From Patescibacteria group bacterium (GTDB lineage Bacteria; Patescibacteriota; Patescibacteriia; Veblenbacterales; UBA10138): a stretch of 64,000 nucleotides of DNA. The translations under genes were made by a program, and so were the position numbers. This document shows positions 1-64,000 of this stretch, piece after piece (position 1 is the first letter of the stretch; the number at the start of each line of letters is the position of its first letter). The stretch covers positions 75,147 to 139,146 of the forward strand of contig JAHITT010000006.1 of NCBI GenBank assembly GCA_018817715.1. The letters are read 5' to 3'. A model generated the notes under the pieces. The model was not told where the DNA came from. It worked only from the letters and a program-made list of their open reading frames with translations, and ran no database searches.

Positions 1-41
1 CCGTTGTATAGAATTGGAGTATGATAAAGTAAATAAATATT

Positions 42-728
42 ATGAATAAAACCAAACATCTTATAATTTATTCCCATGGCTTTGGCGTACAAAAAGATGA
101 ACGGGGAATGTTTACAGAACTAGCCCAAGTTTTGCCTGAAGCGGAACATATAATGTTTGATTATAATCTGGTAAACAAAGCCCAAAATACGCTTACCTTA
201 AGCCCTTTGGATAAACAGGTAGAAATACTAGCCAAGACCCTAAAACAAGCCCTAAACAGCCATTTAGGGGCTAATATAAGCCTGATAGCGCATTCCCAAG
301 GCTGTTTAGTGGCGGCTATGCTTAAACCTATGGGTCTAAGCCAGGCTATTTTTTTAAATCCACCTTTTACTCTGGATGATCAAAGAACTATTAGTAATTT
401 TAAAAACCGCCCGGGCTGTGTAATTGATATGGAAGGTGTATCTAAATTTCCCAGGCTAGACGGTACCACTACTTTGGTACCTAAGGAGTATTGGCAAAGT
501 CGGCAGGGTATAAACCCGGTTAATTTGTATAATGACTTTGTCAAACTAACGGACTTAGCAATTATTACCGCTAAAGATGATAAACCTGCTTCGGCCGTGC
601 CGCCCAAAGAACTGGATTCAAAAATAAAAGTGCTAACTCTGCCCGGCGGGCATAATTTTGACGGGGAGTACCGAGCTGAACTGTTAAAGACTGTTAAAAG
701 TATATTTCTTTCTCATAATGAAAAATAA
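42..728 (+). CDS. alpha/beta-fold serine hydrolase
   Basis: 228 aa ORF; SHGFG near N-terminus, nucleophile-elbow AHSQG, C-terminal GGHNF. Confidence 0.6.
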   Translation: MNKTKHLIIYSHGFGVQKDERGMFTELAQVLPEAEHIMFDYNLVNKAQNTLTLSPLDKQVEILAKTLKQALNSHLGANISLIAHSQGCLVAAMLKPMGLSQAIFLNPPFTLDDQRTISNFKNRPGCVIDMEGVSKFPRLDGTTTLVPKEYWQSRQGINPVNLYNDFVKLTDLAIITAKDDKPASAVPPKELDSKIKVLTLPGGHNFDGEYRAELLKTVKSIFLSHNEK

Positions 729-733
729 ATCCT

Positions 734-1282
734 ATGAAAAATTTATTAAAAGATATTATAATAGTGGATTTTGAAACTACCGGTTTTAATTTAGAAAAAG
801 ACGAAGCTGTGCAAATTGGTTTTATTGTTTTAGATAAAAATAATTTATCAGAAAAAGCCAGTTTTGTTTCCTGGATAAAACCCCAACAACCAATTAATCC
901 AGATATGCCGGGTTTTAAATGGGCAACATTAAGCCGAAACGATTTAGAAGAAATAAACAAGGCGCCTAGCCTTAAAGAAGTTGCTCAACAAATAACTAAA
1001 ATAATACCGGACAAATATACTCTATGCGCCTGGAATGCTAATTTTGATTGGCATTTTTGGAAAAACTTACTTAAAACCGTCAACATAGATATTAAACCAG
1101 GGGGCTTGCTAGATTTATGGGGTTCAGCTTATTTAAAATTATTAAACGATCCAAATTATCAAGGCGACTATAAATCGGAATCTGTTTTTCAATACTTTGG
1201 AGCTAAGCCCAGATTAAAACACGACGCTTTAGAAGACTGTCGTTTAGAAGCCATGGTTTTACAAAAACTATTAGACAAATAG
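734..1282 (+). CDS. DEDDh 3'-5' exonuclease (DnaQ/epsilon-like)
   Basis: ExoI VDFETTG, ExoII WNANFDWHFW, ExoIII HDALEDC. Confidence 0.7.
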   Translation: MKNLLKDIIIVDFETTGFNLEKDEAVQIGFIVLDKNNLSEKASFVSWIKPQQPINPDMPGFKWATLSRNDLEEINKAPSLKEVAQQITKIIPDKYTLCAWNANFDWHFWKNLLKTVNIDIKPGGLLDLWGSAYLKLLNDPNYQGDYKSESVFQYFGAKPRLKHDALEDCRLEAMVLQKLLDK

Positions 1283-1286
1283 AGTT

Positions 1287-1547
1287 ATGCTTAAAAAAAT
1301 TATTGGTCTTAATGTAATTGTTTTACTGTCAGCTATTGGTTATTATTTTTGGCATTTAAAAGAACTAACCAAATGGACTGGCATATTTTCTAAAACCGGC
1401 GGCGGGCCAGCTGAAGTGCAAGGTTTAAGTCTTCTGCTATACCAATATGAAGATGTTATAATAGCTGTACCAAATTTTATTATTTATTTTTTGGTAGTCG
1501 GACTTATTGTAAATATAATTATGTTAATTAAACTAAAGTATGAATAA
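1287..1547 (+). CDS. small membrane protein, unknown function
   Basis: 86 aa ORF with two hydrophobic segments; 8-nt overlap with the next gene. Confidence 0.4.
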   Translation: MLKKIIGLNVIVLLSAIGYYFWHLKELTKWTGIFSKTGGGPAEVQGLSLLLYQYEDVIIAVPNFIIYFLVVGLIVNIIMLIKLKYE

Positions 1548-1941
1548 ATTTTCTGCCGGCATACACGTTTTAGTTAATTGTAAAAATAAATATTTATTAC
1601 TAAAAAGAGGAAAAAAGGCCCGAGACGAACAAGGTTGTTGGGATTTTCCCGGCGGTGGAATTGAATTTGGTGAACAACCCTTAAAAACAGCTACCAGAGA
1701 AACCAAAGAAGAAACCGGTTTAAAAATAACCAACTTAAAACTAATAAATGTTTGGGCGGCTAAATGGCCGGGTAACTACTGGTCAGTTGAACTTTTAGCC
1801 AGCGCTAAAACTCACAGTCAAAAAGTCCGACTAAGCCCAGAACATAGTGAATTTAAATGGCTAACTATCTCTGAGTTAAAAAAAATCAACCCTCGTAGCG
1901 CCCATTTATTAAACTTTATTAAATATTTAAAAAGTAAATAA
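1540..1941 (+). CDS. NUDIX hydrolase
   Basis: Nudix box GGGIEFGEQPLKTATRETKEETGL. Confidence 0.8.
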   Translation: MNKFSAGIHVLVNCKNKYLLLKRGKKARDEQGCWDFPGGGIEFGEQPLKTATRETKEETGLKITNLKLINVWAAKWPGNYWSVELLASAKTHSQKVRLSPEHSEFKWLTISELKKINPRSAHLLNFIKYLKSK

Positions 1942-2532
1942 ATGTTACAAGCAGTTATTTTTGATTTAAACGGTGTTTTTATAATTAGCCCTAAGTTAAG
2001 CGATCGGGTACATAAAGATTTTGGCCTGACTACTCAAGAATTTTTACCAGCCTTATTCAGCATAATGGACCAAGTACGTAAACCTAAGGCTGGTCCGGCT
2101 TTTACCTATTGGCAACCTTATTTACAAAAATGGGGGATTAATTTAAACGAACCAGAGTTTTGGGATTACTGGTTTAAGGGTGAAGTACCTAACCAAGCTA
2201 TGATTAATCTGGCCAAAAAATTTAGGCAGCAAGGTCTAAAAATTATTATTTTATCCAATAATTTTAAAGAACGGGCTGAATTTTACCAATCTTACCCTTG
2301 GCTTAATGAAATAGCGGACAAAATTTATTTTTCCTGGCAAACTGGTTTAGTAAAGCCAGATATAAAAGCTTGGCAACTGGTTTTAACCGATAATAATCTT
2401 AAAGCCGAAAACTGCCTGTATTTTGACGACCAGGCTAAAAACTTAGCTGCGGCTGAGTCTTTAAATATACCTAATTTTGCTTTTACTAACGCCACCAATA
2501 CCAATAGCCTTATCCAGCAGTATTTAAAATAA
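1942..2532 (+). CDS. HAD-superfamily hydrolase
   Basis: Motif I VIFDLNGV, LSNN, C-terminal FDDQ; starts directly after the upstream stop codon. Confidence 0.7.
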   Translation: MLQAVIFDLNGVFIISPKLSDRVHKDFGLTTQEFLPALFSIMDQVRKPKAGPAFTYWQPYLQKWGINLNEPEFWDYWFKGEVPNQAMINLAKKFRQQGLKIIILSNNFKERAEFYQSYPWLNEIADKIYFSWQTGLVKPDIKAWQLVLTDNNLKAENCLYFDDQAKNLAAAESLNIPNFAFTNATNTNSLIQQYLK

Positions 2533-2577
2533 ATGCTATAATAAAAAGGTTAATAAACTAAAACTTAGTAAATAATC

Positions 2578-3168
2578 ATGTCTAAATTGTTTAACATTAC
2601 CAACATCATAATTCTTTTAGTAGTTTTAGGTGGGGGCTATGGGTTGTTTAAAGCTCTTACTTATACATCTATTAACGAGATTCAAACAGCTACTCTAGAC
2701 TTATCTAAACCTAGTGAGCCAGAAGCAACTGTAGAAGTAATGCCCGAATTCAACAATCCGTCAGACACGGCAACCATACAACCTCAACCGCAACAAACTC
2801 CGCCACCTATACCGCAAATCGGCGCTGACCAGCAACCAGCTAATCAACCACCAATAGATAATAAAGCTCCCACTAATACCGGGTCTTTAATAAGCCGGTG
2901 GCAAAACAACAGTGATGATAAATATCAAATTAATTACCGAGCTGATAACACAGTAGAAGAATTTTATAATAATGAGTCAAAAGGTACTGGCACTTGGGAA
3001 TATGTTAAACCCGAAGCAGGCCAAGCCGGGCCCAGTACGCAAATTCTGCGAGTAACTTTAAATGGCCAAATTTCTGATTATCAAATTATCAACCTATCTG
3101 CCAGCAACCTTTCCTATGTTAACAGCGCTAAAGGAGAAATTGTAAGCTTTAAACGCCTGCCAGAATAG
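2578..3168 (+). CDS. membrane-anchored protein with P/Q-rich linker, unknown function
   Basis: N-terminal TM helix, then a QPQPQQTPPPIPQ low-complexity tract and a globular C-terminus. Confidence 0.45.
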   Translation: MSKLFNITNIIILLVVLGGGYGLFKALTYTSINEIQTATLDLSKPSEPEATVEVMPEFNNPSDTATIQPQPQQTPPPIPQIGADQQPANQPPIDNKAPTNTGSLISRWQNNSDDKYQINYRADNTVEEFYNNESKGTGTWEYVKPEAGQAGPSTQILRVTLNGQISDYQIINLSASNLSYVNSAKGEIVSFKRLPE

Positions 3169-3182
3169 AATTAATAAATCTT

Positions 3183-3267
3183 AAATTCTAAATCCTAAAT
3201 CTCAAATAATACCCAAATCGCAATTGTTTTAAATTTTTAGGATTTAAGTTTTAGGATTTGAAAATTT
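3183..3267. repeat. imperfect inverted repeat built from AAATCCTAAA / TTTAGGATTT units
   Basis: aaattctaaatcctaaa at 3183-3199 faces tttaggattt at 3236-3245 and 3250-3259; intergenic, probably a terminator or structural hairpin. Confidence 0.5.
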
Positions 3268-3280
3268 ATTTTACTAATCT

Positions 3281-4039
3281 ATGTCCAAATATTACAACCC
3301 TAACCGCTCCAGTAAATACTGTTATAACCCTAAATCAGGCGAACCCTTTCGCTTAAGCCGCAGTAAGATTGATTTATTTTTAAATTGCCCGAGGTGCTTT
3401 TATTTAGACAGGCGCTTAGGCGTGGCTCAACCGCCTGGTTATCCCTTTGCTTTAAACTCGGCTGTGGATACTTTATTAAAAAAAGAATTCGACACTCACC
3501 GCCAAGCCCAAACTCCACATCCTTTAATGGTAGAAAACGGTATTAAAGCTGTACCATTTAACCACCCACAAATTGATACCTGGCGCGATAGTCTGCGCAG
3601 CGGCATAACTTTTTTACACCCGCCAACCAATTTACTAGTAACTGGCGGAGTAGACGATGTTTGGCTTAACGAGCAAGAAGAATTAATCATTGTAGATTAT
3701 AAAAGTACCAGCAAAGAACAAGAAGTAACCTTAGAAGCTGATTGGCAAATTGGTTACAAACGACAAATGGAAATATATCAATGGCTTTTTAGGCAAAACA
3801 ATTTTAAGGTAAACCCCACTGGCTATTTTGTTTATTGTAATGGCTTAACTGACCGCCCAGGTTTTAATGCCCGCCTGGATTTTGACATTAAAGTTTTGCC
3901 TTACCAGGGCGACGATTCTTGGGTAGAACAGGCTATTATCGATGCACACGAATGTTTAAATGCTAACAATCTGCCAGGTGCAGCCTTTGATTGTGATTAT
4001 TGCCGCTACCGGGAAGCAGTTGGGCCTCACGAAGTTTAA
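3281..4039 (+). CDS. PD-(D/E)XK nuclease, Cas4/RecB-like, with cysteine cluster
   Basis: GGVDDVW ... IVDYKST (D..D/ExK), QMEIYQWL (QxxxY), N-terminal CPRC plus C-terminal C-x13-CDYC. Confidence 0.65.
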   Translation: MSKYYNPNRSSKYCYNPKSGEPFRLSRSKIDLFLNCPRCFYLDRRLGVAQPPGYPFALNSAVDTLLKKEFDTHRQAQTPHPLMVENGIKAVPFNHPQIDTWRDSLRSGITFLHPPTNLLVTGGVDDVWLNEQEELIIVDYKSTSKEQEVTLEADWQIGYKRQMEIYQWLFRQNNFKVNPTGYFVYCNGLTDRPGFNARLDFDIKVLPYQGDDSWVEQAIIDAHECLNANNLPGAAFDCDYCRYREAVGPHEV

Positions 4040-4041
4040 TT

Positions 4042-4593
4042 ATGGCCAACAATATTATTTTTGTACCCGGAACTTTAACCCAAGGCCATTTATACGGCCC
4101 TTGGCCAGCAGTGGATATTTGGCTTAAACACAACCAAGCCACTTTAACCAACCCGCCTGACATAGTAATTGCTTACAGTTTAGGCGCCACTTGGGCAGTA
4201 ACCAATCTTAAAATCACTCCGGCTACCAAATTTATTTTAATTAATCCTTTATTAATAAAAAAACCTTGGCCTATTATTTTATTTAATTGGTTTAAGTATT
4301 TAAATCAAGAAGGTTTTAAAGAAAGTCAGTTTATTAAACAAGAGCATTGGTGGTCTAGTTTAAAGTTAGTTTTTAAATTAATTAAAATAGATTTATTACC
4401 CGAACTTATAAAAATTCCTAAAAGTAATTTACTTATTATAAAAGGGGAGGACGACAGCTTTTTTTGCGACCAAACAGTTAAAACTCTAGCTGAACGTTAT
4501 AATTTACCCCTTAAACTGGTTAAGGCTGGCCATAATTGGAATGCTAATATTTTTGAACAAGTGCAGGCGGCTATAAACAAACCATTTAACTAA
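4042..4593 (+). CDS. alpha/beta hydrolase-like protein
   Basis: ATG at 4042 preferred over the 4000 start, which overlaps the upstream gene; AYSLGA elbow-like motif; C-terminal GHNW. Confidence 0.45.
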   Translation: MANNIIFVPGTLTQGHLYGPWPAVDIWLKHNQATLTNPPDIVIAYSLGATWAVTNLKITPATKFILINPLLIKKPWPIILFNWFKYLNQEGFKESQFIKQEHWWSSLKLVFKLIKIDLLPELIKIPKSNLLIIKGEDDSFFCDQTVKTLAERYNLPLKLVKAGHNWNANIFEQVQAAINKPFN

Positions 4594-4630
4594 TTTTCTA
4601 CCACCACAATTCAATAACCACCAATTAATT

Positions 4631-4666
4631 AAACCTTCTAACATTCTCAAGAATGTTAGAAGGTTT
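4631..4666 (+). terminator. perfect 16-bp hairpin, terminator-like, no clear U-tract
   Basis: aaaccttctaacattc-tcaa-gaatgttagaaggttt. Confidence 0.5.
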
Positions 4667-4765
4667 ATAAGGATGAATTAGATTATTATTTATCTTTGAC
4701 GTTTAAGTTTAAAAATAGTAAGTTTAATTACCAGACTATTAATTTTTTGCAATTATTTTAGAGCT

Positions 4766-5296
4766 ATGACCAAAATAAAATATAAATTCTGTCCCGTGTG
4801 TGGCGGTTTATTTAAAAATATTTTAATACCTAAAGAAAATCGTAAAAGATTAACCTGCCAACAATGCAATTTTGTTTTTTATCAAAACCCTAAAACCACC
4901 GCTGGTGTAATTATTGTTAAAAACGGCCGAGTCCTGCTGGGTAAAAAAGCCAGTGGCCCTAAAAAAGGCCTTTGGAATATACCGGGTGGTTTTTTGGAAG
5001 CTGGGGAGCATCCTCTGCAAGGTGCTAAACGGGAAATTAAAGAAGAAACTAACCTTAATATTAGAATTATCAAACTGTTAGGTATTTTTAAAAGCCGTTA
5101 TTTTACTGGTGATCATTGTGTGAATATTTTTTATTTAGCCGAAATTATAAGTGGTCCAGCCAAAGCTGGCGATGATTTAAGCCAACTTAAATGGTTTAAA
5201 CCCAGTGAACTACCTAAAAAAATGGCTTTTAAGGATAATGTACAAGCGCTTCAGGCTTGGCTTAAGGAGGCCAAAAACCACCTGGCACTTAATTAA
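4766..5296 (+). CDS. NUDIX hydrolase with N-terminal zinc ribbon (NudC-like architecture)
   Basis: CPVC..x..CQQC ribbon followed by Nudix box GGFLEAGEHPLQGAKREIKEETNL. Confidence 0.8.
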   Translation: MTKIKYKFCPVCGGLFKNILIPKENRKRLTCQQCNFVFYQNPKTTAGVIIVKNGRVLLGKKASGPKKGLWNIPGGFLEAGEHPLQGAKREIKEETNLNIRIIKLLGIFKSRYFTGDHCVNIFYLAEIISGPAKAGDDLSQLKWFKPSELPKKMAFKDNVQALQAWLKEAKNHLALN

Positions 5297-5424
5297 GGCT
5301 AAGTACAGCTAATTAATTTTAGTCTAACTAAAATTTTTTTGTATTATCTTTGATAATTTAATATAATTAAATAAAGGTCTGCAATTTTAACCAAGTACCA
5401 CTTATTATTAATTTAAAAAAACAT

Positions 5425-5826
5425 ATGAACGGCTACATTTCTAACATAGAAAAAATAACCAAAGAAAATAAAAACTTTAGGCAGGTGCTTTACACGGGTA
5501 AACACAGCCAATTAGTGGTTATGCGGCTTAAACCCGGGGAAGATATAGGAGAAGAAATTCACACCCTAGACCAATTTATTAGAATAGAACAGGGTAGTGG
5601 ACAAGTTATCTTAAACGGCGTGGAATCGGAAATAAAAGAAGATTACGCTATTGTTATACCGGCCGGCGTTAAGCATAACGTGGTTAACAGCTCTTTAAGC
5701 GATGATATGAAGCTATACACGGTTTATTCGCCGCCAGAACATAAAGACGGCATTGTTCACCTAACCAAAAACCAGGCTCTAAACGATCTGGATGATCATT
5801 TTGACGGCAAAACCACAGAAAAATAA
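5425..5826 (+). CDS. cupin-domain protein
   Basis: GEEIHTLDQFIRIEQGSG ... VIPAGVKHNVVN two-motif cupin pattern. Confidence 0.7.
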   Translation: MNGYISNIEKITKENKNFRQVLYTGKHSQLVVMRLKPGEDIGEEIHTLDQFIRIEQGSGQVILNGVESEIKEDYAIVIPAGVKHNVVNSSLSDDMKLYTVYSPPEHKDGIVHLTKNQALNDLDDHFDGKTTEK

Positions 5827-6233
5827 TGAAAATAAACCATAGTTTAAAGCTAGCTACAATTTCATTAATAGGCGCAGCTTTAATACTTTTAAGCTTCTGC
5901 TCTGTTTTAATAGAGCCCAAAGAATCTGCAACGACTGGATTTATTAATTTGTCCAATAATTCAGAAAAATGTTGCGGAATATTGACGCAAACTCATTTTT
6001 TGCACGAACAAAACAGAGACTTAATTTTACCAATTGTTAAAAATAACAAGGCTTGGTTATTGCTGCAATTTTTATTAGCCGGTAGTTTAATATTTTTATT
6101 AAAATCTTTTTGGTTAAAAGACAAAAATTATAAATGCTCTCTGTTTTTAAAAAGGTATTATTCAGATTTGCCTTTTTATTGTTACTTAAAAATATTTCTT
6201 TCTCGGGGTTTATTGCATCCTAAAATTTTTTAA
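5826..6233 (+). CDS. hypothetical membrane protein
   Basis: ATGA overlap with the cupin stop; two hydrophobic segments; no recognisable motif. Confidence 0.35.
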   Translation: MKINHSLKLATISLIGAALILLSFCSVLIEPKESATTGFINLSNNSEKCCGILTQTHFLHEQNRDLILPIVKNNKAWLLLQFLLAGSLIFLLKSFWLKDKNYKCSLFLKRYYSDLPFYCYLKIFLSRGLLHPKIF

Positions 6234-6306
6234 CTTAAAATATTTTAAAAAATTCCCTAGATAAAAATAGGGCGTCTTTTAATTTTATTATTTTATTTTT
6301 TAAAAC

Positions 6307-7083
6307 ATGCATTTATTAAAAACTACCGAACAAACTAAAAATAATTTGTTCGAAAACATGCCACCTAAACTAAGTTTTATTTTCGGCTTAGTTAGTGGTT
6401 TAGCTGTTGTAGGTCTGCTGGGTTTATTATTAACCACCACCTATTTATTGACTAATAAAAACAAAACCGAAAAAATTACCAACTCTCCCAACCAACCAAC
6501 TGCTAATAATACCGATACCGTTGGTTTAAACCCGCCCCTACAACCAGTTAATATCACTGCTAAAGATACCGACTATATTCGAGGAAATAAAAATGCGGCT
6601 ATTACATTAATAGAATATTCAGATTTAGAATGCCCTTTTTGCCAACGGTTTCACCCTTCTATGCTCCAATTGTTACAAGAATACCCCGAACAAGTCCGTT
6701 GGATTTATCGACACTTTCCTTTATCTTTCCACGCCAATGCCCAAAAAGAAGCTGAGGCAGTTGAATGCGCGGGCAAACTTGGTGGCAATGACAAATTTTG
6801 GCTTTACCTTGATACCATATTCAACAGAACAACCTCCAACGGTACTGGTTTTGCTTTAGATAAACTCACCCCCTTAGCCGTAGAAATAGGCTTACCTAAA
6901 GACAAGTTTGAAACTTGTTTGGAAAGCGGAGAATTTGCTGGTAAAGTCCAAAACGATTTGCAAGAAGGCTCTAGTTTTGGCGTTTCTGGTACACCCACTA
7001 CTTTTGTTAATGGACAACCAGTGGAAGGGGCTGTTCCTTATGCTCAATTAAAACAAATAGTAGATTCTTTACTAGAACAATAA
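6307..7083 (+). CDS. DsbA-family thiol:disulfide oxidoreductase, membrane-anchored
   Basis: N-terminal TM helix; thioredoxin-fold active site CPFC; DsbA-like C-terminus GVSGTPTTFVNG. Confidence 0.8.
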   Translation: MHLLKTTEQTKNNLFENMPPKLSFIFGLVSGLAVVGLLGLLLTTTYLLTNKNKTEKITNSPNQPTANNTDTVGLNPPLQPVNITAKDTDYIRGNKNAAITLIEYSDLECPFCQRFHPSMLQLLQEYPEQVRWIYRHFPLSFHANAQKEAEAVECAGKLGGNDKFWLYLDTIFNRTTSNGTGFALDKLTPLAVEIGLPKDKFETCLESGEFAGKVQNDLQEGSSFGVSGTPTTFVNGQPVEGAVPYAQLKQIVDSLLEQ

Positions 7084-7596
7084 ATGACTAAATATAATTC
7101 AACTAAACAACTTAATCAAAAAATAAAAAATAGAAAAAAATTCGTCAAAAAAATTTCATTTCTTATTTTGTTTTTGTTGATAACCGGATTTATAACCTGG
7201 TTAATTCTACGATCATCGTACAATAAACCAAAAATTGATAATGGTTTAATATCTAAAAATGGACTTCATTGGCACGCTCAGTTAAGCATTAAAATAAACG
7301 GCCAGTTAGAAAAAATTCCGGCAGATGTGGGTTTAAAAACAATACATTTACCTATTCATACTCACGAAACCGACGGCACCATTCATCTGGAATTTTCCGG
7401 CTTAACAACTAAACAAGACACTCAATTGGGACAATTCTTTAACAATTGGGGAAAAGTTTTTAATAGCAACTGTATTTTTGATTATTGTACTGACAACAAC
7501 AAAAAACTCAGTCTATATGTTAACGGGCAACCTAATTGGGAATTTGACAAATATGAAATGAAAGACAATGATACACTAGAGATAGTGTTTGAATAA
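7084..7596 (+). CDS. membrane-anchored hypothetical protein
   Basis: Starts directly after the dsbA-like stop; N-terminal TM helix; His-rich HWHAQ..HTHETDGTIH segment. Confidence 0.45.
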   Translation: MTKYNSTKQLNQKIKNRKKFVKKISFLILFLLITGFITWLILRSSYNKPKIDNGLISKNGLHWHAQLSIKINGQLEKIPADVGLKTIHLPIHTHETDGTIHLEFSGLTTKQDTQLGQFFNNWGKVFNSNCIFDYCTDNNKKLSLYVNGQPNWEFDKYEMKDNDTLEIVFE

Positions 7597-7624
7597 TTAA
7601 TTCTTTATCTACTAATAAAATTTT

Positions 7625-7861
7625 ATGTGGAATTCCTATTGTGGTAATATTTTTGGCTGGGGGATGGCTGGTCCGGTTATTATGATAGTTTTTTGGCTGG
7701 CAGCTATTTTACTGTTTATTTGGCTGGTTAAACACTTTACCAAAAGTAACCACCAAGACAACAGTTCTACTAAAGCTGCGGCTATCTTAAAAGAGCGTTA
7801 TGCCAAGGGCGAAATAAGCCAGCAAGAATTTGAAGAAAAATTAAAAAACTTACAATCCTAA
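7625..7861 (+). CDS. SHOCT-domain small membrane protein
   Basis: TM helix followed by LKERYAKGEISQQEFEEKLKNL, a SHOCT-type C-terminus. Confidence 0.6.
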   Translation: MWNSYCGNIFGWGMAGPVIMIVFWLAAILLFIWLVKHFTKSNHQDNSSTKAAAILKERYAKGEISQQEFEEKLKNLQS

Positions 7862-7881
7862 ATTAATAAATAATCAAACTT

Positions 7882-8133
7882 ATGAAATTATCAATTAAAA
7901 AATCTACAAAAAATAAAATTAAATCAAATACTAACAAAGTTAAAGATGAAATTACCGAAGAGCTTCGCAAACTTGGCGATAAAATTATGATTATGACCAA
8001 AGAGGCCAAAGTTAAGTATGATCAGTCCGACGAGCAGACTAAGAAAAAAATTCTAACCGGCGTAATCGGCGCGGCTACTATTCTTTCCGGTATTATTGGT
8101 TATAAAGTAATTAAGGGCAAAAAAAGTAAATAA
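7882..8133 (+). CDS. hypothetical Lys-rich protein with C-terminal TM helix
   Basis: 83 aa ORF; no motif recognised. Confidence 0.35.
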   Translation: MKLSIKKSTKNKIKSNTNKVKDEITEELRKLGDKIMIMTKEAKVKYDQSDEQTKKKILTGVIGAATILSGIIGYKVIKGKKSK

Positions 8134-8160
8134 TTATAAGCTTTACTTATTAAATAGATT

Positions 8161-8169
8161 TGCTATATT
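8161..8169 (+). promoter_or_regulatory. extended -10-like element TGcTATATT
   Basis: Matches TGnTATAAT in 8 of 9 positions; lies 10 nt before the ATG at 8180. Confidence 0.35.
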
Positions 8170-8179
8170 CACTAATACT

Positions 8180-8230
8180 ATGTTGGCCAAGTGTTTAAAT
8201 AACGACAATAACGATAATAACCAGCCCTAA
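8180..8230 (+). other. 16-codon mini-ORF MLAKCLNNDNNDNNQP, possible leader peptide
   Basis: ATG 8180; codons 7-14 are AAT AAC GAC AAT AAC GAT AAT AAC; the TAA stop lies inside the 5' arm of the following hairpin; tRNA-Asn starts 84 nt after the stop. Confidence 0.2.
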
Positions 8231-8295
8231 GGACTTGGCCTGTTAGCTTGTATTCAAAAAAAACGCCAGTCCTTACCCAGGGCTGGTGGTTTTTT
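8221..8295 (+). terminator. long bulged hairpin plus T-run (intrinsic terminator-like)
   Basis: ccagccc/gggctgg, taaggact/agtcctta and ggc/gcc pairings give about 18 bp, followed by tggTTTTTT at 8290-8295. Confidence 0.55.
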
Positions 8296-8313
8296 ATAAC
8301 TTAATAATATTAT

Positions 8314-8388
8314 TCTGGGGTAGTTCAAAGGTAGAACGCTGCGCTGTTAACGCAGATGTTGAAGGTTCGAGTCCTTCCCCCAGAGCCA
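8314..8388 (+). tRNA. tRNA-Asn (anticodon GTT), CCA encoded
   Basis: Acceptor tctgggg/ccccaga; anticodon arm ctgcg-CTGTTAA-cgcag; T arm gaagg-ttcgagt-ccttc; 3' gCCA. Confidence 0.9.
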
Positions 8389-8422
8389 CGCTCAGCGTGG
8401 CTATACCCGCGCTTAGCGCGGG
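8385..8422 (+). repeat. two tandem GC-rich 7-bp triloop hairpins
   Basis: gccacgc-tca-gcgtggc (overlaps the tRNA CCA end) and cccgcgc-tta-gcgcggg. Confidence 0.6.
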
Positions 8423-8443
8423 AGCCATATAGATACGTTGAGC

Positions 8444-8480
8444 AAAAAAAATCACCCGGTGTACGCTAGGTGATTTTTTT
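8444..8480. terminator. bidirectional intrinsic terminator
   Basis: A-run, atcacc ... ggtgat stem, then T7 run. Confidence 0.6.
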
Positions 8481-8481
8481 A

Positions 8482-8490
8482 TGCTAAAAT
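8482..8490 (+). promoter_or_regulatory. extended -10-like element TGcTAAAAT
   Basis: Ends 6 nt before the ATG at 8497, implying a leaderless or near-leaderless mRNA. Confidence 0.4.
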
Positions 8491-8496
8491 TAATTT

Positions 8497-8766
8497 ATGT
8501 ATTACACTTATGTTCTCCATTCTATCAAAGATGGACAACTATATACAGGCTATACTCCCAATCTAAAAAGTCGGATTAAATCCCACCAAGATGGCTATGT
8601 CACAGCAACAAAAAGTCGGCGTCCTCTAATATTAATATATTATGAATCATTTATAGTCGAATCTGACGCTAAACGAAGAGAACTTTTTCTAAAAGGTGGC
8701 AATGGTAAAAAAGAATTAGAAAAAATCTTAAAAGATTATTTCAAAAATAATCTCTGGCATAAATAA
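8497..8766 (+). CDS. GIY-YIG nuclease-domain protein (small stand-alone type)
   Basis: YYTYVL...GQLYTGYT..L..R...H motif series; 89 aa. Confidence 0.85.
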   Translation: MYYTYVLHSIKDGQLYTGYTPNLKSRIKSHQDGYVTATKSRRPLILIYYESFIVESDAKRRELFLKGGNGKKELEKILKDYFKNNLWHK

Positions 8767-8817
8767 AATGAACATCCCAAAAACAAAACCTTAAAAACTA
8801 TCTTATTTAATTTTTAA

Positions 8818-9015
8818 CTAATATCTATATCTATTTACGGAAAAAAACACGGTGACGGCATTGTCGGCGGCATATACGGCCTAGGGCTAATTGGTGCAGC
8901 AGTTTATTATATCCAGCAGGCTGACAGCTTTGTTGTAGGCCTTTTAGGCGTACTTAAGGCTATTATTTGGCCAGCCATGCTAATTTACAAATTAATGCAC
9001 TTTTTAGGCATGTAA
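8818..9015 (+). CDS. small two-TM membrane protein ORF with no canonical start codon (non-canonical start or pseudogene)
   Basis: Open frame ...YGKKHGDGIVGGIYGLGLIGAAVYYIQQADSFVVGLLGVLKAIIWPAMLIYKLMHFLGM*; no in-frame ATG, GTG or TTG before the last third; ATA and ATT codons lie near the 5' end. Confidence 0.35.
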   Translation, partial: LISISIYGKKHGDGIVGGIYGLGLIGAAVYYIQQADSFVVGLLGVLKAIIWPAMLIYKLMHFLGM

Positions 9016-9019
9016 TTTT

Positions 9020-9059
9020 ATAGGCTTATTCGTACGAATAAGCCTATGATATCCACAGG
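9020..9059 (-). repeat. inverted, diverged copy of the 40-bp palindrome-bearing repeat
   Basis: ATAGGCTTATTCGTACGAATAAGCCTAT (perfect 28-bp palindrome) followed by gatatccacagg; see the copies at 55747 and 61350. Confidence 0.85.
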
Positions 9060-9070
9060 GTATATAAATT

Positions 9071-9292
9071 ATGTTTTTTCAAAAAAAGTTATCCTTATCT
9101 TATTTAAGCAAAAATTTGTCTGTAGTGGTGGGTTTGGTTTTGGTCTGGCGGGGGATTTGGTACATACTGGACTGGTTGGACTATGAATTATGGGGTGGTT
9201 ACCACGGCTGGACAGCTTTGGGCGGAGTGGTGCTGGGTTTGTTGATTTTATATCTACCCGACAAAGACTTAAAAGAGATCCAAAAACTCTAA
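9071..9292 (+). CDS. small membrane protein, unknown function
   Basis: 73 aa with two hydrophobic segments; a TATATA/TATAAA box lies just upstream of the ATG. Confidence 0.4.
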   Translation: MFFQKKLSLSYLSKNLSVVVGLVLVWRGIWYILDWLDYELWGGYHGWTALGGVVLGLLILYLPDKDLKEIQKL

Positions 9293-9320
9293 TTTAGACA
9301 TCAATTATAGATTTATTAAA

Positions 9321-9352
9321 AACACCTCCTTAATTATAACTAGGGAGGTGTT
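9321..9352 (+). terminator. hairpin after the 9071-9292 gene, no U-tract
   Basis: aacacctcc ... ggaggtgtt, 9-bp stem. Confidence 0.4.
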
Positions 9353-9471
9353 GTGTTAGGCAATTAAAAGGCTAAATTAACTATCAGTCAAAAAATTTTA
9401 ACACCCTAAAAAACAATAAATAAACCATAATTCTTTGATAAATTTCACACAATATTGTATTTTTATACTGT

Positions 9472-10722
9472 ATGTCAAAAACAATTTCTGCTATTTTTCT
9501 TTTTTTAGCTTTAAGTTTGTTGCCTAATTTAGCCCAGGCCCAAACTAATCAAAACTGTTCCCAGGTAAAAGCTTATTTTTTCTGGCAAGAGGGTTGCCCT
9601 CATTGTACTAAGGCCAAGCCCTTTTTACTATCTCTACAAAAGCAGTACCCCCAACTAATAGTCGATAGTCACGAAATCAGCAAAAACTTTGATAATTACC
9701 GCCTAATGAAACGCCTAACCGATAATTTGGCTATAGAAGTTAATGGCGTACCTTTTACAGTAATTGGCCAAAATTATTTAATCGGTTGGTATGATGAATC
9801 TTCTAGCGGCGGACAATTAGACTGGTTTGTTAAATCAGCTTTAAATAAACCATGCTTTGATGCCGCTTTAACTTCGGTTAATCAACAACCGACTGATGCT
9901 AAAACTAAAGACCAATTTTTTGAACAAAAAACAGTAAGCAACACCGAGGTCTTGCCAAATGATGATAACAAATCTTTTAATATCAACTTGCCACTACTAG
10001 GTGTAACTAACTTAGCCAAATTTTCTTTACCAGTTTTAACTGTTATTATAGGCGCCTTGGATGGTTTTAATCCCTGCGCTATGTGGGTGTTAGTATTTTT
10101 AATCGGCCTACTACTTAATATGCCTAACCATAAAAGAATGTGGTTATTAGGCAGCACTTTTATTGTTTCTTCAGCTGCGGTTTATTTTATTTTTATGGCC
10201 GCTTGGCTTAATTTATTATTATTTGTCGGTTTTCTATTTTGGGTGCGTTTTATAATCGGCTTAATCGCCTTGGGCGGGGGAGCTTATAACCTAAAAGAAT
10301 ACTTTTCTAACAAAGAAGGTGCTTGCAAAGTAGTTGGTACAGAAAAAAGAAATAAATATTTTACCAGACTAAAAAATATTACCCAGCAAAGTAGTTTATT
10401 GTGGGCCCTAGCGGGCATAATAATTTTAGCCGCTTCAGTTAATTTGGTAGAACTTGTTTGTTCAGCCGGACTACCGGCTGTTTACAGCCAAATATTAGCA
10501 CTTAGTCATTTGGCAACCTGGCAATATTATTTATATTTGCTTCTTTATGTTTTTGTTTTTATGTTGGACGATTTGTTAATTTTTATAATTGCCATGATAA
10601 CTCTCAGATTAACCGGCTTAACTACCAAATATACACGTTGGTCACATTTAATCGGCGGGGTATTAATGCTAATTATCGGCTTATTATTAATCTTCAAACC
10701 AGCCTGGCTGATGTTTGGTTAA
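9472..10722 (+). CDS. secreted thioredoxin-fold domain fused to a CcdA/DsbD-like membrane electron-transfer domain
   Basis: Signal peptide; CPHC thioredoxin motif; multi-TM domain with GALDGFNPCAMWVL and a second conserved Cys (ELVCSAGLP). Confidence 0.65.
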   Translation: MSKTISAIFLFLALSLLPNLAQAQTNQNCSQVKAYFFWQEGCPHCTKAKPFLLSLQKQYPQLIVDSHEISKNFDNYRLMKRLTDNLAIEVNGVPFTVIGQNYLIGWYDESSSGGQLDWFVKSALNKPCFDAALTSVNQQPTDAKTKDQFFEQKTVSNTEVLPNDDNKSFNINLPLLGVTNLAKFSLPVLTVIIGALDGFNPCAMWVLVFLIGLLLNMPNHKRMWLLGSTFIVSSAAVYFIFMAAWLNLLLFVGFLFWVRFIIGLIALGGGAYNLKEYFSNKEGACKVVGTEKRNKYFTRLKNITQQSSLLWALAGIIILAASVNLVELVCSAGLPAVYSQILALSHLATWQYYLYLLLYVFVFMLDDLLIFIIAMITLRLTGLTTKYTRWSHLIGGVLMLIIGLLLIFKPAWLMFG

Positions 10723-10784
10723 TCTTGTAAAAAATAAATTACCCAGCTTAACCACTCTTTTTTATTTTCTAGATAAAAAAACTT

Positions 10785-11636
10785 ATGACAAAAATTATAG
10801 AATTTTACAATACTTATCTTTTTTCCTGGCTAATAAACCATGGCTTTAAAATAATAATTATTTTATTAGTCGCCTGGCTAATAAATAAATTTAGCCGACA
10901 AATTATAAAACGTTTGGTAACGACCGCTGTTCGTGAAAATAAATATCCCAATAAAAAGGAGGAAAAACAAAGGGAGGAAACTTTAATAGGCCTACTAACT
11001 AGCACCAGTCGAATTGCTGTAATTACTTTAACTGGATTAATGGTTTTATCTGAAGCTGGACTGGCTATTGCGCCTTTACTAGCGGCCGCTGGTATAGCTG
11101 GTCTGTCCTTTGGTTTTGGTGGACAATATTTAATTCGGGACGTTATTACCGGCTTATTCTTAATTTTAGAAAATCAGTACCGGGTGGGGGATGTAATTTG
11201 TTTAGGTGACAAATGTGGCCTAGTGGAAAATATGTCCTTAAGAATTACGGTTATGCGCGATTTAGACGGCACGGTCCACCACGTACCTCACGGCGAAATA
11301 AAAATCGTCTCTAATCTTTCTAAAAGCTATGCTCGAATAAATTTAAATATAGCCGTCTCTTATGAGACCGATCTAGATGTAGCAGAAAAAATAATCAACC
11401 AAGTAGGCCAAGATTTGGCTAAAGATCCAATTTGGCAAGATAAAATAATAACCGCCCCGGCTTTTGTTAGATTGGATGATTTTGCCGATTCGGCCATGAT
11501 TATAAAAGTACTAGGCGACACTAAACCACTGGAACAATGGTCAGTTACCGGCGAATTTAGAAAAAGATTAAAAAAATCCTTTGATCAAGCGGGTATTATT
11601 ATACCCTTCCCCCAAATGGTCATAAGGAAGGGCTAA
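10785..11636 (+). CDS. mechanosensitive ion channel, MscS family
   Basis: TM helices followed by ENQYRVGDVI...G.VE.MSLR.T..RD.DG....VPHG beta-domain pattern. Confidence 0.8.
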   Translation: MTKIIEFYNTYLFSWLINHGFKIIIILLVAWLINKFSRQIIKRLVTTAVRENKYPNKKEEKQREETLIGLLTSTSRIAVITLTGLMVLSEAGLAIAPLLAAAGIAGLSFGFGGQYLIRDVITGLFLILENQYRVGDVICLGDKCGLVENMSLRITVMRDLDGTVHHVPHGEIKIVSNLSKSYARINLNIAVSYETDLDVAEKIINQVGQDLAKDPIWQDKIITAPAFVRLDDFADSAMIIKVLGDTKPLEQWSVTGEFRKRLKKSFDQAGIIIPFPQMVIRKG

Positions 11637-11676
11637 AACTCTTGTCCATAATTATTATTAACTGTATAATTTACCT

Positions 11677-12372
11677 GTGACTAACGGAAATAATTTAAAA
11701 AAAGGAGAGAATATACTCCAAGTAACTAAAGCTGAGCAATATCGCACGGTAGCTGAATTGTTTCAAAAAAGCCAACCGGATTCAGTTTTTTATACCTTGC
11801 TGACTTTGGCTGTTATTATTGTGTCTTCTGGTTTATTAATAAATAACAGCTTTATTGTAATTGGCGGTATGTTAGTAGCCCCAGTCTTAACTCCAGTCAT
11901 GCTGGCGGCTTTAGGCTTGGCTGTCGGACAAACCAAACCAGTTAAAGATGGTGCTTTACTTATTATCAGATCATCTTTGTTAATTGTCGTTGGCGGGCTG
12001 GTTATGTCCTTTGTCTTTGGCTCCAATCAGCATAATTTATTTTTTGAAAACACCATGCGCACGGCTATTCTTTACTTTATTGTGGCCATTGCTTCAGGTG
12101 TAGCCGCTACTTTAGCCTGGACCCGGAAAGAAATAATTGACGCTGTAACTGGTACAGCCATTGCTTTATCTTTGGTGCCACCACTGGTTTTAATAGGTAT
12201 ACGTTTAGGCAATTTAGATTTTGAATTAGCCCGTTATTATTTTTTGGTCTTTCTTTTTAACTTATTAGGCACTTTGGTTGGTAGTTTGGTAACTTTTACC
12301 ATGTTAAAATTCTATAAAAGCGAACAAAAAGTGGTTCAAGAGGTAAAAGAGCATACTAACCAAGCTGAATAA
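11677..12372 (+). CDS. multi-pass membrane protein (DUF389-like, tentative)
   Basis: GTG start; about six hydrophobic helices; family assignment from memory only. Confidence 0.45.
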   Translation: MTNGNNLKKGENILQVTKAEQYRTVAELFQKSQPDSVFYTLLTLAVIIVSSGLLINNSFIVIGGMLVAPVLTPVMLAALGLAVGQTKPVKDGALLIIRSSLLIVVGGLVMSFVFGSNQHNLFFENTMRTAILYFIVAIASGVAATLAWTRKEIIDAVTGTAIALSLVPPLVLIGIRLGNLDFELARYYFLVFLFNLLGTLVGSLVTFTMLKFYKSEQKVVQEVKEHTNQAE

Positions 12373-12378
12373 ATCTTT

Positions 12379-12411
12379 AAAAAAACCTCCTTGCTTTAAG
12401 GAGGTTTTTTT
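12379..12411. terminator. bidirectional intrinsic terminator
   Basis: aaaaaa-cctcctt-gcttt-aaggagg-ttttttt. Confidence 0.75.
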
Positions 12412-12442
12412 AATATATAACCAACTATGATAAACTTTAACT

Positions 12443-13858
12443 ATGCAAGTTACTTTTTATGGTGCCGCTCAAGAAGTCACCGGCTCTAAACATTTACTAT
12501 CTGTCGGTCAATATAAAATCTTATTAGATTGCGGTTCTTTTCAAGGACGCCGCCAAGAAACTTATCTCTTAAACAAAACCTTACCTTTTGATGCCAAACA
12601 GATAAATGCGGTTATTTTATCCCATGGTCATTTGGATCACAGTGGTTTATTGCCTTTACTAATTAAAAAAGGTTTTAAGGGTAAAATTTACGCTACCTCG
12701 GCAACCATTGATATCGTACGTTGGTTATTATTAGATTCAGCCAAAATTCAAGAGCAAGATGCCAAATACATGGGCCGACATAAAATTAAAGGCGCCAAAA
12801 GAGCTCAACCTCTTTACAATAAAACCGACGTAGATAAAACAATGAAACGTTTTATTATTGTGCCTTTTGTTTCGGCTACAGAACAATCTTGGCAAGAAAT
12901 TCTACCCGGCCTAAAAATAAAAATGTATCAAGCCGGACACATTTTAGGTTCAGCCGTTACAGTCATTCAAAGCCAACTAGCGGGCCAAACAACAACTCTA
13001 GCTTATAGCGGCGATTTAGGACGAGCTAATACACCTTTAATCGACGACCCTGAATATATTAAAGAATCAGTGGACGCCTTAATTTTAGAAAGCACCTATG
13101 GTAACCGCCGGCACGATCCTTTTAGTTTAGCTGTGGAAAAAATTAAAGAGGTTATCAACAGCACAGCCGCTAAACAAGGAAAAATAATCATACCGGCTTT
13201 TGCTTTGGGCCGCACCCAAGAAATAATCTACTTAATCCATAAATTAATGGACCAAGGCCAAGTACCTAATTTACCTATTTATGTAGATAGTCCTTTAGCT
13301 ACTCATTTAACTGAGGTTTTTAAAACTCACCGCGAACTTTATGATACTGAAGCTTGGCAGGATTTTTTACAAAGCGGTCGTTATCCTTTAGCTTTTAAAA
13401 ACCTAACCTACGTCAGTAAAGCAGAGGACTCTAAAAAACTTAATACTAAAAAAGGCAGTTTTATAGTAATTGCCGGCTCAGGCATGTGTGAAGCTGGCCG
13501 CGTCTTACATCATTTAATAAACGGCTTAGGGGATAATAATAATACTGTTTTAATAACGGGCTTTCAGGCGGCTAATACTTTAGGACGGCGTCTAGTAGAA
13601 GGCGCCAATAAAGCCAAATTATTTGGCCATGACTATCCGGTACGAGCCCGTATAGAAGTTTTGAACGAACTAAGCGCCCACGCTGACAGTCAAGATTTAG
13701 TTGATTATGCTACCAATACTCCAAACCTTAAAAAAATTTTCTTGGTTCATGGTGAATTTAATCAAGCTCAATCTTTACAAAATAAATTACGTTTAACTAA
13801 ACATAATTGGCAAGTTACTATACCGGCTCGCGGCGATACTTTTAAAATAAACTCTTAA
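12443..13858 (+). CDS. MBL-fold beta-CASP ribonuclease (RNase J/CPSF-like)
   Basis: HGHLDHSG metallo-beta-lactamase motif; later GD, ESTYG and SAHAD beta-CASP motifs. Confidence 0.8.
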   Translation: MQVTFYGAAQEVTGSKHLLSVGQYKILLDCGSFQGRRQETYLLNKTLPFDAKQINAVILSHGHLDHSGLLPLLIKKGFKGKIYATSATIDIVRWLLLDSAKIQEQDAKYMGRHKIKGAKRAQPLYNKTDVDKTMKRFIIVPFVSATEQSWQEILPGLKIKMYQAGHILGSAVTVIQSQLAGQTTTLAYSGDLGRANTPLIDDPEYIKESVDALILESTYGNRRHDPFSLAVEKIKEVINSTAAKQGKIIIPAFALGRTQEIIYLIHKLMDQGQVPNLPIYVDSPLATHLTEVFKTHRELYDTEAWQDFLQSGRYPLAFKNLTYVSKAEDSKKLNTKKGSFIVIAGSGMCEAGRVLHHLINGLGDNNNTVLITGFQAANTLGRRLVEGANKAKLFGHDYPVRARIEVLNELSAHADSQDLVDYATNTPNLKKIFLVHGEFNQAQSLQNKLRLTKHNWQVTIPARGDTFKINS

Positions 13859-13905
13859 CTTCGTACAGTGGGCAGAAAAAATTCGATATGTTATAATAAC
13901 AAAAG

Positions 13906-15162
13906 ATGAAAAAAAATAACTATCGTTTATTTGGTTGGGGATTAACCATAGCTCTACTATTGCAACCATCCATCAGCTTGGCCCAAAACCTCCCTCCAAA
14001 CGAAACAAATGATAATTCACCAGCGCCAGTTTTAACTAACCTAAGCAACAATCAATCATTAATTAAATCATCAACCGCCGTAACCGACGGCTCTTTAATG
14101 TTGTCTAACTTACGAACAGCCCGACAAGAATTGCAAGATAGATTAATTAAAAATAATAAACAACCCACCAAACCAACTTTTGTTACCAGTTATTCAGCAC
14201 CAGTGGAAATTACCTTAGCCTTGTGGCAAGAGGAAAATAATCAATTAATTTATTTATCAGCTTATAAAGCTGGCAATAAAATACAATTAAAAGAAAAATC
14301 CGATTATCAACTGGAAGTTACTTATAATAACGGAGTAAATTCTCAATACCGCGTTACCGGCCAGCCAACAGCTTATGTTTTAGCTGTTATTCATCCAATT
14401 TATCATTCTCAGGGCACAACCCAACGACCGTTTTACCGGTTGGAAAATGTAGTGTATGCGCCCTTTCACGATTATTTACTTAAACCAGCTTTAATAACGG
14501 CTGGCCAAGAATATTTTGCCAATAAAATAGCAGCCGTTTATGAAGAGTTAAGAGTTACTGGCGTTAGGTCTTATGCTTATCCTAAAGAATTACTAGCTGA
14601 TGTTTTAGATCCAGCTTTAGTTAAAGTAATTATTGCTATTGAACATGTTAGTGCCCATCAACTTTTAAATAACAATCATTATGATTATTTAAGCCAATTT
14701 TACGTAACTTTAGCTGGTAATGAACAGGCGGCTTATGCCTATGCTAAAAGTTCAGCTTCGGCCCGTGGTTTAGTCCAATTTATACCAACAACTTATCAAA
14801 GTTTAAGAAAATTGCAACCAGGCTTAACCTTACCAACTGACTTTGTACAGGGGATGACCGATCCTTATAATGCTATTAAAGCAGCCATTGGCTTAATGGA
14901 TTATAATTTAATTTTTATCCCAAGCAACCTTAGAACCAAAGAAAAATTAAAGGAAAAAAATATCGGCGCTCTTTTAGCCGCCATTTATAATGGGGGACCT
15001 AGCCGTTTAAGAAAGGCCTTGGCTGTCTGGGGAGAAAATTGGGACAAACTTCATTCCAAAAACAGTTTAAAATTGGAAACCGTAAACTACGTGGCTAAAT
15101 ATGAACTGGTCTACGACCATTTTGCTAGCGGTGAACAAATGTTCTTAGCCTTAAAACCTTAG
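13906..15162 (+). CDS. secreted protein with C-terminal lytic-transglycosylase-like domain
   Basis: Signal peptide; AIEHVS ... ARGLVQFIPTTY ... YNGGPSR resembles the SLT E-S / GLMQ / AYN.G motifs. Confidence 0.55.
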   Translation: MKKNNYRLFGWGLTIALLLQPSISLAQNLPPNETNDNSPAPVLTNLSNNQSLIKSSTAVTDGSLMLSNLRTARQELQDRLIKNNKQPTKPTFVTSYSAPVEITLALWQEENNQLIYLSAYKAGNKIQLKEKSDYQLEVTYNNGVNSQYRVTGQPTAYVLAVIHPIYHSQGTTQRPFYRLENVVYAPFHDYLLKPALITAGQEYFANKIAAVYEELRVTGVRSYAYPKELLADVLDPALVKVIIAIEHVSAHQLLNNNHYDYLSQFYVTLAGNEQAAYAYAKSSASARGLVQFIPTTYQSLRKLQPGLTLPTDFVQGMTDPYNAIKAAIGLMDYNLIFIPSNLRTKEKLKEKNIGALLAAIYNGGPSRLRKALAVWGENWDKLHSKNSLKLETVNYVAKYELVYDHFASGEQMFLALKP

Positions 15163-15212
15163 TCCTAAACAATTTAAATACTAACCAAGCCTTGCCTTAG
15201 GCTTAAAAAAAG

Positions 15213-15237
15213 AGTACAATCCTGTCGTACTTTTTTT
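15213..15237 (+). terminator. intrinsic terminator
   Basis: agtac-loop-gtact followed by a T7 run. Confidence 0.5.
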
Positions 15238-15289
15238 AATAACCTAATTTGATATTTTAGCTAATCTTAGGCAAATATATTAACCGGCT

Positions 15290-16891
15290 ATGTCCTATAC
15301 ACCCCTAACTCCCCTGAGCAGTGAACTAATACAACGATTAAGCGAATCTACTCCAACTGAAACAAACGATCAGCCAAAAATCCATGTTTCCGAAATTGCC
15401 AGTTTGCCAATTTTTATATATGAAAAAATAAGAAATTTCATTGATTATAAAGATGAATATTTGCTCCGCAAGAACGCTGTTAAAAGATTTTTAAGACGTT
15501 CTTTCTTATTGCCTAATTTTAAGAATTATAAATCAGAACAACTGGCTTTATCTTTAATTCGCGAATTAATCTTATCGCGTTATTTAAAAAATGATTCAGT
15601 ACTACAATCAAAGATAAAAGAGCTTTCGCCAGTTTTAGAAAAATATTATCTTTTATTACAACAAACCGACAATAATCAAGTTAAATATCCTAAATGGCGA
15701 GAAGCTGTCTTAGGATTAGCAGCTGTAGAATGTGATTCTTATTTAGTCTCGCCCCAAAAACGACATGCCTACATAGCCTTTGCTTTTAACCAGATAAAAG
15801 ACTTAATAAAATTACCAGCTGGTGAAGCAGATACTGAAACTATTAATGTTCAAATACTCTTAAACACCCAAAGAATATTAGAAAGAGCTGATCAGGATAT
15901 TTTGGGTTATTATCTGTTAGTACATTATTATCCTAATTGGTTTAACTTAAAAACTACTGAAGCCGCCAACTGGTTGTCACCACAGCTTAACAGTGTTTTA
16001 CACAATCTAAAATTTATAAGTGAACAATCCTTGGGTAAAAGAGTAATGCCAACAGTGCGTAAATTACTAATACCCATAGTCGTTCTGCAACAAATGCTCC
16101 ACGAAACCGACAAACCCTTAAGAGATTTATTGAGTGATCCCACTAAACTCAACGAACAAATTAAAAAAACTTATCACGACTTTTGGAATAAAACAAGAAA
16201 AAAAATACGCAACAAAGGTTTCCATGCTATCTTTTACATATTTATAACTAAAATGGTTCTAGCGCTTTTGGTAGAATTCCCTTATGAAAAAATTTTTTTA
16301 GGACAAGTTCATTATTTATCCCTAGGCATAAATTTACTTTTTCCTCCTTTATTAATGGGGTTAATTACCATTTTAATAAAATCACCAGGTAAACAAAATG
16401 AAACCAGGGTAGCCGAAGCGGTTAGTGAGCTTATCTACGGTCGTGATACCGGTTTTTACAAGATTAAAGAACTTAAACCACTCAAAAATAATTTCTGGGG
16501 TAAATTCTTTTACGCCTTACTTTATTTAATTACTATAATCAGCTCCTTTGGCTTGGTCATAACTTTCTTAATTAACCTAAATTTTAATATATTATCTGGT
16601 GGATTTTTTATATTATTCATAAGCCTTGTTAGTTTTTTTGGTTTATCTTTGCGCCAACAAGCAAGGCAGTTACGTTTGATTAACGAAAAAGATACTATGT
16701 TGGCTTTTGCTTTGGACTTTTTTAGTCTACCAGTGGTAACTTTTGGTAAATGGCTATCCACAACTTTCGATAAATTAAATGTTTTCGTCTTTATTCTTGA
16801 TTTTTTATTTGAACTACCGTTCAAAACTCTGCTAAAATTAATTGAGCAATGGTTCCAATTTTTACGAGAAAAAAGAGATCAAATGTATTAA
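15290..16891 (+). CDS. large hypothetical protein with C-terminal multi-TM domain
   Basis: 533 aa; soluble N-terminal half and at least four hydrophobic helices; no motif recognised. Confidence 0.4.
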   Translation: MSYTPLTPLSSELIQRLSESTPTETNDQPKIHVSEIASLPIFIYEKIRNFIDYKDEYLLRKNAVKRFLRRSFLLPNFKNYKSEQLALSLIRELILSRYLKNDSVLQSKIKELSPVLEKYYLLLQQTDNNQVKYPKWREAVLGLAAVECDSYLVSPQKRHAYIAFAFNQIKDLIKLPAGEADTETINVQILLNTQRILERADQDILGYYLLVHYYPNWFNLKTTEAANWLSPQLNSVLHNLKFISEQSLGKRVMPTVRKLLIPIVVLQQMLHETDKPLRDLLSDPTKLNEQIKKTYHDFWNKTRKKIRNKGFHAIFYIFITKMVLALLVEFPYEKIFLGQVHYLSLGINLLFPPLLMGLITILIKSPGKQNETRVAEAVSELIYGRDTGFYKIKELKPLKNNFWGKFFYALLYLITIISSFGLVITFLINLNFNILSGGFFILFISLVSFFGLSLRQQARQLRLINEKDTMLAFALDFFSLPVVTFGKWLSTTFDKLNVFVFILDFLFELPFKTLLKLIEQWFQFLREKRDQMY

Positions 16892-16898
16892 TTCAAAA

Positions 16899-17558
16899 AT
16901 GAAAAAACTTACTTTATTTTATTTTTTATTTATCGGTTTAATTTTAGCTGGCTGTTCTCTTAAAGGGCCAGACTGGCAAGCTAATAAACAAGACTATCAA
17001 CAAGTCGGACTAACTAATCCCAATAACTATCCAACTAGTAACGCTACTAATATGACTAAACCTCAAACTCCACCTGACCTAAACTATACCTCGGCCACCT
17101 TAGTTACCAATTTAGGGGAGATGACTATTACTTTTTATCCTGAACCTAAGCAAACAGTGGCTAATTTTCTAAAATTAGCGGCGGAGGGGTTTTACGACGG
17201 GGTTAAATTCCATCGTGTTATAAAAGACTTCATGGCCCAAACAGGGGACCCTAATTCTAAAGACGATGATTGGTCTAACGATGGGCGGGGCGGACCAGGT
17301 TATACCTTTGCTGACGAAATAAATGAACACCCTTTAGTACGCGGTTCCGTAGCTATGGCTAATGCTGGGCCCAACACTAACGGCAGTCAATTTTTTATTG
17401 TAACTGCCGAAGCCACGCCCTGGCTAGACGGCAAACACACTAATTTTGGCTATATTAGCGAAGGTTATGCCCTTTTAAATAAGATTGAAGATATACCCAG
17501 AAATGCTGACGATCATCCCTTAACCGATATTACTATAAAGAGCATAAAACTTAAATAA
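16899..17558 (+). CDS. ppiB: cyclophilin-type peptidyl-prolyl cis-trans isomerase, lipoprotein
   Basis: Lipobox LILAGCS after the ATG at 16899 (the 16842 start overlaps the upstream gene); FHRVIKDFMAQTGD, GSQFFI, LDGKHTNFG. Confidence 0.85.
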   Translation: MKKLTLFYFLFIGLILAGCSLKGPDWQANKQDYQQVGLTNPNNYPTSNATNMTKPQTPPDLNYTSATLVTNLGEMTITFYPEPKQTVANFLKLAAEGFYDGVKFHRVIKDFMAQTGDPNSKDDDWSNDGRGGPGYTFADEINEHPLVRGSVAMANAGPNTNGSQFFIVTAEATPWLDGKHTNFGYISEGYALLNKIEDIPRNADDHPLTDITIKSIKLK

Positions 17559-17578
17559 TATATCTGGAATTCAATAAT

Positions 17579-18019
17579 ATGAACAAAATTTTAAAAAGTA
17601 TTTCTTGTTTATCCTGCTTGGGCACTTTATTCGCTTTAACCGTTACTCTTAGGCAATATATTGCACCAGCTAATGAACCAGGTATATTTTCTTGTGTGGG
17701 TTTAAAGATATTCGGTTTATCTCCTTGCCCTTTTGGTTTAGGTTTTTTTGCTTTGCTACTTTTAAGTAGTTTGCTGGCCTTACGCCAAAAATCTAATTGG
17801 TTCAGTTCTCCTAAAACGATTAGATTTTTTGCTTGGGCAGGCACTTTATTTTCTGGTTGGGTAGCTTGGCGAGAAATTGGCCTACCAATTTTAATCAGGG
17901 GTTTGTCGAATTACTGGCAAACTTTTTCCCTAGCCCAAGTGCCAGCTTGCGTTTGGGGGTTCTTTGTCTTTTTGGCGGTCGCCATTCTTAGTCTTTATTA
18001 TAAAAACGAAAAAAAATAA
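17579..18019 (+). CDS. small four-TM cysteine-rich membrane protein (possible DsbB/VKOR-like thiol oxidoreductase; speculative)
   Basis: CLSC (CxxC) plus three more Cys near membrane boundaries; no firm family match. Confidence 0.3.
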   Translation: MNKILKSISCLSCLGTLFALTVTLRQYIAPANEPGIFSCVGLKIFGLSPCPFGLGFFALLLLSSLLALRQKSNWFSSPKTIRFFAWAGTLFSGWVAWREIGLPILIRGLSNYWQTFSLAQVPACVWGFFVFLAVAILSLYYKNEKK

Positions 18020-18022
18020 TTC

Positions 18023-19531
18023 ATGTTGGCTTGGCTGCTTAATAAATTTAAAAAAGAAACAGTTTACCGGATATTTGAAATAATACCCGGCCTATTAGTC
18101 TGGTCTACTTTAATCGGAGCAGTTATTTTGTCTTTTATAAAACCGCTGTGGGCCATTTATATAATTATTGTTTTTGACCTTTATTGGTTACTGCGAGTAG
18201 CTTATTTGTTAATTTACATGATTGGTTCCTGGAAAACTTATAAACAAACTGTTAGTCAAAATTGGCGACTAAAACTAACTGCTTTACCGGCTAGCCAAAA
18301 TATTCATCACTTAATCTTTTTACCAACCTATCAAGAATCTTTAGAAGTTTTACGAGCTTCTTTAACATCGTTAGTTAATGTGGACTATCCTTTAGATAAA
18401 TTTATTGTCGTTTTAGCTGGTGAAGCTAGAGATAAAGATAATTTTTTAGAATCAGCCAATTTAATAAAACAAGAATACGGTCACCGTTTTGGACATTTTT
18501 TGATAACTCTTCATCCTAGTGACATAGTGGGGGAAATAGCCGGTAAGGGTTCTAATATTCACTGGGCTGGTCACCAAGCTAAAAAATTAATCGACCAATT
18601 AGGGCTAGATTATCCTAATATAATAGTGTCCACTTTTGATATTGATTCTTGCGCCCACCCGCAATATTTTTCTTATTTAACTTATGTTTATTTAACTCAC
18701 CCCGATCCTTTACATTCCAGCTACCAGCCAGTAGCCATTTATAACAACAATATCTGGCAATCACCGGCTGTTAGCCGAATTGTAGCTAATTCCACAACTT
18801 TTTGGTTATTAACCGATTTGGCCAGACCAGAACGTTTGTTTACTTTTTCTTCGCATTCCATGCCTTTTAAGGCTTTGGTAGATGTTGGTTTTTGGCAAAA
18901 TGACATAGTTACCGAAGATTCTAGAATATTCTTACAATGTTTTGTCCGTTACAATGGCAACTATCAAGTAACGCCCTTGTATATGCCTATTTCTATGGAT
19001 ACGGTCTATGCCGGTTCCTTGTGGCGTAGTTTGGTTAATCAATATAAACAACAAAGACGTTGGGCCTATGGTGTAGAAAATTTTCCTTATATGGCTTGGC
19101 ATTTTTGGCGCTCCAAAACAATCCCTTTTAACAAAAAAACTCGTTATTTATGGAATCAATTAGAGGGAGTTTATTCTTGGGCCACCGCTCCTTTAATTAT
19201 TTTTATACTTGGCCGCTTACCTTTAATGATGGCTGATAATGAAGTTAAAACCACTATTTTAGCTCATAACGCCCCAGTAGTCCTAGGTTGGCTAATGACT
19301 TTAGCTATGATTGGTTTAATATTCAGTGCCGCTTTATCCACCATGCTTTTACCAGCCCGACCCAAGGATAAATCCATCTTCATGTACATACCAATGATTT
19401 TGCAATGGATACTCTTTCCAATTATTATGATTATTTTTGGCGCTATACCAGCCACCGACGCTCAAACCAGATTAATGCTGGGTAAATATTTAGGTTTTTG
19501 GGTAACAGAAAAAAAACGAGCCACAACTTAA
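18023..19531 (+). CDS. membrane GT2-family processive beta-glycosyltransferase (cellulose/chitin-synthase-like)
   Basis: FDIDS, TEDSRIF and QQRRWAYG (QxxRW) motifs flanked by TM helices. Confidence 0.7.
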   Translation: MLAWLLNKFKKETVYRIFEIIPGLLVWSTLIGAVILSFIKPLWAIYIIIVFDLYWLLRVAYLLIYMIGSWKTYKQTVSQNWRLKLTALPASQNIHHLIFLPTYQESLEVLRASLTSLVNVDYPLDKFIVVLAGEARDKDNFLESANLIKQEYGHRFGHFLITLHPSDIVGEIAGKGSNIHWAGHQAKKLIDQLGLDYPNIIVSTFDIDSCAHPQYFSYLTYVYLTHPDPLHSSYQPVAIYNNNIWQSPAVSRIVANSTTFWLLTDLARPERLFTFSSHSMPFKALVDVGFWQNDIVTEDSRIFLQCFVRYNGNYQVTPLYMPISMDTVYAGSLWRSLVNQYKQQRRWAYGVENFPYMAWHFWRSKTIPFNKKTRYLWNQLEGVYSWATAPLIIFILGRLPLMMADNEVKTTILAHNAPVVLGWLMTLAMIGLIFSAALSTMLLPARPKDKSIFMYIPMILQWILFPIIMIIFGAIPATDAQTRLMLGKYLGFWVTEKKRATT

Positions 19532-19541
19532 CCAATTTAAA

Positions 19542-20633
19542 TTAATTAACGGGCATATTAATAATTTCCACAGCCCCGTTTAATTTAGGTATAGCATAGT
19601 CTTCTATAAGAATAGGGTATTCTTCAAATTTAACAAAAGCGAACTTTACTTGACCGTTCGGCTCTTCTTTTTTTTGAGCTGTTATTCTAACAACTAAACC
19701 CTGTTTGGTTGGTTGACTCCACATTTGATCAAAAATAAAATTACCCAAAGAATAATAAATCATTTTTTTCTTGTAAATTTCTCTAGGCTGCACCCAATGA
19801 GGATGATGCCCAATCACTAAATCAGCACCTTGATCAATGGCTGTATGGGCAAATTTTATCTGACTCAAGGAAGCTTTATCTGTATATTCCACTCCACCAT
19901 GCATACTAACCACAATTAAATCAACTTGCTGTCTAAGATTATCAATTGAGGCGCTTAATTTTTTCCAATCATCCCACCTGGCTATGTAAGGACTGCTAGC
20001 TACGCCATTATCATTAAAAGAACTATAAGAAACGGCCAAAAAACCTATTTTAATGCCTTTGTTTTCTAAAATAGCCGGTTGCCAAGCTTCTGCACTATCT
20101 TGCCCAACACCGGTAACCTGTAGCCCTTGGTTTAACAACAAAGAACGACTATGCTTTATGGCCTTAAGACCATAATCTAAAGCATGATTATTGGCTAGGC
20201 TTAAGACTTTAAAATTATTTTCTACTAAACCTAAAAGACTGTCCGGCCAGGCATTAAACAATAAACTATTAACCGGTGGTATAAAATTAGAACCAGTAAA
20301 AAGTGATTCCAAATTGGCAAAATTAAAATCATTACTTTTAAGCCATTCGCCCATACCAATAAAAGGCAACAGGGGATTATTATGTTTTTTCATTTGATCA
20401 GCTACCTGACGGGACAGCATTATATCTCCCACCACCCCAAAAACTACGTATTGGTCTTTTGGTTGATCTTTTTTTAATTGACTAACCGCCTGGTCAGAAA
20501 AATTTAGGGATTCCTTAGACGTGGTACTTTTGGTGATTACTCCGTACTTAAAATAAAAAAAAGCCGCGAAGAACGCGGCCATAATTAACAAAGCTGAAAC
20601 AACAAAAGAAAAATATTTATCAATTTTATTCAT
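19542..20633 (-). CDS. CapA-family metallophosphatase-like protein (poly-gamma-glutamate capsule synthesis family)
   Basis: N-terminal TM helix; GDIM, NNHALDYG, VSMHGGVEY and GHHPH motifs. Confidence 0.75.
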   Translation of the reverse strand: MNKIDKYFSFVVSALLIMAAFFAAFFYFKYGVITKSTTSKESLNFSDQAVSQLKKDQPKDQYVVFGVVGDIMLSRQVADQMKKHNNPLLPFIGMGEWLKSNDFNFANLESLFTGSNFIPPVNSLLFNAWPDSLLGLVENNFKVLSLANNHALDYGLKAIKHSRSLLLNQGLQVTGVGQDSAEAWQPAILENKGIKIGFLAVSYSSFNDNGVASSPYIARWDDWKKLSASIDNLRQQVDLIVVSMHGGVEYTDKASLSQIKFAHTAIDQGADLVIGHHPHWVQPREIYKKKMIYYSLGNFIFDQMWSQPTKQGLVVRITAQKKEEPNGQVKFAFVKFEEYPILIEDYAIPKLNGAVEIINMPVN

Positions 20634-20635
20634 AT

Positions 20636-21568
20636 TTACTGTAAAACAGTTCCCACAAAAGAAGCCTGGCCACGAATAAAATCTCCAGCCAGCATTGGTT
20701 TTCTTCCTGCTAACTGAATTTCTTTAACTAATATACTGCCAGACTGACAATCAATAGATAACCCTTGGTTTTGATATTCTTTAACCAAACCTGGTTTGGT
20801 TAATTCAACATCTAAAACCTCTGTTTGTAATAATTTAACAACTTGACCTCGCCAAGTAGTCCACAAACCAGGCCAAGGGTAAAAAGCCCGCCTTAAATTA
20901 TTTAACTGCTCAGCAGTTAAATTAAAATTAGCTCGCCCATCCGAACGGCTAATTAACTTAGTATAAGTAGCCAAAGAATGGTCTTGGGCAACTGGTTTAA
21001 TCTTACCTGATAGATAATCAATTAAAACATTGGGTAATATTTCGCCGGCTAAACCAGCCAAAGCTTGGCTTAAAGTTAAGGCATTGTCTTTTTCTTTAAT
21101 AAGGTACTCAACCTGCTTTAATAATGGTCCGTGATCCATCAGATCATCCAAAAGCATTAAACTAACCCCAGTTTTAAACTGACCAGCCAATAAGGCACTA
21201 GCGATAGGAGAGGCCCCTCGATACAAAGGCAACAAAGAAGGATGCACATTAACTATACCTTTAGGGTATAAAACCAAAACTGAAGCTGGCACAATCTGTC
21301 CAAAAGCCGCTAAAACAGCAAAATCTGTTTTAAATTTAGCTAATTGTTTCTTGATATCTACATTTTTTAAACTAGGGGATTCTAATAATTCTAACTGATT
21401 AGCTACAGCTCTTAGACCAACTGGCGAAGAAGTTTTTTTAAGTCCCCGGCCTTTAGCCTGCGGTAAGGTAGTCACCACCAAAACCGGCCTTAAACCAGCT
21501 TTAAGCAAACCGGTTAAAATAATATCGGCAAAATCAGAAGTCCCAAAATAAACAAATGACTTATTCAT
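20636..21568 (-). CDS. fmt: methionyl-tRNA formyltransferase
   Basis: VNVHPSLLPLYRGASPI motif; def-fmt operon context. Confidence 0.9.
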   Translation of the reverse strand: MNKSFVYFGTSDFADIILTGLLKAGLRPVLVVTTLPQAKGRGLKKTSSPVGLRAVANQLELLESPSLKNVDIKKQLAKFKTDFAVLAAFGQIVPASVLVLYPKGIVNVHPSLLPLYRGASPIASALLAGQFKTGVSLMLLDDLMDHGPLLKQVEYLIKEKDNALTLSQALAGLAGEILPNVLIDYLSGKIKPVAQDHSLATYTKLISRSDGRANFNLTAEQLNNLRRAFYPWPGLWTTWRGQVVKLLQTEVLDVELTKPGLVKEYQNQGLSIDCQSGSILVKEIQLAGRKPMLAGDFIRGQASFVGTVLQ

Positions 21569-22043
21569 TTTTATATTTAGCCAACAATTCCTGACCAGCG
21601 ATTATTTCCTTAGTTAAATCTATAAACAAAATACCATTTAAATGATCAACCTCATGCTGATAAACTCTAGCTGTCAAACCGTCTAACCATTCTTGGTGTT
21701 TGAGACCATCACTACCCAAATAATTAGCTAATACTCGAATTGGCCTCTTAACTAACCCATAAACCCCAGGCAAAGATAAACAACCTTCTTCCATAACAAC
21801 TTTGCGCCAAGAAGATTTTACTATCTCCGGATTAAAATAAGCTTGCGGTTTCTCTCCAGTGCTAATAACTATTAATCGGCGGGAAAAATTAACCTGTGGA
21901 GCAGCCAAACCAATACCATTATAATGAACCACGGCCGCTTCCATGGCTTGAGCCAATAATAAATCTGACTTGCTTAAGGGTAGGGGTAAGCTTTCAGCTT
22001 TGGCTCTTAAAATATCCTGGGGAGCGATAATTAAAGGTAACAT
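21561..22043 (-). CDS. def: peptide deformylase
   Basis: GIGLAAPQV, EGCLS and HEVDHLNG motifs. Confidence 0.9.
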   Translation of the reverse strand: MLPLIIAPQDILRAKAESLPLPLSKSDLLLAQAMEAAVVHYNGIGLAAPQVNFSRRLIVISTGEKPQAYFNPEIVKSSWRKVVMEEGCLSLPGVYGLVKRPIRVLANYLGSDGLKHQEWLDGLTARVYQHEVDHLNGILFIDLTKEIIAGQELLAKYKNE

Positions 22044-22057
22044 ATTATAAAAAGTAT

Positions 22058-23908
22058 TTAACTTAAAATATTTTCCGGATCTATATCAATAATAACATCA
22101 TCACCAACTAATGGCCAAATTAAACGGCCAACTGAACTAGTGGTAAATTTAACAAGTAAATGAAAACGATATTTGCCCCTAAGCTGGTGATAATAGTCAG
22201 CATAAGGACCAATTATTACTTCTTGATTCAGTAAATTGGTTTGTAGTTTCTTTTTTAAAACTCTACAACTAGCCAAAGCAGCTGCCTGGCTAGTTAAAGC
22301 AACTGTTAAGCGGAGTAAATTACTAACAGGTGGATAACCGTATTTAATTCTTTCTTTAAGTTCAGTTTCATAAAAATAGGTTAGACCTTCTTTCTTAATA
22401 AAAGATTGCCAAACATAATGTTCTGGCTGATAAGTCTGAATTAATACCCGCGTAGCACCGCTAGATAAAAATCCAGCCACCCGGTGTCTTAATCTTTCAG
22501 TAGCGCGAAATTCTGGCACCGACATTTCATTATCGGGATTAACTAAAATAATCAAACCAAATTTAGTTTTTTGATTATTTAACCAAGCCGTTTGACCACC
22601 CACCAACACAACAGGTCCCACTGGCGCCTTGTCAGATAGACTATCTTTAAAAACAATACTGGCCGGGTATAACTTCTTAACAAATTGATAAAGTCTATCT
22701 AAACCAACTCCCCGCATTGCCACATTATTACCAGAACAATCGGGACAAGGTAGGGGATAAACTTCCTCTAAGGAACAATGATAACAATAAAGATTGTTTT
22801 TGTCTGACCGGCTGACTAAAGTTCTTTGGCATTTAGAACACTTAGCAACATAACCACAATCGGTACAAACCGCCGAAGTAGCTTCACCTAAACGATTAAG
22901 ATAAACAAAAACAGACTGCCCAGTCTTAAGACTTTTTTCTAAGAGTTTTAAAGAAGTCAAAGATAATAAATTTTTATTACCAGCCTGATGTTCAGCTATC
23001 ATATCAATTAAAGTCAATTCCGCTGGCTGACCCTTTAAATCCAACCATTTTTCTTGACCAGCCTGAGCTTTATACCATCTTTCTAAACGAGGAGCAGTTG
23101 ATAAAAGCAAACAAGAAACCGACAAATTCTTGGCCAATTCAATAGCTAAACTCACTGGATCATAACGTGGGTTTTGATCACTTTGCTTATAGTAGTCACT
23201 AGCTGATTCATCAACCACCAGGCCACCCAAATTTAAAAATGGTAAAAACAAAGCCAATCTAGTGCCGACCACAACCACTTTATCTCCCCGCCGTAATTTT
23301 AACCAAACCGCCCGACGATCGGCTAAACTAATTTCCGAAGAAAAAACAACCAAAGAAAATTTATCTTTTAGCTTTTCTTGCCAAAATTCTAAACGACTGT
23401 TAGTTGGGACCAAAAACAATACCTGTTCTTGCCGAAGCATAATCCGATTAAGCAAATTAAAAACAACTTCATCTAATTTGCTAGGAGAAGAATATACCAA
23501 GTTAGTTAAAAAAGAATTCGTTTTCTTAATAAGTGGCCGAGTGCGCTTAGTGCTTATGGGCTCAATTTTAAAATTACGATTAGGTTGCAATAAAATAAAC
23601 AACTTAATAGCCGCCGACATGGTTAAGCCATAATTATGAGATAACCACTTAACCAAATGCAGCTGCCAAGAAAAAAGATAATTAGCAACCACTAAGTCCT
23701 TAACCTCTTTGAGAGTTTTGTTTTTAGGTAACGAAGATTTGATTATTTTTTTTACTACTACCGCCTTTATCAGGCTAGATCGAAAAGGTAAGTTAACTAA
23801 ATCTCCAGGATTCAACTGTAAAGGACCGGCGCTATAATCAAAAACCGTTAATCGGCGCGGCAATCTTTTTAAAGGTACCACTTGAACAATCGGAAACAAG
23901 TTAACCAT
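22058..23908 (-). CDS. priA: primosomal protein N' (PriA) homologue with degenerate ATPase motifs
   Basis: PriA-type N-terminus and Cys-rich region CTDC..CSKC..CYHC..CPDC. The Walker A position reads SSPSKLDEV and Walker B reads DESAS. Confidence 0.7.
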   Translation of the reverse strand: MVNLFPIVQVVPLKRLPRRLTVFDYSAGPLQLNPGDLVNLPFRSSLIKAVVVKKIIKSSLPKNKTLKEVKDLVVANYLFSWQLHLVKWLSHNYGLTMSAAIKLFILLQPNRNFKIEPISTKRTRPLIKKTNSFLTNLVYSSPSKLDEVVFNLLNRIMLRQEQVLFLVPTNSRLEFWQEKLKDKFSLVVFSSEISLADRRAVWLKLRRGDKVVVVGTRLALFLPFLNLGGLVVDESASDYYKQSDQNPRYDPVSLAIELAKNLSVSCLLLSTAPRLERWYKAQAGQEKWLDLKGQPAELTLIDMIAEHQAGNKNLLSLTSLKLLEKSLKTGQSVFVYLNRLGEATSAVCTDCGYVAKCSKCQRTLVSRSDKNNLYCYHCSLEEVYPLPCPDCSGNNVAMRGVGLDRLYQFVKKLYPASIVFKDSLSDKAPVGPVVLVGGQTAWLNNQKTKFGLIILVNPDNEMSVPEFRATERLRHRVAGFLSSGATRVLIQTYQPEHYVWQSFIKKEGLTYFYETELKERIKYGYPPVSNLLRLTVALTSQAAALASCRVLKKKLQTNLLNQEVIIGPYADYYHQLRGKYRFHLLVKFTTSSVGRLIWPLVGDDVIIDIDPENILS

Positions 23909-23914
23909 AAATAT

Positions 23915-24700
23915 CTAATAAATAAATTCCGCCGTCAGCCAACCCGCCTCATAAGGCGCTTCGAAAGATATCAAATTTAAATTAATTTTTTTATTAGCTA
24001 AAAAAGATTTAAGCAAAACCGCTGGCGACCAAATTGATTGACCGCTTAACTCCAACAACTCCGTTGGAAAATTATAAATAGACGACCAATCATCTTGGCG
24101 ACTAAAATTTACGAATTGTTGATTAAAAAGTTTAGCTTCCACCTGGTTAGTACCAATAACTCGCCCTAATTCACCAGCGGCCAAAATAACCACCCGTTCT
24201 GAGCTTGATTGCAATTGTTCATATAAGTGCTGACTTACTAAATTTAAATTTTCTAAATCTATTTTCTGCGGAACCTGTAAATATACTAACGGTTTATCAA
24301 CCAAAGACTGGCCAAAAATTAAAAGTGGTACTCCAGCCGTATATGGTAAATTACTTACACTAACCAAAGGAATGGGGAATAAAGATTCCAAAGTTTCTTT
24401 TAAACGATGGGTAAAACCAACGGCCATCTTTATTGATTGCTGGCTTATAAAATCTCCCAAAAATGAATAATCCAAAGTAACTGACTGGTTTTGTAAAAAA
24501 GCCCAATCAGATTTAGTAAGTTTGGTGTCTGAACTAACACTAGATATTACAAAAATAATATCAGGAGAACGTAAAGATAATTCCGAGCCAAGTTGGTTTA
24601 AAGCGGTAGTAGTTTTAACAACAGCCTTTCGCACCTGGCTTTTTAAGCCAGGTAATAAAAGAGGGGAATTGGGTACTAAAGCCGCGCCGACAATAGGCAT
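23915..24700 (-). CDS. hypothetical protein (possibly LigB/MEMO-like class III dioxygenase fold; weak)
   Basis: 261 aa; the only resemblance is an N-terminus MPIVGAALVPNSP. Confidence 0.3.
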   Translation of the reverse strand: MPIVGAALVPNSPLLLPGLKSQVRKAVVKTTTALNQLGSELSLRSPDIIFVISSVSSDTKLTKSDWAFLQNQSVTLDYSFLGDFISQQSIKMAVGFTHRLKETLESLFPIPLVSVSNLPYTAGVPLLIFGQSLVDKPLVYLQVPQKIDLENLNLVSQHLYEQLQSSSERVVILAAGELGRVIGTNQVEAKLFNQQFVNFSRQDDWSSIYNFPTELLELSGQSIWSPAVLLKSFLANKKINLNLISFEAPYEAGWLTAEFIY

Positions 24701-24724
24701 AAAAATTAATATTGTTTAATTAAT

Positions 24725-26098
24725 TTAAAAACTAACACCAATAGGGTCACCTAAAACGTGTATACTGATAGCTTCGTCACTAGTGGCAATAACTTTAGAA
24801 AAATCAAAACCTAAATCCAAAAAGGCTTCAGCTGATAAAAAGGGGCGCCTAGTCTGATTAGAAATTAAGTAAACGGTCGCTTGCGACCAAGATCGCACCA
24901 ATTGACCATCACGAAAAACTATCGGCAAACCAGTTAAATATTGTTCCAATTGTTTGGTAGTGGCTCGACTTATTTTACGATTTTTAAAATTATTCTGCAG
25001 TATCTCTCGCGACCAAATAGGATGTTTAACTCCTTCCTGCACCCAAAAAATTCCTCCTGATTTTGTATCCTGTAACAAAACCCCCAAAGGATAAATTGAT
25101 TTATCGGTTATCGGTTCACCCTCACCGTAAGAAATAATATCTTCACTACTGACATTAACTATTTCTTCAGGATTTATTCCTAAACGACGTAAAACTTCAG
25201 CCGAAGCTATACCTCGCAACATATCATCAGCTAACAAATAAACCGTACCTTTAGGAATACGTAAAAAACTGTAATTAGAAAATTTTATCGGACTGCCTTC
25301 AAGATATTTTGATAATTCGGTTTTATTAACCGTTAAAACAGAAGAAAAATCATCATAATACGATAAAAAAACTGAACGATTAGCAAATTGCCTCCTTAAA
25401 CCATTTTGAATATAATAAACCTCTGTTTGACCATCAACATTAAGTAGGGTGCCATCGGGGTAATAACGACTAAAATATCTATTCCAAACAGTCCATAATA
25501 ATCGATTACCAGCTAAATGGGGAGTATAAGTATAAGCTATAGCCGTGGCTTTATTGGCTGGTATGACTACCTGACCATCAACTAATTTGGGTAAACCGGG
25601 CCCAAACCCAGAAATAGTACGGTTTTGACTGTCTAAATCCACTAAATAACTTAAACGAATTCTTTTGGCGGCGCTATAAATTTGATTATAAAAACCTTTA
25701 AATTTTTGTAACAAAGGATCATCTAAACTACAACTGTCGCAAACGGCATAACCCATGGCCCAATCAAAATTTTTATTACTCGGCCTCGGATTTTCTATTA
25801 AACTTTGTTCTTTTTGTAAAAGAGCTAACAAAAATTTCGGGCTTATTTTAAATTCTTGAGCCGATAAATAAATAATCTGACTAGCTGCTAAAGAAGTTAT
25901 TGGATCAACATAATTAGCCAAAGCACTGCCTTTATCTTTTAAAAAAGAATTTATTTGTACCAAATCCATGGAAACATAATCAAACATATCATCGTCCGAT
26001 AATATGTAATTATAGTCGAAATTTTCTTGAGCTAGTCCAACCTTAGGACTAAACAAAAAAAATGCAATAAAAAACCAAGCTACCAGTCGTAATTTCAT
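24725..26098 (-). CDS. secreted hypothetical protein
   Basis: Signal peptide; 457 aa; no motif recognised. Confidence 0.4.
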   Translation of the reverse strand: MKLRLVAWFFIAFFLFSPKVGLAQENFDYNYILSDDDMFDYVSMDLVQINSFLKDKGSALANYVDPITSLAASQIIYLSAQEFKISPKFLLALLQKEQSLIENPRPSNKNFDWAMGYAVCDSCSLDDPLLQKFKGFYNQIYSAAKRIRLSYLVDLDSQNRTISGFGPGLPKLVDGQVVIPANKATAIAYTYTPHLAGNRLLWTVWNRYFSRYYPDGTLLNVDGQTEVYYIQNGLRRQFANRSVFLSYYDDFSSVLTVNKTELSKYLEGSPIKFSNYSFLRIPKGTVYLLADDMLRGIASAEVLRRLGINPEEIVNVSSEDIISYGEGEPITDKSIYPLGVLLQDTKSGGIFWVQEGVKHPIWSREILQNNFKNRKISRATTKQLEQYLTGLPIVFRDGQLVRSWSQATVYLISNQTRRPFLSAEAFLDLGFDFSKVIATSDEAISIHVLGDPIGVSF

Positions 26099-26198
26099 GT
26101 TATATATTATAACAAATATTGACCCTTATTTCAATTATTAAACTCTGCTTAACCAACTGTTTTTTATAAACTAAAAATGCTATAATTAAACTATAAAT

Positions 26199-27203
26199 AT
26201 GAAGTTATGGTTGTCTTTAAATTTGGACCAAAATACTTGGCGCCAAACAGGCTCCTATTTGTCTTGTTTAAAAAATCAATTAAAACACAACGATCTTAAA
26301 AGTTATTTAACTCCTGTAAAAAAAGATCAACTAACTACCACTTTTCTAAATGAAGTAACTTTAGCCAAACTACCAGCTTTAACCCTTAAACTTAAAAAAA
26401 TAGCGGACCAAACAACTGTTTTTGATTTAAAATTCAGTTCCTCGGCCTGGCTTAAACAAAATCAGCCAGAAATTTTGCTTAAAACTACTACCAATTCTGC
26501 TTATCGTTTGTTACAAAAAACTATTGCTTTAGAATTAAAAGAAATAGAATTAACAACTAGTAGTTACCAACCAGGTTTAATTATAGCCAAACTAAACAAA
26601 ACAAAAGGCGTCCTACCCAAAATAAACTGTCCACCCTTTACTGTCCAACCTAATGGTCTTAATTTAATAACCAGCCAATTAACTCCCCAGGGACTAATTC
26701 ATAAAAAACTTAATACCTGGCTGTTTAAAACAGAAAAATTTCGACGTAATGTGGTAATTTGTTTACTTAATGCTAATGATGAAATATTACTTACTCAACA
26801 CCAAGATCGGCCACTCAGCTGGCAACTACCCCAAGGTGGAGTAGAATCAACAGAAAATTTAACCCAAGCGGCCCTAAGAGAAATTAAAGAAGAAGTGGGT
26901 GTTTCTCAAACCCGTTGTTTATTGGTTAAGCCAGACCTACACCGTTATCGCTGGCCTAAATATCTTTTATTACACGGTCAAGATCCAGAAAAAAAACAAT
27001 ATGTCGGCCAATTACAAAGTCTAGTTGTATTACGAATAGCCAAACAAACAGTTAATTTAACTTTAGATAAAAGGGAAGCCGCTTTAGCCCTATGGATAAA
27101 ACCAGCTGATTTAATAAAGCAATTGCCTCGTTCCAGAAAACCAATTGGCCGTTTAATAATTAAGGAACTTAAAATAAACAAATTAATCAGTCCTATAACT
27201 TGA
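26199..27203 (+). CDS. fusion of a LigT/2H-phosphoesterase-like domain (catalytic His lost) with a NUDIX hydrolase
   Basis: C-terminal Nudix box QGGVESTENLTQAALREIKEEVGV. The N-terminal 170 aa aligns by eye to the LigT layout, with LTTTF and PGLIIAKL in place of the HxT/S motifs. Confidence 0.6.
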   Translation: MKLWLSLNLDQNTWRQTGSYLSCLKNQLKHNDLKSYLTPVKKDQLTTTFLNEVTLAKLPALTLKLKKIADQTTVFDLKFSSSAWLKQNQPEILLKTTTNSAYRLLQKTIALELKEIELTTSSYQPGLIIAKLNKTKGVLPKINCPPFTVQPNGLNLITSQLTPQGLIHKKLNTWLFKTEKFRRNVVICLLNANDEILLTQHQDRPLSWQLPQGGVESTENLTQAALREIKEEVGVSQTRCLLVKPDLHRYRWPKYLLLHGQDPEKKQYVGQLQSLVVLRIAKQTVNLTLDKREAALALWIKPADLIKQLPRSRKPIGRLIIKELKINKLISPIT

Positions 27204-27236
27204 TTTTGCCGGCTTGATAGGGTAATTTAAAATTCT

Positions 27237-28682
27237 ATGGTTAGAGTACGTTTTGCTCCTTCGCCAACTGGCGAACTTCATATCGGCGGCGCCCGCACTG
27301 CTTTATATAATTATCTTTACGCCCTTAAACAAAAAGGGAATTTTATAATCAGAATAGAAGATACTGACCGAGAAAGACTAGTTCCTGGCAGCTTAAACAG
27401 ATTGCTACAAGGTCTTAAGTGGTTGGGTTTAAATTGGCAGGAAGGTCCGGATATCGGCGGACCATATGGACCTTATATTCAATCGGAACGTCTACCAATC
27501 TATAAAGAGCAGGCCCAACAGCTACTTAATAATAATCAAGCTTATTATTGTTTTTGTTCTAGCCAAAGGCTAAGCGAACTTAGACAAACACAATTAGAAC
27601 AAAAATTACCCAGCCGTTATGACCGGACTTGTTTAAAATTAACCAAAGAAATAGTTCAAGATAATTTAAACAATAAACTACCTTTTACTATTCGTTTAAA
27701 AGTACCGACTGGCACAACGACTCTTTATGACTTAATCCGCGGCACAGTGGTCTTTAATAACAAAGAAATAGACGATCAGGTTCTGCTTAAATCAGATGGT
27801 TATCCAACTTATCACTTAGCCAACGTAGTCGACGATCATTTAATGGCTATTAGCCATGTTATCAGGGGAGAGGAGTGGTTACCTTCGGCACCCAAACATT
27901 TATTGCTTTATCAGGCTTTTGCTTGGCAACCGCCGGCCTTTGCCCACCTACCCAATGTTTTAAACAAACAAAAAGCCAAACTGTCCAAAAGAAAAGATGG
28001 TGCGACTGTGTGGTTAGAAACCTACCAGACCCAAGGCTATTTACCAGCCGCCCTGGTTAATTTTTTAACTCTATTAGGTTGGCATCCAACAAACGATCAA
28101 GAAATATTTAACCTTAAGGAATTAAGTCAGCTTTTTTCTTTAGACCGCGTACAAAAAGGCGGAGCTATTTTTGATTTAGATAAACTAAACTGGTTTAATC
28201 ATCTATATTTACAAAAATTATCTTCTAGTGAACTAGATGAAAAACTACAAACTCATTACCAAACTCTTAAACAATCCGGCCGGCCAATCACCAGCACTTT
28301 AAGACTTACAGAAATAATCAAAGACAGGCTAGTTAAATTAAACGATGTTCAATCAACCAATTGGTTTTTTAGTAATGATCTATCAAGCGCTTTACCAATT
28401 ATTGTCCCAAATAAAAGCACCCCTGCCACAACCAAAAAATCGTTACAGTTAGCCCAATTATCCTTAAATCAAACAATAGCTTGGACCATTGAAGCAATTA
28501 AAACAGCTTGCCAAAAAAATCAAGAGGCTAATAAATTATCCAATATGGAATTTTTATGGCCAGCTCGAGTAGCTGTTACTGGACTTAATAAATCACCGGA
28601 TTTTTACACAGCTGCTTGGGCCCTAGGTAAAGAAGAGGCTCTTAAAAGACTGGCTTGGGTAGAAGCAAACATGTTATTATAG
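27237..28682 (+). CDS. gltX: glutamyl-tRNA synthetase
   Basis: RFAPSPTGELHIGG (HIGH) and KLSKR (KMSKS) motifs. Confidence 0.9.
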   Translation: MVRVRFAPSPTGELHIGGARTALYNYLYALKQKGNFIIRIEDTDRERLVPGSLNRLLQGLKWLGLNWQEGPDIGGPYGPYIQSERLPIYKEQAQQLLNNNQAYYCFCSSQRLSELRQTQLEQKLPSRYDRTCLKLTKEIVQDNLNNKLPFTIRLKVPTGTTTLYDLIRGTVVFNNKEIDDQVLLKSDGYPTYHLANVVDDHLMAISHVIRGEEWLPSAPKHLLLYQAFAWQPPAFAHLPNVLNKQKAKLSKRKDGATVWLETYQTQGYLPAALVNFLTLLGWHPTNDQEIFNLKELSQLFSLDRVQKGGAIFDLDKLNWFNHLYLQKLSSSELDEKLQTHYQTLKQSGRPITSTLRLTEIIKDRLVKLNDVQSTNWFFSNDLSSALPIIVPNKSTPATTKKSLQLAQLSLNQTIAWTIEAIKTACQKNQEANKLSNMEFLWPARVAVTGLNKSPDFYTAAWALGKEEALKRLAWVEANMLL

Positions 28683-28687
28683 ATGGA

Positions 28688-29896
28688 ATGAATAGATTTA
28701 TAAAATCATTATTGATTACTGGCGCTTTAATCTTAAGTTTAGCGCCTTTTTTGCCTAAAACCCAAGTAGCCGCCGTGGATGACTTAAACGAGCAAATAAA
28801 AAACAAACAAAGTCAATTAACCGAATTAAAAAAACAAATTGATACTTACCGTAATGCTATCGCCGATAAACAAGCCCAATCTTCCTCTTTAAAAAAACAA
28901 TTAACCGTTCTGGATGACAAAGTTGCCCAAGCTGAACTTAATATTAAAGGAAAAGAATTGGCTTTAGCAACAGTCACCCTACAAATCCAAGCGGTTACTT
29001 TAGATGTTGGCCGGCACGAACAATCAATTGCCGACAAAAGTTCTAAAATAGCTGAAATACTACGACAACTTTATCAAAATAACCAAAAAAGTCTGTTGGA
29101 AATAATCGCTCTAAATACTTCTTTTGGAAAATATTTTGATCAACTTAGCTATTTAGAAGAATTGGAACGCAATCTGCAACAACAAACCAACCAACTACAA
29201 ACATCTAAAACAGAATTAGAACACCAACAACAAAACTTAGCTCTATATAAAATTGATTTAACTAAGACTAAAAACGACCTGGAAGAATCCAAGGGTCAAT
29301 TAAGTAGCGAATTAAATACTAAACAATACATCCTAAAGCAAACCAGAGAATCAGAAAGCCGTTATCAAAATCTTTTAACCCAAGCTATTCAGGAACAACA
29401 AAAGGCCAATGCCGACATAAATAACTTGGAACAAGAAGTTAGACGGCGTTTAAAAAATCAAGGTATTCAAAGTCTAAACCAACTGGATACTAATTTTATT
29501 TGGCCGGTCAAACCTTATAAAGGCCTATCCACTTATTTTAACGACCCTACTTATATTTTTAGAAAATATTTTGAACATGGGGCCATTGATATTCCCAATC
29601 CGCAAGGAACAGCCATTAAAGCGGCGGCGGCCGGCTACGTGGCCCGAGCCAAAGACGCCGGCTTGGGTTACAGTTATATAATGATAGTCCATAACAACGG
29701 CCTGGCCACGGTTTATGGGCACACCAGCCGAATTGACGTGGAAGAAAACAGCTTTGTTACCAAAGGACAGGTTATTGGCGCTGTTGGTGGCCTGCCAGGC
29801 ACTAGGGGAGCCGGCAGTTTAACCACTGGCCCGCATTTACACTTTGAAATTAGACTTAATGGTATACCAGTTGATCCCTTAAATTATTTACCCTAA
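28688..29896 (+). CDS. M23-family peptidase with N-terminal coiled coil (EnvC-like)
   Basis: ATG at 28688 with signal/TM segment; long Q/L-rich coiled coil; C-terminal HTSRI..GPHLHFEI. Confidence 0.85.
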   Translation: MNRFIKSLLITGALILSLAPFLPKTQVAAVDDLNEQIKNKQSQLTELKKQIDTYRNAIADKQAQSSSLKKQLTVLDDKVAQAELNIKGKELALATVTLQIQAVTLDVGRHEQSIADKSSKIAEILRQLYQNNQKSLLEIIALNTSFGKYFDQLSYLEELERNLQQQTNQLQTSKTELEHQQQNLALYKIDLTKTKNDLEESKGQLSSELNTKQYILKQTRESESRYQNLLTQAIQEQQKANADINNLEQEVRRRLKNQGIQSLNQLDTNFIWPVKPYKGLSTYFNDPTYIFRKYFEHGAIDIPNPQGTAIKAAAAGYVARAKDAGLGYSYIMIVHNNGLATVYGHTSRIDVEENSFVTKGQVIGAVGGLPGTRGAGSLTTGPHLHFEIRLNGIPVDPLNYLP

Positions 29897-29913
29897 AATT
29901 TTTATATAAATTT

Positions 29914-29943
29914 AAGCAGGCTATTTTGTAGCCTGCTTTTTTT
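29914..29943. terminator. bidirectional intrinsic terminator between convergent genes
   Basis: aagcaggcta-ttttg-tagcctgctt followed by a T-run. Confidence 0.8.
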
Positions 29944-29948
29944 AATTT

Positions 29949-30482
29949 TTAAATTATTTCCAGAGTTTTATAACAAAATTCCTGTAAATCGCCCCAAAAA
30001 ATTTCTACGCCATAATCCGCCTTTAAATCAAAATCCACATACCTAGCACCAGAAAACCCATGTTCCATACCCATAATTACCTTACCTGGCCACTCTTGCG
30101 GATTTTCATTTAAACGAGTAAACCATTTACCAACTTCATAACGAGTGGATTGCGCGTATGACCCGTTATAATTAGGCCTCTCTTGGCACTCCATAGGCGG
30201 ACACCAAAACATTATAACCCCCTTAGCATACCCGCCAGTTAAATCCATATGATACTTTATCCAAGCACACTCCTTATACCATTCAGTCATATGAAATCCG
30301 GATAAAACCAATTTTTTAGGTGAAATAATTATCACCTCTGGATCAATATCATGAATAATTTTAATGGCCCGGCTGTGCCAATCTGGAGCGTGTTTAACTG
30401 GACCAGCCAAATAAACCACCTTACAATCAACAGGCAGATTTTTAATTTTTTTAGGATAATGTACTACTTTTGATTTTTTCAT
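29949..30482 (-). CDS. hypothetical protein (weak nucleoside 2-deoxyribosyltransferase-like N-terminus)
   Basis: VVYLAGPV Rossmann-like start; 177 aa; Trp/Cys-rich; no firm match. Confidence 0.3.
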   Translation of the reverse strand: MKKSKVVHYPKKIKNLPVDCKVVYLAGPVKHAPDWHSRAIKIIHDIDPEVIIISPKKLVLSGFHMTEWYKECAWIKYHMDLTGGYAKGVIMFWCPPMECQERPNYNGSYAQSTRYEVGKWFTRLNENPQEWPGKVIMGMEHGFSGARYVDFDLKADYGVEIFWGDLQEFCYKTLEII

Positions 30483-30543
30483 TTTAATATCCTTGCTTTT
30501 GTTATTTTTGGCTTATCTTAAACAAAAAACAAAGATATGTCAA

Positions 30544-31527
30544 TTATTTATTTAAAGGATGAAATTTACGGTGTGTAGTTTCCGCATATTTATCCGAAGC
30601 ATGAACATAGCGAGTAGTAGTATCAAGTGATTCATGGCCCAGCAATACTTGTATAGCGGCCGGATTAGCCCCGCTTTCCGCCAAATAAGTGGCAAAACCA
30701 TGCCTTAGAGAGTGGGCTGAAGTTGGCACATTAATGTGCAACTGTTCCCGATACTGTTTTATTTTCATTTGCAAATAATTAGTCGACAGTCTTTTAGTAG
30801 TTTTGCCAGAATTTTCACCCCGATAAGGAATAAACAAGGCTGGCCAACTATCGTGGCGCAAAGCTAAATAATAATTTATATGCTTTAAGGCCCGATCAGT
30901 TAAATAAACAAAACGCTGTTTGCGACCCTTACCAGTCACAAAAATACGTCCACTTAAATCTATCTGCGATTTGTTTAAACTAATCAACTCAGAAATACGT
31001 AAACCAGTGGCAAATAATACCTCCAACATAGCCCGATTACGAGTGGCCACTTGTTTATTTTTTTCTAGTAAAGAAGGTGACTCAATTAATTTCACCAGCT
31101 CATTAAGTTCTGCCACTTGCGGATGTTTCTTTTCGGTTTTAACCAGTTTAACAGATTCGGGCGACAAAGGTGTTTGGTAATCCAAATCTATTAAATATCT
31201 TAAATAAGCACGTAAACTGGATAACATACGATTTAAAGAATAACTGCGCAAACGTAAGCTTGGTTTATTTTTTTCAGCTGTTAATCGGTCTACTGAGTTT
31301 AAATAAGCCTTATAGCGGTCAATAATTCTTTTGTCTACCTTAAGAAAGGGGATTTTATTATCCAACAAGAACTTATCAAAGACTTTAAGATCTCTTTCGT
31401 AATTATAAATTGTTTCTGGGGAATAATTATTAGTCTGCAAAGACAATAAAAAATCATCCAAATAATCCAAACTCAAAGAAGCTGTTTTAGTTTTGGGGGA
31501 CAGGTGTTTTTTTGCTGCTGTAATCAT
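30544..31527 (-). CDS. tyrosine recombinase, XerC/XerD family
   Basis: N-terminal SAM-like domain; catalytic region R..(ATGLRISEL), HSLRHGFATYL, LGHESLDTTTRYVH. Confidence 0.85.
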   Translation of the reverse strand: MITAAKKHLSPKTKTASLSLDYLDDFLLSLQTNNYSPETIYNYERDLKVFDKFLLDNKIPFLKVDKRIIDRYKAYLNSVDRLTAEKNKPSLRLRSYSLNRMLSSLRAYLRYLIDLDYQTPLSPESVKLVKTEKKHPQVAELNELVKLIESPSLLEKNKQVATRNRAMLEVLFATGLRISELISLNKSQIDLSGRIFVTGKGRKQRFVYLTDRALKHINYYLALRHDSWPALFIPYRGENSGKTTKRLSTNYLQMKIKQYREQLHINVPTSAHSLRHGFATYLAESGANPAAIQVLLGHESLDTTTRYVHASDKYAETTHRKFHPLNK

Positions 31528-31615
31528 AATATTAATAATTAAGGTTTTAACTGAGTGTAAGAGATATTATACTCAGTTTAGCATAAGCCTTTTATTAAGG
31601 CAAACTACTAAAGCT

Positions 31616-31646
31616 TACTGCTTATTAAGCAGTATTAGCCTATAAA
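31616..31646. repeat. 19-bp palindrome abutting an exact 13-nt half-site of the 40-bp repeat family
   Basis: tactgcttattaagcagta, then ATTAGCCTATAAA, which is identical to 55777-55789. Confidence 0.6.
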
Positions 31647-31929
31647 TTACGTCCTTAGCCTAGGATTATCAGTCTAAATACTCCTACTCAGCTAATTTAG
31701 ATGCCTTATTAACTGTTAAATTCGCTTTAAACTAATTAGCCACCAACCAAACTAAGTTGTTAACATTAAAATGGTCTTAAATTAAGGTTTGAATTTAATA
31801 AATCCTTAAGGTAGTTAGCTTTAAAATTAATTTAGGTTTACTTTGGAAATGACTGTCCCACTAATAAGTTTTTTTAATACAGTCTTAGTGCTAAAGATAA
31901 TCGCCTAACTTGAATAATTATTAACTTAT

Positions 31930-32598
31930 TTAAGTGTCGCAAAATATATAATGTTGCAATGCTTTATCAGCTAAACTACTAACCACTATGTCAGCCTGGC
32001 TAAAATCTTGACCTAAGGTGTACTGATTAGGTACAGCAACTACCAAACAGCCGGCGGCTTTAGCCGCCTTAACCCCATTTACCGAATCTTCCAATACCAA
32101 ACAACTTGCCGGGCTTAAATTTAAAGCTTGGACGGCTTTTTGGTATATGGCAGGATGGGGTTTGCCAAATTTTACATCCTCACTAGTGATAACTGTTGGA
32201 AAATAACTAGCTAAATCAAATTTATTAAAAATCAATTCCACCCATTTTTTTTCTGAAGCTGTCGCCAAGACTAAATTAATTCGTTGACCCTTGGCTCTAG
32301 ATAACAAATCAAGTAACCCTGGCAACGGCTGCAACAAATTATCAGTCAGTAAATATTTTTCATAAGCCTGCCTAGCTTCTTTAACCAATACCGGCACTTC
32401 ATCAGGCAAATTGTAATATTTCTTTATATAAGCCCAAACCTCAGGCAAACGCAAACCCATTATTTGACGTTTCAAATCCAAGGTAAAATTTTTACCCCTG
32501 GCCTCTAATACTAATTGACCGGCTTTGGAATAAATTGTTTCCGTGTCAAACATTAAACCATCCATATCAAAAAGCAAAGCAGAAAATCTATTGGCCAT
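31930..32598 (-). CDS. HAD-superfamily hydrolase (beta-phosphoglucomutase/phosphatase-like)
   Basis: LLFDMDGLMFDTE, TAS, K.GKPHP and EDSVNG motifs. Confidence 0.75.
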   Translation of the reverse strand: MANRFSALLFDMDGLMFDTETIYSKAGQLVLEARGKNFTLDLKRQIMGLRLPEVWAYIKKYYNLPDEVPVLVKEARQAYEKYLLTDNLLQPLPGLLDLLSRAKGQRINLVLATASEKKWVELIFNKFDLASYFPTVITSEDVKFGKPHPAIYQKAVQALNLSPASCLVLEDSVNGVKAAKAAGCLVVAVPNQYTLGQDFSQADIVVSSLADKALQHYIFCDT

Positions 32599-32601
32599 AA
32601 G

Positions 32602-33492
32602 CTACTTTAATTTATAGAATAAACGAGCACCAAAACGAACATCCACGTACAGCAAACGGTTAATGTCTCCTTTTATTTTTTCCGCTAATAAACGCTTTAA
32701 AGAATTTATTTGCCCTAACGGATCTTCACGTACTGAAAGATAAACATACCAACCATCTGCAGTATAAGCCTGAACAGTTGGCAAACCAGCCAAATCCAAT
32801 AAAACATAATCCAACTTGATTTTTGAAAGATTCTCTTGCCAAAATTTGTTAAAACTATCCACAAAAGCAATAGCCTGCTCATCAATCACCTGATCACCTA
32901 AATTATAGCCCTTATCCCCCACTTCCCTAATTAAAACTAAATTAGTACTTAAAACTGCTTGATCTTTTAATTCTTGAACAATTATCCCCCTTTGGTCAAC
33001 GGCATATACTTTATTTTTAGTTTGCCAACGAGCGATCATTAAACTTTCCCGAAAATTCAATTTTAAAACATTCGGCCAATGTCTTTTAAAAAATAAATCC
33101 TGACTGTAAAATTCCTGACCAACCAACTTGCGAGCCTTAGAAGTATCAAAAAAAATAATATTAGACTGAGGCCACAATAACCAACGTCGTCCAGCTATTT
33201 CCTGGTTTAAAATCAATCTTATTTTGTTTCTGGCTTCTTGCGAAGGTACACCATTAATAATAATATTCTTTATGGAAAAAATTGGTAAATGAATAATCAC
33301 TGCAACTAAAACAATAAATAATCCAGGTAAAATATAATAGAGTCTCTTTCGCCAAGTCGGTTTAGCCTGAGTTTGATAAGCTTTAAACAACCGACGATTA
33401 ACGTCGGGAATTTCATGTTTAGCTCGAGCATAATCATGCCCGCGCCTTTTTTTTACAGTTGAACGTGCTTTAAATTGCTTTACTGATACCAT
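32602..33492 (-). CDS. ftsQ: cell-division protein FtsQ/DivIB-like
   Basis: Basic N-terminus, a single TM helix, a POTRA-like IKNIIINGV segment; ddl-ftsQ synteny. Confidence 0.6.
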   Translation of the reverse strand: MVSVKQFKARSTVKKRRGHDYARAKHEIPDVNRRLFKAYQTQAKPTWRKRLYYILPGLFIVLVAVIIHLPIFSIKNIIINGVPSQEARNKIRLILNQEIAGRRWLLWPQSNIIFFDTSKARKLVGQEFYSQDLFFKRHWPNVLKLNFRESLMIARWQTKNKVYAVDQRGIIVQELKDQAVLSTNLVLIREVGDKGYNLGDQVIDEQAIAFVDSFNKFWQENLSKIKLDYVLLDLAGLPTVQAYTADGWYVYLSVREDPLGQINSLKRLLAEKIKGDINRLLYVDVRFGARLFYKLK

Positions 33493-34604
33493 TGTTTAGT
33501 GGGTTTATAAGAAGTCTGTAATTGTTTTTTGTCCTGATAATTAGCCAAAGCCAAAGAGATTAAACGATCTAATAATTCAGAATATCCTAATCCGGAGTGC
33601 CCCCATAATTTAGGATACATACTAATACTGGTAAAACCCGGCATAGTATTTGGTTCATTTAAATAAATTTTTCTTGACTTTTGGGACACCAAAAAATCTA
33701 TCCTGGCTAAACCTTTTAAATCTAAAACTTTAAAACAAGCCACGGCTAAATTTTTTATTTTCCGACTGACAGTTTTAGATAAAGGGGCTGGAATTATCAA
33801 ATTAGATTTACCATCAACATATTTAGCGTCGTAATCATAAAATTCATTGCTAGGTATAACCTGACCTAAAACAGAAACTTGGGGCTCATTATTACCCAAA
33901 ACCGAACACTCAATCTCTAAAGGTTGTTTGACCGCTTGCTCAACCAAAATACGCCTGTCATATTTAAAAGCTAAATTAATAGCAATTTTAAGCTGCAACA
34001 AATTATTAACCTTACTAATACCCACCGAAGATCCTAAATTAGCTGGTTTAACAAACATAGGATATTTTAAAACTTGGCAATTTTTTATAAAAACCGCTGA
34101 ACTTTTTTTATAATCAAACTTATTAGTATAAACAAAAGGTAACACTGGTAAACCAGCCTGCTGACAAATTAATTTTTGAATAATTTTATCCATAGCTACG
34201 GCCGAACCCAATACTCCAGCGCCCACATAAGGCAAATCTGTCAATTCTAAAAAACCTTGAATAATTCCATCCTCCCCAAAGGTACCATGTAAAACCGGCC
34301 AAATAACATCAACAGTTCCTTGTATTTTTTTTATATCAGTTCTTTTATAAAAGCGTCCACCATTCGGTTCGGGTAATAAAACAATTTCTTTTTTAAAGAA
34401 ACTTGTTTGGGGATTTTTTAAGAATTTTAAAACAGTTGAACCACCCAACCAAATACCCTCTTTAGATAAACCAATTGGCACGACTTGATATTTTTTTTTG
34501 TCTAAATGTTTAATTACCGAAGCAGCTGAAACTAAAGAAACTTCATGCTCCGCCGAACGACCACCAAACAAAACACCAATTCGTAATTTATTTTTTTTAA
34601 CCAT
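33480..34604 (-). CDS. ddl: D-alanine--D-alanine ligase
   Basis: [20 protein letters not shown]-grasp core and EPNTMPGFT. Confidence 0.9.
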
Positions 34605-34609
34605 AAAAA

Positions 34610-35767
34610 TTATTTAACCAATACTCTAGGTAATAATGGATTAATAGCCGTTATTACCTCATAATTTATAGTACCAGATTTAATGCCTATTTGCTCGGCC
34701 GTTATCTGCTTTTTACCTTGGCAGCCCAATAAAACAACTTCGTCATTAACCCTAACCTTAGCTAATTTAGTTACATCTACCATGGTTATATTCATACAAA
34801 CACGACCAATAACCGGGCAAAGCTGACCTTGGATAATAACCTCCCCTTTGTTAGATAAAGACCGACGATAACCATCCCAATAACCTACTGGCAAAACCGC
34901 CATAGTAATGGCTTGTTTGGTAGTATAGGTGCGTCCATAACCAACTGTTGCACCTTTAGGCAATTTTTGCAGTTCAATAATAAAAGTTTTCCAAGTTAAA
35001 GCCGGCTGAAGACGAATTTTGGGCTTAAATTTATTAACAACTAATTTATTTTCTGCTGACGGCCACAAACCGTAATAACCTATACCCAAACGTCCCAAAT
35101 CATAATGAGAGTTTTTAAAACTATTCAAAGCGGCTGTACAAGCTATATGACGATAATATTTATCCGGCAACCAAGCTTGACCTTTTTCCAAAAAAGCTGA
35201 AAAATTTCCCAACTGTTCTAATAAAAATCCAGACTGTTTTGATTCGGCAGTAGCCAAATGAGAAGCCACACCTTCCAATTTTAACCAAAGAGAATTCCTT
35301 ATTTGTTTAAGAAAATCATAAGCTTGTTTATCGCGTAATCCCAAACGAGCCATTCCAGTGTCTATTTTTAAATGAACACGAGCGGGCTTTTTAACTTGCT
35401 GCCCCGCTTTACTTAAAGCTAATAAAGCCGACTGCTCGTAAACCACAAAAGAAATTTTTTGTTTAATAGCTTTTTGTAAATCAAATTGACGTAACGGCTG
35501 GTAATAACTTAAAACTAAAATTGGCAAATTAATTTTAGCCGCCCGTAAAGAAAAAGCTTCGGCTAAAGAAGCTACACCTAACCAATCTATTTTACCCGAA
35601 GACTCCCCGACCTTGGCGGCCAAAACCAAACCATGTCCATAAGCATTACTTTTTACTACTGCCATTAATTTAGCTTGGCCACCTAAAAAAGACCTATGAA
35701 CACTTATATTGTTCAGTAAGGCTTTACGACTTACTTCTAGCCAAGAATAATTAGGATAATCTTTCAT
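34610..35767 (-). CDS. alr: alanine racemase
   Basis: [14 protein letters not shown]-lysine motif; C-terminal GRVCMN. Confidence 0.9.
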
Positions 35768-35779
35768 GTTTTTAGCCTG

Positions 35780-37015
35780 CTAACCTATTTTAGCTAGGCC
35801 TCCCATATAAGGCTGCAAAACCTTAGGGATAATAATACTGCCGTCAGCCTGCTGATAGTTTTCTAAAATAGCTATCAAAGTACGACCAATGGCAAAAACT
35901 GTTCCGTTAAGCATATGAACAAAATCCATTTTACCCTCGGCTGTTTTATAGCGAATATTCAAACGCCTAGCCTGAAAATCCGTGGTAGTTGAACAAGAAT
36001 GAGTTTCTCGATATTTACTCTCCGAAGGAATCCAAGTTTCGATATCATACTTACGAGCAGCTGGATCTCCTAAATCCGCTGTACACATCTTAATAACTTG
36101 ATAAGGTAATTTTAAACCTTGCATCAATTCTTCTTCTATAACCAAGAGTTTATCGTGCTCCTTATCCGAATCCTCTGGTTTAGTAAATACTACCATTTCC
36201 AATTTATCAAACTGATGAACGCGTAAAATACCTTTGGTATCCTTACCATAACTACCGGCCTCACTTCTAAAGCAAGAAGAAAAACCAGCATATCTTTTAG
36301 GTAAATCTGTAAGTTCTAAAACTTCATCCATATGCATAGGCCCGATTGATTGTTCAGAAGTACCTACTAAATAAAGCTGTTGTTCTTTTAAATGATAAGT
36401 TTCTTCTTCCCCACCATTTTCCAAATAACCCATAGCTTGCATGGCTTTTTCACTAATTAAAACCGGCGGCACTACTGGCACAAAACCATTTTTAAGAACC
36501 ACTGATAAACCATACTGGACTAAAGCAAATTCCAATAAAACCGCTTCATTTTTTAAATAACCAAACCTAGAACCTGACACTTTGGCGGCCCGGGCCATAT
36601 CTATTAAATCGTGCTGCTCCGCCAAAGTTAGATAATCTTTAACTGTAAAATTAAAATCCGGCTTACTACCTACCTGCCTTAAAACCTCATTATCATTTTC
36701 TGTTTTACCAACTTTAACATCGGGCCGAGCCGGATTAGGCAGGCTAAGCAAAATATCATTTAACTGGTCAGTTAACTGTTTTAATTCTTGCTCTTTAGTT
36801 TTAAGAACTTCCTTTTTAGCCTTGGCTTCAGCTCGATCCGCCTCGCTTACCAACTTATCCCCTCGACCTTGACGTAAACCATCCACTTCCGCTTGCAAAG
36901 CCCTTCTTTGATTATCCAAATCCAAAATAACCTTAATATCTATAGTCCGATTTTTAGCCTGGCTAGCCTTAACTACTAAATCCGGATTGTCTCTTAAATA
37001 TTTTATATCAATCAT
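35780..37015 (-). CDS. serS: seryl-tRNA synthetase
   Basis: N-terminal coiled-coil arm; class II motifs FRSEAGS..G..RVHQF, GTVFAIGRTL. Confidence 0.92.
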   Translation of the reverse strand: MIDIKYLRDNPDLVVKASQAKNRTIDIKVILDLDNQRRALQAEVDGLRQGRGDKLVSEADRAEAKAKKEVLKTKEQELKQLTDQLNDILLSLPNPARPDVKVGKTENDNEVLRQVGSKPDFNFTVKDYLTLAEQHDLIDMARAAKVSGSRFGYLKNEAVLLEFALVQYGLSVVLKNGFVPVVPPVLISEKAMQAMGYLENGGEEETYHLKEQQLYLVGTSEQSIGPMHMDEVLELTDLPKRYAGFSSCFRSEAGSYGKDTKGILRVHQFDKLEMVVFTKPEDSDKEHDKLLVIEEELMQGLKLPYQVIKMCTADLGDPAARKYDIETWIPSESKYRETHSCSTTTDFQARRLNIRYKTAEGKMDFVHMLNGTVFAIGRTLIAILENYQQADGSIIIPKVLQPYMGGLAKIG

Positions 37016-37626
37016 ATTTGGGAAAGATAAGAATCTAATTGCTTAATAATTTCCGGCCGATGACGAAAACCCGCTTCTGCTAATTCTTGATAAGATAATT
37101 CCGCTGACATTTTATTGTATTTTGACACAAAAAACAAAGAACGGAAAGGGTAACCCACTATCCTTTTAGAACAGGTTGCTTCGGCAATATAACCAGTCAT
37201 CCCTTGAGCAACAGCTATGTGCACTTGATTGGCTTTTATAACTAAAGCGGTAGCTATAGCAAAATGACAAGTTCTTTTATTCCAAGATACTCCCTGTAAA
37301 CGACGTAAGGTTTCACTTATTAATTCATCATCCGTAGCTTCTTTGTTTGAATTTTCAAAAATCCGACGCGAAGATACGCCCGGCCAACCACCTAAAACAT
37401 CTATTTCTAAACCGCTATCATCGGCTAAAGTTGGCAAACCAGACAACTGATAATAAAACTTAGCTTTGCTAAGTGCGTTAGCCTCAAACGTTTTACTATC
37501 TTCCGGCGCTTTATCAGTTATAGCCATATCTTTAAGAGAAACTAAATCAAAAGAATAATCTTTTAATAATTCAGCAAACTCGTTAAATTTAGCTGGGTTA
37601 TGAGTGGCAATTAACAGTTTGGGCAT
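37012..37626 (-). CDS. rdgB: non-canonical purine NTP pyrophosphatase (RdgB/HAM1 family)
   Basis: ATHNPAKFNEF, ADDSGLEID..GG.PG and GYPF motifs. Confidence 0.8.
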   Translation of the reverse strand: MPKLLIATHNPAKFNEFAELLKDYSFDLVSLKDMAITDKAPEDSKTFEANALSKAKFYYQLSGLPTLADDSGLEIDVLGGWPGVSSRRIFENSNKEATDDELISETLRRLQGVSWNKRTCHFAIATALVIKANQVHIAVAQGMTGYIAEATCSKRIVGYPFRSLFFVSKYNKMSAELSYQELAEAGFRHRPEIIKQLDSYLSQI

Positions 37627-37628
37627 AA

Positions 37629-38114
37629 TTATTTTTTTCTAGGACCAGACGGCGATGTTAAATCATCAAACTTTAAACCTAAATTTAATAATTTTTCTGC
37701 CTGTTTAATTTCCTCGGCCACGCCCACGTGGTCTAATTCCTTCAAATCTTCCAAACTTACCCATTTATAATCCACAAAATCATGGGCATCAAAATTAACT
37801 GCTTGACCATCATCAGCCAAACGACACAAATAAGTAAACACCCTAACTGCTTGGCCATCCGACCTAATAAAAGCCGTATCACGCAATAAAATCTTGCCGG
37901 GCAACACATTTAAACCTGCCTCTTCTTTTACCTCTCGCTGTAAAACTGATTCTATATCTTCCAATCCTTCAGTTTTACCCCCAGGAAAACACCATTTGTT
38001 AGGATAAGCAATTTCCCGTGGATGGCGCTTTAATAACAAATAGCGGCCGTCTTTATTCCTAATTACGGCCGTGACAGTGACAATATACAATTTATTCTGC
38101 TTGTCGTAGGGCAT
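37629..38114 (-). CDS. NUDIX hydrolase
   Basis: Nudix box GGKTEGLEDIESVLQREVKEEAGL. Confidence 0.8.
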   Translation of the reverse strand: MPYDKQNKLYIVTVTAVIRNKDGRYLLLKRHPREIAYPNKWCFPGGKTEGLEDIESVLQREVKEEAGLNVLPGKILLRDTAFIRSDGQAVRVFTYLCRLADDGQAVNFDAHDFVDYKWVSLEDLKELDHVGVAEEIKQAEKLLNLGLKFDDLTSPSGPRKK

Positions 38115-38120
38115 AAATAT

Positions 38121-38813
38121 TTAATGAGAGAAAATCACCTGATTAACCCTATCCCCTAAATGCTTATGCTTAATTGAGCCGCTAAAAGTCAGCCCTTTTA
38201 TAAAATCTTTATCTTGATGAATATTAATTACTGATTTATAATTTTCCGTTGACTCGTTCAAGGCTTTATAAAATTCTTCTGAAGCATAATCATTAACCAC
38301 ACACCCCACTTCCGGATTTTCTTTAATTTGTATCAGTTGATCAATGCTTTCAAAAACAGTTTTTTCCATTAAAGGTTGGACAACTTGACCCAACCCCTTA
38401 CTAAAATTAACTAATTTTAATCTCAAACTAATGCCTGATTCTGACATATAATACAAAGAATCTAAAACTGATTTGTTTAATGGTTCTTCTGTGCCACCAC
38501 CACTTAAAGAGTCTGTAGAAAACTTATATTTCCAAATATTTTGATTGTCTAAAAATTTTTCTATAGAAACTATATACTGTTGACAAAGACTTTCTTTTTG
38601 AATGCCCGAGCCAGTTAATTTAGCGTTGTGATTATAGTCTTTTATTAAATTGTTTAAAGAATCTTGAATGTCTTTTAACTTTTTTAAATCATCAACCGAA
38701 ATTACCTCATTTTTAAAAGGGTATTTACTTATTTCAGAAAATTCTTGTTCTTGTTTATTTTTAAATTGACCAAACGCCTGAGCAAACCCTGAATCTGGCG
38801 CAAAACTGTTCAT
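38121..38813 (-). CDS. hypothetical protein
   Basis: 230 aa ORF within the operon; no motif recognised. Confidence 0.4.
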   Translation of the reverse strand: MNSFAPDSGFAQAFGQFKNKQEQEFSEISKYPFKNEVISVDDLKKLKDIQDSLNNLIKDYNHNAKLTGSGIQKESLCQQYIVSIEKFLDNQNIWKYKFSTDSLSGGGTEEPLNKSVLDSLYYMSESGISLRLKLVNFSKGLGQVVQPLMEKTVFESIDQLIQIKENPEVGCVVNDYASEEFYKALNESTENYKSVINIHQDKDFIKGLTFSGSIKHKHLGDRVNQVIFSH

Positions 38814-38827
38814 AAAATTAAACTTTA

Positions 38828-40312
38828 TTAATTATCTCTCATTGGCGGGAACAAGACAGTTTCTCGTATTGGTTTATCAACAATAAAACTAAAGAGTCTT
38901 TCTGAAAAACCAAAGCCAGCCGCCGGTGGCATACCATACTCTAAAGCTTCAATGAAATCATTATCCAACATCATTGCTTCATTATCGCCACCCTCTCTTA
39001 ATTTCATTTGCTCGGCAAACCTTTGTCTTTGTTCTTTAGGATCATTAAGTTCGCTAAAACCATTACCTAACTCAGAACCAGCCACAATTATTTGCAATCT
39101 TTCCACCCGATCAGGCATAGTCCGATGTGCTTTAGCCAAAGGTGAAACCTCCAACGGATGATTTATCAAAAATAACGGGCCCACTACTTTAGGGCGAACT
39201 AATTTTTTCCAAAATAAATCAATCAAACGCCCAGCACCCATACTATCTTCATAGCGAATTTTGTTTTTTTCTAATAATTTACGCAAATCTTCCACCTTGG
39301 TTACCCCAGCTAAATCCTCCCCTGTATACTCTTTAATAATTTCAAAATAATCTTTTTTCGGCCAATCGCCAGACCAATCTATTTCTCGGCCATCATAAGT
39401 AGTGATTAAACCACCACTAACGGCCTGAACAATAGCCTGATACATTTTTTGCGTAAAAACCAACAAATCCTCATAATCCGCATAAGCCCAATAAAATTCA
39501 CACATGGTATAATCCTGTAAATGTTCGGTATCTATGCCTTCGTTGCGAAAAACTTTACCAATTTCAAAAACCTTACCAAAACCACCGACCAATAAACGTT
39601 TTAGTGGTAATTCCAAAGAAATGCGCAAATAAAAATCTCGATCTAAAGCATCGTGATGAGTAATAAAAGGACTGGCGTCGGCTCCACCGGCAATAGTTTC
39701 CAAAGCTGGCGTATCCACCTCCATAAAGTCAGCCGCTTGCAACCAAGTCCGGGCTGTTTGCCAAAATAAAGACTTTTTTTTAAAAATTTCTCTTGTCTCC
39801 TCTGACATCATTAAATCTAAATAACGCCGCCTTAATCTTTGTTCTACATCTTTTAAGCCATGCCATTTTTCCGGCAAAATCTGTAAACCTTTAGCCAGAG
39901 GAATTAATTCACTAACTAAAACAGTCAATTCACCACGTCGGCTTTTTACTAAAACACCCACGACACCAATTATATCTCCCCGATCTAAATTCTCGGCTAA
40001 TTGCCAAAATTTTTGATTAACTATTTTTTCCACCAAAGCAATTTGCAAACTACCGGTTTCGTCCTGCAAAGTAGCAAACCACAATGAACCATGCGATCGC
40101 AAGGTCATTAAACGACCAGCTGTTGTAAAAATTTGACCCCTAACTGCTTCGCCAGTTAATAAAGGTATTTCCTGTTCAAAAGCTTGGCTACGAATATCGG
40201 CTATGGTCTGTTGTCTTTTAAAATCACTAGGATATTGCTTAAAACCCAAATCCTGCCAAGTTTTTAGCTTGGCCTGACGACTTTTTAATTCTTGATCTTG
40301 GCGTATAGACAT
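38828..40312 (-). CDS. lysS: lysyl-tRNA synthetase, class II
   Basis: OB-fold N-terminus; FRNEG, ELGNGFSELNDP and GFGFSERL motifs. Confidence 0.92.
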   Translation of the reverse strand: MSIRQDQELKSRQAKLKTWQDLGFKQYPSDFKRQQTIADIRSQAFEQEIPLLTGEAVRGQIFTTAGRLMTLRSHGSLWFATLQDETGSLQIALVEKIVNQKFWQLAENLDRGDIIGVVGVLVKSRRGELTVLVSELIPLAKGLQILPEKWHGLKDVEQRLRRRYLDLMMSEETREIFKKKSLFWQTARTWLQAADFMEVDTPALETIAGGADASPFITHHDALDRDFYLRISLELPLKRLLVGGFGKVFEIGKVFRNEGIDTEHLQDYTMCEFYWAYADYEDLLVFTQKMYQAIVQAVSGGLITTYDGREIDWSGDWPKKDYFEIIKEYTGEDLAGVTKVEDLRKLLEKNKIRYEDSMGAGRLIDLFWKKLVRPKVVGPLFLINHPLEVSPLAKAHRTMPDRVERLQIIVAGSELGNGFSELNDPKEQRQRFAEQMKLREGGDNEAMMLDNDFIEALEYGMPPAAGFGFSERLFSFIVDKPIRETVLFPPMRDN

Positions 40313-40415
40313 AAGTTAAAGATATGGCTAATTTTACCCTTTATTTAGCGGCTTGGCAAACTAAAACAAGCCATCTTAAAAAACTAAAGATGATTAAAAA
40401 AATATTCAACAATTA

Positions 40416-40886
40416 TTAACTTATTTTAGTAATTTTATAAATCACTCGACCAACTGGCAAACTAACCTCTACTTTATCTCCCACCTTGCGCCCTAAAAAA
40501 GCCTGGCCCAAAGGTGATTCATTGGAAATTAAACCCATTACTGGGTTAGCCTCATTGGAACCCACAATAGTGTATTCTTTATCACCCTGAGGAGAAGTAA
40601 AAGCCACTTTGGAACCAACCTGCACCTCATCACCGCCGGTTGAATCTGGTATAACCTCAACATTTTTTAAAATATTCTCCAACTCAATTATTTTACCCTC
40701 AATAAAGCCTTGTTCAGTCTTAGCTTCCACGTACTCGGCATTTTCCGACAAATCTCCTAATTCTTTAGCCTCTTGAATGCGCCAAGCAATTTCCTTACGC
40801 TTAATTGTTTTAAGCTCCTTTAATTCAATTTTAATTTTCTGCAAACCGTCTTTAGTGACGTAATTTTGTCCATTATTATTTGTCAT
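40416..40886 (-). CDS. greA: transcription elongation factor GreA
   Basis: A.E.GDLSENAEY coiled-coil motif and SPLGQAFLGRKVGD C-terminal domain. Confidence 0.9.
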   Translation of the reverse strand: MTNNNGQNYVTKDGLQKIKIELKELKTIKRKEIAWRIQEAKELGDLSENAEYVEAKTEQGFIEGKIIELENILKNVEVIPDSTGGDEVQVGSKVAFTSPQGDKEYTIVGSNEANPVMGLISNESPLGQAFLGRKVGDKVEVSLPVGRVIYKITKIS

Positions 40887-40957
40887 AATATATACAATCT
40901 AAAAACCGGCTCTAAATTTATACTACTTAAAAATGGCCGGTCATTAAGAATAGCTAA

Positions 40958-40986
40958 AAGATACTGGTCGACACTTATTTTGTCAA
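40958..40986 (-). promoter_or_regulatory. sigma-70-like promoter for greA
   Basis: On the - strand: TTGACA, 17-nt spacer, TATCTT; about 65 nt upstream of the greA ATG. Confidence 0.5.
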
Positions 40987-41008
40987 GATTTAATAAATAC
41001 CAAGATGC

Positions 41009-42961
41009 TTAAATTTCTGAATCTAAAAAATCAGAGCCAGTAGGTGCATTAGAAAAATATTCGGCCATCATTTTACGCACAATTGGCACAGCTACACTAG
41101 AACCTTCTCCACCTTGCTCCACCATAGCCACCACTAATAAAGTTGGCTTATCATAAGGCGCATAACCCATAAACCAAGCATGGGTTAAGGTCTGACTACC
41201 GGTTTGAGCCGTACCGGTTTTACCAGCCGCTTTAACCGGCAAACTATTCAAATACCTAGCACTACCATCGGTAACGGTTTGCCTCATACCTTTTTGAACA
41301 ATTTGTAGAATTTCATCACTTAAACCAAAATCTTCCATTTCTGTAACAGGTGTTTGTTGTGTCCGACGGTCCGGCCAAACTATTTCTTTTAGTAAATGAG
41401 GTTTTTTAATTCGACCATTAGTAACCAAGGCTGAATAATTAACAGCTAACTGCAAAGGGGTAACCAATAAATCACCTTGACCAATAGAAATATTATAAGT
41501 ATCACCTTTATACCAACGCTCATTTAATTTATCTAACTTCCATAAAGGGGTTGGAATAAAACCCAACCTTTCACCAGGTAAATCTATGTTTCTTGGTTGC
41601 GAAAAACCAAATTTTTCCAAATAAGCGGTCAAACGACTTATACCTAAACCGCTGTCTGCTTCACCACCGCCACCCAACAAATAAAAAAAAGTATTAACAG
41701 ATTCAGCAATCGCCTTATAGACATTAACTAAACCATGCCCACCGGCTTTCCAATCAGCAAAATATTGATCTCCCAGACGAACCCCTCCACTACTAAAAAA
41801 AGTAGTTTGCTCGGTTATAACACCTTCCTTTAAACCAGCGGCTGCCCAAAAAGGTTTAATAGTGGAACCAGGCGGATACTCGCCAGCCAAAACTCTATTA
41901 AATAAAGGTTTGGTTTGATCTTTAAGCAAATCCCTAATTTTATTATTATCACGATTAATAGTAAAAATATTAGGATTATAACTAGGATAACTAACCAGGG
42001 CTAAAATTTCACCGGTTTGCGGATTTAAAGCTACCACACTGCCACCTTTTTTAGCTGGACTAGCCGCCTCTTTTAAAGACTCATAAGCAACTTTTTGTAA
42101 GCCGGCCTCTACTGTTAAAACCAATTTAGCGCCCGGCACAGAAGCTTGGGCGGCATAAATTTTTCTTTCTTTCCCAAAAGCATCCACTTCCACTTGTTTT
42201 TTCCCAGGCTGACCGCGTAAAGCCTCTTCATATTGCATTTCTAAACCAGCTTGACCTATATAATCATTTATTTGATAACCTTGATTTTTTAAATCAGTAT
42301 ATTGTTGAGCAGAAATTTTTCCTACATAACCCAATAAATGAGCAAAAGATTCACCAGACAAATAATCTCGAATATTGCTAGGCTCAACTCTTAAGCCTTG
42401 GTAATCACGGCTAACCACCATAAGTTTTAAAGCCAAATCATGAGGAATATTTTGGGCAATAATAACCGGTAAATAAGAAAAAGTAGACAAATCAACTAAT
42501 TCATCTTTATCAATGTATTCAGCTGGCACCGAAGCCAAAATCTCGTTTAAAAATTGCTGACGAACAGTTTCATCGCGTGGCATATCAGCTGGAATAGCCA
42601 CCACGCTAAAAGTAGAATTATTCCGTATTAAAGGTTGGCCCTGCCGATCGGTAATCAAGCCTCGTTGAGCGCTAATTATTTCTAACCTAATACGGTTACC
42701 CTCAGCCACGCTACGCCACCTTTGGCCTTGCCAACCTTGTAAATAAAAAAGTTTTATAAAAAATATAAACAAAACTAAAGCCACAGCCACAGCCAAAACC
42801 ATAGGCACGGCCTGACTAATAACTCGTCGCAAAGTACCAACACCGCTTTCTCCCAAAGTAGTACCCTCTAATCTGCGCCAACTAAAACCAGTCACCTTAC
42901 GGTCCTTTATGTTACCGCCATATTCTTTTATAACAAAGGGATCACGACGCCAATTAGACAT
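41009..42961 (-). CDS. mrdA: penicillin-binding protein 2 (elongasome transpeptidase)
   Basis: N-terminal TM helix; STIKP (SxxK), SVN and KTGTA motifs; mreBCD-mrdA synteny. Confidence 0.85.
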   Translation of the reverse strand: MSNWRRDPFVIKEYGGNIKDRKVTGFSWRRLEGTTLGESGVGTLRRVISQAVPMVLAVAVALVLFIFFIKLFYLQGWQGQRWRSVAEGNRIRLEIISAQRGLITDRQGQPLIRNNSTFSVVAIPADMPRDETVRQQFLNEILASVPAEYIDKDELVDLSTFSYLPVIIAQNIPHDLALKLMVVSRDYQGLRVEPSNIRDYLSGESFAHLLGYVGKISAQQYTDLKNQGYQINDYIGQAGLEMQYEEALRGQPGKKQVEVDAFGKERKIYAAQASVPGAKLVLTVEAGLQKVAYESLKEAASPAKKGGSVVALNPQTGEILALVSYPSYNPNIFTINRDNNKIRDLLKDQTKPLFNRVLAGEYPPGSTIKPFWAAAGLKEGVITEQTTFFSSGGVRLGDQYFADWKAGGHGLVNVYKAIAESVNTFFYLLGGGGEADSGLGISRLTAYLEKFGFSQPRNIDLPGERLGFIPTPLWKLDKLNERWYKGDTYNISIGQGDLLVTPLQLAVNYSALVTNGRIKKPHLLKEIVWPDRRTQQTPVTEMEDFGLSDEILQIVQKGMRQTVTDGSARYLNSLPVKAAGKTGTAQTGSQTLTHAWFMGYAPYDKPTLLVVAMVEQGGEGSSVAVPIVRKMMAEYFSNAPTGSDFLDSEI

Positions 42962-43460
42962 AATTAAAAGTTTTTTTAAATTTAACTTTATACCAACCTA
43001 TTATACTCAAAATTATTAAAACTCCGGCAATATAGCCCAACCAACTTAACCAAGATAACCAACTAAAAGACACTGGCAAAAAATAATCAAAACCCAAACG
43101 CCAACCTAACCACATCACACCCCAACGAATCAGCCGCCAACTAATAACCCAAGCAAACATATTAAGTGCCCGACCTAAATTAGAAGATTCGGCTAAAAAA
43201 TCTTCAATAAATTGACGATAAATTATGCCGGATAAAAAAGCGGCTATAGTATAAACCGGCCAATTAGAAAAAGTTATAACATCTATTAAAAAACTGGCTA
43301 CTAATAAAGCCGTCCAAGGTTTTAAAAAACCCATTTGCCAAACTAAATAAATTGGCCAAGCTAACAATACAGCATCAGCCAACAGCGGATTAAAAGTGGC
43401 TAAAGCTTGGCGCACTAACCATAAAACAATCCCGAATATAATATTAAACCACCAAGACAT
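42954..43460 (-). CDS. mreD: rod-shape protein MreD (by position and topology)
   Basis: 168 aa polytopic membrane protein between mreC and mrdA. Confidence 0.55.
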   Translation of the reverse strand: MSWWFNIIFGIVLWLVRQALATFNPLLADAVLLAWPIYLVWQMGFLKPWTALLVASFLIDVITFSNWPVYTIAAFLSGIIYRQFIEDFLAESSNLGRALNMFAWVISWRLIRWGVMWLGWRLGFDYFLPVSFSWLSWLSWLGYIAGVLIILSIIGWYKVKFKKTFNYV

Positions 43461-43466
43461 AATAGC

Positions 43467-44279
43467 TTATGGTTTTTTTAAAACGTAAAGATATTTAAAA
43501 CGGTCTAATTTAACTGGCGGAGTTACCACAGCCGATTTAAAAAAGGATCCTTCGTTAGCCTCAATAGCCGAAACCACTCCCAACAAAAGACCGCTCGGTA
43601 ATTGCGGATCAGTATTACTAGTCACAGCTAACTCTCCTACCTCCACCGACTGATCCTGAGGTAAATAACGAATACGTAAAGCTAAATTATATTCACCCAC
43701 TGCTAAACCCTGAGTACGACTATCATTTAAGACTTGGGAAACTAAACGACTATTAGGGCTAGTAGTTAAAATAAAACCAGCTGTTTTTTCATTAACACTT
43801 TTTATAGTACCTACTAATAATCCACCGTAAGAACCTTCATTAGTTTTAAGTCCAGCGACCACAGCCAAACCAGGCTGTAAATTCTGTTGCTGACCAGCGT
43901 TTATTAAATATAATGTCCCACTATCATCGCTTTGTCGCCCAAGCACTTCAACAGCTTGAGCTTGCCAATCTAAAGGTTTAGATAAATTCAGTAAAGATTT
44001 TAATTCAACGTTATCTTTTTTTAATTGTTCTTTGTCCGCCTCTAAAAAAGATAACCCAGCTACCTGATCTATTAATTCGTTATTCTGTTTTTTTAGTTCT
44101 TGAGCTTTTAAAAATACCCCAAACCAATCAACCGTCCGGCTCCAAGTGGTAACCACTGGAACAGTAACATATTGAAATGTACCAACTATAAAACCCCAAA
44201 CATAAGGATTGGCTAAAAGAAAAATAATCAGTAAAGCCGCTCCTATTTTACCTAAGCGGCGCCCTAAACTAACTGGCAT
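43467..44279 (-). CDS. mreC: rod-shape protein MreC
   Basis: TM helix, coiled coil (LKKDNVELKSLL) and beta-barrel repeats ending G.LLG.V. Confidence 0.75.
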   Translation of the reverse strand: MPVSLGRRLGKIGAALLIIFLLANPYVWGFIVGTFQYVTVPVVTTWSRTVDWFGVFLKAQELKKQNNELIDQVAGLSFLEADKEQLKKDNVELKSLLNLSKPLDWQAQAVEVLGRQSDDSGTLYLINAGQQQNLQPGLAVVAGLKTNEGSYGGLLVGTIKSVNEKTAGFILTTSPNSRLVSQVLNDSRTQGLAVGEYNLALRIRYLPQDQSVEVGELAVTSNTDPQLPSGLLLGVVSAIEANEGSFFKSAVVTPPVKLDRFKYLYVLKKP

Positions 44280-44294
44280 AATTTTTATTGTCCA

Positions 44295-45332
44295 TTATTT
44301 AGTGGAAGGCAATAATAAATCCCTAGTATGTTCAATATCATCCAAAATAACTCCAGCCCCGCGCACCACAGCGGTTAAAGGATCGTCGATTACTTGAATC
44401 GGTATAGCCAATTCACCAGCCAACAATTTGTCCAAACCTTTAAGTAAAGAACCCCCGCCAGTCATAACGATACCTCTTTCATAAATATCAGCTACTAATT
44501 CAGGCGGGGTGTTTTCAATAGTCGATTTAACATTTTCCACCATAGCCCGAAAAATCTTTTGTAATGATTCACGAACTTGCGTATCATTAATAACCACTTC
44601 CCTGGGTAAACCAGTCATTAAATCGCGTCCCCTAATTCGCATTTCTATTGGTTCGTCTAGGGCTACAGCACTGCCTATTTTCATTTTTATTTCTTCAGCT
44701 GTCCTATCGCCCAACAATAAATTAAAATGATCACGAACAAATTGAACTATATTGTCCGTCATTTCATCACCAGCAATACGCAAAGAGCGTGACATTACCA
44801 CGCCACCCAAAGAAATAACAGCAATCTCGGTAGTGCCGCCGCCAATGTCAATAATCAACTGACCGGTAGCATCCCTGACTGGCAAACGCGCGCCCAAAGC
44901 CGCCGCCATTGGTTCTTCTATTAACAAAACTTCCCTGGCTCCGGCCGACTGTGCAGCATCTTCCACTGCTTTGCGTTCCACTTCAGTAACATCCAAAGGA
45001 ATGCCTATGACTACGCGGGGCCGGGGGGAAATGGCATAACTTTCTTTATGCACGCGATCAATAAAATACTTAAGCATTTTTTCGGTAACTTCAAAATCCG
45101 AAATTACCCCGCCAACCAATGGCCTGGTGGCCACAATATGCGGTGGAGTTTTGCCTATCATTTTTTTGGCATCATGACCAACGGCCACAATTTGATCGGT
45201 TCTGGTGTTTATAGCCACCACCGAAGGTTCGTTTACGACTATCCCTTTATCCTTAACATAAACCAAGGTATTAGCCGTACCCAAATCAATTGCTATATCG
45301 CGGGAAAATCTACCCAAGAAAGACTTAAACAT
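44295..45332 (-). CDS. mreB: rod-shape actin homologue MreB
   Basis: DLGTANTLVY, IDIGGGTTEIAV and MTGGGSLL motifs. Confidence 0.92.
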   Translation of the reverse strand: MFKSFLGRFSRDIAIDLGTANTLVYVKDKGIVVNEPSVVAINTRTDQIVAVGHDAKKMIGKTPPHIVATRPLVGGVISDFEVTEKMLKYFIDRVHKESYAISPRPRVVIGIPLDVTEVERKAVEDAAQSAGAREVLLIEEPMAAALGARLPVRDATGQLIIDIGGGTTEIAVISLGGVVMSRSLRIAGDEMTDNIVQFVRDHFNLLLGDRTAEEIKMKIGSAVALDEPIEMRIRGRDLMTGLPREVVINDTQVRESLQKIFRAMVENVKSTIENTPPELVADIYERGIVMTGGGSLLKGLDKLLAGELAIPIQVIDDPLTAVVRGAGVILDDIEHTRDLLLPSTK

Positions 45333-45371
45333 ACAGCCTAATTCTATCTGATGCTAAGCCTTATGTCCAGA

Positions 45372-46619
45372 CTAAGATTGAACACTAAATTTATTCAGTA
45401 CTTCCGACACTGTCAGCAAAATACTTTCCTGAGAATTTCTAGCTTTTAATTCTACTTTGGGCAAGTTTTTTTGCCCAACTATAACTCGCCAAGGCATACC
45501 CAACAAATCAGCATCTTTAAATTTAACCCCGGCTGATTCATCCCGATCATCATATAATACCTCCACTCCGGCCTTACTTAGTAAAGTATATAATTCTTGG
45601 GCTGATTGACTAACACCAGCCTCTTTACCCAAATTAAGCAAATGAATTTTAAAAGGCGCCACTGCTTCCGGCCACATAATTCCCGCCTCGTCATTAAAAA
45701 CTTCTACAATCGTACCCATTACCCGCCCGGGCCCAATACCATAAGAAGCCATAATAACCGGTTTTAACTCGCCGGCTTCATCGCTGTAATAAAGTTTAAG
45801 GCTTTCGGAAAATTTAGTGCCTAATTTAAATATATTTCCAACTTCAACGCTCTTGCCTTTAAGCAACTTGGTTTGGTGGCAATTAACACACTCTTCACCT
45901 GCCTGGCCTTTGGCTACTTCTAAATTCTGAGCATAGCTACAATTTGGACAATAAATTACGTAATCCTCACCCGCTTCAGTTAAAACCTGAAATTCATGGG
46001 AATATTTTTTAGTAAAAGCCCCACCCGAAGCTTCCACCACTAAAGCCTTAAGTCCACAACGTTCAAAAACTTTTAAATAAGTTTGTTTAACTTTTTCATA
46101 ATAAGCATCCAAATCCTCTTCCGTAGTATGAAAACTGTATAGATCCTTCATAACAAATTCCCGGGTACGCATAATGCCCGATTTAGCCCTGGGCTCATTG
46201 CGGAATTTGGTCTGCAATTGATAAACGTATTTAGGCAAATCACGATAAGAACTGATAAAACGTTTGGCAATTTGCGTTATGGGCTCTTCATGAGTCCAAG
46301 CCAGCCCCACACTGGCACCTGATTTTTCTTCAAATTTATACATTATTTCTTCCGGCGTTACCCAACGATCAGTTGTTTGCCATAATTCTTTGGGTTGCAA
46401 AGAAGTCATAACCAATTCTTGGCCACCCACGGCATTCATTTCTTCCCTAATAATCTGGCAAATCTTATTAAAAACCCTTAAACCCAAAGGCAAATAACTA
46501 TAAGCGCCAGACATTTGCTTGTCTATGTAACCGGCCTGGGTTAATAAACGGGCATTAGTTGATTGTTCTTCACTGGCCACTTGCCGAGCGGTTTTACTGA
46601 ATAATTGTGATTGCAACAT
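45372..46619 (-). CDS. proS: prolyl-tRNA synthetase, INS-less form with a 4-Cys insertion
   Basis: Motif 2 FRNEPRAKSGIMRTREFVMKDLYSFH; motif 3 GIGPGRVMG; C-terminal HGTP anticodon-binding domain; CPNC..x18..CVNC in place of the editing domain. Confidence 0.8.
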   Translation of the reverse strand: MLQSQLFSKTARQVASEEQSTNARLLTQAGYIDKQMSGAYSYLPLGLRVFNKICQIIREEMNAVGGQELVMTSLQPKELWQTTDRWVTPEEIMYKFEEKSGASVGLAWTHEEPITQIAKRFISSYRDLPKYVYQLQTKFRNEPRAKSGIMRTREFVMKDLYSFHTTEEDLDAYYEKVKQTYLKVFERCGLKALVVEASGGAFTKKYSHEFQVLTEAGEDYVIYCPNCSYAQNLEVAKGQAGEECVNCHQTKLLKGKSVEVGNIFKLGTKFSESLKLYYSDEAGELKPVIMASYGIGPGRVMGTIVEVFNDEAGIMWPEAVAPFKIHLLNLGKEAGVSQSAQELYTLLSKAGVEVLYDDRDESAGVKFKDADLLGMPWRVIVGQKNLPKVELKARNSQESILLTVSEVLNKFSVQS

Positions 46620-46687
46620 ATTCTAAGGCTAGCAAACTAAACCACAAAAGACAACTTTTGTTAACTATAATCAACTTTATTTAAAAA

Positions 46688-46831
46688 TTAAAATTTTCCC
46701 CTTTTGTACCAGGCCATTAACAACAACACAACAGCCGCCAAAAGCAACCAAGAAGTAACTGTCCAATCTACAAAAGCCACAAATAACATTAAAACTATGG
46801 CGCTGGCGGTAAAAATTTGATCTTTAGGCAT
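46688..46831 (-). CDS. possible 47-aa membrane peptide (below the ORF-track cut-off)
   Basis: MPKDQIFTASAIVLMLFVAFVDWTVTSWLLLAAVVLLLMAWYKRGKF; starts 4 nt after the upstream stop codon. Confidence 0.3.
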   Translation of the reverse strand: MPKDQIFTASAIVLMLFVAFVDWTVTSWLLLAAVVLLLMAWYKRGKF

Positions 46832-46835
46832 AAAA

Positions 46836-47201
46836 TTAATCAAAAATAATTTTTTCCAAAGCATTTAATTTTTCTTGAAACTCAATCATTATTTCCTCAG
46901 GTATTTTATCAACAAACCCGCTATATTTTTTAGCCCTATCTTCGACCCATTGACGCATTGTTTCTAATTGCATTTTAACTGTTTCATAAACATTCGGATC
47001 CAATTCCCCTTGAGCTGCTTGCAAATGTAAAAAAATAGCGTCAAAGCTAGTAATAAAACAATCCGCTAAATTATAAGCCGGTAAACCTTCTGGAGACTTT
47101 GGCCTATTATAAAATTCCATTTGGGCGGCGGCTGGAGTTTGTTTAAAAACATTACGCAACGCTTCTAATTTATTTTTTTCTGCTAAAGGTTCTTTTTCCA
47201 T
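46836..47201 (-). CDS. hypothetical helical protein
   Basis: 121 aa; no motif recognised. Confidence 0.4.
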   Translation of the reverse strand: MEKEPLAEKNKLEALRNVFKQTPAAAQMEFYNRPKSPEGLPAYNLADCFITSFDAIFLHLQAAQGELDPNVYETVKMQLETMRQWVEDRAKKYSGFVDKIPEEIMIEFQEKLNALEKIIFD

Positions 47202-47347
47202 AAATTAAAGCAACTATCAAGAATAAACTCTCTGCTACTGTAGTTTAATACCTAAACCGCTTGCTTGACAAACTAGTGTAGAACAATCTTATTAAACCTT
47301 ACTCTAAGCTTAAAAATAATTTACCTAATTTACCTGTTCCACAACCC

Positions 47348-47375
47348 TTGACTTTCTCACCTCTAATTATATATT
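47348..47375 (+). promoter_or_regulatory. sigma-70-like promoter TTGACT, 16-nt spacer, TATATT
   Basis: Read directly from the sequence; no protein-coding gene lies downstream on the + strand. Confidence 0.45.
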
Positions 47376-47382
47376 TAACTGT

Positions 47383-47592
47383 TATTTAACAATCAAGTTT
47401 TGTGCTTAATAACTTGGAGGGGAGACAAAATTAATTGTGCTGGTCTGTTTAGCTGGTACTAACTAGCTCTAACCAGAGGTCAATTAATTCGAAACAGTGA
47501 TCTTTGGATCAAAACTGTTTCCTAAGTTCTCCTCCAGATTAATAAATTCAAACCATAAATATCCAGCTTACTACAAGCTGGATATTTTATTC
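47383..47592 (+). ncRNA. candidate structured small RNA, unknown family
   Basis: The promoter above; P1 47406-25/47527-45; P2 47440-76 (tetraloop ACTA); P3 47491-47521; AATTAATT in both junction strands. Two G-T wobble pairs are valid only on the + strand. A 12-bp terminal hairpin lies at 47558-86. Confidence 0.3.
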
Positions 47593-48068
47593 AATAATCT
47601 TTTCCGGTATTCCATTTCTATTAACCAAATAGCTAAACAATCAAAAATTATAAAACCAGCCAACCACCAAGTTGGCCTAATTAACCAATGATACGCTTGG
47701 TATGTTAATATAATAGCCAAAAATAATTCATACCAACGGTAAGACCAAAGCCAGCCACGATAAACAGCTGCCGATAGCACTATTTTAGCTGAGCCCTGTA
47801 ATAAAAAATATACAGCCAAAAAAAACTGCACTTTAAAAGAAATATGGCTGGAAAGATTGGTTAAATAATTGGCTATAAAATCTGATGGATCTTCAGCTAA
47901 TTCCCGCCAAAATAACCAACCCACTAAACCCACAATCGATCCGGTCGGGTTAAACCAAAGTATTAAGCCGGCAAATAATTCAGCCAAACCTTCCAAAGAT
48001 TTACTAATAATCGTAATATCAAACAAACCGTGTAAAACCTTATAAAGCCTGGCTTTTTTCTTAATCAT
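47571..48068 (-). CDS. four-TM membrane protein (DUF2127-like, tentative)
   Basis: 165 aa with a hydrophobic helix pattern; family assigned from memory only. Confidence 0.45.
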   Translation of the reverse strand: MIKKKARLYKVLHGLFDITIISKSLEGLAELFAGLILWFNPTGSIVGLVGWLFWRELAEDPSDFIANYLTNLSSHISFKVQFFLAVYFLLQGSAKIVLSAAVYRGWLWSYRWYELFLAIILTYQAYHWLIRPTWWLAGFIIFDCLAIWLIEMEYRKRLLNKISSL

Positions 48069-48732
48069 AAACAGCCACTAATTTACTACCAAATTTTTTA
48101 ATTTTTTTTAACAAGACAAATAACAAATCCTTTTTTCTTTTTAATAAGCCACCAGCTAATATTAATATCTCCGGATTATATTTATTTGCTAGATCAGCTA
48201 TTTTTGGATGTAACCAACTAACAAAGTTATCTAATCCGTCAGATTTTTTAATTTTATACTCGCTTTCCCACGGTTCGCGCTGTTCCAACTTTTTTATTTT
48301 CTTAACCCGACCGTTCTCGGCCACAGCTCTCCCCACACCCGTACCTAAAGTTATAAGCAAAATTTTCTTAGTTTGCCAAAGTGGTTTAGTTTTTAAAATT
48401 TGCCGCAAACGCCATCTGGCATCATTATCTACTATTAATTTAACACCAACTGGCAGTAATGTTTTAAAATTAAAATTCTTTAAAAAAGGGATGTTACTGC
48501 AACTTATAACTTTAGTACCACTTACCCGCCCGGCCACGCCAATATCCACCACACTAATCTGCTGATCGCCTGATAATCGACTAAACAATTTGCTAAAATT
48601 TTTTTTAAAATCTACTAAATTAGCTAACTGTTTAATTTTAATGGTCTTAATTATTTTTTGTCCACTAACCAAGCTAGCTCGAACATAAGTACCGCCGATA
48701 TCAAACAAAATTTTAAAAATTCGTTGGCTCAT
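48061..48732 (-). CDS. short ASKHA/ROK-like sugar-kinase-fold protein
   Basis: FDIGGTYVRASL phosphate-1 motif, DNDA and LGTGVG. Confidence 0.5.
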   Translation of the reverse strand: MSQRIFKILFDIGGTYVRASLVSGQKIIKTIKIKQLANLVDFKKNFSKLFSRLSGDQQISVVDIGVAGRVSGTKVISCSNIPFLKNFNFKTLLPVGVKLIVDNDARWRLRQILKTKPLWQTKKILLITLGTGVGRAVAENGRVKKIKKLEQREPWESEYKIKKSDGLDNFVSWLHPKIADLANKYNPEILILAGGLLKRKKDLLFVLLKKIKKFGSKLVAVYD

Positions 48733-48735
48733 AAA

Positions 48736-49383
48736 TCAGTCTTTTATCAAGTGTCTATTATATCCTTCTTTTACTAAAAATTCATAAGCTGCCCAAACGT
48801 CATCAGGAATCTCTTGCGGTATTTGAAAACCTTTTTCTGGATATAATTTAATCCTTTGTAAATCTCCAACTATGATATTTATTAAATCGATTTCGGGTAT
48901 CTGCTCGTTAGGGTAATCTTCAAAAGATATTCTAGGTGAAGTAACTATTAAACTCTTTCCCGGCCATAATTTTTTAAAAGTTGCGTAAGCTCTTCTCTCC
49001 ATATAAGGCTTTTGTACCACCATAAAAGAATTAGGATTGACGTTCTTTTTCCTTAAAAGCTCTTTGGTAAACAAAATATTTTCTCCAGTGTTAGTGGATT
49101 TATTCTCGATAATAATTTTTTCCTTAGGTACTCCTTTGTTAACGGCAATTTCAGCAAAGATATCCGCTTCACTTTTTGACCAAATATCCTTAGTCAAATT
49201 ACCCAATCCACCGGAAAAAATAATCAAAGGGGCATAACCTTCCAAAAACAAATCAGCACCCATCTCGCCCACTCTGACGTCATGACTGCCTAAAACAAAT
49301 ATACAATCAGCTTTTTTCAACGATTGATTAAGCCGGTGGTAGTTCCACAATATTTTAGCCGCTTTATGTACCTCATTACCCAT
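48736..49383 (-). CDS. DUF218 (YdcF/SanA-like) domain protein
   Basis: IFVLGS...FSGG...TNTGENI pattern. Confidence 0.6.
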   Translation of the reverse strand: MGNEVHKAAKILWNYHRLNQSLKKADCIFVLGSHDVRVGEMGADLFLEGYAPLIIFSGGLGNLTKDIWSKSEADIFAEIAVNKGVPKEKIIIENKSTNTGENILFTKELLRKKNVNPNSFMVVQKPYMERRAYATFKKLWPGKSLIVTSPRISFEDYPNEQIPEIDLINIIVGDLQRIKLYPEKGFQIPQEIPDDVWAAYEFLVKEGYNRHLIKD

Positions 49384-49401
49384 AAAACTAATTAACGTAA
49401 A

Positions 49402-50163
49402 CTAAGTAGCTAGCCAACCGCCGTCCACATGTAAAGTGGCGCCGGTTACATACCCAGCTTCCCCTGAAGCCAAAAACACAGCCGCGGCCGCCACTTCTTC
49501 GGGTAAACCCATTCTGTTAAGCGGTATGCGAGCCATAAGCCCTTGTAAAGCTTCTTTGGGTATATCAGAGGAAGAGGCCATAGGCGTATCTATAGCGCCG
49601 GGGGCTATAACATTAACTGTAATACCCAAAGGCGCCCATTCTATAGCCATAGTTTCGGACATACCAATAACCCCTCCCTTAGAAGAGGTGTAATGAACAC
49701 CCCCAGCAATACCCACACCTACCTGCCCCGAAGCTATAGAAGAAATATTTATAATGCGACCCCATTTATTCTTAGTCATCAACTTAGCGGCCGCCTGGGC
49801 GCAAAAAAACTGACCTTTTAAATTTATATCTATAGTTTTATCCCAATCGCCTTCTGTTAATTCAGTGGCGGCTTTAGGCAGATAAACTCCGGCATTGTTT
49901 ATTAAAATATCCAGCCGGCCATAGTGTTTTTCCACTTCAGCAAATACCTGATTAATTTCTTGTAAATCAGTTACATCCATTTTAAAAGCTATAGCCTGGC
50001 CACCAGCGCCAATTATTTCTTCGGCTACTTTTTGGCACTCTGCCAAATTTATATCTGTTACCACCACCTTAGCGCCCTGACTAGCTAAAGCTTTAGCATG
50101 CGCTAAACCCATGCCCTGCTTAGCTCCAGTAATAAGAGCGACCTTGCCTGTTAAATTAAACAT
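49402..50163 (-). CDS. short-chain dehydrogenase/reductase (FabG/acetoin-reductase-like)
   Basis: TGAKQGMGLA (TGxxxGxG), NNAG and YTSSKGG (YxxxK) motifs. Confidence 0.88.
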   Translation of the reverse strand: MFNLTGKVALITGAKQGMGLAHAKALASQGAKVVVTDINLAECQKVAEEIIGAGGQAIAFKMDVTDLQEINQVFAEVEKHYGRLDILINNAGVYLPKAATELTEGDWDKTIDINLKGQFFCAQAAAKLMTKNKWGRIINISSIASGQVGVGIAGGVHYTSSKGGVIGMSETMAIEWAPLGITVNVIAPGAIDTPMASSSDIPKEALQGLMARIPLNRMGLPEEVAAAAVFLASGEAGYVTGATLHVDGGWLAT

Positions 50164-50170
50164 AAATTTA

Positions 50171-50839
50171 TTAATTTAAATAATTAGCTAAAGATTTTAT
50201 CTTTTTTATCTGAATATCAGCTGCCGATAAATCCCCACTGACTTGCGAATACAAACCTACTGTTTTAAAACCGATTTTACTGGCCACAGGAAACATTTTC
50301 GGCATATCATCAACATAAATAATTTCTGTGGGTTGTAATTTAAAAAGTTTAATAGCTTTTAATAAGCCTTGCGGGTGCGGTTTGGGCTTAACAACGTCTT
50401 CCCCAGCCACAATAAAAGAAAAATAATCTTCTAAATCAAATTTTTGCAAACCATTTTTTACAATATCTTGCCCGGCCGCACTTAAAATTCCCATTTTTAT
50501 ATTATTTTTATTTAACTTTTGTAATAAACTTTTAACACCCGAATTTGCTTTAATGTATTTTTCGTATTTTTTATATCGACTGTTCATTAAATTATGAACT
50601 TTAGATAATTTATTTTTAGGTACGCCGTGCTCCAAATAAAACCCCTGCCAATCTTGGTGTATGTTTTTAAACCAATAAGCCATAGACAATCTTTTTCCGC
50701 CTAAATCGACTATCACATCACACTCGGCCCGACCACAAGCGCCTAAATCATCCACTATAACCCCGTTATAATCGAATAAAACAGCTTTTATTTTATTTTT
50801 TGTTTTAATTTTGCGAATCATAATAACTACTTTATCCAC
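50171..50839 (-). CDS. HAD-superfamily hydrolase
   Basis: VLFDYNGV motif I, LSAAG, K.KPHP and VDD. The 50839 start overlaps the ALDH stop by 13 nt; the ATG at 50821 is an alternative start. Confidence 0.7.
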   Translation of the reverse strand: MDKVVIMIRKIKTKNKIKAVLFDYNGVIVDDLGACGRAECDVIVDLGGKRLSMAYWFKNIHQDWQGFYLEHGVPKNKLSKVHNLMNSRYKKYEKYIKANSGVKSLLQKLNKNNIKMGILSAAGQDIVKNGLQKFDLEDYFSFIVAGEDVVKPKPHPQGLLKAIKLFKLQPTEIIYVDDMPKMFPVASKIGFKTVGLYSQVSGDLSAADIQIKKIKSLANYLN

Positions 50840-52191
50840 ACTGTTTTAATATTAGTAAAAGCCTTAATACCATAGGCACCCATTTCCCGGCCATAACCGG
50901 ATTTTTTTATGCCGCCAAAAGGCAACCGGGGGTCAGATTTAACCATAGAATTCACAAACACCGAACCGGCTTTTATTTGTGGCACTAATTCTTGTATTAA
51001 TTTTTCATCCTTAGTCCACAACGAAGCGCCCAAACCAAAACGGGTGTCGTTGGCTATAGTAATAGCTTCGGCTGAATTTTTTACTTTTATAACCGCCGCT
51101 ACCGGACCAAAAACTTCTTCCTCATAAGCCGGCATACCTGGTTTAACATCTGTTAAAATAGTTGGCTGATAAAAATAACCGGTTTTAGCCAAGCGCCGGC
51201 CACCGCACAAAATTTTGGCCCCTAATTTAACCGAAAGATCCACTTGTTTTTCCACTTCTAATAAAATTTGCTCTGTAGCCAAAGGGCCAACATTGGTTTC
51301 TTTATTTTCCGGATCGCCCACTATTAAATTTTGATAATGTTTTAACAACTGACTAACAAACTGATCATAAACTGGTTCTTCCACAATAAATCTTTTAGCC
51401 GAAATACAGGTTTGTCCGGCATTATTAAGCCTGGCTGTTACAGCCACCTGGCAACTTAAATCCACATCCGCCTCTTGTAAAACTATAAAAGGATCACTAC
51501 CGCCTAATTCCAAAACTGATTTTTTAATAGCTTGGCCGGCAATAGCGGCCACGCTTTGCCCGGCTGCTTCACTGCCGGTTAAACTAACTCCTTGTATTCT
51601 GTCATCCTTTATCACCTCGGCTACTCTGGTTGAGCCTATTAATAAATTTTGATAAATATTTTCCGGACAACCACTATCTTTAAAAACTTTAGCAATTAAT
51701 TCAGCTGATTGTGGCACATTGGAAGCATGTTTTACTACCACAGTATTACCAGCCATTAAAGTAGGCGCCACAAACCGAAAAACCTGCCAAAACGGAAAAT
51801 TCCAAGGCATTACTCCCAAAATAACGCCTAAGGGTTCAAAAACAACATAACTGGAACCAGCGTCGGTTTTTATGACTTCTTTATTTAATAAATCTTCTCC
51901 AGCTTCAGCGTAATACTCCAGCACCCAAGCACTTTTTTCTACCTCACTATTAGCGGCCGCCAGCGGCTTACCCATTTCTTTAGTAATAATAAACCCTAAA
52001 TCTTCTTTATGGCTTCTTAAATAAGCAGCTAATTCATTTAAATGTTCTGCTCGCTCCTTATAACTTAAAGCACTCCAAGCGGTAAAGGCCTGCGCCGCCA
52101 AAGCCAGCTTATTATCAAGTTCGCTTGAAGAAATTTCTTGATACTCAGCTTCGACTTTTAAAGTAAAAGGATTTTTGGAAATAAAAGGCAT
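50827..52191 (-). CDS. NAD(P)-dependent aldehyde / succinate-semialdehyde dehydrogenase
   Basis: PWNFPFWQ, LELGGSDP, catalytic GQTCISAKR and EEVFGPV motifs. Confidence 0.88.
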   Translation of the reverse strand: MPFISKNPFTLKVEAEYQEISSSELDNKLALAAQAFTAWSALSYKERAEHLNELAAYLRSHKEDLGFIITKEMGKPLAAANSEVEKSAWVLEYYAEAGEDLLNKEVIKTDAGSSYVVFEPLGVILGVMPWNFPFWQVFRFVAPTLMAGNTVVVKHASNVPQSAELIAKVFKDSGCPENIYQNLLIGSTRVAEVIKDDRIQGVSLTGSEAAGQSVAAIAGQAIKKSVLELGGSDPFIVLQEADVDLSCQVAVTARLNNAGQTCISAKRFIVEEPVYDQFVSQLLKHYQNLIVGDPENKETNVGPLATEQILLEVEKQVDLSVKLGAKILCGGRRLAKTGYFYQPTILTDVKPGMPAYEEEVFGPVAAVIKVKNSAEAITIANDTRFGLGASLWTKDEKLIQELVPQIKAGSVFVNSMVKSDPRLPFGGIKKSGYGREMGAYGIKAFTNIKTVWIK

Positions 52192-52225
52192 AAAGTTTAA
52201 ATCCTAATTAATTGACACGTTAGAT

Positions 52226-52314
52226 GTCATCCTGAGGCCTTAGCCGAAGGATCTCAACACCTAAAAATTTGCTAACAAAATTCTTCACCCTACGAACGAA
52301 GGGTTCAGAATGAC
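52226..52314. repeat. GC-rich 89-bp miniature element with imperfect terminal inverted repeats
   Basis: gtcatcctgagg at the left end faces gttcagaatgac at the right end (8 of 12 complementary). Internal hairpins are atcct-ga-ggc-ctta-gcc-ga-aggat and accct-acgaacga-agggt. Confidence 0.4.
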
Positions 52315-52328
52315 CCTACTTTTGATTC

Positions 52329-53990
52329 TTACAGTTCACAGGTTTTTTGTTTTAGCTCTTCATCAAAAACTTTTTTATTTTCACTGTAATCTATAGGACA
52401 ATCTATTATTTGCACCCCGCCTAAAACCTTAGCTTTATCTAAAGCCTTGGTAAAACCTTCAGCCGATTCTACTTTTAAACCACCAGCGCCAAAACTTTTA
52501 GCTAAACTAACAAAGTCGGGGTTAGTAAAATCTAAACCAAAATCAGTAAAACCCATTTGCTGTTGTTTCCACTTTATCATACCCAGGCCTTTGTCATTTA
52601 AAACAACCACTACTAAATCCAAACTCAAACGAACAGCTGTTTCCAAGTCGCCTAAAGACATCATAAACCCGCCATCACCCACCACGGCCACCACCAATTT
52701 TTCCGGATTAAGTAATTTAGCCGCCATAGCCGAAGCTAAGCCGGCGCCCATAGTAGCTAAAGCGTTATCTAACAAAACTGTATTAGGTTCCCGAGCAGGA
52801 AAATTCCTAGCCAGCCACAATTTATACATACCATTATCCAAAGCCAAAATACTGTCTGCTGGCATAAAATCCCGCAAGTCTTTAGCTAATCGTTGCGGTT
52901 TTAAAGGCCAAGCTGAATCGTCAGCTTTTTCTAAAATATGTTCTTTTAATTTTTGGCTTAACTTTTTATAATAAGAAAAATCCCAAACAACACTAGGTTT
53001 AATTTTTTCGGCCAGCGCCCACAAAGAATGAGCAATATCGCCTACCACTTCCAAGGTTGGCGCATAAACATAATCCACATCCGCCTCGGAAAAATTTATA
53101 TGAATAACCTCTCTGTCACCCTGAGCCATAATTAACGGCGGTTTTTCCACTGTTTCATGACCAACAACAATTAATAAATCTGCTTTTTGCAAAGCGCAGT
53201 GAATATAATCTCCCTCGCTTAAAGCTGTATTGCCGATATAACATTCTTTGGTTTCGTCTAGCACGCCTTTACCCATTTGCGTGGTTATAAAAGGAATACC
53301 GGTTTTTTTTACAAACTCGCTTAAGTGCTTATGAATTCTTTTGCGATTGGCCCCAGCGCCAATTACTATTAACGGCCGTTGAGCTGACATTATTTTGTTA
53401 GCCGCCTCGGTAATAGCTTTGGGGTCGGGCCCGGGTCGTCTAACTTTTACTGGCAACAAAACTTGCTTGTCGGTTATATCTTCGGCTATATCCTCAGGCA
53501 GTTCTAAATGAACCGCGCCCGGCCGTTCGCTTTCGGCCACTTTAAAAGCTTCCCGCACCATAAAGGGCGCCCGATCAGCGCTAACTATAGTACTAGCCAG
53601 TTTAGTAACCGGCTCCATCATTCTAACCACATCTAATATTTGAAAATGACCTTGCCTAGATTTACGCAAAGCTTTTTGCCCAGTAATTATAATAAGTGGC
53701 ATACCACCTAAATTGGCATAAGCCGCGCCGGTTACCAAATTGGTAGCACCGGGGCCCAAGGTACTTAGCACCACGCCAGCTTTACCTGTTAAACGGCCAT
53801 AAGTAGCCGCCATAAAAGCGGCGGTTTGCTCGTGTCTGGTTAAAATAAACTTTATTTGCGTTGATTTACTTAAAGCTTGTAACAAAGACAAATTTTCCTC
53901 ACCAGGCAAGCCAAAAACATATTTTACGCCTTCTGTTTCCAAGGCTTCCACTATAATTTCCGCTGCTGTTTTAGGGTTTTTATTTAACAT
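52329..53990 (-). CDS. thiamine-diphosphate-dependent acetolactate-synthase-like enzyme
   Basis: N-terminal Pyr domain GLPGEENL..HEQTAAFMA; TPP motif GDGGFMM...VVLNDKGLGMI. Confidence 0.85.
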   Translation of the reverse strand: MLNKNPKTAAEIIVEALETEGVKYVFGLPGEENLSLLQALSKSTQIKFILTRHEQTAAFMAATYGRLTGKAGVVLSTLGPGATNLVTGAAYANLGGMPLIIITGQKALRKSRQGHFQILDVVRMMEPVTKLASTIVSADRAPFMVREAFKVAESERPGAVHLELPEDIAEDITDKQVLLPVKVRRPGPDPKAITEAANKIMSAQRPLIVIGAGANRKRIHKHLSEFVKKTGIPFITTQMGKGVLDETKECYIGNTALSEGDYIHCALQKADLLIVVGHETVEKPPLIMAQGDREVIHINFSEADVDYVYAPTLEVVGDIAHSLWALAEKIKPSVVWDFSYYKKLSQKLKEHILEKADDSAWPLKPQRLAKDLRDFMPADSILALDNGMYKLWLARNFPAREPNTVLLDNALATMGAGLASAMAAKLLNPEKLVVAVVGDGGFMMSLGDLETAVRLSLDLVVVVLNDKGLGMIKWKQQQMGFTDFGLDFTNPDFVSLAKSFGAGGLKVESAEGFTKALDKAKVLGGVQIIDCPIDYSENKKVFDEELKQKTCEL

Positions 53991-54092
53991 AAACGTCCAT
54001 CTATTTTAGCAGACTACCGAGCTTGTATCAAAAAAACCCGCTAACCTTCTTAAATTCACAAAAACATAAGGAACTGACGAACACCTCAAAGT

Positions 54093-54122
54093 AAAAAACA
54101 CTGAGCCGTTCAGTGATTTTTT
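54093..54122. terminator. bidirectional intrinsic terminator
   Basis: aaaaaa-cactga-gccgt-tcagtg-atttttt. Confidence 0.7.
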
Positions 54123-54139
54123 GGCTAAAATTAAATAAT

Positions 54140-54841
54140 TTAACCTGCCTTTTCCTTATCAAACAAATAATGTTTTAATAAAATAATCAGCACCCACGCG
54201 ACGCAAATAATTAAAACCCACTTTAAACCCATAATTTTAAGGGCCGATGGACCAAGTTTAAAAACCAATATACCCCAAAAAGTTTCCCAAAATACTATGC
54301 CAGCCAAAGAATAAGCGGCAAAACGACGCCAAGGAATTTGTAAAATTCCCGCGGCCGTAGCTGTCATGGCGGCTAGATTAGGATTCCAGTAAGTAAACAA
54401 AACCGCTGTGGATTCCTTACTAACTAGTTTTTGTTTAGCCAGTTCAATGGCTTTGCTAAAACCGAATTTCATAAATAGTTTGTACCAACCATACTTACCT
54501 AATAAATAACTGACTGAATAAGAAGCCACAAAAGCCAGCATAACAATAAGCACCATAGTAACGACTTTTAAAATATCCTGACCCGAAGATATTACTCCCA
54601 AAAAAATAATGACTCCACCCGGAAAATACTGGCCAACAATAAAAAACCCTTCTAAAAAGGCGCCCAGAAATACCACCCACAAACCTAATTCAGAAAACTT
54701 TTCCAAAATCATGTTAGCGACTGATTCATCCACTGGCAATCCCAATAGGCGCCAAATTACGTAAACAACCAAATAAGTGCTCAGCACTATAATGGGTAAA
54801 ATCAACAGACCGATTATTTCTTTAAATTTAGTCATACTCAA
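54140..54841 (-). CDS. DedA-family membrane protein
   Basis: Polytopic; G.F.P.E......G pattern (FLEGFFIVGQYFPGGVIIFLG). Confidence 0.7.
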   Translation of the reverse strand: MSMTKFKEIIGLLILPIIVLSTYLVVYVIWRLLGLPVDESVANMILEKFSELGLWVVFLGAFLEGFFIVGQYFPGGVIIFLGVISSGQDILKVVTMVLIVMLAFVASYSVSYLLGKYGWYKLFMKFGFSKAIELAKQKLVSKESTAVLFTYWNPNLAAMTATAAGILQIPWRRFAAYSLAGIVFWETFWGILVFKLGPSALKIMGLKWVLIICVAWVLIILLKHYLFDKEKAG

Positions 54842-54963
54842 AATATAACATTAATTTAATAAATAATCACAGAAAAACTAATAAATTGACTTTTCTAAGT
54901 ATTGGCTTTAAGGTAAGGGCAAATAAATAAAGCATTATTAAAAACAACATATAAAGGTGCCAA

Positions 54964-55671
54964 ATGAATCTACAAAAATTAATGGAGCATTTTTTTAAAC
55001 TCTACGGCAAAAGAAATAGAATATTCCTGCAAAACTTATTGCAGCGCATAGTCTTTTTAAATCTGGCTATAGCCGATTTACAAGAAGCTATCAGAAAACA
55101 AGCCGACCCAGCTGATTTAAAAATAGCTTTAGCAAGAATAGTGTCTAGAATTTTCTGCGTAGCCGATTACTTTGCTAGCGACCAACTGGCGGTTGTTATG
55201 TCTCAAAAATACCCCAATAGCCATTGCAGTTACTGCCAAAAATTACCTTGTAAGTGTCCAGAAAAAAGACCTAGCAGTATATTAACAAATCCAAACCCTA
55301 CTCAACTGAACTGGACCTTAAAACAATGGTGCCGACATTTTAAAAAAATCTACGGCGCTAAAAATAAATCCAAGGGTCTTGAAAATATTCTTAACCGCTT
55401 GTTCAAGGAAATAAGCGAACTATTGATACTAGCTATGAAAACTCCCAGCACTTTTTCCGCCCATACAACCATAGACGACATAGAAATAGAATTTTCCAAA
55501 GAACTAGCTGATACTCTAGCCTGGACAATAGCTATAGCCAATTTATTGACAGTTGATTTAGAACAAGCTGTTTTGGAACGTTATGGTAATGGCTGCTGGA
55601 AGTGTCATAACACTACCTGTACCTGCACGGAATTCAATTATGACCAAGTGTTTTGGCCATCGGTAAAATAA
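54964..55671 (+). CDS. tandem MazG-like helical domains, each ending in a CX2CX4CXC knuckle
   Basis: Internal duplication. Repeat 1 ends HCSYCQKLPCKC. Repeat 2 carries KELADTLAWTIAIANLLTVDLEQAVLERYG (MazG-like) and ends CWKCHNTTCTC. Confidence 0.5.
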   Translation: MNLQKLMEHFFKLYGKRNRIFLQNLLQRIVFLNLAIADLQEAIRKQADPADLKIALARIVSRIFCVADYFASDQLAVVMSQKYPNSHCSYCQKLPCKCPEKRPSSILTNPNPTQLNWTLKQWCRHFKKIYGAKNKSKGLENILNRLFKEISELLILAMKTPSTFSAHTTIDDIEIEFSKELADTLAWTIAIANLLTVDLEQAVLERYGNGCWKCHNTTCTCTEFNYDQVFWPSVK

Positions 55672-55682
55672 TAATTATTATG

Positions 55683-55714
55683 ACCAAGTTGTTTAAAAAA
55701 CAACTTGGTTTTTT
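55683..55714 (+). terminator. intrinsic terminator
   Basis: accaagttg-loop-caacttggt followed by a T6 run. Confidence 0.8.
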
Positions 55715-55746
55715 AATATTAAAAACAACAAAATAACCTAAATTAA

Positions 55747-55786
55747 CCTGTGGATAACATAGGCTAATTCGTACGAATTAGCCTAT
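55747..55786 (+). repeat. 40-bp repeat, left copy (TGTGGATAA motif plus 28-bp perfect palindrome)
   Basis: cctgtggataacATAGGCTAATTCGTACGAATTAGCCTAT; identical 40/40 to 61350-61389. Confidence 0.95.
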
Positions 55787-55793
55787 AAAGAAA

Positions 55794-56615
55794 TTATTTA
55801 AAGGGATGAGACTTTTTAAACTCTTCTAGGACTCCAGATTTTTTGGCTATGGACAACAATTTTTTATGCAAATGTTTGTTACTTAATAAAGCGCCTTTAA
55901 TAAACCCGTTATACTTTTGTTCCTTCCCCCATAAATCTGTTACCTTACCACCAGCTTCCTCCACCACTATTTTAGCCGCCGCAATGTCATGGGCTAATTT
56001 ACCATTAAATATACAACCATCAAACCCGCCAGTAGCTATTAAAGAAGCCGCTTCAGCTACCGAATAAACCTCGGGCGTGCGAGCGTTTTGTTTATGAAGT
56101 AAAACAGAAGCGGACGAACTTTTCCAACCGGTTTTTATTAAAGCGCCAGCCAAAATTTTTTTATTGCTTACTGATAACTTAAAATTCTTTTCCACCAAAT
56201 AAGCGCCCTTGCCTTTTTCGGCCAGTACTGTGCGCCTGGCTAAAGGATTACACAGCACTCCAGCCACTGGCCGACCATCTATAACAATAGCGGCCGAAAA
56301 AACAAACAACGGCGCGCCAATAATAAACATATGCGTGCCATCTATGGGGTCCACCACAAATAATTTACGACCAATTGTTTTAGAACTTATTTCTTCACCC
56401 AAGACATCAAAATCCGGGTAAGCCTTGGCCACCTCGCGCAGAACCATTTGGTTAACAGCAATGTCGGCCTTGGTTACGGCATCCAATCCCCAATCAGCCT
56501 TTTTATTTTTAATAGTATAACTTACCCCACAAGGATTGTAATACTTAAGCATTAGCCGACTAGCTTTGCTGGATAAGTTTAATAGGAATTTTGTTTGCTT
56601 GCTAAATTTTTTCAT
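55794..56615 (-). CDS. inositol-monophosphatase-family phosphatase (SuhB/CysQ-like)
   Basis: GEE, VVDPIDGT and HDIAAAKIVVEEAGG motifs. Confidence 0.85.
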   Translation of the reverse strand: MKKFSKQTKFLLNLSSKASRLMLKYYNPCGVSYTIKNKKADWGLDAVTKADIAVNQMVLREVAKAYPDFDVLGEEISSKTIGRKLFVVDPIDGTHMFIIGAPLFVFSAAIVIDGRPVAGVLCNPLARRTVLAEKGKGAYLVEKNFKLSVSNKKILAGALIKTGWKSSSASVLLHKQNARTPEVYSVAEAASLIATGGFDGCIFNGKLAHDIAAAKIVVEEAGGKVTDLWGKEQKYNGFIKGALLSNKHLHKKLLSIAKKSGVLEEFKKSHPFK

Positions 56616-56687
56616 AAAGACAAATTAAGATTGCCATTCAAAACTATCTCCCAACCAACCGCTTTGGATAACAAGTTTGTAGTAAAA

Positions 56688-59429
56688 TTATTCTTTATCA
56701 AACAATGTTGGCTTCTGTCCGTTTGTAAATTCTTCGGTTGCCAATTCCTTGTGGCGTAATTCGTCATATCCCTCAAAATCGCTCACGCTCGCAATTTTAA
56801 CTGCCTTGAACCCTCTTTTTTCCATTGCCTTGTCCACGAGGAAAAAAGTTTGAACGCCGCCCTCTTTTTCTAAAAGTTTTAGGGCTTTCTTGCGGTCATC
56901 AATTTGTTTCGCTTCGGCAAGATGCTTGCCTTTAACATCAACGACTATCCACTTGCCTTCGATAAACGCAAGAAAGTCCGGATAAAATGGTGCTGGCTTT
57001 ACTTCAACGGGATACTCAAAAGGATCATTTCTAACCCAAAAACTTTTCTTTTTCTTGTCCAATGAACAAAGATGCTCCAAAGCGTCAGCGACCCATTTTT
57101 CGGGCGGCGAATCAAACTTTACAAACGGACGAGCAGAAAATTTATATCCTTCAACAATAATACCTTTCTGCTGTAAGTGCGAGGACATGGGTTGATGAGA
57201 AGGAATCAAGTTGAGAGTAAGTCCGTCTCGTTTTCTAACAGTAATTTTGCCATCCACAAAAATATCTTTTACATTTTTCTTTCGGAATATAAATTGTCTC
57301 TTGAACATCAATTCAAATGCGCCTTGTCCGTAAAATTCAATAATACTCTTTTTTAGAGCTTTCAAGGCGCGTTTATAGTCCACCGCGTAGGCGGTATCAA
57401 CCTGTATTCCGGCACCAATAATGTTTTCTATCAGCTTCTTTGCAGTATCAAATGAGTTATTTCCGATAAATGAGCCAGTTTGTTCTATAAAATCTAACGC
57501 CCAGCGCGCAATTTCGTTTTTAGGCAAAGCTATTGTTCTGCGGGTAGTCGCTGGCTTGTCAGTCTGCATGGCGATTTCATCAGTTGTAATTTCCGCATAG
57601 TCAATCATTGCCAAAACTTCTGGCTTTAGAACTTTGTCACCCTTGGAAAGCCCGCACACCTCATCAACAAACGCTTTAACGCTTAACGATTGATCTTTTA
57701 GCGCGTCTTCAAAACTTTTACCGGTTGCAGTTGGTTTGATCTGCAAAATTGGAATTTCGTAGTCATCAATAATTTTTCTGTTTACTTTATTCTCGCGGTC
57801 TTCTTCCTCGGTTGGAATTTCAACATTTGCCGGCGACAATGCTAATTTTTGCCGAATTTCTTCTACGATTTGATCAAAGCGGCGGCCCCTCTCGCAAATA
57901 ACATGTAAAATTTCGCTCTGCTCTTTTAGTTCATCGCCCAAAATATCAAACTCCCGTTTTTCTTTGTAAAGTCGGAGACCACGCCCGATAAGTTGGGCCG
58001 CCGCGAGACCAACTTTCTCAACAGTATCGCCCAAAACAACGATTGTATAAAAATTGTCGTAATCAACGCCCTCGGTGAATATACGGACTTGGTTTACAAC
58101 TTCGGCATTATTGTCGTCGAGCGATTGATAATCTGTCCAGACCTCTTCCTCGCTTTTATTTTCGCTATGAATGGTGAAAACAGATTTTGCCACTCGCGAC
58201 AATTTTTTTACTAATTCTGATTTGTTTTTTGGTATATTCGTACGAACAATTTTAGCAATATCGGTTCCTTCACGATTTACTTGTTCCAACACATCATCAA
58301 GCTCGCCCGCAACCGAATCAGGCCAATTTTTGAGATAATCATCAATCGCGTCCGCGTGTTTTATAGTTCTTGCTTTGGTAAGCAACATCGCTTTTTTCAC
58401 TGGCGCGTTAGCGGCGGCAAGCGACTCGGTTTTTAGCAAATGAATCAACATGCCCCAAACCAATTTCTGCTTATCACTATCGGTCACTTCGTCTGAAATT
58501 TTCTCGTCGCTTGTTCCGCAACCAACCGCAAAAATCCTCTTGCCATATCCCTCTCCAATATATCTTTGCATTGGATACTTGTATAAGTTGTCTTGTCCAA
58601 AACTCTCGCTACCACCTTTTTCAAGTGATGTTGCGGTAAATTCCAGCACAGCGCTCGGCAAGAGCTCAAAAATTGCTTCTGCGGTTTTCTTTTGCTGGTA
58701 GTGGTGTGCTTCATCAGAAATAATGACTGGCCGCTTTTCGCGTAAAAATTCCACAAACGATATGGTGTGTTGCCCGCTTTTATCACGCCACAATGATTCT
58801 TCAAGCGGCCGGCGAACATATGGTGTCCCTTTCATTGTATCTTCACCGTCTTTTTTGTTCGATGAAGCCGCTTTATCGTAAAACTTCTGCATGTTGAAAA
58901 CATAGAAAGAAACGTCGCGATCATCTTCGTAATTGCAGGTTTTATCACGATAAGAATTTCCCGTAACCAAGTTGTAGGTTAAATTCCAACCGTCGCCAAA
59001 AATGCTTTTTACTGCGCGCGGCGTAAAGTTTTCTATCGTCTTATCAAACAAAATTGTGTTCGGAGTGAGAATAAGAAAATCTCTAAAACCTCGGTGGTAT
59101 AAGTCCAAAATCGCCGCGCCCATCAAAAGGGTTTTGCCGGAACCGGTCGCCATTTCAAAACCGACCTTATTCCACCCAACAATCTTATCGTCATCGTCTT
59201 TTCCTTGTTGAAGTGTTTTCTGCTTTAAGCTCCGGCTGTCAAACTTGTCTTTCCAAAAAAGTTGAAATGCGCTCAATGCTTCTATTTGATACGGGCGCAA
59301 GGCAAATTTAAGCAAATGCTGTATCTTTTCGTAATTCTCAATCGTTTTTGGCGACGGCGAACCGACGGCAATTTTGTATTGCTGGTCTTGGCTCACTAAA
59401 TCGTAAAATGTTTGCGGTTTTGTTCTCAT
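56688..59429 (-). CDS. res: Type III restriction enzyme, Res subunit (SF2 helicase plus C-terminal PD-(D/E)XK nuclease)
   Basis: LRPYQ, MATGSGKT, DEAHH, TAT and QLIGRGLR helicase motifs; C-terminal YPDFLAF...VVDVKGK; 4-nt ATGA overlap with the mod stop. Confidence 0.85.
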   Translation of the reverse strand: MRTKPQTFYDLVSQDQQYKIAVGSPSPKTIENYEKIQHLLKFALRPYQIEALSAFQLFWKDKFDSRSLKQKTLQQGKDDDDKIVGWNKVGFEMATGSGKTLLMGAAILDLYHRGFRDFLILTPNTILFDKTIENFTPRAVKSIFGDGWNLTYNLVTGNSYRDKTCNYEDDRDVSFYVFNMQKFYDKAASSNKKDGEDTMKGTPYVRRPLEESLWRDKSGQHTISFVEFLREKRPVIISDEAHHYQQKKTAEAIFELLPSAVLEFTATSLEKGGSESFGQDNLYKYPMQRYIGEGYGKRIFAVGCGTSDEKISDEVTDSDKQKLVWGMLIHLLKTESLAAANAPVKKAMLLTKARTIKHADAIDDYLKNWPDSVAGELDDVLEQVNREGTDIAKIVRTNIPKNKSELVKKLSRVAKSVFTIHSENKSEEEVWTDYQSLDDNNAEVVNQVRIFTEGVDYDNFYTIVVLGDTVEKVGLAAAQLIGRGLRLYKEKREFDILGDELKEQSEILHVICERGRRFDQIVEEIRQKLALSPANVEIPTEEEDRENKVNRKIIDDYEIPILQIKPTATGKSFEDALKDQSLSVKAFVDEVCGLSKGDKVLKPEVLAMIDYAEITTDEIAMQTDKPATTRRTIALPKNEIARWALDFIEQTGSFIGNNSFDTAKKLIENIIGAGIQVDTAYAVDYKRALKALKKSIIEFYGQGAFELMFKRQFIFRKKNVKDIFVDGKITVRKRDGLTLNLIPSHQPMSSHLQQKGIIVEGYKFSARPFVKFDSPPEKWVADALEHLCSLDKKKKSFWVRNDPFEYPVEVKPAPFYPDFLAFIEGKWIVVDVKGKHLAEAKQIDDRKKALKLLEKEGGVQTFFLVDKAMEKRGFKAVKIASVSDFEGYDELRHKELATEEFTNGQKPTLFDKE

Positions 59430-61149
59430 AGTAATTTATATTCTCTCAAAATTGCTGCCGGTATCTTTTTTACCATAACGCGATCGTCCAACGAATCTGG
59501 CGGCACGGAAACGGCGACATTGGTAAAAATTGTTAGGTGTTTGAATTTTTCTCTTTCCAATTCGGCAATAATTTTTTCATATAGATCAGCCGTTAGTGTT
59601 TTTACTTCTCTTGAAGCAAAAGAAATGGCGAAATGATAGCGTGCAGATTGGTGCTTGCCGAGATACATACCTTCCTTCTCCACCCACTTCGTCTCTATCG
59701 GTCTGTATTGGAAATGTAAAAATACTGCTTCGGCCATTTCTGCTGCTTTCAGCGACCAATTCATATCTTGTTCATGTATCACGCTCTCGCCTAGTTGGTA
59801 GTATTTGAACCCTCCGCCACCTTTCCAGTTCACATCCTTGCTTATCCCTGTTTGATCTTTCCCAGAGATGATTTTTTGTAGGCGTGGCATGATGAGTTCG
59901 TCAGCGTGACGTCCCATTTCTACCATAATCCAACGACGTTCCATTTTGTGCGCCACGGCTCCCGTGGTCCCAGAACCAGCAAAAGAGTCAAAAACCAAAT
60001 CATTTTTTCAGTCGAGATTGAGATAATACGCTGTATAAGTTTTTCAGGTTTTTTTGATTTGGGAAAGTCAACCCCTCCTTCGCCCGCAATTCCTTCCCAA
60101 GAAATATCGTCCCAAATATCTGTTATCGCCTCTACTGGCAATAGATTTCCATCCACTTCCTGTAATCTTTCTCTATAAAATAGGACTCTCTCGCCCCCAA
60201 TGAATAAATAGTCCATATCATCATTTGGATGTCTAACAATTTTATTCTTGAGTTTGCGCGACTTTTCAAGAGTCTTAATCCTCTTGAGACGAGCTCCACC
60301 AGTAACCGACGCCGTACGAAAGACTCTCTCGGCATTTTTAATTGCAAAAACTCCTCTTTCAGCATTAAATTCATCCTCTCTTAATTCTTTTTTTGCGTCC
60401 CTTGCATTTGAAAATCCAAGCTCTAGCGCCACAACTTCATCAATATTCTTCCATGACCATTTATCTTCTGGTTTTTTTATATCGTCAAAAACCCAACGAT
60501 ATGCTTGATCATATCCCTTTTCAATAAATGTCTTTTTGAATTTCAGTTGAGCAGAGTCTTTTGCGAAAATCAAAAGGTTATTTGCTGATTTGAAAAGCTG
60601 ATTTGAAGTGTGCTTAAAACCAAAAGGACTATTTGCTTTTATAGTCACAGTATTTAGATAATTCTGTCTGCCAAATGTCTCATCAAGCAAAACACGGCAA
60701 TACGCGACTTCTTTATCATCCAAATGTACGAAAAGAATCCCGTCCTTTCTCAAGAGTTTGCGTAGCAGAAACAACCTGTCGCGCATCATTGTTAGCCATT
60801 CAGAATGTTCAAGATTGTCGTCATAGTGTTTGAAGGCGTTCCCTGTATTAAATGGAGGGTCAATATAAATACATTTCACTTTTTCCTTATCCGGTCGGCC
60901 CTTAAACATCTCAACCAAACTTCGCAAAACTAACAAGTTATCGCCCTTGATAAGCATGTTATCGCCTGTCTTGTCGCCAAAGTCTTTGGCAAAGCGTAAA
61001 ATGCGCGGTTCGGCAACGCGAATATCATTTTTCGGCACCCAAACCGGCCGGACACCCTTGCCCTCCTTTTCGTCAATTTCGTAGTAAAGCGAAAGGTCTT
61101 TGTTTATCCAATCCAGCCGTAACGAGCCCTTGTAACTTCTTTTTTGCAT
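59426..61149 (-). pseudogene. mod: Type III DNA methyltransferase Mod (beta-class N6/N4), interrupted by a frameshift in an A6 run
   Basis: The 5' ORF carries motif IV IYIDPPFNTG; the 3' ORF carries motif I DSFAGSGTTG. The frames join if the run at 60003-60008 has 7 A, giving ..ISISTEKNDLVFDSFAGSG.. Confidence 0.8.
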
Positions 61150-61151
61150 AA

Positions 61152-61287
61152 TTACTTTATTAAATCATCTAAGGTAACACTAAGAGCCTTAGCGATTTTC
61201 CGCCAGAGGAGGACAGATTTTAACTATCTCAATAGTCGGATTAGGGGTGGCGCCGGCTTTGATTTTGGCCATAGTTAGCATATTCAT
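61152..61287 (-). pseudogene. decayed XRE-type HTH gene, possible R-M controller remnant
   Basis: A 32-codon ORF reads MNMLTMAKIKAGATPNPTIEIVKI... A second frame ends ...KIAKALSVTLDDLIK*, a typical XRE C-terminus. AAAATC is duplicated around a 16-nt insert. Confidence 0.35.
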
Positions 61288-61349
61288 ATAGCTTTACTAT
61301 ACCAAAAATTACCAAACAAGATAACTAAGCTAAAATCAGCCAAAACCAG

Positions 61350-61389
61350 CCTGTGGATAACATAGGCTAATTCGTACGAATTAGCCTAT
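61350..61389 (+). repeat. 40-bp repeat, right copy
   Basis: Identical to 55747-55786, in the same orientation. Confidence 0.95.
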
Positions 61390-61473
61390 GAGGAAAATTT
61401 AGGCCAAAATTCAAAAAATTATAAAATCCTATCAGATTGCTTCCTCCTTCGCTATCCTCCTTTATTAAAATTT

Positions 61474-61555
61474 CGGCAGGACTAGAAGCTACGGCGGACA
61501 AGTCGTCGCCGTGCTCCTCGCAATGACAAAGGAAATATCATCGCGCCCTTCGAAT
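61474..61555. repeat. GC-rich intergenic patch sharing the GTCATYSYGAR motif with the 52226 element
   Basis: The reverse complement of 61517-61527 is gtcattgcgag; the surrounding cggcggacaagtcgtcgccgtgctcc is far more GC-rich than the flanks. Confidence 0.35.
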
Positions 61556-61571
61556 CCATTAACTTATCCCA

Positions 61572-61598
61572 AACAAAAAAACAGACTAATGTCTGTCA
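61572..61598 (-). terminator. intrinsic terminator of tRNA-Gln
   Basis: On the - strand: acagac-atta-gtctgt followed by a T7 run. Confidence 0.7.
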
Positions 61599-61623
61599 TC
61601 TTATAAACCATTTATGTACAAAG

Positions 61624-61694
61624 CTGGGAGACATGGATTCGAACCATGATTACCAGGGCCAGAACCTGGCGTCCTACCATTAGACGATCTCCCA
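61624..61694 (-). tRNA. tRNA-Gln (anticodon CTG), CCA not encoded
   Basis: Acceptor tgggaga/tctccca; anticodon arm ccagg-TTCTGGC-cctgg; T arm catgg-ttcgaat-ccatg. Confidence 0.85.
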
Positions 61695-61731
61695 GCTTTA
61701 AACACAAATACCAAAAAAGCCAACGACCAAT

Positions 61732-61760
61732 ATTGTAATGTTTAACAATATAAAAATCAA
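61732..61760 (-). promoter_or_regulatory. sigma-70-like promoter for tRNA-Gln
   Basis: On the - strand: TTGATT, 17-nt spacer, TACAAT; about 30 nt upstream of the tRNA 5' end. Confidence 0.5.
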
Positions 61761-61765
61761 GACTC

Positions 61766-63328
61766 TTAGACTAACTCACCGCCAAAAGTGCTTAAAACAT
61801 TACTAAGCAAATCCCCGCTTTTTCCCTTAGTAACTTCTTCCATTTCAGTCTTAACCAAAATAGTTCCGCCGATAACCTGGCTTAAAACATCTTCTACCTG
61901 CTGTCTTATTTTTTTATCTCGCACTCTTTCCTGATGCAATTTATATTGAAAACTAATAGTTAATTCATTACCAACCAATTTAAACGGTTTGGCAATACTA
62001 AGAATAAAAGATAATGAATGATTAAGGTCCCGTAATTTATTTATTACCTCGGCCCAGTCTTGGTTTATTTTTTCCAAGGTTAATTCAGCTGAAAGTGTTT
62101 TGGCCCCTAATTTAGGCTGTTGTGGCTCGGCTGGTTCCACTACTGGCGCCAGAATAGGTTTAACCGCTTCTAGAGGCTGGTTAGTCTTAGCCGCTGGCGG
62201 ATTAATCTTGCTAGATGGCTTGGTAATACTTTCTTCGTTCTGGCAAATATTTATAACTGCCAATTCCAAAGGAATTTGAAAAGACTGCGATTGTTTTCTT
62301 AAATTATCCACTTCCAGCCAAATAACCATCATCCTTTGCAAAGCATTTTGGCTTATCTTTAAAGCCCACTGAGCCAGTTCTTTTTCTTGCTCCTCTTTTA
62401 GTTGCAAGGAAGAATAATCTGTTAAATTGCCACCTAATTTATAAAGAAGTAATTTACGCAATAATTCCAAAACCTGGCTATAAAAATAACCTAAATCTCC
62501 GCCAGCTAATAAAAAATCATTTAATTCAGCAATAGCCTGAGCTGACGAATTATTGACTAAATGACCAATAAAGCCCAAAGCAATAGCCGCGTCGGCCCTG
62601 GGTAAAACCAAACCGGCTTGAGCATAAGTAATAGTGGCTTCGTTTAAGCTTAACAGTTTACCTAAATAACTTTCGGCATCCCGCGTAGAACCATTGGCTA
62701 AATGAGCCACTTCGCGCAAAACATCCTCGGCTATATCCACCTTTTCGGCAGCGGCTAATTTTTTTAAACGAATCATCAGGTTAGCCACGGCTAAACGATG
62801 AAAATCAAACCTTTGGCAACGGGATAAAATTGTTTCGGGTAATTTATGCGGCTCGGTGGTGGCCAAAATAAAAATAACGTGGGCTGGCGGTTCTTCCAAA
62901 GTTTTTAACAAAGCATTAAAAGCTTCGTTAGTTAACATATGCACCTCGTCAATTATAACCACTTTATATTTAGACCGGGCCGGACCATAAGGCACCTTAT
63001 CTCTAACTTCCCGAATGTCGTCTATACGCCTGTTAGAAGCCGCGTCAATCTCGATTAAATCCAAAGAACGCCCCTTATTTATTTCCAAACAAGACTGACA
63101 CTTATTGCAGGGCTCGGCCAGATTATTTTTTCTGGTTTCACAATTAATCGATTTAGCTAAAAGTCTGGCCATAGTGGTTTTGCCAACTCCCCTGGTACCA
63201 CAAAATAAATAAGCATGGGTTAGCTTATTATTAATAATTTCCTGTTCAATAATAGTTTTTACATGATCCTGCCCAATAACTTCGGCAAAGGTGCTGGGAC
63301 GATATTTACGGTAAATTGTTTCAGTCAT
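61766..63328 (-). CDS. dnaX: DNA polymerase III subunit gamma/tau
   Basis: YRKYRP, GTRGVGKTT, Zn module C..C..C..C, DEVHML and SRCQRF. The ATG at 63328 is preferred over the TTG at 63367. Confidence 0.9.
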   Translation of the reverse strand: MTETIYRKYRPSTFAEVIGQDHVKTIIEQEIINNKLTHAYLFCGTRGVGKTTMARLLAKSINCETRKNNLAEPCNKCQSCLEINKGRSLDLIEIDAASNRRIDDIREVRDKVPYGPARSKYKVVIIDEVHMLTNEAFNALLKTLEEPPAHVIFILATTEPHKLPETILSRCQRFDFHRLAVANLMIRLKKLAAAEKVDIAEDVLREVAHLANGSTRDAESYLGKLLSLNEATITYAQAGLVLPRADAAIALGFIGHLVNNSSAQAIAELNDFLLAGGDLGYFYSQVLELLRKLLLYKLGGNLTDYSSLQLKEEQEKELAQWALKISQNALQRMMVIWLEVDNLRKQSQSFQIPLELAVINICQNEESITKPSSKINPPAAKTNQPLEAVKPILAPVVEPAEPQQPKLGAKTLSAELTLEKINQDWAEVINKLRDLNHSLSFILSIAKPFKLVGNELTISFQYKLHQERVRDKKIRQQVEDVLSQVIGGTILVKTEMEEVTKGKSGDLLSNVLSTFGGELV

Positions 63329-63452
63329 AGCAAAACTTATTGTAACGCGTAACTGCCGCTTAAGCAAACAATTAAAAAATTACCAAATAAAACACCCGCC
63401 TTTGTTTAAGTTTAACCAAGACGGGCGCTTAATTTACTAAAATAAGATAGGA

Positions 63453-64000
63453 TTAAATCTCTATTTTTTCCGCTTTCAGCTCGCCAACTTTAACCTTTAA
63501 ACCGTTTTTAACCGCTGTTTTAGTGGTTTTTTTAAGCGGGGCTTTAGAAGTTGTTTCTAAGGTGTCTGTTGAACTATTTTCCAAAATTGGCGCTTCTTGG
63601 CCAGCTTTAATAACATTTTCCACAGCCGCCCAAGTGGAAGTAGTATTCTTGGGCACCAGAATAACAATCTCATCGCCCAATTCACCTTTAAAATAAGTAA
63701 CACTGGCCAACAATAATTTATAATAACGACCCTGGCACAAAACTCTAAAATCTTCACTCTCTTCGTCTTTTACCAAAACACCCATTAATCTATCCCGATC
63801 CACCGGACCAATTTGTTTATAAATAAAAGAACCATTAGCGCTAATGGTTAACTTAAGCAAATCACCTTCAACTAATTTAGATTTAGAAGCATAGTTGGCT
63901 GGCACACTGTACATTTTTCCATCCGGACCGACCATATTTTGCCCGTCAAACACGCCTTCAATTATAACCGCACCCTGCTCGGTTCTTTGAATTCCGCCAC
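63453..64000 (-). CDS. hypothetical protein, 5'-partial (frame stays open to the window edge)
   Basis: The frame continues upstream of the listed GTG (..GGIQRTEQGAVIIEGVFDGQNMVGPDGK..); no motif recognised. Confidence 0.45.
   Translation of the reverse strand, partial: GGIQRTEQGAVIIEGVFDGQNMVGPDGKMYSVPANYASKSKLVEGDLLKLTISANGSFIYKQIGPVDRDRLMGVLVKDEESEDFRVLCQGRYYKLLLASVTYFKGELGDEIVILVPKNTTSTWAAVENVIKAGQEAPILENSSTDTLETTSKAPLKKTTKTAVKNGLKVKVGELKAEKIEI

What the first reader, a model, noticed from the sequence alone, without database searches (positions are those of the whole stretch)
9020..9059. A third, inverted copy of the repeat carries a compensatory double substitution that keeps the palindrome perfect
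Seen in sequence: 9020-9047 reads ATAGGCTTATTCGTACGAATAAGCCTAT. Compared with the 55.7 kb and 61.3 kb copies, arm position 8 changes A to T in the left arm, and the mirrored position changes in the right arm. The 28-mer therefore remains a perfect palindrome. The adjoining 12-mer is on the opposite side and strand (gatatccacagg, one mismatch). The copy lies between a start-less small ORF and a gene whose -10-like box (TATATA, 9061-9066) starts 2 nt after the repeat. Inference: symmetric co-variation argues for selection on base pairing (DNA cruciform or RNA hairpin) or on a symmetric dimer-binding site, not for a neutral relic.
Basis: partly seen in the sequence, partly recalled or inferred. 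Interest (0 to 1): 0.5.

Follow-up and report, generated by a model that had tools for sequence, protein, structure and literature searches.

The report
Conserved palindrome tied to ArsR-like regulator
The 28-base palindrome is real and belongs to a large, apparently undescribed family in ultra-small groundwater bacteria (Parcubacteria) that brackets a small ArsR-type DNA-binding protein gene, so it is most likely that protein's binding site, not an RNA hairpin.

Summary
There are three copies of a 28-bp perfect palindrome, at 9020, 55759 and 61362. Copy 1 carries a mirrored A>T/T>A change and has the 12-mer on the other side.

A metagenome scan found 69 more loci with unrelated flanks and 34-56% GC. 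In 24 of 26 non-redundant cases a small (~86 aa) ArsR/SmtB-family gene has the palindrome on both sides: one copy before its promoter region, one at or over its stop codon. All 7 loci retrieved through the protein alone show the same layout.

Arms co-vary far more than chance (71 double-change cells against 25.8 expected; 0/500 shuffles). Wobble-type changes are not enriched and there is no U-tract.

The T/A variant recurs in several other loci, so it was probably inherited, not compensated in place.

Solo copies lie next to unrelated genes, between convergent genes, and in frame inside YchF, DinB, DegT-type and HemK/PrmC-like methyltransferase genes. No recombinase or transposase is associated.

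Best reading: binding site of the ArsR-like homodimer. The window holds three solo sites and no regulator gene. How the sites spread and what they do biologically remain open.

The parts
9020..9047 (.). Palindrome copy 1 (T/A variant at arm position 8/21), a solo site
   Evidence: It is a perfect 28-bp palindrome. The same variant is seen in L023, L041, L048, L065 and L069.
9048..9059 (+). One-sided 12-mer GATATCCACAGG (near DnaA-box ATATCCACA); spacer between the site and the -10-like box
   Evidence: It is shared only by the three window copies and is not found next to family members elsewhere.
9061..9066 (+). -10-like TATATA, 13 nt after the palindrome and 4 nt before the ATG
   Evidence: A comparable layout (site, then a TATAAT-like box about 6-29 nt on, then a short or absent leader) is seen upstream of the ArsR-like genes.
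9071..9292 (+). 73-aa membrane-protein ORF downstream of copy 1; candidate controlled gene
55747..55758 (+). 12-mer CCTGTGGATAAC (contains a perfect DnaA-box complement TGTGGATAA)
55759..55786 (.). Palindrome copy 2 (family consensus), 7 nt after the IMPase stop, between convergent genes
55794..61149 (-). Block bracketed by copies 2 and 3: IMPase-like gene (55794-56615), type III res (56688-59429), type III mod (59426-61149, frameshifted)
   Evidence: L014 has IMPase-site-ArsR-site.
61350..61361 (+). 12-mer CCTGTGGATAAC
61362..61389 (.). Palindrome copy 3 (family consensus). It lies downstream of dnaX and tRNA-Gln and about 200 nt upstream of mod.
   Evidence: The dnaX-site-ArsR-site order is found in L032, L058/L073 and L084.

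Best explanation
The 28-bp palindrome is a solo copy of the cognate DNA site of a small (~86 aa) ArsR/SmtB-family winged-helix protein that is widespread in Parcubacteria/Paceibacteria. This protein has no metal-sensing residues.

Shown:
- The palindrome family exists in many genomes.
- It brackets that gene on both sides almost without exception.
- Its two arms evolve symmetrically at the DNA level.

Inferred:
- The protein binds as a homodimer, one recognition helix (LSF[RK]STS[RK]HL) per half-site.
- At its own gene, the upstream site lies where the -35 region would be, so binding there would autoregulate the gene.
- The second site, at the stop codon, would act as a boundary, roadblock or looping partner.
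- In this window, copy 1 sits in the same position relative to a -10-like box and probably controls the 73-aa membrane-protein gene.
- Copies 2 and 3 bracket the IMPase/type III R-M block in the same 'site before, site after' layout.
- The mirrored A>T/T>A change of copy 1 is an inherited variant at the least constrained half-site position. Symmetry is kept because both half-sites face the same protein, and perhaps also through arm-to-arm template switching.
For: - The three copies are far beyond chance: 0.00 expected.
- The scan left the inner four positions of each arm (6-9 and their mirrors) free. It found 69 loci and 71 sites; 42 have the identical 28-mer, and the flanks are unrelated.
- An ArsR-like gene lies next to the site in 22 of the 69 loci. 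When 7 or fewer mismatches are allowed, a partner site appears on the other side of the gene.
- 24 of 26 non-redundant regulator genes have a site on both sides.
- All 7 loci retrieved through the protein alone have flanking sites. In about 130 kb of those loci, no family-like site lies more than about 700 nt from the gene.
- The protein is ArsR/SmtB: Pfam HTH_20/HTH_5 above threshold; NCBIfam NF033788 at 63 bits against a cut-off of 55; best PDB matches are HlyU, CzrA, PagR, YgaV and NolR.
- The recognition helix is nearly invariant.
- Proteins with ...SKHL helices go with diverged outer half-sites.
- Symmetry: 87.7% of cells paired against 75.5% in shuffles; 71 double-change cells against 25.8; 0/500 shuffles reach the observed values. 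Own permutation test: 24 against 3.7 and 70 against 31.
- No excess of wobble pairs.
- Orthologous solo sites stay intact while their flanks diverge to 70-88% identity.
Against: - No regulator gene lies in the 64-kb window, and the rest of the genome could not be fetched.
- Genes next to solo sites share no function.
- Sites show no fixed phasing to -10 boxes overall.
- Some sites lie between convergent genes (window copy 2, L024, L074).
- At least five lie in frame inside intact housekeeping genes. Sites within genes and between convergent genes are not where promoter operators normally lie.
- The window has three perfect sites and no degenerate ones. This looks more like copying than like a regulon.
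- Flank positions +-1 to +-4 are complementary without being conserved. Half-site recognition alone does not predict this.
- Binding itself is untested.
Confidence: 0.55

Rival explanations
1. The palindrome is a dispersed, copy-and-paste (selfish or domesticated) element comparable to REP or Rickettsia RPE elements. Under this reading site-ArsR-site is the 'master' unit and the solo copies, including the three in the window, are its scattered offspring. Any binding by the ArsR-like protein would serve the element, not gene regulation.
For: - Identical 28-mers sit in unrelated contexts and GC backgrounds.
- In-frame copies encoding (D)RLIRTNKPM or SLIRANRRM occur inside YchF, DinB, DegT-type and HemK/PrmC-like methyltransferase genes. 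The DinB copy lies in an inserted loop.
- The gene flanked by two repeats resembles the REP-RAYT-REP layout.
- Site-gene-site-gene-site arrays occur in L014, L060/L076 and L082.
- The window copies share 12-30 nt of one-sided flank.
- The window has perfect copies or none.
- Extended-palindrome subfamilies recur: CTT..AAG, ACC..GGT, ATC..GAT.
Against: - No transposase or recombinase is enriched among 221 neighbouring proteins.
- There are no target-site duplications.
- Copy number is low, about 1 exact site per 100-200 kb of long contigs.
- The ArsR unit sits in conserved synteny next to dnaX or serS across genomes whose proteins are only 38-57% identical. This points to vertical inheritance.
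- An 86-aa winged-helix protein has no catalytic domain.
- In YchF and DegT the palindrome replaces native residues with little or no change in length (plus knowledge of the DegT family).
Confidence: 0.25
2. The palindromes are architectural or segregation sites in the manner of parS/ParB, matS/MatP or AspA. The ArsR-like protein would nucleate at a few conserved palindromes on the chromosome, its own gene included, irrespective of promoters.
For: - There are few, near-perfect, deeply conserved sites per genome.
- Sites are tolerated inside coding genes and at convergent junctions.
- Neighbouring genes share no functional theme.
- The binder gene adjoins its own sites, as do parB and aspA.
- AspA, an ArsR-like centromere binder, is a detectable homolog at E=4e-4.
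Against: - No ParA/ParB-like partner gene was seen next to the unit in the annotated regulator loci.
- Clustering of sites on the chromosome could not be assessed.
- GC skew does not change at the sites.
- The evidence is purely by analogy.
Confidence: 0.1
3. The palindromes are recombination sites for a Xer-like tyrosine recombinase (28 bp = 11-6-11). Under this reading they delimit exchangeable cassettes, such as the R-M block in the window, like dif/pdif modules or IMEX elements.
For: - The 11-6-11 geometry is there.
- Direct copies with shared flank bracket the IMPase/R-M block.
- At the dnaX locus the space after the site is filled by the ArsR gene in L032, L058 and L084, but by R-M genes in the window.
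- Arrays of site-gene-site exist.
- R-M islands abut the ArsR unit in L076, L078, L081 and L082.
Against: - The central region and arms are perfectly symmetric, so recombination would have no directionality.
- GC skew has the same sign on both sides of the site in most loci.
- No tyrosine recombinase gene was found among the neighbours.
- The ArsR gene never appears inverted relative to its neighbours.
- This reading cannot explain the in-frame copies inside genes.
Confidence: 0.05
4. The palindrome acts as an RNA hairpin: a terminator, processing site or stabiliser of transcripts.
For: - It forms a stable 12-13-bp stem as RNA on either strand (-17 to -25 kcal/mol, z about -4.4 to -5.5).
- Many copies lie just after stop codons.
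- Flanks often extend the stem.
Against: - There is no U-tract.
- The primary sequence is conserved across 34-56% GC.
- The loop region is itself palindromic.
- G-U-compatible single changes are not enriched (10 of 84 non-Watson-Crick cells).
- Upstream copies lie before the -10 box and so would not be transcribed from that promoter.
Confidence: 0.05

Closest known systems
ArsR/SmtB-family autorepressors with dyad operators (12-2-12 type; e.g. SmtB, CzrA, and the non-metal members HlyU, PagR, NolR)
   Same: - Small winged-helix homodimer family.
- Dyad-symmetric site of about 26-30 bp.
- A site immediately upstream of the regulator's own gene, overlapping the promoter region.
   Different: - No metal- or thiol-sensing residues.
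- A second site at or over the stop codon of the gene in almost every case.
- A 28-bp site that is often a perfect palindrome, held across a class-level clade.
- Solo sites in non-promoter positions and inside genes.
REP elements with their RAYT gene (REPtrons)
   Same: - Short palindromes flank a single gene.
- They are also scattered as solos in intergenic regions, often at gene ends.
   Different: - The flanked gene is a winged-helix binder, not a HUH/Y1 transposase.
- The palindromes are perfect and lack the GTAG head.
- There are a few copies per genome, not tens to hundreds.
Rickettsia palindromic elements (RPE)
   Same: The palindromic sequence is found in frame inside intact housekeeping genes as well as between genes.
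   Different: - 28 bp against roughly 100-150 bp (from memory).
- In some genes it replaces residues and does not add them.
- It is linked to a dedicated binder gene.
parS/ParB, and AspA with its palindromic centromere
   Same: - A few near-perfect palindromes conserved over large evolutionary distances.
- They are tolerated in coding DNA.
- They lie next to the binder's own gene.
   Different: - No ParB-family protein.
- No ParA partner seen next to the regulator gene.
- Chromosomal clustering is unknown.
CIRCE/HrcA
   Same: A highly conserved, nearly perfect inverted repeat bound by a dedicated repressor and conserved across many lineages.
   Different: - CIRCE is 9-9-9 and restricted to heat-shock operon promoters.
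- Here there is no conserved regulon, although one conserved solo site does lie inside an hrcA-grpE-dnaK cluster.

Membership tests
ArsR/SmtB repressor-operator pair | The regulator belongs to the ArsR/SmtB winged-helix family | tested here: met
   Pfam HTH_20 at 33.4 bits (cut-off 27) and HTH_5 at 29.9 bits (cut-off 22). NCBIfam NF033788 at 63.1 bits (cut-off 55). PDB HlyU at 2e-16.
ArsR/SmtB repressor-operator pair | Dyad-symmetric operator adjacent to or overlapping the promoter of the regulator's own operon | tested here: met
   In related loci the upstream site ends roughly 0-57 nt before the predicted start codon, with a -10-like box about 6-29 nt after the site.
ArsR/SmtB repressor-operator pair | Regulator gene present near the site in this window | tested here: not met
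   tblastn and an HMM search of all six frames of the window find nothing. The rest of the genome was not retrievable.
ArsR/SmtB repressor-operator pair | Metal- or thiol-sensing ligand residues (alpha3N or alpha5 sites) | tested here: not met
   The alignment A1 has no conserved Cys, and the only conserved His is in the recognition helix. The protein resembles the non-metal members (HlyU, PagR, NolR).
ArsR/SmtB repressor-operator pair | Direct, specific protein-DNA binding | not testable with these tools
   Needs EMSA, footprinting or DAP-seq.
REP/RAYT (REPtron) | The gene flanked by the palindromes encodes a HUH/Y1 transposase | tested here: not met
   The flanked gene is an 86-aa ArsR-type HTH protein. 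The most frequent Pfam families among 221 neighbouring proteins include no transposase or recombinase.
REP/RAYT (REPtron) | Tens to hundreds of copies per genome | tested here: not met
   There are 3 copies in 64 kb with no degenerate copies. Contigs of 41-230 kb each hold one exact-pattern locus.
dif / Xer recombination site | 28 bp with two 11-bp arms and a 6-bp centre | tested here: met
   ATAGGCTAATT-CGTACG-AATTAGCCTAT. This is geometry only.
dif / Xer recombination site | Located at the replication terminus (GC-skew switch), typically one site per chromosome | tested here: not met
   The skew has the same sign on both sides in most of 27 sites with at least 1.5 kb of flank. There are three copies in this window.
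dif / Xer recombination site | Asymmetric centre or arms that give directionality | tested here: not met
   The site is a perfect palindrome including its centre.
Intrinsic (rho-independent) terminator | G+C-rich stem followed by a U-tract | tested here: not met
   No T-run follows on either strand at any of the three copies. The scan lists no terminator made by the palindrome itself.
Structured RNA with covarying helix | Pairing is kept through G-U intermediates, and the sequence is free to vary | tested here: not met
   10 one-sided standard pairs against 74 unpaired cells. The inner 4 base pairs and the centre are (near-)invariant, although this is partly imposed by the search pattern. There is no Rfam hit.
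RPE-like in-frame palindromic element | The same element occurs in frame inside intact protein-coding genes | tested here: met
   In related loci only: YchF (L051), HemK/PrmC-like methyltransferase (L059), DegT-type aminotransferase (L066 and L017), DinB (L079). None of the three window copies is inside a gene.
oriC / DnaA-box cluster | A cluster of several DnaA boxes with an AT-rich unwinding element near dnaA | tested here: not met
   There is a single box per copy. Window-wide, 26 boxes with at most 1 mismatch against 16.9+-4.7 expected. No dnaA gene adjoins any of the three copies.

The most novel reading that the evidence does not exclude
The palindrome and the ArsR-like gene may form an undescribed, Parcubacteria-wide 'palindrome plus dedicated binder' system whose sites are actively kept perfect and are propagated around the chromosome, even in frame inside housekeeping genes. 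Orthologous DegT genes carry two different, each near-perfect, versions at the same codons.

Under this reading it is either a REP/RAYT-like system that works without a HUH enzyme, or a parS-like chromosome-organising system built on an ArsR fold. It would not be an ordinary operator.
Probability: 0.3. Interest if true: 0.8.

Novelty: new variant of a known kind. Interest (0 to 1): 0.6.

Why it matters
Almost nothing is known about gene regulation or chromosome organisation in CPR/Patescibacteria, and I found no paper describing this motif or this regulator.

This is a protein-site pair conserved across many Parcubacteria lineages. The site is 28 bp long and almost always brackets the protein's gene. 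That gives a directly testable entry point: one small protein, one oligonucleotide.

The in-frame copies inside YchF, DinB and DegT genes, and the concerted change of both arms between orthologs, raise a general question. How are perfect palindromes created and maintained in streamlined genomes?

Tried and rejected
- **dif/terminus site:** rejected, because GC skew does not switch at the sites.
- **Link to the neighbouring GIY-YIG gene:** the recurrent ~86-aa neighbour is not GIY-YIG.
- **Genome-contig scan requiring the 12-mer:** only 6 chance hits in coding DNA. The source genome seems absent or masked.
- **Viral contigs:** no family members.
- **Exact look-up of window proteins:** not on record. 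A 100% match names 'Patescibacteria group bacterium', contig 531 kb.
- **Conserved regulon:** genes next to solo sites are functionally unrelated.
- **Fixed spacing to -10 boxes:** flat distribution.
- **Target-site duplications:** none.
- **Recombinase or transposase enrichment:** none among 221 neighbouring proteins.
- **DnaA-box link:** weak (11 against about 3.9 expected near sites, three of them from this window). The window-wide count is not significant.
- **Rfam:** only the two tRNAs.
- **Synteny check of copy 1 in relatives:** the contigs were too short (L085) or lacked the site (L086). Only L069 shares the site plus about 40 nt of flank.
- **Literature searches** for the sequence string and for ArsR plus CPR: nothing relevant.

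Full report
**Observation**

The window contains exactly three matches to the 28-mer: 9020-9047, 55759-55786 and 61362-61389. None is expected by chance.
- Copy 1 reads ATAGGCTTATTCGTACGAATAAGCCTAT. Copies 2 and 3 read ATAGGCTAATTCGTACGAATTAGCCTAT. The only differences are arm position 8 and its mirror, so all three are perfect palindromes.
- CCTGTGGATAAC precedes copies 2 and 3. Its reverse complement with one mismatch (GATATCCACAGG) follows copy 1.
- TATATA lies at 9061-9066 and an ATG at 9071.
- The upstream ORF (8839-9015) lacks a start codon until its last 12 codons.

I add two points. Copies 2 and 3 share about 64 nt at 86% identity. They also bracket, as direct repeats, an IMPase-like gene plus a type III res/mod pair.

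**The family**

A scan of species-representative genomes that required part of the 12-mer gave only six chance hits in coding DNA.

A metagenome scan used ATAGGNNNNTTCGTACGAANNNNCCTAT, leaving the inner four positions of each arm (6-9 and their mirrors) free. It returned 69 loci with 71 sites, from Rifle, Hainich and other groundwater-type samples.
- 42 sites are identical to the window consensus.
- The flanks are unrelated and do not contain the 12-mer.
- GC content of the loci ranges from 34 to 56%.
- Contigs of 41-230 kb each contributed a single locus, so exact sites are rare per genome. This is not REP-like abundance.

**What the palindrome travels with**

Clustering all ORFs near the sites gave one dominant family: an ~86-aa protein in 19 loci (20 genes). 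An HMM search extended this to 22 genes.
- It is an ArsR/SmtB winged-helix protein: Pfam HTH_20 and HTH_5 above threshold; NCBIfam NF033788 at 63 bits against a cut-off of 55; nearest solved structures HlyU, Lmo1102, CzrA, PagR, YgaV and NolR.
- It has no conserved Cys, and its recognition helix LSF[RK]STS[RK]HL is almost invariant.
- It has about 1,700 homologs at E<1e-8. Those that carry names are from Taylor-, Kaiser-, Lipton- and Colwellbacteria and Paceibacterota.

Allowing up to 7 mismatches to the consensus revealed a second palindrome on the other side of nearly every such gene.
- In the non-redundant set, 24 of 26 genes have a site on both sides. The two exceptions are a contig end and L070.
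- The upstream site ends roughly 0-57 nt before the predicted start codon. It is usually followed within about 6-29 nt by a TATAAT-like box and a very short leader.
- The downstream site lies 3-50 nt after the stop, or overlaps it so that the TAA of CTAATTCG is the stop codon.

To remove the bias of having selected loci by the DNA pattern, I fetched seven loci through the protein alone: P0002, P0070, P0101, P0058, P0091, P0042 and P0010.
- All seven show flanking sites. These range from two perfect consensus copies (L084) to diverged versions and a second class, ATTCGCnnATTCGCGCGAATnnGCGAAT.
- In about 130 kb of these loci, no family-like site lies more than about 700 nt from the regulator gene.

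The shared core is AATTCG-NN-CGAATT. Proteins whose helix ends ...SKHL go with diverged outer half-sites. This is suggestive, but not perfect, co-variation between protein and site.

**Is the mirrored substitution evidence for pairing?**

Over 103 unique sites, 66 are perfect palindromes.
- At the positions left free by the search pattern there are 24 symmetric changes against 3.7 expected from shuffling the arms, and 16 asymmetric cells.
- In sites not selected by the pattern there are 70 symmetric changes against 31 expected, and 89 asymmetric.
- The formal count on 50 distinct sequences gives 87.7% paired against 75.5% in shuffles, and 71 double-change cells against 25.8. No shuffle out of 500 reaches the observed values, and slid controls fall to about 30-40% paired.

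Arm symmetry is therefore real. Four further points qualify it.
Counting sites, 23 are symmetric and 26 asymmetric.
- Single-side G-U-compatible changes are not enriched: 10 against 74 unpaired cells. This argues against RNA pairing.
- The T/A form is not unique to the window. It occurs in L023, L041 (both sites), L048, L065 and L069. L069 also shares about 40 nt of flank with copy 1. In one orthologous set (DUF3467 in the dnaK cluster), L023 has T/A where L046 and L055 have A/T. Copy 1 therefore most likely inherited an existing symmetric variant.
- The canonical palindrome has stop codons in all three frames on both strands. Copies lying inside genes need AAG where the consensus has TAG, and this accounts for some of the asymmetric CTAA/TAAG variants.

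Positions +-1 to +-4 outside the 28-mer are also complementary beyond what composition predicts (68/101 against 37.9 at +-1). Recurrent forms are CTT..AAG, ACC..GGT and ATC..GAT.

**Facts that do not fit a plain operator**

- Genes adjacent to solo sites are functionally unrelated: SerRS, ClpP, GNAT, asparaginase, CYTH, DUF192, DUF763, a PD-(D/E)XK nuclease, TspO and others.
- There is no preferred distance to -10-like hexamers over all sites.
- Several sites lie between convergent genes: window copy 2, L024 and L074.
- At least five lie in frame inside intact genes:
  - YchF (L051, DRLIRTNKPMV)
  - a HemK/PrmC-like methyltransferase (L059)
  - a DegT-type aminotransferase (L066); its ortholog in L017 carries a different, equally palindromic version encoding YSHIRTNMRI
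  - DinB (L079, SLIRANRRM, within a loop absent from E. coli DinB and from the L078 homolog)
- The window itself has three perfect sites and no degenerate ones.

These points favour some form of copying or active homogenisation of the palindrome. However, I found no target-site duplications, no transposase or recombinase enrichment among 221 neighbouring proteins and no family members on viral contigs. The regulator unit also sits in conserved synteny across genomes whose proteins are only 38-57% identical: dnaX-site-ArsR-site, site-ArsR-site-serS and IMPase-site-ArsR-site. Orthologous solo sites stay intact while their flanks drift to 70-88% identity, so at least some solos are under constraint.

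**The window in this light**

No member of the regulator family is encoded in the 64 kb. The source is a 531-kb contig of a 'Patescibacteria group bacterium' that I could not retrieve.
- Copy 1 has the same geometry as the sites upstream of the regulator genes: palindrome, 13 nt, -10-like box, start codon. It lies in front of a 73-aa membrane-protein ORF and a thioredoxin/CcdA-like gene.
- Copy 3 lies after dnaX and tRNA-Gln, a locus where relatives carry a family site flanking the ArsR-like gene.
- Copy 2 lies 7 nt after the IMPase-like gene. L014 has a site in the same place, followed there by the ArsR gene.

The window therefore looks like that conserved neighbourhood, with the regulator gene missing and a type III R-M pair sitting between two sites. 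The 12-mer (with its perfect DnaA-box 9-mer in copies 2 and 3) is shared only within this genome. Its role is unexplained. DnaA-box-like 9-mers are only weakly enriched near family sites.

**Verdict**

The best-supported statement is that the palindrome is the binding site of the ArsR-like homodimer (confidence about 0.55). It is autoregulatory at the regulator's own gene. In the window it is present as three solo sites.

The rivals are, in order:
- a REP/RPE-like dispersed element, which could be true at the same time as binding;
- a parS-like architectural role;
- Xer-type cassette boundaries;
- an RNA hairpin.

Xer-type boundaries are disfavoured by the perfect symmetry, the skew result and the absence of a recombinase. 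The RNA hairpin is disfavoured by the missing U-tract, the lack of wobble excess and the conservation of primary sequence.

The single double substitution, however, is weak evidence in itself, and the 12-mer is not part of the family.

I found no published description of the motif or of this regulator in CPR.

Noticed in passing
window 59426-61149 (-), A-tract near 60003-60008: The type III mod gene is split into two overlapping ORFs by a -1 frameshift in an A6 run (ACTGAAAAAATGATTTGG). A7 would restore ...STEKNDLVFDSFAGSGTTG. This is either phase variation or an assembly error.
   Followed up: partly
window 61155-61287 (-): A short ORF and an adjacent frame encode ...NPTIEIVKI / KIAKALSVTLDDLIK*. 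It resembles, by eye, the C-terminal half of an Xre-type HTH, ending just before the mod start codon, and may be the relic of an R-M controller (C) protein. Pfam gave no hit on the 30-aa fragment.
   Followed up: partly
window 8314-9015: tRNA-Asn is followed by a free-standing 89-aa GIY-YIG ORF (8497-8766) and then a start-less membrane-protein ORF fragment (8839-9015). This suggests an insertion that truncated a gene.
   Followed up: no
window ~12000-20000: Gene orientation flips from + to - at about 19.5 kb. GC skew goes from about 0 (1-12 kb) to -0.1 to -0.26 (20-64 kb). This could be a terminus-like or inversion boundary. The three 12-mers all point towards it.
   Followed up: no
window 55749-55757, 61352-61360, 9049-9057; L041, L063, L069, L024: The 12-mer contains a perfect DnaA-box 9-mer (TTATCCACA) in copies 2 and 3. 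DnaA-box-like 9-mers occur 11 times within 70 nt of family sites, against about 3.9 expected. This is weak and is partly driven by the window itself.
   Followed up: partly
all consensus copies, e.g. window 55759-55786: The canonical palindrome carries stop codons in all three frames on both strands (TAG at 2-4, TAA at 7-9, TAG at 21-23). The T/A variant of copy 1 removes two of them. The ArsR-like genes often use the TAA at 7-9 as their own stop codon.
   Followed up: partly
L046:1827, L075:585, L014:6237, L017:7669, L072:1690, L082:7160/7568: A second palindrome class, ATTCGCnnATTCG(C/T)(G/A)CGAATnnGCGAAT, co-occurs on the same contigs as the consensus class. Each arm looks like a tandem ATTCGC submotif. 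This may mean two paralogous binders (L060/L076 has two regulator paralogs).
   Followed up: partly
L076:1691-8882, L078:3642-9408, L081:6131-9025, L082:2447-5397: Restriction-modification and other defence genes lie directly upstream of the ArsR-like unit in four of seven protein-selected loci, as in the window. The unit may border variable defence islands.
   Followed up: no
L061:177-4731, L055, L040, L046, L023: A conserved solo site sits inside an hrcA-grpE-...-DUF3467-CYTH-dnaK-dnaJ cluster in several related contigs.
   Followed up: no
L018:435-450, L021, L026, L057, L016: A subset of solo sites from different samples shares a one-sided flank, GTTATT(A/G)TGCGACA. It occupies the same position as the window's GTTATCCACAGG. 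In L057 and L018 a canonical TTGACA/TTGATA-N16-17-TATAAT promoter follows.
   Followed up: partly
L013:1-110: The contig starts with a perfect fold-back centred on the palindrome. This is probably an assembly artefact caused by the palindrome.
   Followed up: no
window 55683-55707: A separate hairpin (CCAAGTTGTTT-AAA-AAACAACTTGG followed by T-rich sequence, read by eye) ends the 235-aa gene upstream of copy 2. Copy 2 is therefore not needed as that gene's terminator.
   Followed up: no

Follow-up and report, generated by a model that had tools for sequence, protein, structure and literature searches.

The region studied here is an intergenic gap of 402 bp (positions 31528-31929) in a 64-kb chromosome segment of a Patescibacteria (candidate phyla radiation) bacterium, with a GC content of about 36%. 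We refer to this whole stretch of analysed DNA as the window. On one side, the gap is flanked by the gene of a Xer-like tyrosine recombinase of 327 aa (30544-31527, minus strand; hereafter xer), and on the other by the gene of a HAD-family hydrolase (31930-32598, minus strand), after which an FtsQ-like gene follows. Because both flanking genes lie on the minus strand, the gap corresponds to the 3' flank of the hydrolase gene together with the 5' region of the recombinase gene. As an earlier note on this DNA had stated, the gap holds no ORF of 60 codons or more (the longest, of 50 aa, overlaps the start of xer) and is unusually long; the median gap of the window measures 24 bp and this one is its largest RNA-free gap. 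Long gaps upstream of xer recur among the relatives (median 264 bp), and the order hydrolase, long gap, xer was found again in L081 (465 bp) and L198 (484 bp), the sequences of L199 and L001 stopping short of any gene upstream of the gap. Among the closest relatives compared (L081, L198/L001 and L199, whose Xer proteins are 82-85% identical), the gap could be aligned over its proximal ~75 nt only. The comparison of orthologous spacers proposed by the earlier note thus had a divided outcome: the proximal part aligns, and the region further upstream, where half-sites of a repeat family and a 19-bp palindrome had been noticed, is not conserved.

The recombinase carries the Pfam domains Phage_integrase (PF00589) and SAM-like N-domain (PF02899). 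The R-K-H-R-H/W-Y catalytic set is present, with R177, K200, H272, R275, H298 and Y307 invariant in 33 homologues. The protein reaches no curated NCBIfam equivalog cut-off for XerC (193 bits for a cut-off of 335), XerD (183.5 for 330), XerA (173.7 for 220) or XerS (95.8 for 267). Its best match among solved structures is XerD (1a0p), and the PDB match to XerH is weak (E = 4e-11). An exact look-up of the sequence returned no matching record, and a second recombinase, sought throughout the 64-kb window, was not found. Orthologues, 62-85% identical, define a clade common to Patescibacteria and Dehalococcoidia. Candidate-phyla Xer-related recombinases have been grouped as the 'Cand' subgroup and suggested to stand in for Xer, no target site being named (Smyshlyaev et al. 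2021, PMC8138268); the recombinase of the window probably belongs to this subgroup.

The proximal part of the gap contains an intergenic, dif-like element of 28 bp at 31550-31577 (minus strand) with an 11-6-11 organization: a left arm ACTGAGTATAA (31577-31567), a centre TATCTC (31566-31561) and a right arm TTACACTCAGT (31560-31550), all read on the minus strand. The hairpin previously noticed at this place is indeed present as a dyad of 12-nt arms (31549-31560 and 31567-31578), 92% complementary and 6 nt apart. The arms of the element differ by one conserved A/C mismatch, and the 6-bp centre is asymmetric. The rest of the 5' untranslated region of xer (31528-31549, minus strand), which separates the element from the ATG at 31527, is partly conserved, with TTAAAA after the element.

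The element is single in the 64-kb window and occurs once per locus in the related loci, each of 2-21 kb. In a set of 82 sequences from Patescibacteria and Dehalococcoidia (81 related loci and the window), we recovered it upstream of the orthologous recombinase in 71, with 0-7 mismatches and in either orientation; its position relative to xer was always upstream, and six loci were without it. The carriers include metagenome-assembled genomes of Kerfeldbacteria, Buchananbacteria, Sungiibacteriota, Paceibacterota, the Microgenomates group and Dehalococcoidia/Chloroflexota. A few carrier records are labelled Saccharibacteria or Gammaproteobacteria. Positions 4 and 6-12 are invariant in the 71 copies, the left arm holding an invariant TATAAT, and the right arm is more variable; in degenerate form, the element can be written as RYTGNGTATAAT-N5-TWAYRCTC. 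In seven loci, it is flipped relative to xer and its promoter and keeps the same sequence. Insertions of HNH or LAGLIDADG endonuclease genes upstream of xer leave the element together with the promoter, at 500-1400 nt from xer. Covariation between the arms is weak and concerns mostly the outermost positions. The 81 related loci showed no duplicated elements flanking inserts or islands, as would be left by mobile elements exploiting Xer; a scan of viral contigs gave no match to the element, and BLAST searches of phages and plasmids with it returned nothing relevant and no mimic.

The element overlaps a predicted promoter. Reading the sequence, we recognized a putative extended -10 box, TGcTAAACT (31575-31583, minus strand), and 17 nt upstream a candidate -35 box, TTGCCT (31598-31603, minus strand); three bases are common to the end of the predicted -10 and the beginning of the left arm of the element. 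The corresponding block of the window clade reads TTGCCT-17-(TGn)TAAACT, its TGnTAAACT part being conserved in L001, L081, L198 and L199 and the TTTGCC block of the -35 region in the closest relatives. The promoter of the window scores 8/12, which is under the threshold of our scan, so the -10 assignment is a provisional one. Of 66 related loci, 37 have a sigma-70-like promoter (TTGACA-17-TAnnnT) ending at -3 to +16 nt ahead of the element, the commonest distance being 3 nt, compared with a single case out of 66 in a control interval 100 nt further upstream. Since the promoter ends on the left arm, transcription should start inside the element and a protein bound there should block it.

These observations point to a DNA site recognized by a protein. 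The flipped copies argue for this in particular, and against an RNA hairpin or a -10 box. We rejected the RNA hairpin because the flipped copies keep the DNA sequence, because the predicted transcription start falls inside the left arm, and because the arms covary weakly and at their outermost positions. We likewise rejected a mere -10 box, given that separate canonical promoters precede the element and that flipped copies exist.

In the relatives, the element lies on average in a context like that of a replication terminus. The proportion of coding sequence on the xer strand is 80-93% upstream of the element and 18-36% over the 8 kb that follow xer, a convergence of gene orientation that was seen in each of five separate synteny groups and in the majority of singletons. 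Mean GC skew in the relatives drops at the element from +0.085 to about -0.03; once gene strand was controlled for, the replication part of this step was small, gene orientation being the main signal. The maximum of the cumulative GC skew is a signature of the terminus. Of 31 loci with 8-kb flanks, 15 had this maximum no more than 3 kb from the element, and in six the distance was 220 nt or less; none had the minimum within 3 kb. In the complete genome behind L075, the switch occurs exactly at the element; in the one behind L032, the skew maximum is ~5 kb upstream and the genes are not convergent at xer. The signal was weaker in the window and in L081, where the GC skew halves at the site (~32 kb in the window) and its sign is unchanged. 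The cumulative-skew maximum of the window itself is near 12.35 kb, ~19 kb from the element, a distance that amounts to ~4% of a 531-kb contig.

The element also resembles known dif sites. It is identical at 15-17 of 28 bases to dif of E. coli, B. subtilis and Chloroherpeton, compared with 7-8 of 28 for a control 12-2-12 palindrome; for the first two species, we used the sequences that we take to be their dif sites. The Chloroherpeton site was that of Kono et al. The bases in common are concentrated at TATAA-TAT...TTA, so the resemblance to the dif consensus falls on the inner arm positions, and the layout is that of a dif site (28-31 bp, imperfect arms of ~11 bp, a centre of 6-11 bp, AT-rich and non-coding).

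We thus propose that positions 31550-31577 are the dif-type core site of the adjoining Xer-like recombinase, located between its promoter and its start codon, and we put the probability of this reading, drawn from sequence comparison, at roughly 0.65. The gap would then be the control and target region of an Xer-type module for chromosome dimer resolution. Recombinase subunits would bind both arms, the invariant left arm being the strong site, and cleavage followed by strand exchange across TATCTC between sister chromosomes would resolve the dimers. The recombinase bound at the element would also repress its own gene. The earlier note had suggested half-sites of the recombinase in its own promoter region, with autoregulation as a consequence; a recombinase site upstream of the gene that implies autoregulation fits our reading, except that the site would be the 28-bp element and not the 13-mer on which the suggestion had been based.

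A wider proposal is that the locus represents an undescribed Xer/dif module common to Patescibacteria and Dehalococcoidia, probably transferred horizontally, whose near-invariant 28-bp core between promoter and start would serve both as recombination site and as autoregulatory operator. Within such a module, a core so strongly conserved could have become the landing pad for the homing-endonuclease genes. We would give even odds to this proposal as a whole. The literature searched contained no description of the element's sequence or of a dif site in candidate phyla.

The overlap with the promoter counts against a dif-type site, since regulation alone could explain the conservation. Dimer resolution could take place at some other site, and the element would then serve as an operator where xer transcription begins, with either the recombinase or a different factor binding to it. 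The 37 of 66 loci with a promoter ending directly on the element and the TATAAT of the left arm would both be expected of such an operator, and so would the lack of any second copy, island or mimic and the 19 kb between the element and the skew maximum of the window. An operator, however, would have no need of a conserved asymmetric 6-bp centre, of the 11-6-11 organization or of 15-17 bases in common with dif, and it would leave the terminus-like context, which recurs in independent synteny groups, without a reason. Furthermore, since the flipped copies keep their sequence, TATAAT is not the -10 box of xer in those loci. We consider it unlikely that the element is a regulatory site and nothing else.

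The remaining readings concern the part of the gap upstream of the promoter. The 13-mer ATTAGCCTATAAA reported by the earlier note was confirmed at 31634-31646 and at 55777-55789, which are its only exact copies in the window, but the chance expectation of ~0.002 attached to it was not upheld, because the repeat consensus accounts for no more than 10 of the 13 bases (ATTAGCCTAT), the AAA being the flank of one copy. By our own arithmetic, a 10-mer with the composition of ATTAGCCTAT is expected ~0.3 times per window, so that a single match is not significant. A second TTAGCCTA is present at 31655-31662, as had been reported, and forms with the 13-mer a cluster of two half-sites (31634-31662, plus strand) resembling one arm of a 12-2-12 motif. 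Shuffling gave an expectation of 4.18 copies of TTAGCCTA per window, from which we calculated ~0.01 pairs 20 nt apart per window; the pair is thus moderately unusual. The 19-bp palindrome TACTGCTTATTAAGCAGTA abutting the 13-mer at 31616-31634 was also found as described, its 9-nt arms being separated by 1 nt. It is single in the window and not conserved in L081, L198, L199 or L001, and we discarded it as a repeated motif on these grounds. Chance alone makes palindromes with 9-nt arms no rarity in an AT-rich stretch of 64 kb.

The family to which the half-sites were compared has as its core an exact 12-2-12 dyad, TAGGCTWATTCG-YA-CGAATWAGCCTA, and all three full repeats of the window have this layout. 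The first, a variant with matched changes in both arms at 9020-9047 that the earlier note had missed, is ATAGGCTTATTCGTACGAATAAGCCTAT with an adjoining TGTGGATAT box (9020-9059, minus strand). The second, CCTGTGGATAAC followed by ATAGGCTAATTCGTACGAATTAGCCTAT (55747-55786, plus strand), is the copy matched by the 13-mer, and the third (61350-61389, plus strand) is identical to it over 40 bp; genes of inositol monophosphatase and of type III restriction-modification lie between these two. The family is widespread in metagenomes of Patescibacteria. At least 116 stretches of it were recovered from metagenome contigs, mostly from groundwater, and a scan of viral contigs recovered none.

Among the matches listed, 29 of 117 loci (the metagenome loci and L079) have a small ORF of the ArsR family (86-89 aa, PF01022) at most a few tens of bases from the palindrome, often bracketed by two copies of it. 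By comparison, xer adjoins the palindrome in one organism only (L079 and its duplicates) among the matches listed, which comprise 112 distinct copies. This difference in adjacency led us to read the family as the motif of the regulator and not of the recombinase. The operators of ArsR/SmtB repressors are described as having the form of a 12-2-12 inverted repeat, and the family is like such operators in having an exact 12-2-12 repeat directly beside a small winged-helix gene of the ArsR family. It differs from a plain ArsR/SmtB operator in that the copies often flank the gene on both sides and that covarying flanks, which are not required of an operator, extend the dyad. The complementarity of these flanks, over 3-5 non-conserved bases, was 0.81, 0.60, 0.58 and 0.41, versus 0.45, 0.30, 0.27 and 0.28 in shuffled sequences, which hints at a hairpin or cassette aspect of the motif.

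For the TTAGCCTA half-sites of the gap, the most likely origin is decay from a copy of this ArsR-linked 12-2-12 motif, which is unrelated to the element, or else a resemblance to it by chance. The degraded site invoked by the earlier note may accordingly be retained as a relic of a regulator motif, not as a relic of a recombination site. It appears doubtful that the cluster is instead a weak but working operator by which the ArsR-family regulator of the palindrome would modulate the transcription of xer. The match is to a regulator-linked motif, and an arm-like 13-mer with two mismatches occurs in the gap of the window (shuffle P ~0.025) and, in similar form, in that of L081 (P ~0.01-0.03), on the same strand and at similar distances upstream of the element (66 and 77 nt, respectively). 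Against this, L198 and L199 have no such 13-mer, the two TTAGCCTA copies of the gap are direct and not inverted repeats, and no complete 12-2-12 site was found in the gaps of the window, L081, L198 and L199, the best 26-mer alignment in the window having 10 mismatches or an indel. In addition, no ArsR-like gene was found in the 64-kb window, and a location upstream of the -35 box is atypical for repression.

It is still more improbable that, as the earlier note had it, the cluster at 31634-31662 is made up of recombinase half-sites or of a recombination site that has degraded, the repeat family being the target of the enzyme. Besides the spacing of the two copies, this would agree with the fact that the family can also be read as 10-6-10, with the two 40-bp direct copies around the restriction-modification block and with the palindrome located 28 nt past the stop codon of xer in the L079 organism; dif sites that are perfect dyads exist, for example that of Legionella XerL (PMC9765430). 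However, the adjacency to ArsR-family genes among the matches listed, the absence of the half-sites upstream of xer at the other loci and the 7-8 bases out of 28 that the palindrome has in common with dif all argue in the other direction, and a much better conserved candidate site lies 60 nt away.

Finally, the length of the gap and the recurrence of long gaps in the relatives could have suggested a structured RNA, as the earlier note had envisaged, or a small protein, but we regard either as very hard to credit, given that Rfam searches (of the window at gathering thresholds and of the gap at E <=10) returned chance-level hits only, that no ORF of 60 aa or more is contained in the gap, that the folding of the distal gap was not significant on either strand (z-scores of -0.58 and -1.56), and that this distal part cannot be aligned even between genomes whose Xer proteins are 82-85% identical. 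The AT-rich stretch downstream of the hydrolase gene (31663-31929) likewise has no Rfam match, ORF or conservation in the alignments, and a terminator scan of the gap found none. The ~350 bp of the gap outside the proposed core are a fast-evolving, unconserved spacer with a lineage-specific palindrome and probable relics of the unrelated 12-2-12 motif.

The literature searched contained no description of chromosome dimer resolution in Patescibacteria, which are very small and for the most part uncultured, and a defined 28-bp site with its recombinase makes the question directly testable. The identity of the recombinases across two distant phyla also raises the question of a transfer of the module. 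A short motif that is nearly invariant would be a practical marker of the terminus for closing or checking metagenome-assembled genomes, and the element is a place to look for mobile elements hijacking Xer in both phyla. The overlap of the site with the promoter of its own gene suggests a simple feedback loop, which has not been emphasised for other Xer systems. Independently of the element, the widespread 12-2-12 repeat family, with its link to a small ArsR-like gene, is a candidate conserved regulon in Patescibacteria.

Several known systems can be compared with the putative module described here. A site beside the recombinase gene is described as a typical trait of XerS and XerH, systems with a single recombinase (PMC5357621; PMC9765430), the sites of which have asymmetric arms with one dominant half-site (PMC5357621). 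XerS/difSL of streptococci and lactococci is similar in that the site lies directly beside the recombinase gene, forming with it one module that here, too, would belong to the terminus, and has imperfect arms (PMC5357621). difSL is nevertheless 31 bp long with an 11-bp centre, whereas the element has 28 bp and a 6-bp centre, the site sequences are unrelated and the hosts belong to different phyla; of the marks of an XerS/difSL module (an XerS equivalog, an 11-bp centre, adjacency to the gene), the last alone is held in common. XerH/difH of Helicobacter and Campylobacter likewise combines a single recombinase, a site near its gene and arms of asymmetric affinity (PMC5357621), but XerH has ~355 aa compared with 327 aa here, and the sequences of the difH arms differ from those of the element. 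Kono et al. predicted dif sites for Dehalococcoides, which also differ from the element in sequence.

The site itself is closer to those of two other systems. Archaeal XerA/dif has a 28-bp 11-6-11 site, a single recombinase and about half of the positions as in bacterial dif, archaeal dif having 14-18 of 28 bases in common with the bacterial consensus (PMC2958812). Archaeal dif does not adjoin xerA (PMC2958812), however, whereas the element adjoins xer and is found in bacteria. XerCD/dif of most bacteria has in common with the element the 28-bp 11-6-11 layout, the inner-arm TATAA...TTA and a location that, on average in the relatives, is terminus-like, and XerC and XerD are the best protein matches of the recombinase. 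The differences are that the recombinase scores reach about half of the XerC and XerD cut-offs, and that the element adjoins the gene and overlaps its promoter. Moreover, the nearly symmetric arms of the element suggest that, unlike in XerCD, one protein would act on both of them.

Exact DnaA-box 9-mers (TGTGGATAA or TTATCCACA) were strongly clustered shortly upstream of the dif-like element, the 28-bp site that precedes the Xer-like recombinase gene (xer), in the related loci that carry this gene. In 1.13 Mb, 38 such 9-mers were found, with 12 of them located at -39 to -57 from the element (e.g., L010, L011, L046, L049, L052, L054, and L074, at 39-57 nt) and five at -165 to -223 (e.g., L031, L036, L038, L045, and L061, at 165-223 nt). 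Neither exact 9-mer was present in the window's own gap between xer and the HAD hydrolase gene (31528-31929).

Insertion of a free-standing homing-endonuclease gene separated the dif-like element from xer in L062 (HNH, 5508-5996) and L006 (LAGLIDADG, 8745-9203), and the element was also located 500-1400 nt upstream of xer in L008, L074, L077, L066, and L029. Six loci had no detectable dif-like element (L026, L063, L019, L064, L073, and L028), and in each of them an ORF, of 175-193 aa where measured, abutted xer or lay shortly upstream (e.g., L026:9415-9996 and L063:9466-9993); xer-proximal ORFs from two element-less loci had no match in a Pfam scan (2/2). Finally, L039 (65-100), whose contig ends 65 nt upstream, retained only the left arm of the element plus one base (AACTGAGTATAAT), followed by unrelated sequence. 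This partial site could be a hybrid left by an integration event.

Directly downstream of xer, the window encodes a 177-aa ORF (29949-30482, minus strand) for which neither Pfam nor NCBIfam gave a match. Comparably sized ORFs followed xer in L199 (175 aa, immediately next to it) and L198 (174 aa, beyond an intervening NUDIX gene). In many related loci, long perfect palindromes were present 0-60 nt past the xer stop codon, at the point of gene convergence (e.g., L002:10978-11009, L004:10992-11029, L055:10958-11003, and L065:10957-10987), and these are probably bidirectional terminators. In L079, the 12-2-12 palindrome of the repeat family takes the place of this terminator-like palindrome. Within the window, cumulative GC skew peaked near 12.35 kb and not at the xer locus; a strong bidirectional terminator-like palindrome (12377-12413) adjoins this peak.

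DnaA-box-like 9-mers also abutted all three copies of the repeat family in the window: TGTGGATAA at the two copies identical over 40 bp (55747-55786 and 61350-61389, both on the plus strand) and TGTGGATAT at the third member, a variant (9020-9059, minus strand) whose changes are matched between both arms. The two identical copies bracket inositol monophosphatase and type III restriction-modification genes, and a tRNA-Gln gene (61623-61694) adjoins this block. The type III methyltransferase gene mod (59426-61149, minus strand) is interrupted at six consecutive A residues (60003-60008), so that it reads as two ORFs that overlap. A frameshift or a phase-variation tract could account for this split, as could an error in sequencing.

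The 12-2-12 palindrome was present in more than 116 contigs from metagenomes (loci L082-L197), with a dyad lengthened by flanking bases that are complementary, yet not conserved. Among the matches listed, a small ArsR-family gene (86-89 aa) directly adjoined the palindrome in 29 of 117 loci (e.g., L135:811-1170, L143:1096-1448, and L111:795-1186), often with a palindrome on each side of the gene.

Follow-up and report, generated by a model that had tools for sequence, protein, structure and literature searches.

Comparative genomics has reportedly brought to light orphan structured non-coding RNAs in bacteria, among them the raiA motif RNA of the Breaker and Weinberg motif surveys. Two further points of reference are 6S RNA, which is rod-shaped and mimics an open promoter by means of its large central bubble, and the RNase III processing stems that flank stable RNAs, as in rRNA precursors. 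For Patescibacteria, whose genomes are tiny and gene-dense, we know of almost nothing that has been described on regulatory or structural RNAs. A larger case is OLE RNA (PMC3413148), about 600 nt long, which has a membrane protein partner, OapA, whose gene oapA is conserved.

The window, a stretch of 64,000 nucleotides, belongs to a low-GC Patescibacteria genome with locus tags of the form KKC17_. Positions 47381-47593 of its + strand are probably a stand-alone gene for a structured non-coding RNA of an uncatalogued family, which would behave as an autonomous, stable module. Like the orphan motifs of the surveys, this candidate is a discrete unit with a (predicted) promoter and terminator, narrow in range and non-coding, with a covarying, compact multi-helix fold. 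It differs from them in being conserved in one helix (GGAGG/CCUCC), where theirs are conserved in loops, junctions and pseudoknots, in matching none of them in Rfam 15, and in having a host among the Patescibacteria.

The RNA lies in a gap of 369 bp (47202-47570) with no credible ORF inside, flanked by ORFs 46836-47201 (121 aa) and 47571-48068 (a 165-aa DUF2127 membrane protein), both on the minus strand. The promoter, start and terminator of the unit are predictions made from the letters, and its parts are as follows, in window coordinates.

47348-47375, + strand: predicted sigma-70-type promoter, TTGACT (-35), 16-nt spacer and TATATT (-10), with 10 of 12 consensus matches
47381-47403, + strand: predicted transcription start at about G47381, placed from the position of the -10 element, then the 5' leader, beginning GUUAUUUAACAAUC
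47399-47415, + strand: outer extension of the closing helix, 5' strand, with imperfect pairing in the window (fold and folds of homologues)
47416-47424, + strand: P1 core, 5' strand GGAGGGGAG, Shine-Dalgarno-like, unchanged in seven aligned lineages
47429-47437, + strand: P2a, 5' strand AAUUAAUUG, partner 47481-47489
47440-47476, + strand: P2b (47440-47444 with 47472-47476, CTGGT/ACCAG) around P2c (fold and alignment)
within 47440-47476, + strand: P2c, 47451-47457 with 47462-47468, AGCTGGT-ACTA-ACTAGCT, loop ACUA at 47458-47461 (fold and alignment)
47481-47489, + strand: P2a, 3' strand CAAUUAAUU, partner 47429-47437
47491-47521, + strand: P3 hairpin, with P3a formed by 47491-47498 and 47514-47521 (GAAACAGT/ACTGTTTC; fold and alignment)
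within 47491-47521, + strand: P3b, 47499-47502 with 47507-47510, GATC-TTTG-GATC, loop UUUG (fold and alignment)
47511-47513, + strand: AAA bulge of P3, an invariant unpaired column in the seven-lineage alignment
47527-47535, + strand: P1 core, 3' strand UUCUCCUCC, anti-Shine-Dalgarno-like, unchanged in seven lineages
47536-47552, + strand: closing helix, 3' strand of the extension, beginning AGAUUAAUAA, with GAUU.AU invariant
47557-47593, + strand: predicted intrinsic terminator, a 13-bp hairpin and then a U-rich tail (fold)

P1 as a whole pairs 47406-47425 with 47527-47545. Its solid part is 11 bp long (47414-47424 with 47527-47537), and the 7-bp extension in the window contains one A·A mismatch. 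Three wobbles lie in P1 (T47414·G47537, G47421·T47530 and G47424·T47527) and one in P2c (G47455·T47464). P2 is a long arm of three parts, P2a, P2b and P2c, with P2a at its base, where AATTAATTG (47429-47437) pairs perfectly with CAATTAATT (47481-47489). This helix contains the two AATTAATT octamers (47429-47436 and 47482-47489), and because these pair with each other the junction strands are short, at 1-5 nt: CAA (47426-47428, after the unpaired A47425), C (47490) and CUAAG (47522-47526). Folding of 47380-47592 as the + strand gives -68.9 kcal/mol, where shuffled sequences reach -38.4 +/- 4.0 (z = -7.6; none of 200 shuffles as good). The terminal hairpin, with arms 47557-47569 and 47575-47587 and a 5-nt loop, reaches -16.2 kcal/mol on its own (z = -6.9); it overlaps the stop codon of the convergent gene 47571-48068 and is therefore possibly a bidirectional terminator.

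The initial annotation had drawn much of this picture. The promoter TTGACT-16-TATATT is where it had been seen, in a gap of about 370 bp that indeed lacks a credible ORF, and so are the closing helix P1, the hairpin P2 (5-bp outer stem, 7-bp inner stem, tetraloop ACTA), P3 with both of its stems, and the terminal hairpin across the 3' end of the convergent gene, whose arms (47557-47587) measure 13 bp. Both wobbles that it named, G47455-T47464 and T47414-G47537, are real, and P1 holds two more. The octamers, too, exist, one base from where they had been placed, but they had been taken for single-stranded junctions and instead form helix P2a, which covaries in relatives.

Homologues were identified in seven further lineages of Patescibacteria, giving eight with the window: one is syntenic with it, and the other six occupy the murC-murB interval on the strand opposite those genes. 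Genomes labelled Candidatus Kerfeldbacteria and Candidatus Veblenbacteria are among the carriers. The syntenic contig, L081 (GCA_964619435.1), was reached via a homologue of the 121-aa neighbour and carries the RNA at 849-992 on the minus strand, 86% identical to that of the window and without indels; ProRS of the two is 82% identical as protein. These two sequences were used to build a first covariance model. A degenerate two-strand pattern for P1, scanned over metagenome contigs, returned 55 stretches, among which L106, with the RNA between murC and murB and on the strand opposite to both, was the sole homologue. The other 54 score at most 22 bits and were set aside as chance P1-like pairs in unrelated sequence with different folds. 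Following MurC homologues into further contigs led to the RNA in L140, L149-152, L145, L139 and L153, at the same murC-murB place and again on the opposite strand. Covariance-model scores are 170.8 bits for L081 and 116.6 bits for L106; L140 scores 71.7 bits with the first model and 120.8 with the second, which gives 40.9 bits for L149-152, 31.6 for L145 and 31.3 for L139, and L153 scores 33.1 bits. The large collections were scanned with the exact pattern TTGGAGG..., which P1 variants of the L140, L149 and L153 types would escape. The three-way-junction RNA is absent from the murC-murB spacer of L147/L148, and likewise from the syntenic place in L001, L082 and L083, species-representative genomes compared by ProRS synteny, with 68-74% ProRS identity.

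Signals for transcription recur with the RNA. Taken alone, the promoter of the window is not above chance, with 6 promoter-like sites in the region against 7.2 expected. However, TTGAC(A/T)-16/17-TATNNT stands upstream on the RNA strand in all eight lineages, with hexamers and spacing kept and the spacer sequence variable (L081, L106, L139, L140, L145, L151, L153), and a GTTA..TTTAA motif just past the -10 element, at the predicted start, is found in all seven aligned lineages. A hairpin with a U-tract follows 10-25 nt past the closing helix in the window (47557-47593) and in L106 (6579-6605); in other lineages an intrinsic terminator is absent or ORFs stand in its stead. Across the curated alignment described below, 45 pair cells are G·U, which become A·C on the other strand, so that pairing falls from 93.9% to 85.8%; the direction that the initial annotation had read from its two wobbles thus holds family-wide. 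Covariance-model scores on the opposite strand are 15-27 bits, compared with 120-150. The G·U cells, the conserved -35 and -10 hexamers and the U-tract terminators together fix the + strand of the window as the transcribed one.

These observations bear directly on whether the feature could instead belong to the minus strand, as a 5'-UTR element of 46836-47201 or a 3' element of 47571-48068. All neighbour genes between 29.9 and 54.8 kb of the window are on that strand, and its fold of the same segment also beats shuffles (-62.5 kcal/mol, z = -5.2). Read that way, however, the three G·U pairs of P1 and the one of P2c turn into A·C along with the rest of the family's wobbles, and the covariance model loses most of its score. 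The 121-aa gene, moreover, has a promoter of its own (TTGTCA-18-TAAACT, 47271-47242 on the minus strand, the same in L081), situated downstream of the element and thus between it and the gene, and neither neighbour gene is found beside the RNA in the six murC-murB lineages. We regard a minus-strand element as extremely unlikely, and the suggestion in the initial annotation of a cis element of 46836-47201 falls with it.

Among 5.8 billion proteins the 121-aa protein itself has just one homologue, and it belongs to no Pfam or NCBIfam family. Its predicted model is confident (pLDDT 85) and is a generic four-helix bundle, which gave no informative match against solved structures (best E = 0.03). 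A functional tie between this protein and the RNA was considered and dropped, given the one homologue, the lack of a family and the fact that the protein is not seen at the loci retrieved from the six murC-murB lineages with the RNA.

Covariation was assessed in two alignments. The alignment produced by the model, with four lineages, has standard pairs in 98% of its pair cells, and 14 of its pairs have changed on both sides, against 0-2 when the 3' partners are slid by 1-3 columns. The curated alignment covers seven of the eight lineages and was fitted manually after removal of three lineage-specific insertion hairpins, with each row checked against the genomic sequence and the columns taken unchanged by the aligner. 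Hand fitting was used because automatic alignment of L149, L139 and L145 misplaces P1 or P3 at the inserted hairpins, which are 24-35 nt long: L149 has one after P1 and before P2, and in L139/L145 one interrupts the 3' strand of P3. Of its 429 cells 93.9% are paired, and both sides have changed in 37 of 63 pairs, against 3-11 when slid, with none of 500 shuffles reaching any of the measures; these counts are inflated by the fitting of the alignment to the structure. Two independent checks agree with them: the signal in the model-made alignment of four lineages, and the folds of single sequences, in which each homologue folded alone adopts the same architecture and is more stable than its own reverse complement. 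The compensatory changes that the initial annotation had proposed to look for in relatives are present in both alignments.

Pairs changed on both sides are spread over the helices (P1 extension 11, P2a 7 of 9, P2b 4 of 7, P2c 6 of 7, P3a 6 of 8, P3b 3 of 4), and P2c is 100% paired in the curated alignment. By contrast, the 9-bp core of P1, GGAGGGGAG/UUCUCCUCC, does not vary in seven lineages, including its two G·U pairs. In L153, the eighth lineage, GGAGGAGAG/CUUCCUCC stands in its place, and since this variant keeps GGAGG/CCUCC, that element is universal in the eight lineages. Beyond the core, the invariant unpaired positions of the curated alignment are the AAA bulge of P3, the last G of the P3 tetraloop and one U; GAUU.AU after P1 is likewise invariant. 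The junction strands, the internal loops and the P2c loop vary freely among lineages. The extension of the closing helix is 12-16 bp long, nearly perfect and variable in sequence in L106, L140, L139/L145, L149 and L153; the closing helix totals 18-30 bp, mostly 22-30, with the window and L081 the weakest (18-23 bp with mismatches).

The close pair of window and L081 gives a finer view. The RNA core is 86% identical between them, the adjacent spacer 66%, and ProRS together with the 121-aa gene 79%, which makes the RNA core the best conserved DNA of the neighbourhood. Of 18 substitutions in 142 compared positions, 12 are at unpaired positions and 4 make up two compensated pairs (U-A to C-G and A-U to G-C); one of the others yields U·G and one breaks a pair. 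As far as aligned sequences can speak, these comparisons establish that an RNA-level structure on the + strand is under purifying selection.

The same data weigh on a reading at the level of DNA, in which the locus would be an inverted repeat, either a miniature mobile element or a protein-binding palindrome. The closing helix is, after all, a long inverted repeat, and the element occurs in two different genomic places, beside ROK/ProRS in the window and L081 and beside murC/murB elsewhere. A repeat of this sort does not account for inner hairpins that covary pair by pair, for strand-specific G·U pairs, or for a promoter and terminator in consistent orientation. There is a single copy in the 64-kb window, and none of the searches of viral and phage sequence or by pattern brought up another; four runs of the P1 pattern over viral contigs, like BLAST against phage genomes, gave no matches, hence no sign of a phage origin. 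We find the DNA-level reading hardly tenable.

Searches for known families were negative across the ranges covered. With Rfam 15 at gathering scores, the whole window yielded two tRNAs only; at E <= 10, positions 47150-47650 yielded nothing relevant on either strand, and no family matched in the homologous regions of the six lineages searched. ARAGORN called neither a tRNA nor a tmRNA at this place, be it in the window or in seven loci of relatives, and searches of the literature on structured RNAs of Patescibacteria and the CPR brought up no account of this one. A small ORF starting with GTG at 47438 (9 codons) was also considered and rejected: its stop is not kept in L081, indels that are not multiples of three break the frame between homologues, and the substitutions are compensatory rather than codon-like. 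The proposal of the initial annotation, a discrete structured RNA of unknown family running from promoter to terminator on the + strand, is supported by the absence of an Rfam 15 match on both strands and by the covarying fold, as judged from sequence. We class the RNA as a new family of a known kind, the stand-alone structured bacterial non-coding RNA; what is said below of its function is inferred rather than demonstrated.

Might it nevertheless be a highly divergent housekeeping RNA, 5S rRNA or 6S RNA? In outline it resembles 5S rRNA, a three-way junction of about 120 nt: its core measures about 124 nt and comprises an 11-bp closing helix, then a first arm of 61 nt, long and with internal loops, and a second, shorter one of 31 nt, and its closing helix is extended in the manner of a precursor processing stem. 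The likeness is a resemblance only. It lacks the large conserved loops C and E of 5S rRNA, its hairpins end in tetraloops that vary, it accommodates extra hairpins of 24-35 nt where 5S rRNA has a fixed length, and it lies in a variable island with small ORFs. With 6S RNA (RF00013 and its clan) it shares a stand-alone length of about 200 nt, paired 5' and 3' ends and a promoter of its own; instead of a rod with a large central bubble, however, it forms a tight three-way junction with strands of 1-5 nt. The Rfam models of 5S (RF00001) and 6S RNA had no match at E <= 10 in the 500-nt search or in the relatives. The label "6S-like" of the initial annotation is thus not supported, and we give a disguised housekeeping RNA next to no chance.

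Genomic context differs among the carriers. The murC-murB spacer of the clade is a variable island of 0.45-1.95 kb in which, on the strand opposite the mur genes, a shared promoter is followed by differing combinations of modules. The three-way junction is preceded in L106, L151 and L153 by another structured module, the U-domain, which consists of a 22-bp covarying closing helix and then U5-6 and which occurs alone in L147. Both homes of the RNA adjoin clusters for cell wall or cell shape, murC/murB in one and, in the window, mreB-mreC-pbp2 within 3 kb; this adjacency is a post-hoc hint only. No ORF lies downstream of the RNA in the window, L081 or L106, where it is followed by a terminator (window and L106) or by another non-coding segment (L081). 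In the remaining five of the eight lineages (L140, L139/L145, L149-152 and L153), small ORFs for membrane, lipoprotein or signal-peptide proteins start 30-60 nt past the closing helix, with a Shine-Dalgarno sequence of their own and no clear terminator before them. Homology among the downstream ORFs of different lineages was not found except in the close pair L139/L145.

ORFs at this distance in five of the eight lineages also fit a cis-acting 5' leader, that is, a generic stability or expression module for a downstream small envelope-protein gene, whose message would be protected, or its translation set, by the strong promoter and the very stable three-way junction; the copy in the window would then have lost its cargo and be a leftover, or act by read-through only. 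The ORFs are on the same strand as the RNA, there is no space for a separate promoter before them, and the promoter travels along with the module. Set against this, three lineages have no ORF after the RNA, and in two of them there is a proper terminator; despite the divergence of window and L081, to the ProRS identity given above, purifying selection has kept their RNA, with compensated pairs; in L151 and L153 another RNA module and an ORF come before the three-way junction, which is thus away from the 5' end of its transcript; and a mere 5' stabiliser would need no helix of invariant sequence. A pure 5' leader is made less likely by the long retention of the RNA without a downstream gene and by its internal position in L151 and L153, and we consider this explanation possible but doubtful.

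A leader that senses a ligand, with the window holding an orphan or trans-acting riboswitch, is far harder to sustain. A three-way junction of about 125 nt is what many aptamers look like, it stands upstream of ORFs in five lineages, and the anti-Shine-Dalgarno-like 3' strand of P1 could in principle compete for a downstream Shine-Dalgarno sequence. Yet apart from the P1 core, fixed positions are confined to the AAA bulge and two single bases, so that no conserved pocket is visible, and neither a conserved expression platform nor an alternative pairing was seen. The closing helix of 18-30 bp is far too stable for switching, three lineages lack a regulated gene, and since the downstream genes elsewhere are not homologous there is no common pathway to be regulated. 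On the strength of the stable closing helix, the missing alternative pairing and pocket and the lack of a shared downstream function, we reject a riboswitch as very unlikely.

The stand-alone gene remains our preferred reading; its autonomy is argued by the window, L081 and L106, which keep the RNA without a downstream ORF, and by the non-homologous ORFs elsewhere (L139/L145 excepted). On this model the conserved sigma-70-type promoter would fire into the gap, and the transcript would fold into a three-way junction whose long closing helix, with an invariant purine/pyrimidine core and a variable outer extension, encloses the three-part P2 arm and the P3 hairpin with its conserved AAA bulge, before the intrinsic terminator ends it. 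The product would, we infer, act as an autonomous and stable module and not as a switch. The sequence of one helix is fixed including two wobbles, the loops are free and a single A-rich bulge is conserved, which suggests a recognised duplex: a partner, most likely a protein, may recognise the surface that the invariant P1 with its wobbles presents together with the AAA bulge. Alternatively, the P1 duplex may be held by a tertiary A-minor contact. The striking pairing of GGAGG with CCUCC, a Shine-Dalgarno-like with an anti-Shine-Dalgarno-like sequence, may point to the ribosome or may be no more than a purine/pyrimidine helix.

The closing stem would allow two routes to the mature RNA: transcription between a promoter and a terminator of its own, the route proposed for the window, and RNase III-type excision from a longer transcript in those relatives where ORFs come after the RNA. 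As in RNase III processing stems, the flanking duplex is mostly 22-30 bp long, its outer part changes in sequence without loss of the helix (11 pairs altered on both sides), and it reaches the length of an RNase III substrate in six of the eight lineages. In contrast to such stems, which need no particular sequence, the inner 9 bp are invariant in sequence, and the stem of the window is shorter and mismatched. Cleavage here is putative, proposed from helix length and the covarying extension.

Comparison with OLE RNA raises a further idea. Like OLE RNA, the RNA described here is embedded among housekeeping genes, with a small membrane-protein gene directly after it in several lineages, a layout that raises, by analogy, the idea of a membrane-associated RNA-protein particle. 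The RNA of the window is much shorter than OLE RNA, at about 130-210 nt, the downstream proteins are non-homologous and are absent in three lineages, and there is no Rfam OLE match. A bolder reading would cast the RNA and the U-domain as the RNA component of an envelope-linked RNA-protein system of a new kind, present in ultra-small CPR bacteria. Its modules would be excised via long processing stems from a hypervariable island beside cell-wall genes (murC/murB, or mreB/pbp2), and would work with small membrane or lipoprotein partners or present the GGAGG/CCUCC duplex with its fixed wobbles to a ribosome-associated factor. We hold this larger scheme to be improbable.

The family is absent from the catalogue searched (Rfam 15), and it provides a search model for the annotation of CPR genomes. 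At about 125-210 nt, the RNA is a small target for structure probing and for partner pull-downs. The combination of a fixed helix sequence and free loops with an island of small envelope proteins beside cell-wall genes points to a recognition event that is directly testable. Because the structure covaries and the RNA has kept its own promoter across lineages whose housekeeping proteins are only about 64-82% identical, it is likely that these cells need it.

In the related Patescibacteria loci L106, L139, L140, L145, L147 and L149-153, murC and murB are separated by a hypervariable island of 0.45-1.95 kb. On the strand that does not encode the mur genes, this spacer combines a shared promoter, RNA modules and small, non-homologous membrane or lipoprotein ORFs. 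The spacers of L139 and L145 contain an additional ~1 kb of GC-rich sequence without an ORF. Analysis of these islands revealed a second conserved structured module, which we have named the U-domain; it comes after the shared promoter and before the three-way junction (the structured RNA found at 47381-47593 in the window).

U-domains in relatives (locus, approximate coordinates, strand, description)
L151, ~6935-7120, - strand, conserved structured module
L153, ~7925-8180, - strand, conserved structured module
L106, ~6935-7165, - strand, conserved structured module
L147, ~5640-5780, - strand, conserved structured module

The U-domain is closed by a 22-bp helix (AAGGUGUUUAYCNNGGUAYCAG / CUGGUAUCNNGRUAARCACCUU), in which some positions covary, with U5-6 after it. 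Downstream of the module, L147, L151 and L153 each possess a transmembrane ORF of 40-62 aa, and these ORFs are non-homologous. The L147 locus carries the U-domain and lacks the three-way junction; the window has no U-domain, and the module has no match in Rfam.

In L081, the syntenic relative, the RNA is succeeded by a further segment of interest, at the place occupied in the window by the gene of a DUF2127 membrane protein. This GC-rich stretch of ~125 nt (L081 671-795) folds strongly (z = -6.5), has no Rfam match and shares 68% identity with L139 7854-7979 (E = 1.5e-11). With respect to the three-way junction, the L139 copy is inverted.

In a 25-kb region of the window (29949-54841), the - strand carries all the long ORFs, and strongly negative GC skew persists across the whole stretch. 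The RNA gene is a solitary + strand unit there, opposing the direction of its neighbours, as it opposes the mur genes in relatives. Immediately upstream of its -35 hexamer is an exact tandem duplication (47317-47334, TAATTTACC TAATTTACC), which is not conserved in L081. On the far side of this sequence lies the gene of a 121-aa protein (46836-47201, -), divergent from the RNA gene and served by its own conserved predicted promoter (TTGTCA-18-TAAACT, 47271-47242). The protein is an orphan with a single homologue among 5.8 billion sequences and no assigned Pfam or NCBIfam family; it is confidently predicted to form a four-helix bundle (pLDDT 85), for which only generic fold matches were found.

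At its other end, the RNA meets the convergent DUF2127 gene, whose stop codon (47571-73) is covered by the terminator hairpin (47557-47587). Because this hairpin folds as well on the - strand (-17.2 kcal/mol) as on the + strand, and is followed by UUUAUGGUUU when read on the - strand, it may serve as the terminator for both transcription units, the RNA and the DUF2127 gene.

Follow-up and report, generated by a model that had tools for sequence, protein, structure and literature searches.

The 64,000-nucleotide stretch of Patescibacteria (CPR) DNA analysed here (the window) carries what its sequence identifies as a Type III restriction-modification cassette, mod then res, in which mod is interrupted by a single-base frameshift at a run of six A while res is intact. 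The lesion is probably a sporadic and recent loss-of-function mutation, the first step of pseudogenisation, rather than an evolved contingency locus in its OFF state. This reading draws directly on the lesion itself, its uniqueness among relatives, the ordinary character of the tract and the decay of the same family elsewhere. Overall the finding looks like an ordinary one and not like a purpose-built on/off switch. The features of the locus are the following.

59426..61149, minus strand: Type III mod, now a frameshifted pseudogene (574 aa with one base restored); sequence, Pfam, PADLOC and intact homologues
60003..60008, minus strand: A6 run (coding strand; T6 on the plus strand) with one base fewer than in all relatives; alignment
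59920..60002, minus strand: out-of-frame tail of the 5' ORF, 27 codons followed by TAG at 59922-59920; translation …STEK MIWFLTLLLVLGPREPWRTKWNVVGLW*
59426..59998, minus strand: stop-free 3' portion of mod, read in the shifted frame, carrying the conserved C-terminal region and motif I (FAGSGTTG); translation, Pfam and dN/dS
56688..59429, minus strand: res, intact, 913 aa, with an SF2 helicase/ResIII domain and a C-terminal PD…D-x-K nuclease motif (FYPDFLAFIEGKWIVVDVKGK); translation, Pfam, PADLOC and homologues
59426..59429, minus strand: ATGA overlap of mod stop and res start; sequence, with the same 4-nt overlap in relatives
61152..61287, minus strand: remnant of an XRE-type HTH gene immediately 5' of mod; comparison with intact HTH genes

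Direct reading of the sequence places the tract, on the coding strand, in the context ...ATC TCG ACT GAA AAA ATG ATT TGG.... The 5' ORF (59920-61149, 409 aa) contains IDPPFNTG, and the 3' frame, open from the tract to the TGA at 59428-59426, contains DSFAGSGTTG. An earlier note on this DNA had located the frameshift at the A6 run (T6 at 60003-60008 of the plus strand), with motif IV (DPPFNTG) in the 5' ORF and motif I (FAGSGTTG) in the 3' ORF in a different frame, and the sequence and translations confirm it. One base added to the run restores a continuous Mod of 574 aa (about 575 aa in the note) reading ...RIISISTEKNDLVFDSFAGSGTTG..., with DPPFNTG at residues 97-103 and FAGSGTTG at residues 392-399; removal of two bases gives a protein of 573 aa. 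The two genes share bases, the res ATG (59429-59427) and the mod TGA together forming ATGA as had been described, and the 4-nt overlap is shared by the relatives L005, L007, L084 and L127-129. Res, likewise reported as intact, is read through its 913 aa without any lesion.

The assignment to Type III systems was also correct and is supported by Pfam, PADLOC and the match to EcoP15I Mod. The Pfam profile N6_N4_Mtase is divided between the two mod pieces (profile positions 1-181 in the 5' piece and 185-217 in the 3' piece), and the repaired Mod matches it in a single stretch (profile 1-217, residues 91-418, E=3.7e-41), as it does the PADLOC profile MTase_III (4.3e-115, residues 10-491). Together with dozens of uninterrupted Mod homologues of 573-576 aa, the best of which is 87% identical, these matches place the splitting of mod beyond chance. 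Res is recognised by Pfam ResIII (2.5e-22) and PADLOC REase_III (7.9e-15) and displays GSGKT (Walker A), DEAH and a C-terminal PDF…DVKGK. Its 90%-identity cluster counts 14 members, mostly of 912-913 aa, and the Res proteins of L005 and L007 have 912 and 920 aa; a search of the PDB with Res returned no sequence match. The cassette thus has the components of a Type III system: a beta-class N6_N4 methyltransferase with motif IV on the N-terminal side and motif I on the C-terminal side of the target-recognition domain (TRD), a Res with SF2 helicase/ATPase motifs and a PD-(D/E)xK endonuclease motif, and mod immediately upstream of res in one operon.

The characterised EcoP15I/EcoP1I-type systems share the order mod then res on one strand, a Mod that is a beta-class N6-adenine methyltransferase arranged as motif IV (DPPF), target-recognition domain and motif I (FxGxG), and a Res whose SF2 helicase (ResIII) region is N-terminal and whose PD-(D/E)xK motif is C-terminal. 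EcoP15I Mod (4ZCF; chain 4zcf_A) is the best solved relative, although the similarity is low (E=4e-21) and confined to the motif regions. The locus further differs from these systems by the small XRE-type HTH gene that abuts mod in many members of the family studied here and by the frameshift of mod in this window.

The lesion is the loss of one base, in the short and ordinary A-run or beside it, a little upstream of the AdoMet-binding motif I. The truncated Mod retains the catalytic DPPF motif and the target-recognition domain and, deprived of FxGxG and of the whole conserved C-terminal third, is presumably unable to methylate. The ATGA coupling of mod and res is broken 491 nt upstream of res, probably with loss of Res expression. 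Type III systems cleave DNA in an ATP-dependent manner with Mod providing recognition, and they hemimethylate an asymmetric site. Type III Res acts only in complex with Mod, as in EcoP1I and EcoP15I. Given this dependence and the broken coupling, the whole system is most likely off and harmless to the cell.

The tract was compared across 128 related loci from metagenomes and GTDB genomes, the GTDB representatives scanned being from species other than that of this genome; 121 of these loci cover the tract site in one frame. None of the 121 is shifted at the site, and 120 are free of stops. Alignment with L004, L005, L007, L008, L034, L126 and L127 leaves a single 1-nt gap in the window sequence, inside the A6 run. 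The codons at this position are GAA AAA GAA GAT in L004, GAG AAA AAT GAT in L005 and L006, and GAA AAA GGA in L007, the nearest relatives having interrupted A5 runs, and mod is intact despite longer runs at the site in L008 (A7), L034 (A8) and L126 (A8). The comparison of tract length in relatives that the earlier note had proposed therefore finds the site in frame in 121/121 loci, and the frameshift is private to this lineage. Runs of N account for the apparent frame changes in L082 and L113, which are artefacts. Mod homologues with an aberrant C-terminus were also encountered (P0035, P0037, P0100).

Other members of the family have been inactivated by irreversible lesions. In L083 an 882-bp insertion sequence with an 8-bp target duplication lies in mod and res is intact, the 99.9%-identical L084 being intact. 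L131 carries a 13-nt tandem duplication within the DPPFNTG of mod, and its res has a duplication of about 125 nt and a 1-nt deletion. L075 shows a 4-nt GTAC deletion relative to L018. Four different types of lesion are thus found in mod of this family, whereas res is broken only in L131, where mod is broken too. Within the cassette itself, the HTH gene upstream of mod is already a multi-lesion remnant: only the C-terminal ~40 residues are left, the N-terminal helices are gone, and an excess of ~19-22 bases (around 61194-61221) puts the two halves of what remains in different frames. Intact HTH genes of 65-76 aa stop 3-20 nt before mod in L009, L010, L016-L018, L020-L022, L025, L026, L040 and L075. 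Decay, one of the alternatives raised by the earlier note, is supported by the unconserved and not unusually long tract, the irreversible mod and res lesions of relatives and the HTH remnant. The further lesions that the note had associated with simple decay are present in mod or res of relatives (L083, L131, L075) and absent from this mod and res. The locus resembles in this respect the sporadically inactivated restriction-modification genes that are frameshifted or disrupted by insertion sequences and commonly annotated as pseudogenes. There too a single inactivating lesion sits in an otherwise conserved gene, and the unrelated lesions of the relatives (insertion sequence, tandem duplications, 4-nt deletion) match the pattern; there is no material difference, the one peculiarity of this lesion being that it would be very recent.

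Its recency is suggested by the absence of a second lesion in mod or res of this cassette and by low dN/dS on both sides of the shift (~0.02-0.11, the 3' part against four relatives), well below 1. As dS is saturated against all available relatives (at most 87% amino acid identity), these ratios do not date the lesion and indicate only a gene strongly constrained until recently; with no relative above 87% Mod identity, the time since the lesion cannot be bracketed. The pristine remainder of mod and all of res have also the look expected of a reversible OFF state.

Phase variation was the headline idea of the earlier note. On this reading A6/A7 would act as a slipped-strand switch toggling Mod and, through it, the entire Type III system along with any regulon that depends on its methylation, and the assembly would have caught an OFF majority. 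The comparison of the tract with relatives lends this idea no positive support and argues against it, and we consider it unlikely. Type III mod genes are classic phase-variable methyltransferases, 17.4% of the mod genes in REBASE containing simple sequence repeats (PMC5909438). Like the known phasevarions (modA of Haemophilus and Neisseria, modH of Helicobacter pylori, M.MmyCI of Mycoplasma mycoides), the locus has mod out of frame at a simple run with res intact, and the alleles of the family likewise keep both ends of mod conserved and exchange the target-recognition domains in the middle. The change is moreover of one nucleotide in a homopolymer and stands without a second lesion. However, the known cases use tetranucleotide arrays, G runs of at least 9 or (AG)12. 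The tract measures 6 bases (7 if ON), under the threshold of at least 9 bases applied to mononucleotide tracts in the Type III phasevarion survey (PMC5909438), and the earlier remark that A6/A7 is short for efficient slippage holds. This lowers the possibility of phase variation but does not abolish it, since tracts of G7-G8 are variable in Campylobacter jejuni and Neisseria meningitidis and such short tracts switch at measurable rates in some bacteria without mismatch repair (PMC5909438).

Comparison with relatives and with the rest of the window also speaks against a switch. The run is conserved in no relative, neither in position nor as a length-variable ON/OFF pair, and the relatives with A7 or A8 are all ON. 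Neither in length nor in rarity does it stand out from the genome: over its 64 kb the window contains 290 A/T runs of at least 6 (4.5 per kb), 98 of at least 7 and 24 of at least 8, and mod itself has three further A7 runs, all in frame. Other members of the family were inactivated by non-repeat lesions. An ON version of the same allele was sought by exact look-up of the A7 (574-aa) and A4 (573-aa) products, and neither occurs among ~15 billion proteins, which is weak evidence on the coexistence of ON and OFF forms since the index covers consensus assemblies alone. The loci closest in Res, L127-L130, have different TRD alleles. Many reduced genomes lack mismatch repair. Slippage at a run of background length might then serve as a population-level ON/OFF switch of the Type III system and the methylome in a CPR episymbiont possibly devoid of mismatch repair, a proposal slightly less credible still than phase variation in general. 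If true, an uncultured lineage would have a 'phasevarion without a dedicated repeat'.

The earlier note had held a sequencing or assembly error to be at least as likely as phase variation. The consensus of a long-read assembly typically errs by indels in homopolymers, and just one population or read set is demonstrably behind the assemblies. Yet the window is 100% identical to the ENA contig ERZ27247128 k141_780464 (531 kb), whose k141_ name points to a MEGAHIT short-read assembly, and to a separately built Logan contig from SRR6514274, A6 included. As the two assemblies possibly share one read set, their agreement confirms the consensus and not independent populations, and a minority of A7 may coexist with the A6 of the consensus. 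ORF fusion upon a 1-nt change was also scored at every A/T run of at least 5 and G/C run of at least 4 in the window (835 runs), the fusing pairs being checked by Pfam. The A6 tract is the sole run that splits a gene. None of the other 834 (97 A/T runs of at least 7 among them) does so, and all other fusing ORF pairs are distinct complete genes, by which systematic homopolymer error in the window was rejected. A true A7 with an intact mod is thus very improbable. Both mod pieces are found in JGI, ENA and Logan and are absent from NCBI, where Res is present as MBU1039305.1, which fits with NCBI calling mod a pseudogene.

Alternatively, the base could have been lost not by replication slippage but when a target-recognition cassette was exchanged and recombined imprecisely at its 3' edge; mod would be a pseudogene all the same, of different origin. 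The locus is mosaic in composition: identity to L127 is 90-96% over the initial ~200 nt of mod and throughout res, the stretch 60750-60000 is unalignable to L127 and ~80% identical to L004-type alleles, and alignability to L127 resumes at 60001, beside the tract. Nor was the lost base necessarily an A, as GAA AAA GAT GAT (EKDD, frequent in the family) minus its G gives the observed sequence. A sharp breakpoint at the tract is nevertheless unsupported, because identity to L127 climbs gradually (61, 69, 74 … 90%) over ~500 nt past the tract with no sharp step, and L004-L008, of the same TRD type, are colinear and in frame across the site. This origin appears as improbable as a sequencing error.

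The least probable explanation is recoding, in which the A-run would still yield full-length Mod, through programmed -1 frameshifting of the ribosome or slippage during transcription, or the two pieces would act together as a split enzyme. The tRNA-Lys on AAA could slip back one base on A AAA A to give ...TEKND..., the same as the A7 product, but no relative requires a frameshift at the site, the zero frame has no X XXY YYZ heptamer and no structure is found downstream (MFE z-score +1.1, 177/200 shuffles folding as well), and programmed frameshifting was rejected. For RNA polymerase to slip efficiently, A6 is a short run. Translation of the 3' piece on its own was rejected as well: the TTG at 59998 is merely the first possible start codon of its frame, no Shine-Dalgarno-like sequence precedes the TTG or the ATG, and gene callers place the start at Met19, past motif I.

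A fresh pseudogene calls for the locus to be annotated as one Type III restriction-modification cassette with a frameshifted mod pseudogene, instead of the two ORFs (409 aa and 172 aa) now in protein databases, and the finding has little significance beyond annotation. Were A6/A7 heterogeneity true, the locus would gain interest as an example of phase variation through a short tract in a CPR bacterium. The comparative pattern is a tidy example of a known principle, namely that in Type III systems mod can go first without self-restriction.

The Type III mod gene of this CPR genome is most probably a pseudogene of an ordinary kind, frameshifted recently. The relevant features are the following.

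61152-61287, minus strand: remnant (135 nt) of an XRE-type HTH gene, directly upstream of mod
59920-61149, minus strand: 5' ORF of mod, 409 aa, with IDPPFNTG
60008-60003, minus strand: A6 run of the coding strand, T6 on the plus strand

The coding strand within 59300-61300 includes ...ATC TCG ACT GAA AAA ATG ATT TGG TTT TTG ACT..., and at the A6 run the 5' ORF departs from the conserved sequence, continuing for 27 out-of-frame codons up to a TAG. A second frame, which includes DSFAGSGTTG, is open between the run and the TGA at 59428-59426. Adding one base yields a 574-aa protein with ...RIISISTEKNDLVFDSFAGSGTTG..., and the mod TGA and the res ATG share an ATGA overlap. Sequence and repair thus agree with the earlier note on the two ORFs, their motifs, the A6 junction, the continuous repaired reading and the overlap. 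The lost base could be explained by either of two parent sequences: GAA AAA AAT (EKND), now missing an A, or GAA AAA GAT (EKDD, frequent in the mod family), now missing a G.

The locus is a Type III restriction-modification cassette. The Pfam domain N6_N4_Mtase is divided across the two mod pieces (profile positions 1-181 and 185-217) and is matched once by the repaired Mod (profile 1-217, E=3.7e-41), which PADLOC assigns in one stretch (residues 10-491) to MTase_III (4.3e-115). Its top solved relative is the EcoP15I Mod (4zcf_A, 4e-21). Res was recognized by PADLOC as REase_III (7.9e-15) and carries a Pfam ResIII domain; a PDF…DVKGK motif can be seen in its C-terminal part, and it had no sequence match in the PDB.

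The repaired Mod has thousands of homologues, the top match being 87% identical; the best 33 are uninterrupted, 565-584 aa long and mostly from Parcubacteria/CPR. Related loci (L numbers) were compared from metagenomes (79) and GTDB genomes (42), with several more reached via Res. The site was covered in one HSP by 121 of the 128 non-self loci, 120 of them without a stop, and no frame shift at the A6 site was found among these loci. In the alignment, the window shows one 1-nt gap, inside the A6 run. Codons at the site vary between relatives and are not conserved.

Codons at the A6 site in related loci
L004: GAA AAA GAA GAT, intact
L005/L006: GAG AAA AAT GAT, intact
L007: GAA AAA GGA, intact
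L008: ACA AAA AAA GGA (A7), intact
L034: GAA AAA AAA GAT (A8), intact
L126: AGT AAA AAA AAT (A8), intact

The homologous proteins P0035, P0037 and P0100 have early ends and aberrant C-terminal residues (e.g. ...FASREVKTILQVYTKK...), possibly because they too are frameshifted alleles or because their contigs end there.

Phase variation through the tract, offered in the earlier note, is the main rival and is unlikely. The tract fails on length, conservation among relatives and excess over background. A survey of the Type III mod genes in REBASE counted mononucleotide tracts only from 9 bases, and it mentions that in C. jejuni and N. meningitidis G7-G8 is able to vary (PMC5909438). The window (64 kb, 36.7% G+C) contains 290 A/T runs of at least 6 (4.5 per kb), 98 of at least 7 and 24 of at least 8, and three more A7 runs lie in frame inside mod itself; the A6 tract is not special against this background. 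The same note's remark that A6/A7 is short for switching therefore holds, but the switch itself found no support in relatives, where the codons vary, A7 and A8 alleles are intact and none is shifted. The exact A7 (574 aa, one base added) and A4 (573 aa, two bases removed) products were not found among ~15 billion proteins.

An assembly error, which the note had set beside decay as at least as likely as phase variation, is very improbable. The window is 100% identical, A6 included, to the ENA contig k141_780464 of ERZ27247128 (531 kb, MEGAHIT-style naming) and to a 5.6-kb Logan contig independently assembled from SRR6514274. When all 835 homopolymer runs of the window were checked for ORF fusion on a 1-nt change, the other fusing pairs were all distinct, complete genes; the lack of a second homopolymer-split gene makes systematic homopolymer error unlikely. 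The 409-aa and 172-aa mod pieces are present in JGI, ENA and Logan and absent from NCBI, where Res is MBU1039305.1 ('Patescibacteria group bacterium'), which would fit NCBI treating mod as a pseudogene.

The missing base is equally improbable as a recombination scar. The locus (56688-61149) is mosaic. L127, a contig that was binned with Bacteroidota (GCA_023381535.1), shares 90-96% identity with res and with the initial ~200 nt of mod. The target-recognition segment (60750-60000) belongs to another allele type: it is unalignable to L127 and shares ~80% identity with L004. Identity to L127 returns gradually, however, and not at the tract. Res proteins >90% identical occur on 1.2-3.5 Mb contigs and in CPR MAGs, and together with the mosaic this suggests that the cassette spread horizontally and swapped target-recognition domains. 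Recoding is the least credible reading, since no relative needs a shift at the site, a slippery heptamer is absent and no structure lies downstream (z=+1.1).

No second lesion was found in mod or res of the window, and dN/dS is 0.02-0.11 on either side of the shift (versus four relatives; dS saturated), which places the frameshift as recent relative to the split from any available relative. Decay, the remaining alternative of the note, is matched by irreversible lesions in relatives. The 90%-identity cluster of Res has 14 members. One lineage shows three cassette states: in L084 both mod (579 aa) and res are intact; L083 (99.9% identical) carries an 882-bp IS in mod with an 8-bp target duplication and an intact res; L131 (99.4-99.9% identical to L084) has a 13-nt tandem duplication within the mod DPPFNTG codons, and its res has gained a ~125-nt duplication and lost 1 nt. 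In addition, L075, a separate allele, has a 4-nt GTAC deletion in mod versus the intact L018 (93.5% identical).

In many Type III relatives, mod starts 3-20 nt after the end of a short gene for an XRE-type HTH protein of 65-76 aa, an arrangement that resembles the controller (C) proteins known from Type II systems. At least 12 relatives (L009, L010, L016-L018, L020-L022, L025, L026, L040, L075) have this gene intact and abutting mod. The remnant in the window keeps only the equivalents of residues ~28-69, without the N-terminal helices, in two frames split by roughly 19-22 extra bases. The gene is absent from the nearest relatives, L004-L008, so its loss alone is no sign of a dead system.

The neighbourhood contains further elements.

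61623-61694, minus strand: tRNA-Gln(CTG) gene between dnaX and the cassette, ~470 nt upstream of mod
61361-61390, 55758-55787 and 9019-9048: copies of a 30-nt perfect palindrome
54964-55671, plus strand: 235-aa ORF with two Cys-rich motifs (HCSYCQKLPCKC and CWKCHNTTCTC)

The tRNA gene is a typical neighbourhood for island integration, and L005 carries a serine recombinase gene immediately upstream of its mod. The palindrome (CATAGGCTAATTCGTACGAATTAGCCTATG), followed by the DnaA box-like (T)TATCCACAGG, occurs in three copies versus 0 expected by chance; in the copy at 9019, paired A-to-T and T-to-A changes keep it palindromic. Two same-orientation copies flank the block of HTH remnant, mod, res and inositol-phosphatase gene, and the Logan contig breaks at both. 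Operator, terminator and REP-like repeat are candidate roles. The Cys-rich ORF, located between the second copy and a VTT-domain gene, had no Pfam match.

Judging from its motifs, the truncated Mod, deprived of motif I and of the conserved C-terminal third, would neither bind AdoMet nor methylate. Type III Res depends on Mod for recognition, so knocking out mod does not kill the cell. In all three broken relatives (L083, L131, L075) mod is disrupted. That the ATGA overlap is conserved points to translational coupling of mod and res; with ribosomes now expected to terminate 491 nt upstream of res, Res synthesis is probably lower too.
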